A DNA stretch of 64,000 nucleotides, from contig NW_003314263.1 in NCBI RefSeq assembly GCF_000143415.4, forward strand, positions 2,292,734 to 2,356,733, in the 5' to 3' direction. Origin of the DNA: Selaginella moellendorffii. Its lineage: Eukaryota > Plantae > Lycopodiophyta. Positions within the stretch are counted from its first letter, which is position 1. Each line of letters opens with the position of its first letter. The notes below the pieces were generated by a model that saw nothing but the letters and a program-made list of their open reading frames with translations, searched no databases and was not told where the DNA came from. The position numbers and the translations under genes are program-made. Positions 1 to 64,000 of the stretch are shown here, in pieces.

Positions 1-1091
1 GATCGCTCACCACTTCTCTTGCCAGGGCCGTCGCTCCCTCTGGTCACGTCCATACTTTCGATTTTCACGAGCCTCGAGCTTCTCTCGCAAGGTACGTCTT
101 TCTCTCTTTTTCTTCCATTCGAGATGGTTTGTTCTTTGCATTCTTTCGTTCCGGTTTAGTCTATAGTGAGTGACAGTCTTTTGCACGATTCTAGCATTGT
201 CTTTCCTTTCCTGATAGCATCATCTTCCATTTTTTTTCCTTCCGAAACTTTCACAGAGTTGTAGATCCTGCGTCTCCAACTTTGTTCTTTTTTTCTTTTG
301 ATCTATACTTTTGATTTTCACAAGCCTCCAGTTTCTCTCGCAATGTAAGTTTCTTTTCTCTTCTTTTTTTGACATTCTTTTGCGCGATTCTGGCATTGTC
401 TTTCCTTTTCTTTCCTGATAGCATCATATTTCTCTACCATCTTCACAGAGTTGTAGGTTTTATACTTCCTGCGTCTCTAGCTTTGTTCATTTTCTTCTTT
501 TCTTCCTCTCAATACTAAAGGTGGTCACATTTTTGTAGGAAGGACTTTGAGAACAATCGCATCAACAACGTGACCGTTGGTGTTCGAGATATCCAGGGGC
601 AGGGATTTCCGGAAGAGCTTACAGACAAAGCCAACGCAGTTTTCCTCGACTTGCCGCAGCCATGGCTGGCGGTTGAATCGGTGCTAATCTGTCTCCGGCC
701 CAATGCTTCGTGCTGCTCCTTTTCTCCGTGCATCGAACAAGTGCAAAGAACTTGCGAGGCATTCAGGAAGCACAACTTTGTGGGTATAAAGTTTTCGAAG
801 TCCTACGCTTTCTAGACTAACTGTTCCGCTGCAGACATTCGAACGTTCGAGGTCCTGTTGAGATCATACGAGGTTCGTAAGGAGTTCCTCACTGACATCT
901 CGGTTAACAACGGCGAAGTTGAGGATGCATCGTTACCTCCACAAAAGAGAAGGCGCTCGGACTCGTCTGAGAAGCCGAGGCCGGACGGTGGTGATGCTCC
1001 CAACCCAAGCATTGGCGCGGTCATGGCAAGGCCTTATGCTGAAACCAAGGGACACACTGGCTTTCTCACATTTGCTCGCTGCCAAGTCTGA
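1..1091 (+). CDS. TRM61: tRNA (adenine58-N1)-methyltransferase catalytic subunit, 3' exons (1-91, 539-783, 835-1091)
   Basis: Spliced translation GSLTTSLARAVAPSGHVHTFDFHE..RDIQGQGFP..AVFLDLPQPWLA..CSFSPCIEQVQRTC..GHTGFLTFAR; GT-AG boundaries; the 5' end lies outside the window. Confidence 0.93.
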
Positions 1092-1397
1092 GGTAAGCTC
1101 TCTTGGTTTTTCTTGTTCTTTCGTTCTAGACGATCTTTCAAGAGGAGCTATTTTTCCTAATCGACTTTGGTTGTTTTCTTGCAGTGGAAACGAACGCGAG
1201 CGATCCCTCGACTTCTCACACAATTTTCAAAAATCCAAAACAAAAATACACTTTTTCATGTTATTGCTGCCGCTGCGATCTTGTCGTCGTACAAATGATA
1301 CAAGGTTGGATTACAAGGTGATACAAATGATATTACATGAAACAATATTTTGGACCATGCTTGTGAGAAGAGAGATTTATAAATTCTTCATCAAAAT

Positions 1398-1479
1398 GTC
1401 GCTTTGGCCGAGTGGTTAAGGCGTGTGCCTGCTAAGTACATGGGGTTTCCCCGCGAGAGTTCGAATCTCTCAGGCGACG
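1398..1479 (+). tRNA. tRNA-Ser(GCT)
   Basis: GTCGCTT/AGGCGAC acceptor stem, TGGCCGAGTGG A-box, anticodon loop CTGCTAA, long variable arm, GTTCGAATC B-box, T-rich tract downstream. Confidence 0.95.
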
Positions 1480-1563
1480 TCTTTCTATTTTATAGCTTTG
1501 GAGTTATCTTAACTTATCACTTTGCTTTTTCGAGTTCTATCTCATAGACAAAGTTGCAAACGT

Positions 1564-1870
1564 TAAAACAGGGAGCGCTGGTTGTTTATGTTGCCAGAGG
1601 TGGGGTTTTTTGTCACACACACTGAAAATGCTGGTAATAAAAGTTGGTTTCTATGCGATCCTTTCGAGCTAGTCAACTAACGCTGACTAGCACTGGTCAA
1701 ATTTGAGCCAACGGAAACTTATTCGGTGAGAATGTTCAACAACGGTCAACTACACACGCTAAAGTTTTCTAAAAGTTCTACGCCAACTGTTGAGATCATA
1801 CAACGAGTTCCCACTGACATCTCGGCCAAGGATGGTGAAACTGACGCACGAGAGGACTAGTCTGAGAAAT
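1564..1870 (+). pseudogene. Condensed fragments of the dehydrogenase 3' exons followed by the TRM61 last exon
   Basis: 1564-1605 matches 25612-25653; 1664-1690 matches 25954-25980; 1787-1868 matches 856-975 with internal deletions. Confidence 0.75.
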
Positions 1871-2152
1871 CTGGCCAAGAAATTCCCCAGCATTGTTTCA
1901 TGTATGCATTCTCCAGCGTTCCATCCCGCTTACTAACATTTTGGACTTTGTTTTTCGACCCTGAAAGGTTTCATCCGGGAACTTTCATCTCGCAAAACTT
2001 CTAAACGCTTTTTATTTTCAAGACCGAGACAGAGTTGAGACAATCAAAAAAGGATTCGCCAAAACACAAGCATAAAAGAACAAAGAGAAGAAGTAGAAGA
2101 ACAAAGAACTGAAGGAGAAGAAGAAACAAAACAACTCCAAGAAAACCAAGTG

Positions 2153-2310
2153 TCAGTGACCAAGATGAGCAATGAGTTCCACACCTCTCTCCTTGATGGC
2201 CTTGGCAATGCAAGCCAAAACTTCACCTCCCACTCCATCTCCATCACCCTCCTCACTCCTTCCTTGTCCCGTGTGAAGTCCGTCAACCTTTCAAGGATAA
2301 TCACATTGAT
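2153..2310 (-). pseudogene. C-terminal fragment of an ATXR1/SDG35-like SET-domain gene
   Basis: IILERLTDFTRDKEGVRRVMEMEWEVKF, homologous to the longer remnant at 15480-16040. Confidence 0.55.
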
Positions 2311-2508
2311 CTGGAATCAAAGTGGGAAGAATTCCCAGTGATTTTAGATTTCTTTAAAAAGGAGAAATTTTTAAAATACAAATTTATCTTTTGATTTAAC
2401 ATTCTACTATGTGAGAGCTTTAGAGTTGAAGGCTAAACAAAGCAGCAATGCAAGGTTGAAAGCCAGTTCTATATTCATTAACACATACATACTTTTACTA
2501 CTTTAACA

Positions 2509-3399
2509 CTATACATTTGCTTTGGCTGCAAACTTTGTCCAGCCAACATGAATCCCTTCGGCCAAAAGTGCCTCCAACTCCACCGGATGCTGCTGCTGCT
2601 CGCCTCTGTTTTTGCCTACTTGTTGCATCACCTGGAAGCACTTAAGATACATGGCCTTGTCCACAAACTTGGGAGGAGCCCGGGGATTGCAAGCCTCGTC
2701 CCCACCCCGGGGCGCATAGAGATTGTTTGCGCCCCAAGGAACTATGGAGGTAAGCAAGTAGAGCACCAAAAGCCTCCCCACGCGTCCATTCCCATCCCTA
2801 AACGGATGAATGCACTCAAACTTGTAAAAGAAGCTGGCGCCAATGCTCAACAGCTTTGCAACTCTGAGCTTGGGATCTGTCGCAAATGCCTCCTCGAGGG
2901 ATTTGTTGGTAGCTGACAGGAGCTGCTCCAAAGCTGCCGGGATCTTCTTGGGATCCATGTAAACATGCTTGCGTCTCTCTGTTGTCAATGTCCACGCCTC
3001 ACCCCTCCTAAACTCGCCCGCGTCAACCTCGTCCTTGGTGCTCTCCCCGAGCATCTTGTGGATCCGGAGAATCTTCCCGGAATCTAGGCGTGGAACCTTG
3101 TCGGCCTTGGCCTGGGCGTTGACCCAGCACAGGCACCTGTACAGGTTGAGCGTTGACACGAGCTTTGGCTTCCTGTCGCCGCCAAAGCCATCGAGCGCAA
3201 AAGACTTTGACTGGTTGTACTGGTCAATGGCATCGCTGACCTCTTCCAGTGTGTCGAGCCCTTCGCCCTCGATGTTTGCCACTTGGAACACGAATTCTTT
3301 CACCATTGCTGTGCCCTGCTTGAGCGCGCCGCTCTTGTTTTTCTCGGGCAGGGATTCGTACCTCGCAACGCACTTCTCGATGCTCTTGATCGTCGCCAT
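2509..3399 (-). CDS. Fic/Fido-domain protein Fic-A, copy 1 (296 aa, intronless)
   Basis: Full catalytic motif HPFRDGNGRVGR; GEFR..HVY.DP..IP flap region; N-terminal FQVANIEGE resembling the inhibitory helix. Confidence 0.93.
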   Translation of the reverse strand: MATIKSIEKCVARYESLPEKNKSGALKQGTAMVKEFVFQVANIEGEGLDTLEEVSDAIDQYNQSKSFALDGFGGDRKPKLVSTLNLYRCLCWVNAQAKADKVPRLDSGKILRIHKMLGESTKDEVDAGEFRRGEAWTLTTERRKHVYMDPKKIPAALEQLLSATNKSLEEAFATDPKLRVAKLLSIGASFFYKFECIHPFRDGNGRVGRLLVLYLLTSIVPWGANNLYAPRGGDEACNPRAPPKFVDKAMYLKCFQVMQQVGKNRGEQQQHPVELEALLAEGIHVGWTKFAAKANV

Positions 3400-3595
3400 T
3401 ATACCTGAAACCCTAGGCTCGAACCTTTTCTATTCATAGGGGAGCCAACGGTGGGGATTCCAGCTTGAAGGGGGGATGGTTGCGATTAGCCAAGCGCTCC
3501 AACGGTGGGGATTACATCATCATATCGACGGCCAGCGATCAATGCGCGCCAAGTATATATGTTTGGGGAGAAAGTAGGGTTCTTTATCCTCAGGA

Positions 3596-5392
3596 ATGGG
3601 AAAGAAGAAATTAGCGCCAACATCGGCAGATCCGGCTGTGAAGGAGCTATGCAAGAGATTGCTGAAAGCAAGCAAGAAGAAATTGGCAGCTGCTACAGCG
3701 GGCGTGGATATTTCGGCCATGGCAAAGGATCCCAGCGATTTCCTCCTGTTCACCCTGGCGGATCGCCGAGGTCTGTGTCCTCGGTGCATTTTGCGAGGAG
3801 ATTTCCAAGGTTTGGCATCGTCGCTTGCTTTGCGAGACCTTTCTTTTTCCATCAGCGTGCTTTTCTCTTTCGTCCGGAAGCGACATTCTTTTTGTCAGCA
3901 AGGGTTTGCGGGAATTTTTCTTTCCTATGTGTCGGTTTTCTTGGAAGATCACTTTGCTTTCCCTTGTGTGATTGTGTTCTTCGTTTGTTAGCCGTTTGTA
4001 AGCCGCTTTTGACACTTCTTTTCGCCCAGTTTTGCAAGCTTCACGAGAAGGTGGATTGACGATGGCAGTAGCGCGTCCGCTGTCCTTGTAAGCTCGTCCC
4101 GGAAATCTGGAGGCAAATGTAAGTCTCACAATCGAGAGTGTTTGGATGGCATGCTATTTCTTTGCTCGGGCATGCTTTAGTATTTGTCCGTGTTTGTGGA
4201 AGATCACTGTGCTTTTCGTTGTGTGATTTTTGTTTTTTGTTTGTGTTCTTGGCTTCGTTTGCTAGTCGTGAGGCTTTTAACACTTCTTTTTGCCATCCTG
4301 TCCCAGTTTCTTCAACAACCACAAAGTCCACAAGCTTTGCAACCTTGTACAAGTCGGCAGGATCAAACGCACCACCACTGCTACCGACGAGTCTCGCTGT
4401 AAGTAGCGCCTGGTAACATTCTTATGCCTAATGCTTGAAACCAGAAACGAATGGACATCAACTCGGAGACATGTCCAGTGAAGACGAGGATCGTCCCGGA
4501 CATATGGAGGCGAAGGTATGGTTTCAATCGAGAGTGTGAGTTGCTTGGGTGGCATGCTAGTTTTGATCGAGAGTGTGAGTGAGCGTCTTCGGTGGCATTC
4601 TCGTCGTGCACTTTAGCCCAGCTATATCTCTTAAACTTGGTCCTGCGAGCCTCTTCTCACTAGTGCTGTTTGTTTGTTTCTCTACAGGTCTGAGAGAACG
4701 GGATTCTCTGAGTAAACTGCACCGGTGTTTTCTACGATATTCATTCAGGTTTTCTTGCTTTTTCTTGCTTTTGTGTTGGAGGAACGACTAAAAACCAGCG
4801 TTGAGTTGCTGCAGGGCTAATCAGTTTTGGACTATCATTCTTACCGGCAGAGGCGGAGCGGGAGCGGGAGCGAGAGAGGCTAGTAGCAGCAATGGATGTC
4901 GTTGAGGGATGGGAGGTGGACAAGATCATCACCACTGACGACCTCATTGGCGCTACTTTGACTGGTCGAGCGGATGGGCTGCGGCGCAGAGAGGCCAAGA
5001 CGATGACAACAGGCGGGAGGTGGCATCACTACGAGCCTTGGAAGAAGCTGCCTGGAGCGATCGAGCGGTTGCTGCAACAGCTTGGAGAGGCTAGAGAAAG
5101 ATATCGATGCGATCCCGATCCTCTGGGAGAAGCAGCCGTGGCTACGTACCTGTGGAGTGTGGCAGAGTTCTTCTTCAAGTTCGAGAAGGTGCACCCATTT
5201 TCTGATGGCAACGGGAGGATTGGACGTGTCCTACTTGCTTGGCTGCTGCGGGATTTCACTGCTGGTAAGCATTTTGTCTTTCGATCGGCGGGAGGTGGTA
5301 TTCTAACTAGGACTTCATATATAGCTCTGTTCGAGAGTGATGTAGCCAACAAGATGTTCACGGCTATTGTGAACAGCTTGCTGGTGAGTTAG
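3596..5392 (+). CDS. Fic-domain protein Fic-B, copy 1; multi-exon, Fic core in exon 4851-5392; putative exon 2 frameshifted
   Basis: HPFSDGNGRIGR motif; upstream exons inferred from splice signals; exon 2 (4030-4118) is 89 nt versus 90 nt in copy 2. Confidence 0.7.
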
Positions 5393-5504
5393 ATCATATG
5401 TTGGAGAGTTTTACGTAAATAAGATATTTCGTCTCTTTCCTTGAATGTCGCTCGCAGCAGCGGTCTCCACTGTCGTCAAGCAGTACTACTTAGCGAAGGG
5501 CGGA

Positions 5505-6270
5505 GGCGACGCCTGTGAAATCGCCAGTGCGAGTTCTTGTTTCCTGATGGACGAAGGCCAGATCGATCGAGGTACCCAAAGTTTCTAGTTCTGTGGACGC
5601 TTTGTCCTTGATACATGGTACTATGTTTGTGCTTTTGCGAAGAACTTCCAAAGGTTTTCCACGAGTGAAAGTGGACTTGAGTCGCCAAAAGAACCAGTTT
5701 CGAAGGTTTTGTTCTTGACTGGAAGTTTTGATCTGACCAACGATTCTTGACAGTTCCAGACCAAAGTAGGAAGATGCAACTGGCATGAGACTTTTTTGAT
5801 GCTGGCTCTTGTTCGTGACCAGGTGTTTGCGTGCGTGAGTTTGTTTGTGTTTTGAAACTTTTGGATTTGCCTTTCTTCCTACCGGTGATACTTTGTTTGG
5901 AAAGATGGCGACTCAAATTTTTAGAGCTTTCAATTGTTGGCTGGAGCCTGAGAGCTTTGGATTAGTCAAACTGAATGTCCGTGGGCCAAGAAAAATTGTT
6001 CTGTTGTTCCAAGCACTCGAGTCAGCGAAACTAATTCAGTGACATGACATGAATGGTCAACAATGGTCAACTACACGCTGAGGTTTTCTAAAAGTTCTAC
6101 GCTGACTGTTGAGATCATACAATCGTACTTCTCGGCCAGGACAGCGAAACTGAGGTGCCTTGATGCACGAGACCAGACAGTGGTGATATTCCCCATGATT
6201 TCCAAGCATCTGTGCACTGAAATCAAGGGAGACATTGGCTTTCTCACACTTGCTCGCCACCAAGTATGAG
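5505..6270 (+). pseudogene. Deleted remnant of the 2-hydroxyacid dehydrogenase gene followed by a TRM61 last-exon remnant
   Basis: Colinear patches matching 24415-25215, then TEIKGDIGFLTLARHQV matching TRM61 AETKGHTGFLTFARCQV. Confidence 0.8.
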
Positions 6271-6619
6271 ATTCACATTTGTTCCAACAAGATCAACACG
6301 ACCAGTGTTAAATGTACCCCAAGGGTTTTGATCCTTCAAAGAGCTAATCGATGTTTGTATTCCCATACACGTCCGTTATGTGGTCTGGCCAAGTAATTCC
6401 CAGCGTTGTTTCATGTATACATTCTCCCCCGCTTACTACCATTTTGGACTTTCTTTTACGACACTTTCCAAACGCTTTTTATTTTCAAGACGAGACAGAG
6501 TTGAGACAGTCAAAAAAGGATTCGCCAAAACACAAGCAGAAAAGAAGGAGAAGTAGCAGAAGAACAAAGAGATGAACAAGTATGAAGTAGAAGAAGAAAC
6601 AAAACAACTCCAAGAAAAC

Positions 6620-6905
6620 CAGGATGAGCAATGAGTTCCATACCTCTCTTGTTGATGGCCTTGGCAATGCAAGCCTCCTCCTGTTTCCCAAACTTCACCT
6701 CCCACTCCGTCTCCATCACCCTCCTCGCTGCTTCCTTGTCCCGTGCGTAGTCCGTCAACCTTTCAAGGATAATTCACCCTTGCAAATTCCTTTTGTCCAG
6801 CCGCTGCTCCAGCTCGCACTTCTTGCAAGTGCACTCGAAGTCCAACCTCGTGGGTAGGCTGTTGGCGGCCTACTTGCTTGCCTCCATCGTTCCCTGGGGC
6901 GCAAT
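6620..6905 (-). pseudogene. SET-domain (ATXR1-like) gene remnant
   Basis: Post-SET-like LDFECTCKKCELEQRL and MEWEVKFGKQEE-type segments; internal deletion relative to 15480-16040. Confidence 0.55.
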
Positions 6906-6909
6906 CTCT

Positions 6910-6960
6910 GCGCAAGGCTCTTAACCTTGTGGTCGTGGGTTCGAGCCCCACGGCCTGGCG
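6910..6960 (+). pseudogene. 3' two-thirds of tRNA-Lys(CTT)
   Basis: GCGCAAGGCTCTTAACCTTGTGGTCGTGGGTTCGAGCCCCACGG matches plant tRNA-Lys(CTT) anticodon and T arms; 5' acceptor strand and D arm missing. Confidence 0.85.
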
Positions 6961-7142
6961 GTAGGGCGGTGCTAGTGGGCTCCACGTCACCCGGTAGCAA
7001 CTATCCTATCCTATCAACTTTGGTAGGATACCAAGTTCGGAGTTTAAATTTAGGGCTCCCACTATAATCGGAGCCCTAAAAGGTTAAAACCCTAGTACCT
7101 AGGTCTTTGACCAAAGAATATGTTGCGCCGATTCTTTACCCT

Positions 7143-7189
7143 ATCCCATATGCCGGGGCGTGGAGTGAGGGCACAAGAGCAGTATATAA
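7143..7189 (+). promoter_or_regulatory. Plant snRNA promoter: USE at -70 and TATA at -30
   Basis: ATCCCATATGC (consensus RTCCCACATCG) at 7143 and TATATAA at 7183, Pol II snRNA spacing. Confidence 0.8.
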
Positions 7190-7212
7190 GCTAGGGCCTG
7201 GGGAAGTGATCC

Positions 7213-7374
7213 ATACTTACCTGGACGGGGTCTATTGGTGATCATGAAGGCCAATGGCCTAGGTTCGGCCTTCCCATTGCACTTCGGCTTGGCCGGCCTA
7301 CCATCTTCCCAAAGTGGAGGAGTGGACGTCGTAATTTGTGGAAGTTGAGGGCTCGCGTACGCGCGGCCCTCTCC
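7213..7374 (+). ncRNA. U1: U1 spliceosomal snRNA, copy 1
   Basis: 5' ATACTTACCTGG, loop I GATCATGAAG, loop II ATTGCAC, Sm site AATTTGTGG, terminal GC hairpin. Confidence 0.95.
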
Positions 7375-7589
7375 AAATTCTCAAGCTCTAAGATGGACAA
7401 TTCTTTGGTCGCGGCCCTTTTCAATTTCTATTTGTAAAGAGGGCTTTCTCTTTTGATAACTTCTTCTTGACAAGGTAAAGTACTTTCGTGATACGGCTGG
7501 GAGTAAAAATTTCGAAAATACGCCTTATCTTGCGAGCTAAGGGATGAAAGCCACAGAGCAAGATCAGTGCACTGCTGGATTTGCTCGTC

Positions 7590-8730
7590 ACTGCTCTTCA
7601 GGTCCTTTCTCATGGCCCGTCGTCGGCTCTCTCTTCTCTCTCGCTCGGCGCTTACCGTCACCGCTCCCTGGCCGAGATGGCTCGAAAGAATAGCTCTCCG
7701 GCTCGGAGTCCGGCCTCACCTTGTCCCGGAGATGGCGAGGCAAGTCCTCAAGGAGCACGACGCCGAGTTTGCGAGAAGGCCCCACTACTCCTTCGTGCCT
7801 CGCCTCCTCAGCCACAACTTCCAGGACCTCATCTTTGCGCCGCGAGCGATAGCGAGTGAGCGCCGCGGAGCTCTTCACGGCCTCCAAAGTCAGCCACTTG
7901 GAGCTGGGAGCGTTTGGATCGATCGTCGAGTTGATCTCAGCTCCATGCTGCACGAGTACTTCACGAACCGTGTTGTTCGGGAGGAAGTCCTACGGTACCG
8001 ACGAGCCGCTCACTCCCGAGGCCGAGGACTACAAGGAGTCGGATCGTAGCGAAAGAATCCAGATGGCTGTTTGCAGATGATTACATCCCTGCGCTGCGGT
8101 GGCTGGACACGCTCAGGACGCAAAATCGTCTCAAGAATGAGGTCTTACCGGCAAGAGCTCGCTTTCTCAAAGCAGTCATCGAGGAGCACGCGGAAGGCTT
8201 CGATCCAGGAAATCCCCGGGACTCTGTCGACGTGATGCGGACTCTGGGAGGAGAAAACAAGCTCAGCGATTCTGTTCTTTCTCACGTAAGCTTGCGGACA
8301 CGGGTGGGCACGCCGACTGGTCGTCCGTAACTTCCAGGGCGACGATCGAATGGGCCGTCTCGGAGCTGATACTAAACCCCAGAATCCAGGAGAGAGAGCT
8401 CACGAGGAGCTGGACAGAGTCGTGGGAAGAGATCGCTCCCTGGAGGAGCGGGATCTAAAAGACCTGCCTTGCATCACACCACAGTCCTCGTTAACGTCTG
8501 GGCAATCCATCACGACCCAAGCGCCTGGAGCGACCCCGAGCGATTACTGGGCAGCGACAACAGCGTGCTGGGGAATGACTTCGATCTCCTGCCCTTCTCG
8601 TCGGGGCGGCGCCGCTGCGTCGAATCCCCGTGTCACGCTCACCTTCGCCTACCTCTTGCATCGATGGAGCTGGCGATCGCCGCCTGGGAATGGCGCGCAT
8701 TGTCTATCGCTAAAACCCTCTCATTTTGAT
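7590..8730 (+). pseudogene. Cytochrome P450 (CYP71-clan-like) pseudogene, copy 1
   Basis: [51 protein letters not shown], heme motif [10 protein letters not shown]; many frameshifts and deletions. Confidence 0.88.
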
Positions 8731-8916
8731 TTCAAATATTTATAATTATTAAGATATAAAAGTAAATTGCCTATAAAACGGTAATAAATTTAATAAACAT
8801 TTAACCAATTATAATTAAAAGCAAACCCTTAAATTGTAAAAAAGTAAAATTTCCTTTTCTTACTAATATAAATAAATGGCCAAAACCACAAGTGTTTCCA
8901 TAGGTTTGAGTGAGAG

Positions 8917-9279
8917 ATGGCGATGGAGAAAGTCGAGAAGCCTGTGACAACGCTAGAAAAGGTGGAGAAGTTCATGGCCAAAGTATTGACATGGGTGGAT
9001 GCGAAAATCTTTTTAAAAGCCCCTCCCAAGCCGATGCCCAGCATCTGCGATCTTCTCCCCGAGATCAAGCCATGGTGTGCAGTTTGCAAGGACAAGTTCG
9101 AGCTCGATAGCGTGGTGAAACAGATACCATGCGAGCACTGTTATCATCTGGAATGTCTTCGCGAGTGGATGGAAAACAATGACTCGTGCCCGATGTGTAG
9201 CGCAAAGCTCCCCAAGCCCATTACCTTCCGTGCCATATGGAAAGCAGTGGAAGAGGAAACGCGCTGGTTAGGACAGTAG
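8917..9279 (+). CDS. RING-H2 zinc-finger protein (120 aa), copy 1
   Basis: CAVC..PCEHCYHLEC..W....SCPMC C3H2C3 pattern; intact intronless ORF. Confidence 0.88.
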   Translation: MAMEKVEKPVTTLEKVEKFMAKVLTWVDAKIFLKAPPKPMPSICDLLPEIKPWCAVCKDKFELDSVVKQIPCEHCYHLECLREWMENNDSCPMCSAKLPKPITFRAIWKAVEEETRWLGQ

Positions 9280-9333
9280 ATTTACGTGTAACAATCAAAG
9301 AGAAGAAATAGAATCGATCTTTTCTTTCCATGG

Positions 9334-10632
9334 CTATTCGTCTGGAAACATGGCTTTGAAAAAATCTGTGTGGCAGTCATGGCAGAGATAGAACCAGGAG
9401 AAGTGGCCCTCGCCTTGTAACCTGTGGAAGTTTACGTGAGGCAGGACTCGCTGCGCAAACTCGCTCATCGCAATCGGCACGACTACATCGTCAGTTCCCT
9501 GATTACAATCGCCAAGATCAGCAAGCTTTTGGAAAAAACCAAACGAAGAAACACCACCACCTACATGCCATATATGTATTGGTCGCTGGAAGCCGAGGAG
9601 ATCCGACTGTTCTTGAGAGAAAAGGCCGTGAAGCTTGCTCACGATTCCATCGCCGGCGGGAGGTCTCTTTCGCTTGAGATCGCCCAAGTCGAATCCCCAG
9701 TTGTTAACCAGCAAGACTAGCTCTTGAGCCAGCGAGAATGCTCGCTTCTGGTTCATGGATTCCCGGACGTCGTCTTCCCATAATCTCATGAAATCCTGCT
9801 GCTCGAAAAGAGCTCGATCCTGCAAAACTCGATGACCTTGAGTCATTCCACGATCAAAACAATGCAAACCTTTGGTCTTGAGGTGGCATACAAGCTTCTG
9901 CTAAGCCTGTCGATCTTCTCCAGGAGAGTTCTCCGGAGAAAACCTCCAAGTGAAGATGGAAACTTCCTGGCACAGAAATGGAGCAATCTTCTCCGGAATG
10001 ACCAGGCCTTCCAGGCTTTGGCCGCTTCGCTCGAGGTGAGATTTCCTCCGCATGGATTTCCTGCCGGAGCAACCATAGCAACACCTGTGTCCAAGAACAC
10101 AAGCAAGCAACACTCTTGCTAAACTCTCAAGAGAAAAAAGAAAGATGTGATCACCTGCTAATCTCTCTGGAATGTAGTGAATCGCAGCCCAAACGTGAGG
10201 ACCACCTCCATCAAAGCCCAGGATCCAAAACTGGTCGCCAAAACCGAGAGCGTCGGCGATGCTGATCATGTCCGAGGCCGAGGTTTTGTAACTTCTGTTG
10301 TGGTGAGGATCACTCTCTCCAAATCCTGGCAAGTCGTAAGCTACAAGATGAACACCATAGCTATCGGGCAGTGAAGAATTGATTCCGGGAATTCCTACAA
10401 GTTGACGGAGCGACTGTAGAGCCCATGAATGAAAAGCTCACGAACCTGCTAGTCTCGATGAGAGAAATCCATGAACAACGAGCACTGTGCGCTTTGCTTG
10501 ATCGGCAGGGACACCTTCTTCTCGGTATGAGATGTTTCTACCGTCCGGTAATTGGATCCGCCTGGGTGGAATTCGAGCTTTCTGACGATCGTCTGGAGAT
10601 GCCTTGGGCTGAAACGATCGTGTTCTAGGCCC
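9334..10632 (-). pseudogene. Alpha/beta-hydrolase gene, 5'-truncated and frameshifted, copy 1
   Basis: RIQLPDGR..VHGFLSSRLAGIPG..YDLPGFGESDP..GTDDVVVP..GEGHFSWFY with intact introns; frameshift near 10560; no in-frame ATG. Confidence 0.75.
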
Positions 10633-10825
10633 TGCATTGGATCGATTTAAGCCTTTAATCGATTTAAACTTTGTGGATTGACTGGCTTTCAACCTTGCTT
10701 TGTTTCAGCCTTCAACTCTGAAGCTCTCTTTATTAAAAACTACATAATAGAATGCTAAACCAAAGATAAATTTATATTTGTCCTTTTTAAAGTAAAATCT
10801 AAAATCACTGGGAATTCTGATTCCA

Positions 10826-11160
10826 TCAACGTCCACACCTGTTCAAGGAATCGTTAGTCCAAAATATTCCAGTCAAGAACACAACACCAAATTGGAAGAT
10901 CAGTTGCATTCTTCTAGTTTCATCATTCTTGCCACGCACATATCGTATTCCTGGGAAACCTTGGAATTTCTTCGCAAAGAACAGTGTTGACCTGGGCAAA
11001 CAAGAACAAAGTAACGACATGCATTTGGGCAGACAAGAACATAGTAACAACACTTGCAAGAACAAAAACTTCTTCGTCCACCGGAATCCATCAGGAAGGC
11101 TCGCACGGGCGATTTCGCATGCCCCTCGCGTGGCACCTCAATCAGCTGCTGCAATCTACA
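10826..11160 (-). pseudogene. Inverted, condensed fragment of the dehydrogenase 5' exons
   Basis: Reverse complement of 24363-24806 with deletions (SKVSQEYDMCVARMMK, RMQLIFQFGV). Confidence 0.82.
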
Positions 11161-33256: not shown

Positions 33257-34887
33257 ATGGCAAGCGTTTGCAAGCTAAGTGTGTCATGCCAGCCGAATGC
33301 TCGAGCGAATTTTCGATCTAGAGTGCACAGGGCGAGTGTTTTGCGTCCACTTTGCTGTAACACTGGCACTCCGAGCTCCCTGGAGAATTCTCCTTCTCCT
33401 CGAAAGAATCGGGAGACAAAGCTACTGAGCTCGTTAGATTCGTACTTCAGCAAGCTCCAAAACAAGAGTAGCGCTGCGAAAGACGTTGCGGTGGAGAATT
33501 CGGCAAGCTCCGGGGCTGTGATCGAGGACTCGAAGAATACGTCCGGGGATTTACAAGGACTCGACGCTCTCAATGCCTACTTCGACAAAATGCAAGTTCC
33601 AGCCACCAAAGGTAGTGCCATTTCTTTAGTTTTTTCTTGCTAGAGATTCATCAATCGCTAACACAGTTTTGGCTTCCAGACGTTCCGAAAGAAGTGCCCA
33701 AAGCTCCAGTAGAAGAAGATGAGAAAGTTCTTAGTTTTCTACACGAGCTAGACAAAAGCTTTCAAAAGGACGACGCTAAAACTCTTCCTACGGACTTTGC
33801 TCCAAGAAATGCTTCTACTTTCACGTAAGTACTCACGAAAAAAGAAGTAAAAATGAAGAAACTCTCTGCTTTTCCTGGATTTTTTTTCCTTTGATTCTGT
33901 TTTTACTATTTGTTCTTTCGCAGGAATGTGATCATAGGTGTAAATGCCGCTGTCTTTCTCTTTGGTCTCGCGAGCCCCGTTCAAACTCCCGAGATGGTCG
34001 AAGTTCCTCTCCCGTTTCTAGTCGGAGCTAAGATCAACTCTCTCATTGCGGATGGACAGTGGTGGAGACTAGTCACTCCAATGTTCTTGGTAAATTTCGT
34101 GTGAACTTAGTTCTGCCAACTTCTCATTGTCTGTTCTTTGTGTTTGTAGCACGATGGTCTCATCCATATCGGCCTCGGTGCCTGGGCTCTACTCTCCTTC
34201 GGTCCGGGAGTGGAGTCCGTCTATGGTCCGGCCGGGTTTTGTATGATCTATCTACTTGGAGGAATTTTCGGGAACATCACGAGTTATTTCCTCACTCCAG
34301 CTCCAACAGTCGGTGGCACTGTAAGTTTTCTCCAAAACTTTCGATCTAGTTTTGACACAAGTTTTGGCAAAATGATGCTGTGACAGGGTCCTCTTTACGC
34401 TCTAGTCGCTGCATGGGCCGTCTACATTATCCAGAACCGCCAGAGTTTCGGCAAAGAGATGCAAGCAGGGATCACGAGTGACGTGATACAAAAGATCCTC
34501 GTTATGAGCGCTCTACACTTGGCTTTGACGGATGCGTTGCCTGCTGATAACTGGTGAGCTAGTTTCTCGAAAACTATGACGCGTAACTTCGCCAAGTTTC
34601 CAGTTTCTTAAACTTTTGCGTGTTCTTACAGGACTCATGTTGGTGCGGCAGCAGTAGGCACTTTGTTTGGTCTTTTGGCTACTCCAAAAGCCGGTCAAAT
34701 GAATACCCGGCTAGAAGATCTTGATGACAACATGGTAATGTCTGGCGAAGCTCCGGAGTTCCAGCGCTTGACGCAGGCCTTCGCGCTTTGCATGGGAGTG
34801 TTTTTTGTTCTTTATAGTTTTGGAAGTCCTGCAGCAAGCGAGATGCTACGAGTTCTCTCGCAGGAGAACGACACGGATTTCCTGTAG
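33257..34887 (+). CDS. RBL9: Rhomboid-like protein, chloroplastic RBL9 type
   Basis: Transit peptide, GAKINSLIADGQWWRLVTPMFLH, PTVGGTGP, DNWTH; multi-exon. Confidence 0.85.
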
Positions 34888-35110
34888 TCGTAGCGCTTGG
34901 GTAAGAGGCAATTTTATACTCTTCTACATGAGAAAATTTTTGCTCCTTTGTTTATAATGCAAGGCTTCTCAAACGGTGACGCTCGAAACGAGATAAGGTG
35001 GACAAGAATGCATTGGACAACTCGTCTCCCTCGAAGGATGTTCGAATATCCAAACGAGGACATTTAAGAGAGACTATTTGCCGTGTCAACGAGAGGGAAA
35101 GGAGGAGGCA

Positions 35111-35770
35111 ATGGATATGGGACAGGATTATGTCAAGCTGGTGACACTCATCGTCGCGTTCCTCGCAGCAGGTTTGTGCTTGATTGATCCTTGGTTTGGA
35201 AAAATCTAATCTTTGTGCGTGATCTTTCCAGGAGCTTATGCTCAACTTCAACTCCCATCCTACGCCTTGAAAGATTATCCTCTCGGGAAAGCCTTTGCGA
35301 ATCCAAACCAGCAGTGGCATTTTGCGGCTCTGTGTTTGAAAAACCAGGTGAGAGAGTTTTTCTTTTCTTTTGTTTTTCCAAGTTTTCAATCATATATGTT
35401 TTGTACAGAGCTCGTCTTGTACCAGACTTGACTACCATGGTTCTCTCAACGTTACCAGCGTCCCAGACTATTGCGGGCCTTGCGCCAACCAAACCTTGGT
35501 AGTGCTCAAGTGTATCGACCGAGTTAAGTCCCACTTCCTCTTCACGAACAAGGCAAGCACAGATGACGTGAGAAGATCGCTCCACACTGGCTGCTCCACC
35601 GGTAAATTCCCCTTTCCTAAGATCTAGAATCCAACTTTTCCTTCTAAAAAACTCATTTTTTTTCCCCAGGAAACTTCACGATCGTTCCCAGTGCGAAGAA
35701 TGTGGGGACCAAACTCACAGCGTCGTTTTGGGTGATCCTCTTTGGAACTTGGCTCGCTGCTAGAGTATAA
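35111..35770 (+). CDS. Small secreted cysteine-rich protein, probably GPI-anchored, 4 exons
   Basis: Signal peptide; CL..SC.RL...G.LNV....YCGPC...L.CI......F.F.NKA...DV...L..GC; hydrophobic tail. Confidence 0.78.
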
Positions 35771-36035
35771 AGCGACAGGCGCCAACACTTTTCTACACAT
35801 CGCTATAGTACATATAGCTTTAAAGAAAAAAAGAAGGAAGCCCACAAAGAGACTTGTCAAATAAAACTCTCCCCCCAAAAGTCTTTGAAGTCAATCGCCA
35901 ATTTTTGACAATGTTCATCCGTACGCCTGAGTGTTTTTCCGTACTCTTGATTGTGTTTAGTGTGCGCGTTCTTCCGTACGTAATATAGAAGTGCAAGATC
36001 TTGCCGCGTGGCACTCAGAGAATAGTCAAATATCT

Positions 36036-36043
36036 GGATATGC
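36036..36043. promoter_or_regulatory. P1BS (PHR1-binding) element upstream of PHT1
   Basis: GGATATGC fits GNATATNC, ~430 bp before the ATG. Confidence 0.5.
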
Positions 36044-36466
36044 GAATCCAGTTTGCGAATAAATTGACCTTCTTCCTTGCATGAGGCTAGGGCTTTGAAA
36101 ATCCCAGAAGACGACGACCACGAACGTGCGCATCGCGGCATCGAATCGCCAGTAGGTAATCTGCGCAGATTTTCGTGCTCTACCATTCTCGATCGCGTTT
36201 CCTTCCATTGCTATCGATTTCCATCCTCATTCTCGATTCTCTTGCCGGCATTTTATTTCCAATCTCTCGCATTCCATCTCCAATCTCTTGGCATTCCTCT
36301 TCCAGACCTGTGCTTGCAATCCCTGATTCTTGGAGTGAAAAGGTCTTTCCTGGACTTTTTTTTTTCCTCCACTATACCTGGGAAGATCTTTGCTTTCATC
36401 ACACCTCTCTCTCAATCTTTGTCACACTGTTTGCAGGAAGGGGGCAATTCTTTCGCGAGCACAGCG

Positions 36467-38089
36467 ATGGCGCTCGAGGTGCTGTCCGCCTTGGACAAGG
36501 CCAAGACGCAGTGGTACCACTTCACCGCCATTCTCATCGCGGGTATGGGCTTCTTCACGGATGCTTACGATCTCTTTTGCATCTCCACCGTGACCAAGCT
36601 CCTGGGAAGGATCTACTACTACGATTCAACCACTGGAAAGCCCGGAGCACTCCCAGCAAACGTAGCGGCGGCCGTCAACGGTGTGGCCTTTTGCGGGACT
36701 CTGTCCGGCCAGCTCTTCTTCGGCTGGCTCGGTGACAAGCTGGGACGAAAGAAAGTCTATGGGATGACGCTCATGCTCATGGTCATCTGCTCGATCGCCT
36801 CGGGGCTCTCCTTCGGCCACACTGCCAAGTCGGTGATGACAACGCTGTGCTTCTTCCGGTTCTGGCTTGGATTCGGCATCGGTGGCGACTATCCTCTCTC
36901 GGCCACGATCATGTCCGAGTATGCCAACACCAAGACGCGCGGGGCATTCATCGCGGCGGTGTTTGCCATGCAAGGATTTGGAATCCTGGCCGGCGGGATA
37001 GTGTCGCTGGTGATCTCCGCGGCGTTCAACCATGCTTATCCGGCGCCATCTTTCAACGAGAATCAGATAGCATCCACTCCAACCGAGGCGGACTTTGCGT
37101 GGAGGCTCATCTTCATGCTCGGAGCCATCCCGGCGGCGCTTACGTTCTACTGGCGGATGAAGATGCCCGAGACCGCTCGCTACACGGCTCTCGTGGCAGG
37201 GAATCTCAAGCAGGCCACGCAAGATATGAGCAAAGTTCTCGAGATGGAGGTGGCCACGGAACCTGTCAAGCATGAGTCCCCGATGCAGAAGCTAAAGTTT
37301 GGTCTCTTTACGAAAGCGTTTGCGAGGCGACACGGCCTCCAGCTCCTGGGCACCACGACTACATGGTTCTTCCTAGACGTCGCCTTCTACAGCCAGAACC
37401 TCTTCCAAAAGGACGTTTTCACCGCGGTGGGATGGCTCCCGGGGCCTGGAAGTATGAGCGCGATGGAGGAAGTCTACAGGATCTCGCGAGCACAGACACT
37501 GATCGCGCTGTGCTCCACGGTTCCCGGGTACTGGTTCACGGTGGCTCTCATCGACAAGATTGGACGCTTCACCATCCAAGTCATGGGCTTCTTCATGATG
37601 ACCGTGTTCATGTTCGCGCTCGCCATCCCCTACTACAAGCTCCGCGGGGACAAGTGCGGTGACAGCTTCTGCGGCGGCCACCACATGACGTTCATCGTGC
37701 TCTACTCGCTCACCTTCTTCTTCGCAAACTTTGGGCCCAACTCCACCACTTTCATCGTCCCCGCGGAGCTCTTCCCGGCCCGGCTGCGATCGACTTGTCA
37801 CGGGATCTCGGCAGCGGCTGGAAAGGCCGGGGCCATCGTTGGAGCTTTCGGGTTCCTCTACTTGTCGCAGAACCAACACGAAGGGCAGCAGGAGCATGGC
37901 TACCCGACTGGACTGGGGATCCGGACGGCGCTCCTGATGCTGGGAGGATGCAACGCTCTGGGGCTCCTGTTTACGTTCTTTGTTCCAGAGACAAATGGAC
38001 GGTCGCTCGAGGACTTGTCTGGCGAGAACGAGGAGGAGATGTCTGCCACTCCAGCGGCGCTGCCACCACCTCCACGCGAGGATGTATGA
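36467..38089 (+). CDS. PHT1: Inorganic phosphate transporter, PHT1 family (intronless CDS)
   Basis: [19 protein letters not shown], signature [31 protein letters not shown]. Confidence 0.97.
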
Positions 38090-40482
38090 GAGAAGAGAGA
38101 AAGAAAAGAAAGAAATTTCTCCTCTCGCTGTAGTACTTGAAAGTTTCCGGAGAACTTTAGCTGTTTGTACGAAGATTAATTTCTTCATGTTGGCATTCAT
38201 TGCAACGATTGTCGCATGATGTTGGTGGTGTGGTGTAGTTTATCACTGCACTGCCCGTGCTAGTTCTTGGTGATTTTTGGTGTGGAGGATTTGCTAGCAG
38301 GATTATAAAATGGGTGGGAAGAGGAAAGTCCCTGGTGGTCCTTGAAAATCTGGAGGAGTGAGTGTTGAGCTTGCCTCATAGCCGCATCCAGTCTCCAAGG
38401 TGAGCAGCCTCTAGTTGATGGAACAATGAAAGTAAAGGAAGTTGGCAAAATGAATCTGTAACTTCAGGAAAAGGATTAGCTCGGGCTTAAGCCATGCTAT
38501 ATAAAGTTAAAATATATATATATATATTAAATTATAATTATATACTTTTATTCAATCATAGTTTTTAGAATTAACTTTAATTTTGAATAGATGCTGAACT
38601 CAGATGTACAAAAAATATGATTTAAATAAATTAAAGTACTTTAAAAATATTTAATAAGTAATGAATTATTTTTAATTTCAATTAAATGATAGAAGACTTT
38701 TTAAAAATGAGAAAAGATTACAATATATCTTAATATAATAGATGCAATTTGCTATATGCTTTCAAATTATGTGCAAAGATCATCTTTATTTCTTGTGTAA
38801 AAATATTTTTTTCACATCACTTCTATCACTAGTGAGTTAGAGTTAATGAAAAATAAAAAGTTATAATAATAATTAAAGTACTAATATAAAAATAATATGT
38901 TATATAAATAATATTCAAATGATTTATTACCCTATATTTCAATTTTTTCTAAAAACATATTTAACATTACAAAAACAGTATATATGTTTTATGAAATTTT
39001 ATTACTTAGAACTTTTATAATGCAATTAAATAATATAACTTTAAATCTATAATTTATATATATTTAAATAAATTAAAATAATTATTAGAAAAAATTAATA
39101 AAAACTTAAAAATAAATTATTTGCCCAAGGTTATTCAAATAACTTCGGCCCCTCAAGCTGTCAAAGTACCCAAGGTGATTAGCAAAAATGCTAAAAGTAC
39201 CATAAAAATATTTGTGGTTGTTAATGAAAATGCATACTGACCACCAAAAAAGAAGGAATAAATAAAAAAGTATAAAAAAATAACATGAAAACAATCAAAT
39301 AAAATAAATTCACTGTTGGTGGCATTATTATTCAGTTTTTCATTCATATGTTATATCGTTCTTGATTTCGCACTTTCACGAGTTATATTTTATTTGTTAA
39401 AATACAAATTATTTTTTTTAATCCTATTTCCAAATATATGTTAATAAAATCTATGTCTATTTAGTTATTATTTTGTGCATAATTAAAACTATTGAATTCT
39501 CTTTTATTGTTAACATTTAATTTTTTCACAAATACTATAAACTATCAATACTGAACTTAACATTGTTACTCATATTTTCTTTTGTACAATATAATAAAAT
39601 AATATTTAATGGTGATATAACTCATGATACTTTCAATGAAAATTTACAATCAATTTTATTCTAAATTATAAGAACACAGTTCTTTTAGCAAAAATAAAAA
39701 TTGTTTAAAATAATATTATGAATATTTCGACATTGAAATAAAGTTTTCAGCTTTACTCTATTCGAAATATATAAGTATTGAAGAATCTTGAAAATTTTGT
39801 TATAAAGTAAAAAATTTAAATATATATATATATAGTAAATGTTATTTAATAAATTTATATAAAAATTTACTTATTATTTTATAATGATTTTAGCTATATA
39901 TGAAAATAAATAATTTGATGCCCATTGCATGCATTAATATTTGGTTTGCTTAATAGTAGTGTTATTTCTATTTATTATTCTAATTGATAAAATGGAAGTT
40001 TATAATTATAAACATATCTATAATTTATAAACAGAAGATTAATCTTATTGAATATCAACTATTAGATGTTAGAATACACTAGAATATACTATTGAATATT
40101 AACTATTAGATGGTAGAATAAACTAGAATATACAAAAAAGTGTTTTGGAAAGTTTATAAATGATAAATATGTTTATAAATTATAATTACAAAATTAATCT
40201 AAATAAATAATAACCGTTAGATGGTAGAATATCCTAGAATATCTTTGTATATTCTAAACATATTTACTATCAGGTTTGCTTAAGGAAATTTAAAAGAATG
40301 CACGTAATTAAAAATGATTTAGGTTAAATATAATGTTAAATTAAAATTAAAACCACTATTAAAATTATATTAAAATGATTTACTCTCCATTCTATTTGTA
40401 CAGTTATCTGTGAGAGAAAAACAATTCTACGTAAGAGATTTAAAGGTAAAAAGAAATTAGGATGACCGGCAGTTTAGGGTTC

Positions 40483-42401
40483 TTAGAATGTCTCGGCGTA
40501 GGGATCAGGGCTCTTGTACGAGTACCAGCGCGCGACCGGCACATAGATCCCCAGATTCACGAGGCTCAGCCCCGCGATCAGCCAGTAGTAGCGCTCCAGA
40601 TGCCCGGCATTCACATCGTTCTGGAGCCACGACGGCGCCCCGCGATTGACGCAGGTAACGAGGACGCTGCTCAAGAAGCTCCCCACGCCCAGATTCGCGA
40701 GCGCCAGGGACGTGCCCAGGCTGTGGAAGGTGTCGGGCGATTGCTCGTGGAAGAATTCCAGCAGGCTTGAGTTTGTGAGGCCCTCCGCTATGCCCAGCAC
40801 CACGTACTGCGGCACCAGCCAGAAGATCGTGACGCTGGTGGTGGGATTCATCCAGGCTTTTCTCTTGATTTCCATCAGCGCTGCGATGCCCAGGCCGATG
40901 GCGGCGATGAAGATTCCCAGCCCGCTTCTCTGGAGCAAGGTGATGCCGCGCTCGTTCCCGGAGAACTTTCTTATGGTTGGGACGATGATACGGTCGTAGA
41001 GTGGGAGGAAGAGGACCACGGTGAGGTTGCTGAAGAGAAGCATTGACGCTGGCGGGATTTTAAAGGTGGTGCTTCCAAGCCGGTTGTCCATAGCCATTCC
41101 TTGGCGGAGGAAGAAGGTGCCGGACTGAGATGGAGCAATGCTAAACCAGAGCGTTGCCAGCCAGATTGGGAGCATTCGTATGACGAGCTTGACTTCCTCG
41201 ACTCGGGTCACGGTGGAAAGCTTCCAGGGGCTGGTTTTCGTCGTGGAAGACTCCATCTCCATGTCGGTATCGAGCTTCAGCGTTGCCTTGTCAAGAAACC
41301 TGGACGAACGAAGCTAAGAACAGGGAAAAGTCGAGAGCTACAGTCACTCACCGGAACTGGTTGGTGTGTGGAATGTGTCTTTTGCCTTTGGCAATCGACT
41401 GTTCTTCGTGGAGCTCCAGGGATGGTGCGACGACGTTACGCTTGCGGAAAGCTGCCACTATGACTTGCACCATTTTCGTAAGGGGGCTTCCTTCGGGCCT
41501 ACGGTACCGGTATCTTGGGGTCTGGATGAGGAAGAGAGCTATGGATACCGCAAGGATAATGCCGAGAAGGCCGAATCCCCACGAGAAACCGACGTGATCT
41601 TCAATGTAGACGAGCATGGTGACGGATACCAAGCCTCCGATGTGGATGCCCCAGACGATGAAGTTGAAAAAGGAGAACTTTTGCAGCCGCTCGACGTTGT
41701 CAGACTCGTCAAACTGGTCGGCTCCGAAGGACACGAATGAGGTGGTAGCGCTTCCACCTGCGAAGGCTATTGCATAGAGCGAGAGGAAGAGGAAAGCATT
41801 CTGTCCGGGCGATGCTTGCTGGCATGTGGGGCTTTGAGCCGGGCAGCTTGGAGGCCGCAAGTTCTTGAGGGATGCGGAGATGGTGAGGCATGTCAATCCC
41901 TGGCAAGTTTTTCAGTTTTTGTTTTTTTTTTTTGGATTGGTGTTGGTAAAGCTAGTTTTGCAGATAGAATTTGAAGTACTCACCACGCCGTAGAGCACGA
42001 AAGAGTACAGCAGCGTCCTGTAGCGGCCCCAATATGTGTCGGAGAGAAAAGCCCCAAGAACTGAGGAGAGAAAGTAAGTGCCTTGCAAATTGTTAGCGTC
42101 ACTTGCGGATTGAGAAACATCTCGATGCATAACACCCGTCAAGTATGTCAGCAGGTTGGAGATTATGCCGAAGAAGATGACCGTCGCAGCTACTTGGATG
42201 ACTGCAACACACTCGCAAAGTCAAGACACTGAAAGCTTTGCAAAGCGTTGGAGAAACTTTACAGATCATAGGGATCGCTCCGGCCCATTTTCCAGTTTTC
42301 TTCTTCAGAGCGGGCTGGCCCTTGAAATCCAGAGTTCCGTTTTGAGCATACAGGTGGGTTTGTGCATTGCTCTCCATTTCCTGCGTTGTTTGATGAGACA
42401 T
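40483..42401 (-). CDS. NRT1/PTR (NPF) family transporter
   Basis: GTLDFKGQPA..KTGKW, GAFLSDTYWGRY, FGADQFDE, TVTRVEEVK, WLVPQY, HLERYYW; multi-exon. Confidence 0.93.
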
Positions 42402-43848
42402 ATTTCGAGCTGCCACTCAGAAAGACAGGGGGAATGATAGAAAACTCACCATAGCTTCTTCGAATGCAATGCAGAGAGACCTTCCAACGTGCAATCATGT
42501 CGTGACAAGATAAGCTACAGAGGAACAATCAGTATCTCGATAGAAATATCTTGCCAAACATTTTTCAACCAAGACGTAAAGCACTAAGTCTCTTTCTAAA
42601 CAAGAAACTATAAAAACGTTTTGACTTGAATTGACTAAATCTGGGTGGTAGATGGGGCGTTGAACTGCGGCCAGCCTCTGGTCTCCGTGCCAACAGTCCT
42701 AAAAAACCATCTTTTCAACATGGCTACACCGAGATACTGATAGATACTGCAATAGCCTTTCTTGTCACGTTATGATCCCGGAGAATCTGAAGAAAAGAAC
42801 CTTCAATCTAGCAAATTTTGACTTGACAAGAAGGTAAGGAAACAAGGTACTCTCTTTTCGTGTTGTGTTGACCTGTTTAGATTTACCAACTAAATCTTGG
42901 TGTCAGAGGACAGTGTTGCCTGCAAACAAGTTGTCGGATTTGGGCACAGAAATGCCAAAAGTTTACATGATCAAGTAGGCGGCCTTGCAGTCGAGAAAAA
43001 ATGTAAGTTATCAGATTTGGACACAGAAATTTCTGGTACTGAGACGTCTGTGTACGAATCAGCGCAAGACTCATTCGTGTGAAAGGACCAGCTCCACAGC
43101 ACGAATCGACTTCAAGTTCCATCCAATGGAGTGCCATAAGAAGATACAAGAACACGTACCAGAAGCTCGAGATATCGCAATCGAGGCAAAGCATATCGCG
43201 TTCACCAAGAGAACAACCAGCTGAATTCCCGTGAGTTGCAATGGCAGGGTCTCCTAGGCCAAGCTCTCCAAGCAGTCAAACGTGGCTCGAATGTGATCAA
43301 AGCAGCAAGCAAAGCTAAGCACTACCTTCAGCAGTGTGGCCAGAACGTCTTGCTGTATGGAGAAACGCTGGCCAGGCTTCTTAAGAGTTTACATGTGTGT
43401 TGGTTCTAGCGTCTCTGCTCCTGTCGGACTGAGCTGAATTATTGCTAATCCTCTACTAATTAATATTATTTAGACTAAAACAAAAGACACAAACACACTC
43501 TAATCCTTTAACAAGGACACTTTGTCAAATCCTCTCTTCCACCCAACCTAATCACAAGCTATAGCATGCAATTTGTTAATGCAATTGTTATGGTGTAAAA
43601 GGAAAAGGATTTCATGCCAAAGTCCTATTGGTTTTGAATGATATTACACAAATATCAATCCTTATGCCAAGAATAGGGCTTTGTTATTGAAAAGTTTTTT
43701 ATTGATAACTGAATATCCACATGATGAATTTTTTCCATCATCCTTAAAAATTTTGAGATCTATAATGACATTTATCTAAAAGTTTACACCTTCATAGAAA
43801 AAGATTTTTCTTGTTTTCTTCAATCTAACTTTTTTCCCTTTTGCTTTA

Positions 43849-44138
43849 CATGCTTTATTTCGTTAAAGTGGGACTTATTCAGTAAAGTGGGACATTAATT
43901 AGCATGTGTCCACATGCCATTTCTTAGTACTTAATTAATATTTATTAATATTTCTATCAGTTTTTTAATTTATTTTTTTATATTTCACAATATTATAACA
44001 CAAAATCATATGAAAAGTTTTTAATTTATAAATTATAAAGTTAAAACTTCAATTTTTTATTGTTGTTATAAAAATGGCATGTGGCCACACACCATAAGTG
44101 GGATAATGAAAAGTCCTACTTTAACGAAATAAAGCATT
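43849..44138. mobile_element. MITE (~290 bp), probably Tc1/mariner-like
   Basis: 27 bp TIRs ATGCTTTATTTCGTTAAAGTGGGACTT / AAGTCCTACTTTAACGAAATAAAGCAT (1 mismatch); subterminal IR CCACATGCCATTT; TA (or TTA) on both flanks. Confidence 0.8.
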
Positions 44139-44168
44139 TACCTAGATTTCTATTATTTTAATACTTGT

Positions 44169-44342
44169 TGTGAGTGCATGGAATATGGAAAGGGAATACA
44201 GAAATGTGCATATCAATTAGCCCAAAAACCCTAGCTTATATACAGGAGCGAGTGGTCCGGATTGAAACCAATCCGACCGCTACCAAAATCCACTACGCTA
44301 ATATTAGTATACGACATCGTAGCCGTACACTTGGCCCTCATA
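44169..44342 (-). repeat. 3' LTR
   Basis: 3 mismatches versus the 5' LTR over 168 bp; adjacent PPT GAGAGGAGGGGATGA. Confidence 0.93.
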
Positions 44343-44374
44343 TCATCCCCTCCTCTCGAAATAATGGAAGGCCG

Positions 44375-47300
44375 TCAGGGTTCTCTTGTAGATGGCCTGG
44401 GATCTGGAGGAACGTCAGGAGGAGGCATCGGCGGATCTGTAGACGGTATTAACTGCTCCTGATCCCTTTGTATGAAGCGTTTTAACCGCTGCACATGCAT
44501 AATCTCCGGAGGATCGGTTTGCTGAACGTCATGCCGAACCTCATAAACTTGCGGTCCAACTTGCCGCAACACCCGATACGGTCCTTTCCACTGCGCAAGG
44601 AGCCCCTTAGATAAACCACGTACCGTAAGATGGGGAAAACGAACTAACACCAAATCATTCACTTTGTACTCCGCAGGTGGATGATGATGGGAGTTGTAGC
44701 GCCGTTGTTGTCCCACTTGTACGCGGCCTAAGTGTTCGGCAGACTCTGCTCGGACAAGTGGAAGAATGCTTGTCAAATACTGATCCCATGACCTAGCATC
44801 AGGAGCTCGTGGCAATCGCGAAGGTAAACCCAACTCTGTTGGTAATATTGGATCATGACCATATAGAAGTTTATATGGTGAAGCACCAATAGAACTTTGC
44901 ACCCCTGTGACATAGGCATATCGAAGAGACGGCAAATAACCATCCCAATCCGAATGCTGGAAGTTCACATACTTCGAAATCATCCCTTTGAATGTCCGAA
45001 CGAGCCGTTCCACCAGACCGTCTGATTGTGGATGATAAGCACTCGTAAAAGTGTGGCGTATCCCCAACCGAGATGTCAAAACATGAAATACCTCAGCCAT
45101 AAATGTAGGACCATTATCCGAAAGAATCCGCTCTGGACAAGAATGCTGGAACACCACTCGATTGAGGAGGAAGTATCCAACAGCAGTTGCAGAGGCGCTA
45201 GCAAGAGCACCAACTTCCACCCAACGAGTCAAGTAGTCATAAGCAATAATAACATACTCATTGCCAGCAGTCGATCGTGGAAAAGGTCCTATAAGATCAA
45301 ACGCCACCAACTCAAACGGACGGGAAATTGCAATTGACTCCAACCGTCCTTCCGCAGCACAAGGGGGAGTATTACGAGCTTGGCACCAAACGCAACTACG
45401 CACATACCGAATAATATCACGTCGCATCTCCGGCCAATAGAAAGACCTACGCAGCTTCTCGGTGACACGACGGTGTCCCATATGCCCACCTAGAACAGGA
45501 GAATCATGGTAGGCATGGAGAAACCGCGGAATAAACACCGAAGGTACCACCAGTCGTAAATGATCATCAGGATCCGTCCCCACAAAATAAAGAAGGCCAT
45601 CTTCAAGGCGATATTGAGAATGTAAATGCCGGAAAGGCAAGTCATCAGCAAGTGATGCAGGATTCTCAAACCCATCTCGAAGCCTTCGAATCCACGGCTC
45701 AATCCTTTGAGCCTCGCGAACCTCCTCAAGAGAAGGCAGATCTTGCTCTGCACCCTGTGGACACTGAACGTCAAGGACAGCAACCGCCGACGGCACAGAA
45801 TCCTCATCTAGAAAATCCACAGATGCTGGAACAACAGGTTCGTCAGAATGATGAGAAGTGAGTGGAGAAGGAAGAGGAGCTCGAGAAAGGGCATCAGTAT
45901 CAGCCATAGAACTCCCTGGGCGATGAACAACATCAAAATCATATATCTGAAGCTTCAAAGCCCATCGAGCCGTACGACCAACCAGGTTCTTCCGCTTCAA
46001 TAATGAAGTAACAGCAGCATGGTCACCTTCAAGTAACGTTCGAGAACCATGTAGATATGCATGAAGTTTCTCGAAACCCCAGACTACTGCTAAACACTCC
46101 TTCTCCGTCGTGGAGTAGTTCATCTCCGCTGGTTGTAATGTACGGCTTATGTATGCAATGGGATGGCGCTGACTAGGCACACTCGAGCTCTCTTGCATCA
46201 ACAAAGACCAATGTCAGAAGCATCCACGCGCAAAATAAAAGGTCGAGTGTAGTCAGGATATGCCAAAACCGGAGGAGTCGTCAATAGCTCCTTGAGATCC
46301 ACGAACGCCCACTCATAATCCGGAGACCAGATGAAAGATGACGTTGATGACTTCAGCAACGCTCGCAATGGTGTAGTGCGATCGGAAAGATGATCCACAA
46401 AACGACCAAGATACTACACCTTACCCAAAAAGCGCTAGACATCATTCACACACTTCGGAGTAGGGAACTTTAGAACAGCCACAAGTTTGTCAGGATCAAC
46501 TTGCAAACCCTCACGAGAAATACGGTACCCAAGATAAGTTGTGTCCTTGGACCCAAACATGCACTTCGACCGCTTCAGCTTTAAACCAACGTCGCGTAGC
46601 CAATCCAACACTTTACAAATATCACGAACGTGCTCCTCCCACGTCCCCTCCGAGTGGATCAAGACATCATCAATGAAGTCAGCAGTCACCTCCGGCATAT
46701 CGCAAAGAACCTCGTCCATCATCCGTTGGAAAGTTGCTAGAGCATTGTTCAAACCAAACGGCATCACCAAGAACTCGTACAAACCAAATGGTGTACGAAA
46801 AGCAGTCTTAGGAATATCTTCTTCGGCCATCGGTACTTGCCAATACCCAGAAGCAAGATCTAGCTTGGTGAACCAACGACTCCGCCCCAGACGATCCAAG
46901 AGATCAGCAGTGTGAGGAAGAGAATACACATCTGGGATCGTCACTTCGTTTAACGGATGATAGTCGATGCAGAAACGAATACTCCCATCAGGCTTCGTCA
47001 CAAGATGAGGTTCACATGCCCAAGGACTCCGTGACTTCCGAATAACACCCTTTTCCAGCATGTCCTTGACGTTTGCTCGTAAAATTTTGATCTCCTTAGG
47101 TGACCAACGACGAACAGGAACCTTGATTGGACGAGCATCCCCGGTTGGAATTGGATGACGTGTGGCAATCTTGGCCCCAGATGATAGGTCAAATTCAAAG
47201 AGATCAGAATACTCCTTCATGAGCCGGTCAACTGCTATAACAGAAAGATCGTCGGAGGGATCGGAAAAGGGAAAAGCAGAACAAGATGGAAACACAGAAG

Positions 47301-47856
47301 GAAAGAGTGGGGAAACAAAAGTAATGGAAGCAAAGGTAAAAGTAGAGGGACGAAGAGGTATGGAAGTGAGAGGAATGGATGAAACATAAGGAAGTATGAG
47401 ACAAGGGGGAGAAGCCTCAAAGTCACACTTGGCATGATTGCGCTGCAACCAATCCATACCAAGAATGAGGTCAAAAGCTTGACTCGGCACCACCCGCAAC
47501 GATTGCAACTCAAGCTCGAGATCGCCCACACGCACAACCAGGTCCACCTCATCCCGTGCACATGCATGTGTACGGCCATTGCCATAAAGAATGAAAACTG
47601 GTTCTGCCGCACGACGCAAGTGTAGACGACAACGTGTGGCAACAGGTCGAGCAATAGAAGATAAACTCGAACCTGTATCAACCAACACGGAGAGAATAAT
47701 AGGAGACTTCTTGTTATAAAAACGAGCTTGGAAAGTAAACACTGGATGAACTGGTGCCGAGTGAACCCCTTGATGATACTCCCAAAAGAAAGATAGAGGG
47801 GTCACTGATTTATTCGCGCAAGGTCCCTCCGTTACTCGCGCGACTCCTCGTTTCCC
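44375..47856 (-). pseudogene. pol: pol (protease DTG, RT FIDD, RNase H, integrase) with a stop at 46435 and a frameshift near 46202
   Basis: LVDTGSS, LDLASGYWQ, FIDDVL, HHCC and DDE motifs; lesions seen by comparison with the copy at 61.2-64 kb. Confidence 0.93.
47795..47856 (-). promoter_or_regulatory. -1 ribosomal frameshift signal (G GGA AAC plus predicted pseudoknot)
   Basis: Slippery heptamer in the gag frame, pol in the -1 frame, 6 nt spacer, 9 bp stem 1 and 6 bp stem 2. Confidence 0.8.
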
Positions 47857-49146
47857 GGATGCATCTCGGTGTCCAGACCTTCCACTGCAGCAGCACCCAG
47901 GGGACGTTGCTGACACCAAGGTCTCCACCCAGGAAATGGAGGTCTCCAATCCGGAAAATGACGGCAACGCCGATAAGTATGACCAACTTCATCACACGCC
48001 CAGCAGCGAACATCACGGCTATGACCACGTCCTCGCGCGTGTCCTTGGACTCGAGTAGCAGCAGCATCAACCTCCATTGGAACAGGACCATCACCCATAG
48101 GAAGTGGAGCGGAAGGACGTGCAGCGAGAAGTGGAAGAGGCGACGTCTCATAACGTTGTGCCAAGCGAAGAGCATCGTCAAGGGTGGCAGGAGCAAGTGC
48201 ATGCACAAGTCCAACAAGATCTTGACGAAGTGCTGGCCACAACATTCCTAGCTTGATCCGCTCCGACATATTTGGCTCCGCACGAAGCAAAAGACTTCGG
48301 AAACGAACGCCAAATTGCATCACCAACTCTGATGGCCCTTGGCGAAGACGATGCAATTGTTGGAAAGCATCATCACAATCATCGGCATGTCCGAAGGCGC
48401 GTTTGAAGACGTCCGGGAGAACACTCCAATCCCCACGAGTAGCTGCGCTCAAACCATTGTACCACTGCAACGCCGTCCCTTGGAGACACGTGGGAAACTC
48501 ACGCAATTGTCGAGCATCATCCCAAGAATGATATGTGGCAATCACCGTAAAGTGATCGAACCAATGGTACACATCATCCCCAGGATTCCCGCGAAAGAAC
48601 TCCGGTCGAACGCGAGGATTGGCACCAAGAGCAGGAGGAGTTGTACCACGTGCCGTGAACGCCGCCATCAACTTGTAAGCAACCAAAGGGAACAACTCGA
48701 GAGACGATCCGTTAGGGTTCAAATATAGAGGGAAAGGGCCCATGAATAAGAGTGCACCGCCTTTTCCAATCGGTTAAGGGTCTTGGGATATTTGGAGTTA
48801 AGCGTCCTTGGGTTTGAATAGTACTGGGCTGGGTGACCTCCCGGGAAGTCTAAACTCAGGAGCTTACATTTGGTATCAGAGAGGTCTCGGGTCCGACTCT
48901 GTTGGTTGGCTAAGGGAATCACACCACATGTTGATTGACATCTAGCTGGTCCAGTTTGTTCCCGCTGGGCTCGACCCAAGGGGTAGGGTGTCAAGAGAGC
49001 GGGGCTCTCGGGAGAGCTGCGGCTAAGAAGTCTAAACTCAGGAGCTTACACAACTGAGTTTGGTTGTTCAATTGCAAGCGCATAGCATCAAGCAATTGAA
49101 CTAACTGCTGCTCTAGAGTCAAAGGAGGAGATTGCGGATCGGCCAT
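47832..49146 (-). pseudogene. gag: gag with CCHC zinc knuckle, interrupted by a TRIM insertion
   Basis: MADPQSPP..NNQTQL|MAAFTARG rejoin in frame once 48674-49055 is removed; LQGTALQWY, PVPMEVD, CWACDEVGHTYRRC. Confidence 0.9.
48674..49050 (+). mobile_element. Cassandra-type TRIM with a 5S rRNA-like segment in its LTR
   Basis: TSD CAACT; TGTAAGC..GCTTACA termini; LTR 48674-48868; PBS TGGTATCAGAG at 48871; 5S-like core 48796-48850; only ~24 bp of the 3' LTR remain. Confidence 0.88.
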
Positions 49147-49223
49147 GAAGATGAACGAAAAAGAAAAAGCAAAAGAAGAGAAATGACAAAAAAACTGGAA
49201 AGAAATGGTAGATCTAGACAATG

Positions 49224-49430
49224 CAAAAAGCTAGATCGAAACCAAAATCCTGAAAGGAAAGAAAAAAAGAAAGGAAATGGAAAAAGCTAGATCTAGATGA
49301 TGCAAAAGCTAGATCTAAACCGAAATCCCAAAAAGCTAGATCTAGACGATGCAAAAGCTAGATTTAAACCGAAATCCCAAAAAGCTAGATCTAGATGATG
49401 CAAAAGCTAGATCTAAACCGAAATCCCAAA
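49224..49430. repeat. Tandem repeats in the gypsy 5' UTR
   Basis: ~48 bp unit AAAAGCTAGATCTAGATGATGCAAAAGCTAGATCTAAACCGAAATCCC, three copies plus degenerate ones. Confidence 0.85.
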
Positions 49431-49473
49431 TCCAAGCACTCCCCAGGGACAATCAAAAGGTGCCCCTCAACTC

Positions 49474-49641
49474 TGCATGGAATATGGAAAGGGAATACAA
49501 AAATGTGCATATCAATTAGCCCAAAAACCCTAGCTTATATACAGGAGCGAGTGGTCCGGATTGAAACCAATCCGACCGCTACCAAAATCCACTACGCTAA
49601 TATTAGTATACGACATCGTAGTCGTACACTTGGCCCTCACA
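49474..49641 (-). repeat. 5' LTR (inner 6 bp and PBS missing)
   Basis: Matches 44175-44342. Confidence 0.92.
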
Positions 49642-50533
49642 TTGTTAATTTTTCTTTCCTTTTTCTTTTCCATGTGTTTTTATATATAAAAGCAAATAAC
49701 TAAATTGACAATCAATTTTGTAAAATTTTATCTAATTTATATAATTTTTTTACACTTAAGTTTTTGTATTTTATTAGTTCATAACTATAGTGGCAATTTT
49801 AATGGCCATAACCACAGCCCATCCCAAATGGTTATGGCCACCTTCTTCCACATGCGAATTATTATTGTTACATTGTTAATAAACAATACATTAAATATTG
49901 CTATGGCAATGCTTAATTTTTGCTTCTTGCTAGCATGCATAATAGATATCATTTAATTTCCAAAAACAAAAAAATGTGATACTTTGCTTTGAAAGTTGGT
50001 AAAAGTTTAATTTTGGAACTGGAGCTGAGTTAGTGCAGCTTCAAGTACTCAATATTTAGTATGAAAACCATGTCAAAAATGAAAACATGAAATCAATCCA
50101 GCCTATAAGGTTAAATGCAAAAAAATATAAACACAACTGTTGCACTAGCAGGTTGGCCTAGGCAGCCATTCGCTATTACATGGCTGTTACTATGGCTGCC
50201 AAAGCCAGGAGTTGGGTTGCTAGTCCTCTACTGCGATGAGGTGCTAATTGACATAGGTTTGAAATTAAATATCTCAGTATGCAATGGCATTTGATATAGC
50301 TAAAGTTAAAGTTAAACATAAGATATCTAGATCTAAGCTTTTTATGATATATACTTAATCATAGTAATTACAAGATTTTGATCCCAAGGAAATCAATGCA
50401 ACGTTGCACTCAAAATCCTATGAAAATCACTAAAGAAAACGCTTAATTTCTCTCTCTAGGAAAATTATAATGAATGTGCCCTAAACCACATGGACCAGAA
50501 ATAAAAACTAGTTAGGTCTAGTTATATAAGATA

Positions 50534-50929
50534 TTAAAGTCCATCTCTTGCTAATAGTTTTATAGATACATAAATAGAACCATCTAAGAAAAGAACCTTA
50601 CCACCTATACCATAAGCTAGTATACAGTTGTTAATAATGAATCTGAAAGATTGAACTATATCCTGTTGAGTAAAATGTATATTATTAGCTCTCCATCCGT
50701 GTACTATCATGATAATTTCATTGTTATTCTTTTGTGTTTCATAAACGTGATCATAAGGTGAATTTTTCCATTGTAAGAGGACATAATCTATAGAACGATA
50801 TAAAAAACTCATTGAGACTCGTCTTCGTGGGTCATAATTGAAACATCTTTTATTAGCTCGACTTGAATAACTGAGACATTGTAGAATACTCAAATTAAAT
50901 AAGATTATAATACTGATTAAGAATTTCAT
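50534..50929 (-). CDS. Hypothetical small secreted protein (131 aa), AT-rich, intronless
   Basis: ATG start, clear signal peptide MKFLISIIILFNLSILQCLS, long ORF despite high AT content. Confidence 0.55.
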   Translation of the reverse strand: MKFLISIIILFNLSILQCLSYSSRANKRCFNYDPRRRVSMSFLYRSIDYVLLQWKNSPYDHVYETQKNNNEIIMIVHGWRANNIHFTQQDIVQSFRFIINNCILAYGIGGKVLFLDGSIYVSIKLLARDGL

Positions 50930-51584
50930 TTGAAATATGCTGTTGAAATTTTCCTTTGATTATTATAGTAAATCAGATTTAACTTACTATAAAAATACAG
51001 TCATAGAATGTTAATTTTAAAAACTACACTTATATTTTAATAGAACCTTATTTGATTTTAGTCATTAAATTACATTATTTTTCTTTTGAATAAAAATATT
51101 AATATAAGGTGAGTGTCTATTACAATCGCTTGCTAATTTTGATATAATAAATTTTGGTAGTTATTATTGATAAGCTACACCAAATACATGCCCTGGGTCC
51201 TTGATAAAAGACACTTAAAGCTAAATGAAGAAAATGTTAGTGACACCATTTAATCCTATAATCTCTTATAAGTTCCAAAATTCATCTCTCTCTCTCTCTC
51301 TCTCTCTGACCTTTCTTGTTTAATCTAACTTTTCTTTCTTTTTTCTCTATGTTTAGATTTTACCTTTCCCTTTATTGTTTCTTTTTATTTCTTTTATTTT
51401 TCTAGTTAAAAGCGATGTATTACACAATGTTAAATCTTGTGGTCAAGTAGCATGCAATCCTGTATCAACATATGTAGTTACTAGGTGATCAACTAGATGC
51501 AATGTGTGATCATGTATTGGACACAAGAAGTAGGTAAATACTGCTTGTTTAAAACTCGCCATATAAGTTCCTTTGAATAAAAAG

Positions 51585-51940
51585 AAAATTTAAGAATATG
51601 CTGTATTGGTAGCGAACAACGTGTCGATGTGCACAGCTCCAAGGACATCTCAGCGAGANNNNNNNNNNNNNNNNNNNNNNNNNNNNNNNNNNNNNNNNNN
51701 NNNNNNNNNNNNNNNNNNNNNNNNNNNNNNNNNNNNNNNNNNNNNNNNNNNNNNNNNNGGATGATTACCGAAGAAAACGAATACGGCTCTTGTCGCCGGA
51801 GCACAAGGACTTACACGGAGGTCATGCGTGATGAGAAGCTCAAGCGCAACAGACTCGAAGATCGAACTGGAAGGATTTGGCCGAGAAAAGGAAACTGGAG
51901 AAGGGAAAACAACCAGCTGGTTCTAAACGAAAGAGAGAGC
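51585..51940 (+). pseudogene. Deleted duplicate of the SF3B1 promoter and 5' CDS (spans an N gap)
   Basis: GAAAATTTAAGAATATGCTGTATT matches 54341; [16 protein letters not shown] and [21 protein letters not shown] patches. Confidence 0.85.
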
Positions 51941-52800
51941 ACTCGAACGTGGGGATGGGATGCTCTGGACAGTCCGAATTGAAGAAAAACTCGCCGGCTC
52001 CACAAACTTTGAGCCTGGAATGCATGTCACAGGCGAAGTGAAGCTTGCACAAATCATCTGGCATCTTTGCAACTGTCTCCCACTTGAGAGTATGTTCATC
52101 CATTTGCCATATAACAACTTCCGAGTATTCATCCAGTATCCTCGTCGCAACCAGAAGATGGTGAGCCACTCACAACGGTATCCACCACAGCCTTGCATAG
52201 GTCACAGAAACAGATTGGGCTCCACAATGCGAATGCTTTCTGCGTACTCTTCCACACCATCCTACGCAGGAAACTCACGCTGTGAATCTGTCAAGGCTTC
52301 AGCTTCCATGTCGTAGAACATGACCCTCACGTACCCGTTTCTGCCACTTTTCGCCAAGAAGCAGAACATGTTGCCAACGATGACATTGCACGGATAGAAC
52401 TCAAGGTACTGCAGCGGTTCCAACTCCAGGACCTTCCTCCTGCTTTCGTATATATAAACACCCCTGACTTCACCGAATTCGGCCATTTCCACCACCCTGA
52501 ACTCTTTTGAACTGCTCGCCTTGGGAACGATAGCTGCGGTGGACACGACGATCTTGGGCGGGATAGCCACCTGAAACGCCTCCGATTTGAAACGTGCATC
52601 ATGGCCGAAAAAATCATCAGCGAATCCAGCCCGCCGCTGTTGATCTTGTAACCAGCAATCGCGTTGTTGGAGGTGCTCCGGCCGCAGGAACTTCATCCAG
52701 CTTGGCTGCCGCCTGCGCCGATCTCGCCGAACAGCCAGGGCATCCGATCCCGTGGATGAACAAGAGCCGATGTTCCTCCCCCTCTCCACCTGCATTTCTT
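51930..52800 (-). pseudogene. F-box-associated/kelch-type gene remnant
   Basis: KEFRVV..VYIYES, LFL*PMQGCGG...HHLLVA..VVIWQMDEHTLKWETVAKMPDDL; stops and frameshifts. Confidence 0.6.
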
Positions 52801-54409
52801 TCGCAACGAAAGAACAACGCTATTTAGCTCGCCTCAAATGTTAATGAACTGGGTTTGAACATCGTCAGGAGAGCCCATTCCTTTGAAAGTGAAGTTCATT
52901 TTAAAGTTATGGGTTTTATAGTTCTGGGGACATGTCATGCTTTTCATTTATACCAATGCTTCGGTATAGTGTGGCCAATAAGATTTCCTGAAGACTGGGC
53001 TTGGTGTGGTACATGTAAGTTGTACCATGAATTTTTATTGCAAAAAAATTACTAATTTGACATCAGTGAAGTGATAATAATAAACATTAATGACATAAAT
53101 TAATAATTTTTCTTGAGTAAAAAACAATAGAACAAGATGAAAATTTATATTGCTAGTTATTTATTTTTCCCAAGCATGCAGTAAAAATTTCATAAAATTT
53201 ATGAAATCACCACTAAAAGAGTAATCAATAATGGTTATTTTCATTTCTTATGAAAAAATTGAATTAGTACAAGAAAAATAATAAAATGAAATATAATTTA
53301 TATATGATTTTGGCAAGTAATAAAAATTTAAATAAAATATATAATATATATAATAAATAAAAACTAAAGGAAATCACATTAAAAGGTAATTTTTATACAA
53401 AAAAATTAATATAGTAGAAGCTGAGCATAATTTATCATCATGAGATATCATATAAGATAATGAAAATAAAAGTTATGCACTCCTATAATTATCAATCATT
53501 AAGAATATTGAAAAATATATACTTGATATAAAATTTAAACTAATATTAAAAAAAATTATCTTTGTTATAAAAATTATATCATTAAATTTATTAAATTTAT
53601 TTTAATACAATGAATTCTCTTAGAATACGACATAGCAAAATTAAAATTAAATATAAATTATAAATAATGTCTATGAAATTTAGAACTCATGAATTAAAAA
53701 AATATATAACAAAGCATGTAGTTGCCCTTAACTCAGAAAATCCGAAAAGCTAGTAATATTTACCTCGTTATCCTTAGACCATGCCAATTCTTTCCCGATT
53801 GTGTGATCACAGTCTTATCCATATCCATGATGATATAATAATAATACATGTTTTTGATGGTCCAACTAGAGGCATGAGACCACAAGAAAAAAAAAAAAAG
53901 AGAAGAATGTAAGGGTGATAGTCAGGTGATGATAGTCTCATCCATGATGAAATATTTCTTCATTTGGCTCCAATTCAAAATGAGTCTAATTGAGACAAGT
54001 TTAACAATTTTAGCAACAACGTCCATAGAAACCTGACACCAACCTCAAATAACTTTTACTTGGCCAGATTGTTGTGTAGAGGCAATAATGCTAATGCAAT
54101 TAACAAAGAATCCCATCTCATGGATAAGTTACTTGATGTGATTTCCATTGCTCTGTTTGCTAGCTGTTTTTCTTGCAAAGAGAGAAAATCACTCTCTTCA
54201 TTCACTCTGATTGAATGCTTAGGCTCTTAGATCTGGGAAATTGCTGTGCCATCAGCAGTGGGTTAATCAAAATTGTTAACAAAACTAACGGTTGTTTTAA
54301 ACTCTAAACACCTTATACTTTAATAAAAGATAGCGTGCAGGAAAATTTAAGAATATGCTGTATTAGTCCTCTATAAAGGAAGAGGTTTGAGGGTATTTTA
54401 GGTCAAGCT

Positions 54410-57400
54410 ATGGAGGAAGGGCGAGAGCGAGTGGCACTGAACTCTGTAAGTTTTGACAAAGATCTTTATGGCGATCGGGTAGATTACGTTCGTTTCATAG
54501 GAACAACGCAAGAAGACAGCGAAGACGATGATCCAGGAAGAGCTGTGTCGAGGCCCCCATACACAGCTCCAAAGCCTTTACTCGAAGAAATTCCGGGCGA
54601 GGAGCCGAAAGATGAGGATCTGGGCTTCAGGAAGGAGCAGCCTATTGCTGCGAGGGAGGACGATTACCGAAGAAAACGATTGACACGGCTTTTGTCGCCG
54701 GATCGAAATGATCCCTTTCTTTCGGGGGACAAGACTCCACACCCGAGCACCAGGACTTACACGGAGGTCATGCGTGACGAGAAGCTCAAGCGGGATACGC
54801 AAGAGACTTTCCAGCAAATCGCGAAGATCGAACTGGAGAAAGAAAAGGATCTGGCCGAGAAAAGGAAACTGGAGAAGGGGAAACAACCAGCTGGTTCTAA
54901 ACGAAAGAGAGAGGAGGACTCGGGTGCTGTTGTGAAGAAGGCCAAAGGATGGGATGATCCAGATGGTCCCTCGAGCTCGGCTCCAAGTGCCTTCGATGAG
55001 ACTCCGAGGAGAACAAGATGGGATGAAACTCCGATAGCAACATCGAGAAGAGAGCGTTCTCGTTGGGACGATAGAACTCCGGTGACAAAGGTGGCTGATC
55101 AAACTCCCGTGATTTACACTCAGACCCCGGTGGGAGGAGTGGGCTTGCAAACTCCGAGCGAGGGGAAGATCATGGCAGCGCGGATGACTTCGGGGCTTTA
55201 CGAACTCTTGAGCGACGAGGACTTGGATGCGATGCTACCAAGTGAAGGATACAAGGTGTTGGAAGCTCCCGCGAGTTATGTTCCTATCAGAACTCCTGCG
55301 AGGAAGCTTGTGGCAACTCCAACTCCAGTTCCCGGGTATGCTATCCCTGAGGAGGATCGCAGCCAGGAGTATGGTGTTTTGAAGGAAACTCCGGATGGTT
55401 TGCCGATGAAGGCCGAGGACGTCCAGTACTTTGGGAAGCTCCTGGGCAAGGAGAAAGAGGAAGATATGTCTCCAGATGAGATCACTGAGAGGAAGATCAT
55501 GAAGCTGCTACTCAAGGTGAAGAACGGCACGCCTCCGCAGAGGAAGTCGGCTATGAGACAGCTGACTGACAGGGCTCGGGAGTTTGGAGCTGGCCCGCTT
55601 TTCAACCAGATACTCCCGCTGCTCATGTCTCCGGCACTCGAAGATCAAGAGCGCCACCTTCTCGTCAAGGTGATCGACCGGGTTTTGTACAAACTGGACG
55701 AGCTCGTGAGGCCGTATGTTCACAAGCTCCTTGTCGTGATCGAGCCGCTCCTCATCGACGAAGACTACTACGCTCGAGTCGAGGGACGAGAAATCATCTC
55801 CAACTTGAGCAAGGCAGCCGGGCTTGTAACCATGATCACGGCGTTGAGGCCTGATCTCGACAACACTTGCGACTACGTGAGAAACACAACGGCCCGTGCG
55901 TTCAGCGTGGTGGCATCGGCACTCGGGATCCAGTCGCTGCTCCCGTTTCTAAAGGCGGTGTGCGTGAGTAAGAAGTCTTGGCAGGCACGGCACACGGGGA
56001 TCAAGACTGTGCAGCAGATCGCCATTCTCATGGGCTGTGCCGTGCTTCCACACCTGACTTCACTCGTGGAGATCGTCAAGCACGGCCTGGACGATGAGAA
56101 CCAAAAGGTGAAGGTGATCACGGCCTTGGCTCTGGCCGCTCTTGCCGAGGGTGCAGAGCCTTATGGGATCGAGAGCTTCGACTCGGTTATGATACCTCTA
56201 TTCCAAGGATTGGGGAAACACAAGGGGAAAGTTTTGGCCGCTTTTCTCAAGGCTATGGGGCGTATAGTCCCACTGATGAGCGCCGAGCATGCAAGTTTCT
56301 TCATCAAGAATGTCATGCCTGTCGCGATCAAACAGTTCGAGTCACCCGACGAGGAGATGAAGAAGATTGTTCTGAAGGTGGTGAAACAGTGTGTTGCCAC
56401 TGATGGTGTGGAGGCTGACTACGTCCGGCAGGAAATCCTCCCCAAGTTTTTCCAGTATTTCTGGAAGCGACAGATGGCGCTGGACAGGAGGAACTACAGG
56501 CTGGTTGTGGAGGCCACGGTGGAGATCGCGAACAAGGTTGGAGCTGCTGATATAGCTGAAAAGATGGAGGAAGGTTTGAAGGACAGCAGCGAGGAGTACA
56601 GGAAGATGGCTGTGGAGACGATCGATAAAGTCCTGTCGCAGCTGGGAGCTTCCGGGGTCGACAGCCGAATGGAGCAGCTCCTGGTTGACGGGATGATATA
56701 CGCGTTCCAGGAGCAGCCGGAGACGAGCAACGGTACGATCATACTCAATGGTTTTGGAGCACTGGTTCACGCACTGGGATCGCGAGCGAGGCCTTACTTA
56801 CCACAGGTATGCGGGATGATCAAGTGGAGGCTCGGCAACAAATCCGCCAGAGTTCGTCAGCAGGCAGCCGACTTGATCGCTCGCATCGCGCCGGCCATGC
56901 TCGAGTGCCAAGAGGAGCAGCTCCTGGCACACCTCGGAGTGGTCCTCTACGAGTCCCTCGGGGAGGAGTACCCGGAAGTTCTCGCCTCCATCATCGGAGC
57001 TCTCAAAGCCGTCGTGAATGGCATCGGCATGACGAGGATGACGCCTCCCATCAAGGACTTGCTGCCTCGCCTTGCTCCCATCCTCAAGAACAGGCACGAG
57101 AAAGTCCAGGAGAGCTGCATCGATCTGGTGGGACGGATCGCGGACCGTGGCGCCGCCTTCGTCCCGGCGAGAGAATGGATGCGGATATGTTTCCAGCTCC
57201 TGGAGCTGCTCAAGGCGCACAAGAAGTCGGTCCGGCGAGCAGCAGTGAACACTTTCGGCTACGTTGCTCAAGCCATTGGTCCTCAAGACGTGCTCGCGGC
57301 GCTGCTTGACAACCTGCGAGTCCAGGAGCGGCAGAACCGGGTGTGCACGGCAGTGGCCATCGCCATCGTCGCGGAGACTTGCAAGCCTTTCACGGTGCTG

Positions 57401-57931
57401 CCGGCGCTCATGAACGAGTACCGTGTCCCGGAGCTCAACGTCCAGAACGGGGTGCTCAAGGCGCTCTCGTTCTTGTTCGAGTACATCGGCGAGGTGGGGA
57501 GGGACTACGTCTACGCCGTGACGCCGCTGCTCGAGGACGCGCTCATGGACAGGGATCTGGTGCACAGGCAGACGGCGGCATCGGTGGTGAAGCACTTGGC
57601 TCTCGGGGTGGCGAACTTGGGCTGCGAGGACGCGCTGCTTCATCTCTTGAATTGCCTGTGGCCGAATGTGTTTGAGACGTCGCTGCATGTCGCGAGTGCG
57701 GTGATGGAGGCGATCGAGGCGCTGAGGGTGGCGTTGGGACCTGTGGTTATACTGAGCTACTGCTTGCAGGGGATGTTCCATCCGGCAAGGAAGGTGAGGG
57801 AGGTGTACTGGAGGATCTACAATGGCTTGTATGTTGGGTCACAGGATTGTCTGGTCGCTGCTTATCCTGTTATTGAGGATGTGGGGAGGAATGTGTACAG
57901 TACTAGGCCTGAACTTTATATGTTTGTGTGA
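54410..57931 (+). CDS. SF3B1: Splicing factor 3B subunit 1 (SF3b155), divergent, intronless, 1173 aa
   Basis: [28 protein letters not shown] repeats with [40 protein letters not shown]. Confidence 0.97.

Positions 57932-64000: not shown

What the first reader, a model, noticed from the sequence alone, without database searches (positions are those of the whole stretch)
2509..5392. Head-to-head pair of Fic-domain genes amplified in tandem in a land-plant genome
Seen: two different Fic genes are divergently oriented across only ~196 bp (Fic-A ATG 3399, putative Fic-B ATG 3596). Both have the full HPFxDGNGRxxR motif, and the pair is repeated (Fic-A x3, Fic-B x2). Established: this motif marks AMP-transferase-type Fic enzymes of bacterial toxin-antitoxin modules and effectors and metazoan FICD/HYPE. 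To my knowledge Fic proteins are not part of the angiosperm core repertoire. Inference: a possibly horizontally acquired two-component AMPylation system (AMPylase/de-AMPylase or toxin/antidote, perhaps defensive or selfish). The intronless Fic cores fit a microbial or viral origin.
Basis: partly seen in the sequence, partly recalled or inferred. Interest (0 to 1): 0.88.

Follow-up and report, generated by a model that had tools for sequence, protein, structure and literature searches.

The report
Spikemoss Fic gene plus truncated copy
The spikemoss Selaginella moellendorffii really has an expressed, well-conserved Fic (AMP-transferase-type) gene next to a shortened, fast-changing copy of it, copied in tandem with ordinary plant genes, but nothing shows that the two work as a pair or came recently from a microbe.

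Summary
The window is Selaginella moellendorffii scaffold GL377567.1. It carries three intact copies of Fic-A (296 aa) and two of Fic-B, all with a complete HPFxDGNGRxxR motif, inside an 8.8-kb tandem duplication. That unit also holds a U1 snRNA gene, a RING-H2 gene, an alpha/beta-hydrolase gene and P450-like fragments.

- **Fic-A** is unspliced, transcribed and under purifying selection (dN/dS about 0.15). It folds as a FICD-like Fic enzyme with an N-terminal inhibitory-helix glutamate.
- **Fic-B** is only the core of a Fic domain; both ends are missing.
  - Its RNA is spliced (five GT-AG introns) and polyadenylated.
  - ATG 3596 opens a different, out-of-frame ORF. The Fic ORF starts at 4892, behind seven upstream AUGs.
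  - It evolves near-neutrally between copies (dN/dS 0.79) and was deleted from copy 3.
- **Family.** Both genes fall in one plant clade, with about ten Selaginella paralogue lineages and the fern Adiantum. Some are already in RefSeq as "fic-1". Solved FICD is the nearest structure by sequence profile.

Recent microbial transfer and contamination are rejected. A functional A:B module is untested. This scan already reported Fic pairs elsewhere in this genome (s1-432092), with a similar verdict.

The parts
2509..3399 (-). Fic-A copy 1. A 296-aa single-exon ORF with inhibitory-helix-like VANIEG (Glu44), a beta-hairpin flap at residues 136-146, and the motif H198-PFRDGNGRVGR209.
   Evidence: AF2 pLDDT 92. 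RNA contigs are colinear over 2489-3324.
3400..3595 (.). Spacer of 196 bp between the Fic-A ATG and the first ATG of the Fic-B transcript. Presumed bidirectional promoter.
   Evidence: No RNA-run coverage over 3424-3561. Conserved at 98% between copies. Promoter function is inferred.
3596..5445 (+). Fic-B transcription unit, copy 1. Exons are 3596(or a little upstream)-3809, 4030-4118, 4307-4398, 4445-4515, 4688-4748 and 4815-5445. Five GT-AG introns of 220, 188, 46, 172 and 66 nt. Poly(A) is added at about 5445.
   Evidence: Spliced contigs of runs X4 and X11 show the joints, which are absent from DNA run X1, and an A10 loose end sits at 5445. Splice sites were read from the sequence.
4892..5392 (+). 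Fic-B core ORF, copy 1. 166 aa with motif HPFSDGNGRIGR. It matches only positions 131-277 of the 320-position family profile.
   Evidence: AF2 pLDDT 88.8.
11341..12231 (-). Fic-A copy 2, 99% amino-acid identity to copy 1.
12428..14320 (+). Fic-B transcription unit, copy 2. It has an intact 175-codon upstream ORF. The RNA contigs carry this copy's indels.
13761..14267 (+). Fic-B core ORF, copy 2. 168 aa, 94% identical to copy 1.
20277..21167 (-). Fic-A copy 3, intact, 98% identity. Its Fic-B partner is deleted: the repeat breaks at 21358-21368 and resumes at the equivalent of about 5970.
   Evidence: DNA-run joint 3612->5812.
2452..22136 (.). Tandem array of an 8.83-kb unit: two full units plus a partial third. 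Each unit also carries a U1 snRNA gene, P450-like fragments, a RING-H2 ORF and alpha/beta-hydrolase exons.

Best explanation
This is a lineage-specific plant Fic locus made by ordinary local gene duplication. Fic-A is a working member of a FICD-like, single-domain Fic family found in lycophytes and ferns. It has a full catalytic loop, a target-docking flap and an N-terminal helix whose glutamate (Glu44, VANIEG) aligns with the autoinhibitory and de-AMPylation glutamate of FICD. It is therefore most likely an autoinhibited cytosolic AMP-transferase/de-AMPylase acting on unknown plant proteins (inferred). Fic-B arose by an old inverted partial duplication of a Fic-A-like gene. It kept only the catalytic core and acquired a repeat-built, five-intron leader. 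It is now transcribed divergently from Fic-A, but its ORF lies behind seven upstream AUGs and a 175-codon out-of-frame ORF. It is drifting and dispensable, most likely poorly translated or not translated. A recent segmental tandem duplication of 8.8 kb then copied the pair together with its plant neighbours.
For: Species and host context: an exact SF3B1 match to GCA_000143415.2 scaffold GL377567.1, with plant genes and a U1 snRNA inside the unit. Expression: Fic-A contigs are unspliced. Fic-B contigs carry five GT-AG joints absent from the DNA run, plus a poly(A) end, and flanks have zero coverage. Frames. Selection between copies: Fic-A dN/dS 0.13-0.16 (7 nonsynonymous to 15 synonymous changes, p=5e-6 against neutrality). 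Fic-B dN/dS 0.79 (10 to 4), which fits neutrality (p=0.75) and not omega 0.15 (p=0.003). Truncation: no N-terminal remnant by tblastn or HMM in any frame. Fic-B is deleted in copy 3. Family: the exhaustive HMMER search gives best hits in Selaginella paralogues and Adiantum. The plant clade has 95/93 support and Fic-A+Fic-B are sisters at 80/78. The plant-only profile hits FIC-1/FICD best, at E 4e-16, from the inhibitory helix to the motif. Folds. Other loci of the family are single, tandem or head-to-head, so orientation is not conserved.
Against: Fic-B keeps an open 166-168-codon frame and a perfect 12-residue catalytic motif in both copies, despite only 37% identity to Fic-A. It gets a confident fold, and its ATG has a good context (GCAGCAATGG). 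That argues it was selected as a protein for most of its history and may still be. The 10:4 substitution count is small. Other notes of this scan report further head-to-head Fic pairs in this genome (untested here), and an unrelated eukaryote (L007) also has one. Enzyme activity, targets and localisation were not tested. The 5' end of the Fic-A mRNA is not resolved, because RNA contigs stop at 3324; a DNA contig also breaks there, so this is probably an assembly artefact.
Confidence: 0.6

Rival explanations
1. Two-component AMPylation module. Fic-B, lacking any inhibitory helix, is a constitutively active (toxin-like) AMPylase kept low by its uORF-laden leader. The co-transcribed Fic-A counteracts it, by inhibition in trans or by de-AMPylating its targets as FICD does.
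For: There is divergent transcription from a spacer of 290 bp or less. Fic-B has an intact motif and flap but no inhibitory helix. Its core resembles class I toxins VbhT and EcFicT in size (TM 0.5-0.6 by target). A and B were duplicated together. Head-to-head Fic pairs are reported at other loci of this genome (unverified) and occur in L007.
Against: Copy 3 keeps Fic-A and has lost Fic-B. Fic-B drifts near-neutrally. Other family loci are single or same-strand tandems, and in L007 both partners are full length.
Confidence: 0.13
2. Fic-B is a dead relic. The real product of the transcript is the upstream 175-codon ORF or no protein at all (a long non-coding RNA), and the Fic ORF merely sits in its 3' untranslated region.
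For: The upstream ORF comes first, and its stop lies 39 nt before the last exon junction, so it should escape nonsense-mediated decay. Only the copy-2 type with the intact upstream ORF is seen in RNA contigs. Fic-B dN/dS is 0.79.
Against: The upstream ORF is broken by a 1-nt deletion in copy 1, has no Pfam match and is built of internal repeats, so it looks even less constrained. The Fic-B frame and motif are intact in both copies.
Confidence: 0.2
3. Recent horizontal acquisition from a bacterium or virus, or assembly contamination.
For: The Fic-A ORF and the Fic-B core ORF each lie within a single exon. Fic genes have a patchy distribution in plants. Many bacterial Fic hits reach 30-39% identity.
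Against: The locus has GT-AG introns and poly(A), host-like GC and plant genes inside the repeat unit. It is found in DNA and RNA runs of 7 studies. There are many diverged paralogues in the same genome plus fern homologues forming one clade. No bacterial subfamily model reaches its cutoff. No flanking inverted repeats were found.
Confidence: 0.03

Closest known systems
FICD/HYPE and C. elegans FIC-1 (metazoan ER AMPylase/de-AMPylase of BiP)
   Same: It is the best solved relative of the plant-clade profile (E 4e-16), aligned from the inhibitory helix through the Fic motif. It shares the same fold (Foldseek TM 0.6-0.7), the inhibitory-helix glutamate and the complete HPFxDGNGRxxR motif. RefSeq already names a Selaginella paralogue 'fic-1'.
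   Different: Fic-A has no transmembrane anchor and no TPR domain; it is 296 aa with the Fic domain only. It shares only about 18% identity in structure alignments. It is multi-copy and clustered rather than a single conserved gene. Its target is unknown.
Bacterial class II Fic proteins (SoFic 3EQX, BtFic 3CUC, Dde_2494 4RGL)
   Same: These are top structural matches (3CUC E 4e-9; Atlas TM 0.76-0.77) and share the N-terminal intramolecular inhibitory helix architecture.
   Different: Fic-A lacks their C-terminal winged-helix domain. The NCBIfam SoFic score is 39 bits against a cutoff of 550. In the tree the plant sequences form their own clade.
Class I Fic toxin-antitoxin pairs (VbhT/VbhA, EcFicT/FicA)
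   Same: Fic-B is a minimal core without its own inhibitory helix, of similar size and fold to these toxins.
   Different: No small adjacent ORF carries the [S/T]xxxE[G/N] helix. The neighbour is a full-length Fic enzyme on the other strand. The gene structure is eukaryotic and spliced. No toxicity has been shown.
Other Selaginella moellendorffii and Adiantum nelumboides Fic genes (XP_024542721, SELMODRAFT_425001, 447619, 444864, 407185; MCO5567833, MCO5614706)
   Same: They fall in the same monophyletic clade, at 30-40% identity over the full length. They share the QVNKIEGEG inhibitory helix and the C-terminal IEGVYVGWK helix. They tend to sit in local clusters.
   Different: Fic-A and Fic-B of this locus are absent from every protein collection searched. 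Fic-A lacks the N-terminal PxWR segment, and Fic-B lacks both ends.

Membership tests
Fic/Fido superfamily (Pfam PF02661) | Match to the Fic HMM above the gathering score | tested here: met
   Fic-A scores 64.8 bits and Fic-B 44.3 bits, against a cutoff of 24.
Fic/Fido superfamily (Pfam PF02661) | Catalytic motif HxFx(D/E)GN(G/K)RxxR | tested here: met
   HPFRDGNGRVGR in all three Fic-A copies and HPFSDGNGRIGR in both Fic-B copies.
Fic/Fido superfamily (Pfam PF02661) | Helical Fic fold with a beta-hairpin flap before the active-site loop | tested here: met
   AF2 models have pLDDT 92 and 88.8, with strands at 136-146 (Fic-A) and 36-46 (Fic-B). All top Foldseek hits are Fic proteins.
Fic/Fido superfamily (Pfam PF02661) | Nucleotide-monophosphate transfer to a target protein | not testable with these tools
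   Needs a biochemical assay.
Class II (intramolecular N-terminal inhibitory helix) Fic | [S/T]xxxE[G/N] helix N-terminal of the core | tested here: inconclusive
   Fic-A helix 30-44 ends in V-A-N-I-E44-G. The Glu and Gly are present, but the first position is Val rather than Ser/Thr. It aligns with the FICD TVAIEGN region in profile alignments. Fic-B has no N-terminal region at all.
FICD/HYPE orthologue | Type II membrane anchor plus TPR repeats plus Fic domain | tested here: not met
   Only the Fic domain is found in the 296-aa protein. Only about 10 codons are open upstream of the ATG, and no RNA lies upstream.
Class I Fic toxin-antitoxin module | Adjacent small ORF that supplies the inhibitory helix in trans | tested here: not met
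   The upstream ORF of the Fic-B mRNA has no xxxE[G/N] helix motif and no Pfam match, and it is broken in copy 1.
SoFic equivalog (NCBIfam NF046030) | Score at or above the curated cutoff | tested here: not met
   39 and 26 bits against a cutoff of 550.
Plant (lycophyte+fern) Fic clade | Groups with the Selaginella and Adiantum Fic proteins to the exclusion of other sequences | tested here: met
   The 10-row clade has 95/93 support in an IQ-TREE careful search and contains Fic-A and Fic-B.

The most novel reading that the evidence does not exclude
Fic-B is a eukaryotic 'unleashed' Fic core: a constitutively active AMPylase without an inhibitory helix. Its dosage would be throttled by a uORF-rich leader, and its effects reversed by the divergently co-expressed, FICD-like Fic-A. 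That would make a toxin/antidote-style or stress- or defence-triggered AMPylation switch in a vascular plant, a lineage textbooks say lacks Fic enzymes.
Probability: 0.1. Interest if true: 0.8.

Novelty: new member of a known kind. Interest (0 to 1): 0.38.

Why it matters
Reviews of AMPylation state that Fic enzymes are absent from plants (PMC12409994). A 2015 survey mentions plant Fic proteins only in passing (PMC4454073, supplement). This locus adds two unannotated, transcribed members to an expanded FICD-like family in a lycophyte that is shared with a fern. Fic-A is clearly under selection. That gives plant biologists a concrete candidate for Fic-type AMPylation/de-AMPylation outside animals. 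It also gives a natural example of a core-only Fic paralogue. The more exciting two-component reading is not supported by present evidence.

Tried and rejected
- **Exact look-ups** of Fic-A, Fic-B and the sugar transporter in public gene calls: not on record.
- **Word-indexed homologue searches** (with a plant alignment): swamped by bacterial Fic motif words and uninformative on plant distribution. The exhaustive HMMER search was used instead.
- **Search for a lost N-terminal half of Fic-B** in the leader, by tblastn and profile HMM on spliced and genomic frames: nothing found.
- **Joining ATG 3596 to the Fic frame** through the observed splicing, in either copy: the frames do not join.
- **Flanking inverted repeats or a cassette**: none. 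GC is not distinct from the surroundings.
- **Paper searches** for Selaginella+Fic, Fic+HGT+land plants, and SRR accessions: nothing relevant.
- **Source organisms:** the Logan transcripts (SRR17638748-53, SRR4210093) and the ENA metagenome contigs (ERZ25072258, ERZ25072293, ERZ26167216) could not be identified.
- **Contamination and recent bacterial transfer:** rejected (see rivals).
Full report
**Observation.** The ORF at 2509-3399(-) encodes 296 aa with a Pfam Fic match (E 1.4e-17). The ORF at 4892-5392(+) encodes 166 aa with a Fic match (E 3.4e-11). A six-frame scan finds five complete HPFxDGNGR sites and no others: Fic-A at three places and Fic-B at two. Self-comparison shows an 8.83-kb unit repeated in tandem at 96-98% identity, as two full units and a partial third. 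The three Fic-A copies are intact and 98-99% identical in protein. Copy 3 has lost Fic-B through a deletion of about 2.2-2.4 kb. The repeat breaks at 21358-21368, and a DNA run carries the matching joint.

**Host and context.** The intronless SF3B1 ORF at 54410-57931 is an exact match to Selaginella moellendorffii GCA_000143415.2, scaffold GL377567.1. The window also holds an MFS sugar transporter and Ty3/gypsy elements. The repeated unit itself contains a U1 snRNA gene, a RING-H2 ORF, alpha/beta-hydrolase exons and P450-like fragments. GC content of the pair is like its surroundings, and no inverted repeats flank it. The stretch is held by DNA and RNA-like runs from seven studies. Contamination is excluded.

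**Transcripts.**
- In runs X4 and X11 (RNA-like), contigs cover Fic-A colinearly from 2489 to 3324.
- The same runs have no coverage over 2320-2457, 3424-3561 or 5770-6440, so they are not DNA.
- For Fic-B they show five joints with GT..AG ends on the + strand that are absent from the DNA run X1, and an A-run loose end at 5445.
- Reading the sequence gives these exons: 3596 (or slightly upstream)-3809, 4030-4118, 4307-4398, 4445-4515, 4688-4748 and 4815-5445. The introns are 220, 188, 46, 172 and 66 nt.
- The RNA contigs carry the indels of copy 2.
- All RNA contigs of Fic-A end at 3324. A DNA contig also breaks at about 3331, so this is probably an assembly-graph break. The Fic-A 5' end is unresolved.

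**Frames.**
- In the spliced RNA of both copies, the ATG at 3596/12428 is out of frame with the Fic core.
- That ATG opens an ORF of 175 codons in copy 2. In copy 1 a 1-nt deletion at 4077 cuts it to 91 codons. The ORF stops in exon 5.
- The Fic frame opens only in exon 5, and its first ATG is at 4892/13761. Seven AUGs precede it in a 638-nt leader.
- The leader ORF has no Pfam match, and the leader is built of internal repeats.
- Neither tblastn with family members nor a profile HMM finds any trace of the missing N-terminal Fic region in any frame of the leader. Fic-B matches only profile positions 131-277 of 320.

**Selection.**
- Between tandem copies, Fic-A has dN/dS 0.13-0.16 (for example 7 nonsynonymous against 15 synonymous changes, p=5e-6 against neutrality).
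- Fic-B has 10 nonsynonymous against 4 synonymous changes (0.79). That is compatible with neutrality (p=0.75) and incompatible with omega 0.15 (p=0.003). Fisher's test against Fic-A gives p=0.04.
- The counts are small, and none of the Fic-B amino-acid changes falls in residues 76-151 around the motif.
- Against decay: Fic-B keeps an open frame and a perfect motif at only 37% identity to Fic-A. It must have been selected as a protein for much of its history.

**Family.**
- Fic-A is in no protein collection searched.
- An exhaustive HMMER search of 1.84 billion representatives gives only nine hits below 1e-10, at 30-40% identity.
- Those hits are S. moellendorffii paralogues and two proteins of the fern Adiantum nelumboides (MCO5567833, MCO5614706), plus unnamed transcript contigs. 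The Selaginella paralogues include XP_024542721, named 'adenosine monophosphate-protein transferase fic-1', and SELMODRAFT_425001, 447619, 444864/410641, 418963, 414686, 419851 and 407185.
- Several annotated models lack the motif. For SELMODRAFT_407185 the motif is present in a 364-codon open frame, so that gene model is faulty.
- A careful IQ-TREE analysis places all plant sequences, including Fic-A and Fic-B, in one clade (95/93). Fic-A and Fic-B are sisters at 80/78, and Fic-B sits on a very long branch.
- The neighbouring clade (100/95, joined to the plant clade only weakly at 74/42) contains Andalucia godoyi and contigs of unidentified eukaryotes.
- Across family loci the arrangement varies: single (L003, L010, L012), same-strand tandem (L002 in Selaginella, L009) and head-to-head (L007).

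**Structure and class.**
- AF2 gives Fic-A pLDDT 92 with 14 helices and a beta-hairpin.
- Foldseek's best matches are BtFic 3CUC and FICD. The Atlas neighbours are bacterial class II Fic proteins.
- The plant-only profile scores C. elegans FIC-1 and human FICD best (E 4e-16 to 1e-12). The alignment runs from the inhibitory helix (QVNKIEGEG against TVAIEGN) to the motif.
- Fic-A has VANIEG with Glu44. It has no TPR or membrane anchor.
- Fic-B folds confidently (pLDDT 88.8) as a core only: one helix, the flap, the active-site helices and two C-terminal helices. It lacks the five N-terminal helices, including the inhibitory one. It resembles class I toxins only in size.
- Bacterial subfamily models are far below their cutoffs.

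**Interpretation.**
- Shown: two real Fic-fold genes, divergently transcribed and amplified with their plant neighbours. Fic-A is constrained. Fic-B is truncated, sits downstream in its mRNA, is drifting, and has been lost once.
- Inferred: Fic-A is an autoinhibited FICD-like AMPylase/de-AMPylase of the cytosol. The pair arose by an old inverted partial duplication. The array arose by a recent segmental duplication.
- The two-component idea remains possible but has no positive evidence.
- Recent microbial origin is rejected. An ancient transfer into early vascular plants cannot be separated from ancient eukaryotic inheritance with loss.

**Literature and earlier notes.** A 2025 review says Fic proteins are absent from plants and fungi (PMC12409994). 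Khater and Mohanty (2015) mention plant Fic sequences in a mixed eukaryote/bacterial clade (PMC4454073 supplement). This scan already holds notes on other Fic pairs in this genome. One follow-up (s1-432092) reached a similar verdict on other DNA.

Noticed in passing
window 7213-7373 and 16205-16365 (+): Full-length U1 spliceosomal snRNA genes (139 and 134 bits) lie inside the 8.8-kb tandem unit, so the duplication also doubled a U1 gene.
   Followed up: no
window 4399-4444: A 46-nt GT-AG intron in the Fic-B leader is supported by two RNA-like runs. That is very short for a land plant.
   Followed up: partly
window 3920-4520: The Fic-B leader is built of internal direct repeats (3920-3973 against 4175-4228; 4094-4121 against 4491-4518). 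Exon-intron modules were duplicated within the leader.
   Followed up: partly
L012:10001-11092 (S. moellendorffii GL377571.1): The annotated model SELMODRAFT_407185 (330 aa, no Pfam hit) skips an intact VHPFLDGNGRVGR motif that lies in a 364-codon open frame. The public gene model is probably wrong.
   Followed up: partly
L007:6734-8894 (ENA ERZ25072258, unidentified eukaryote, GC 36%): A head-to-head pair of full-length intronless Fic genes (314 and 297 aa, about 30% identical) sits 322 bp apart, next to a ZBED1-like gene. Both carry the N-terminal PxWR motif shared with the plant clade. L009 (ERZ25072293) has a same-strand tandem pair.
   Followed up: partly
window 16546-19268 (and the copy at about 7567-10400): P450-like ORF fragments look degraded. 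A 120-aa RING-H2 ORF (17853-18215) and multi-exon alpha/beta-hydrolase pieces (18270-19268, -) are duplicated together with the Fic pair.
   Followed up: no
window 44375-48743 and 61382-63999: Two Ty3/gypsy retrotransposon copies are about 94% identical. Assembly gaps (runs of N) lie at 51659-51758, 61483-61582 and 62412-62525.
   Followed up: no
window 38001-40000 and 50001-52000: Sharp AT-rich troughs (GC 25% and 31%) stand out in an otherwise 45-55% GC window.
   Followed up: no
window 1398-1479 (+): A tRNA gene (Rfam, 57.8 bits) lies just upstream of the array.
   Followed up: no
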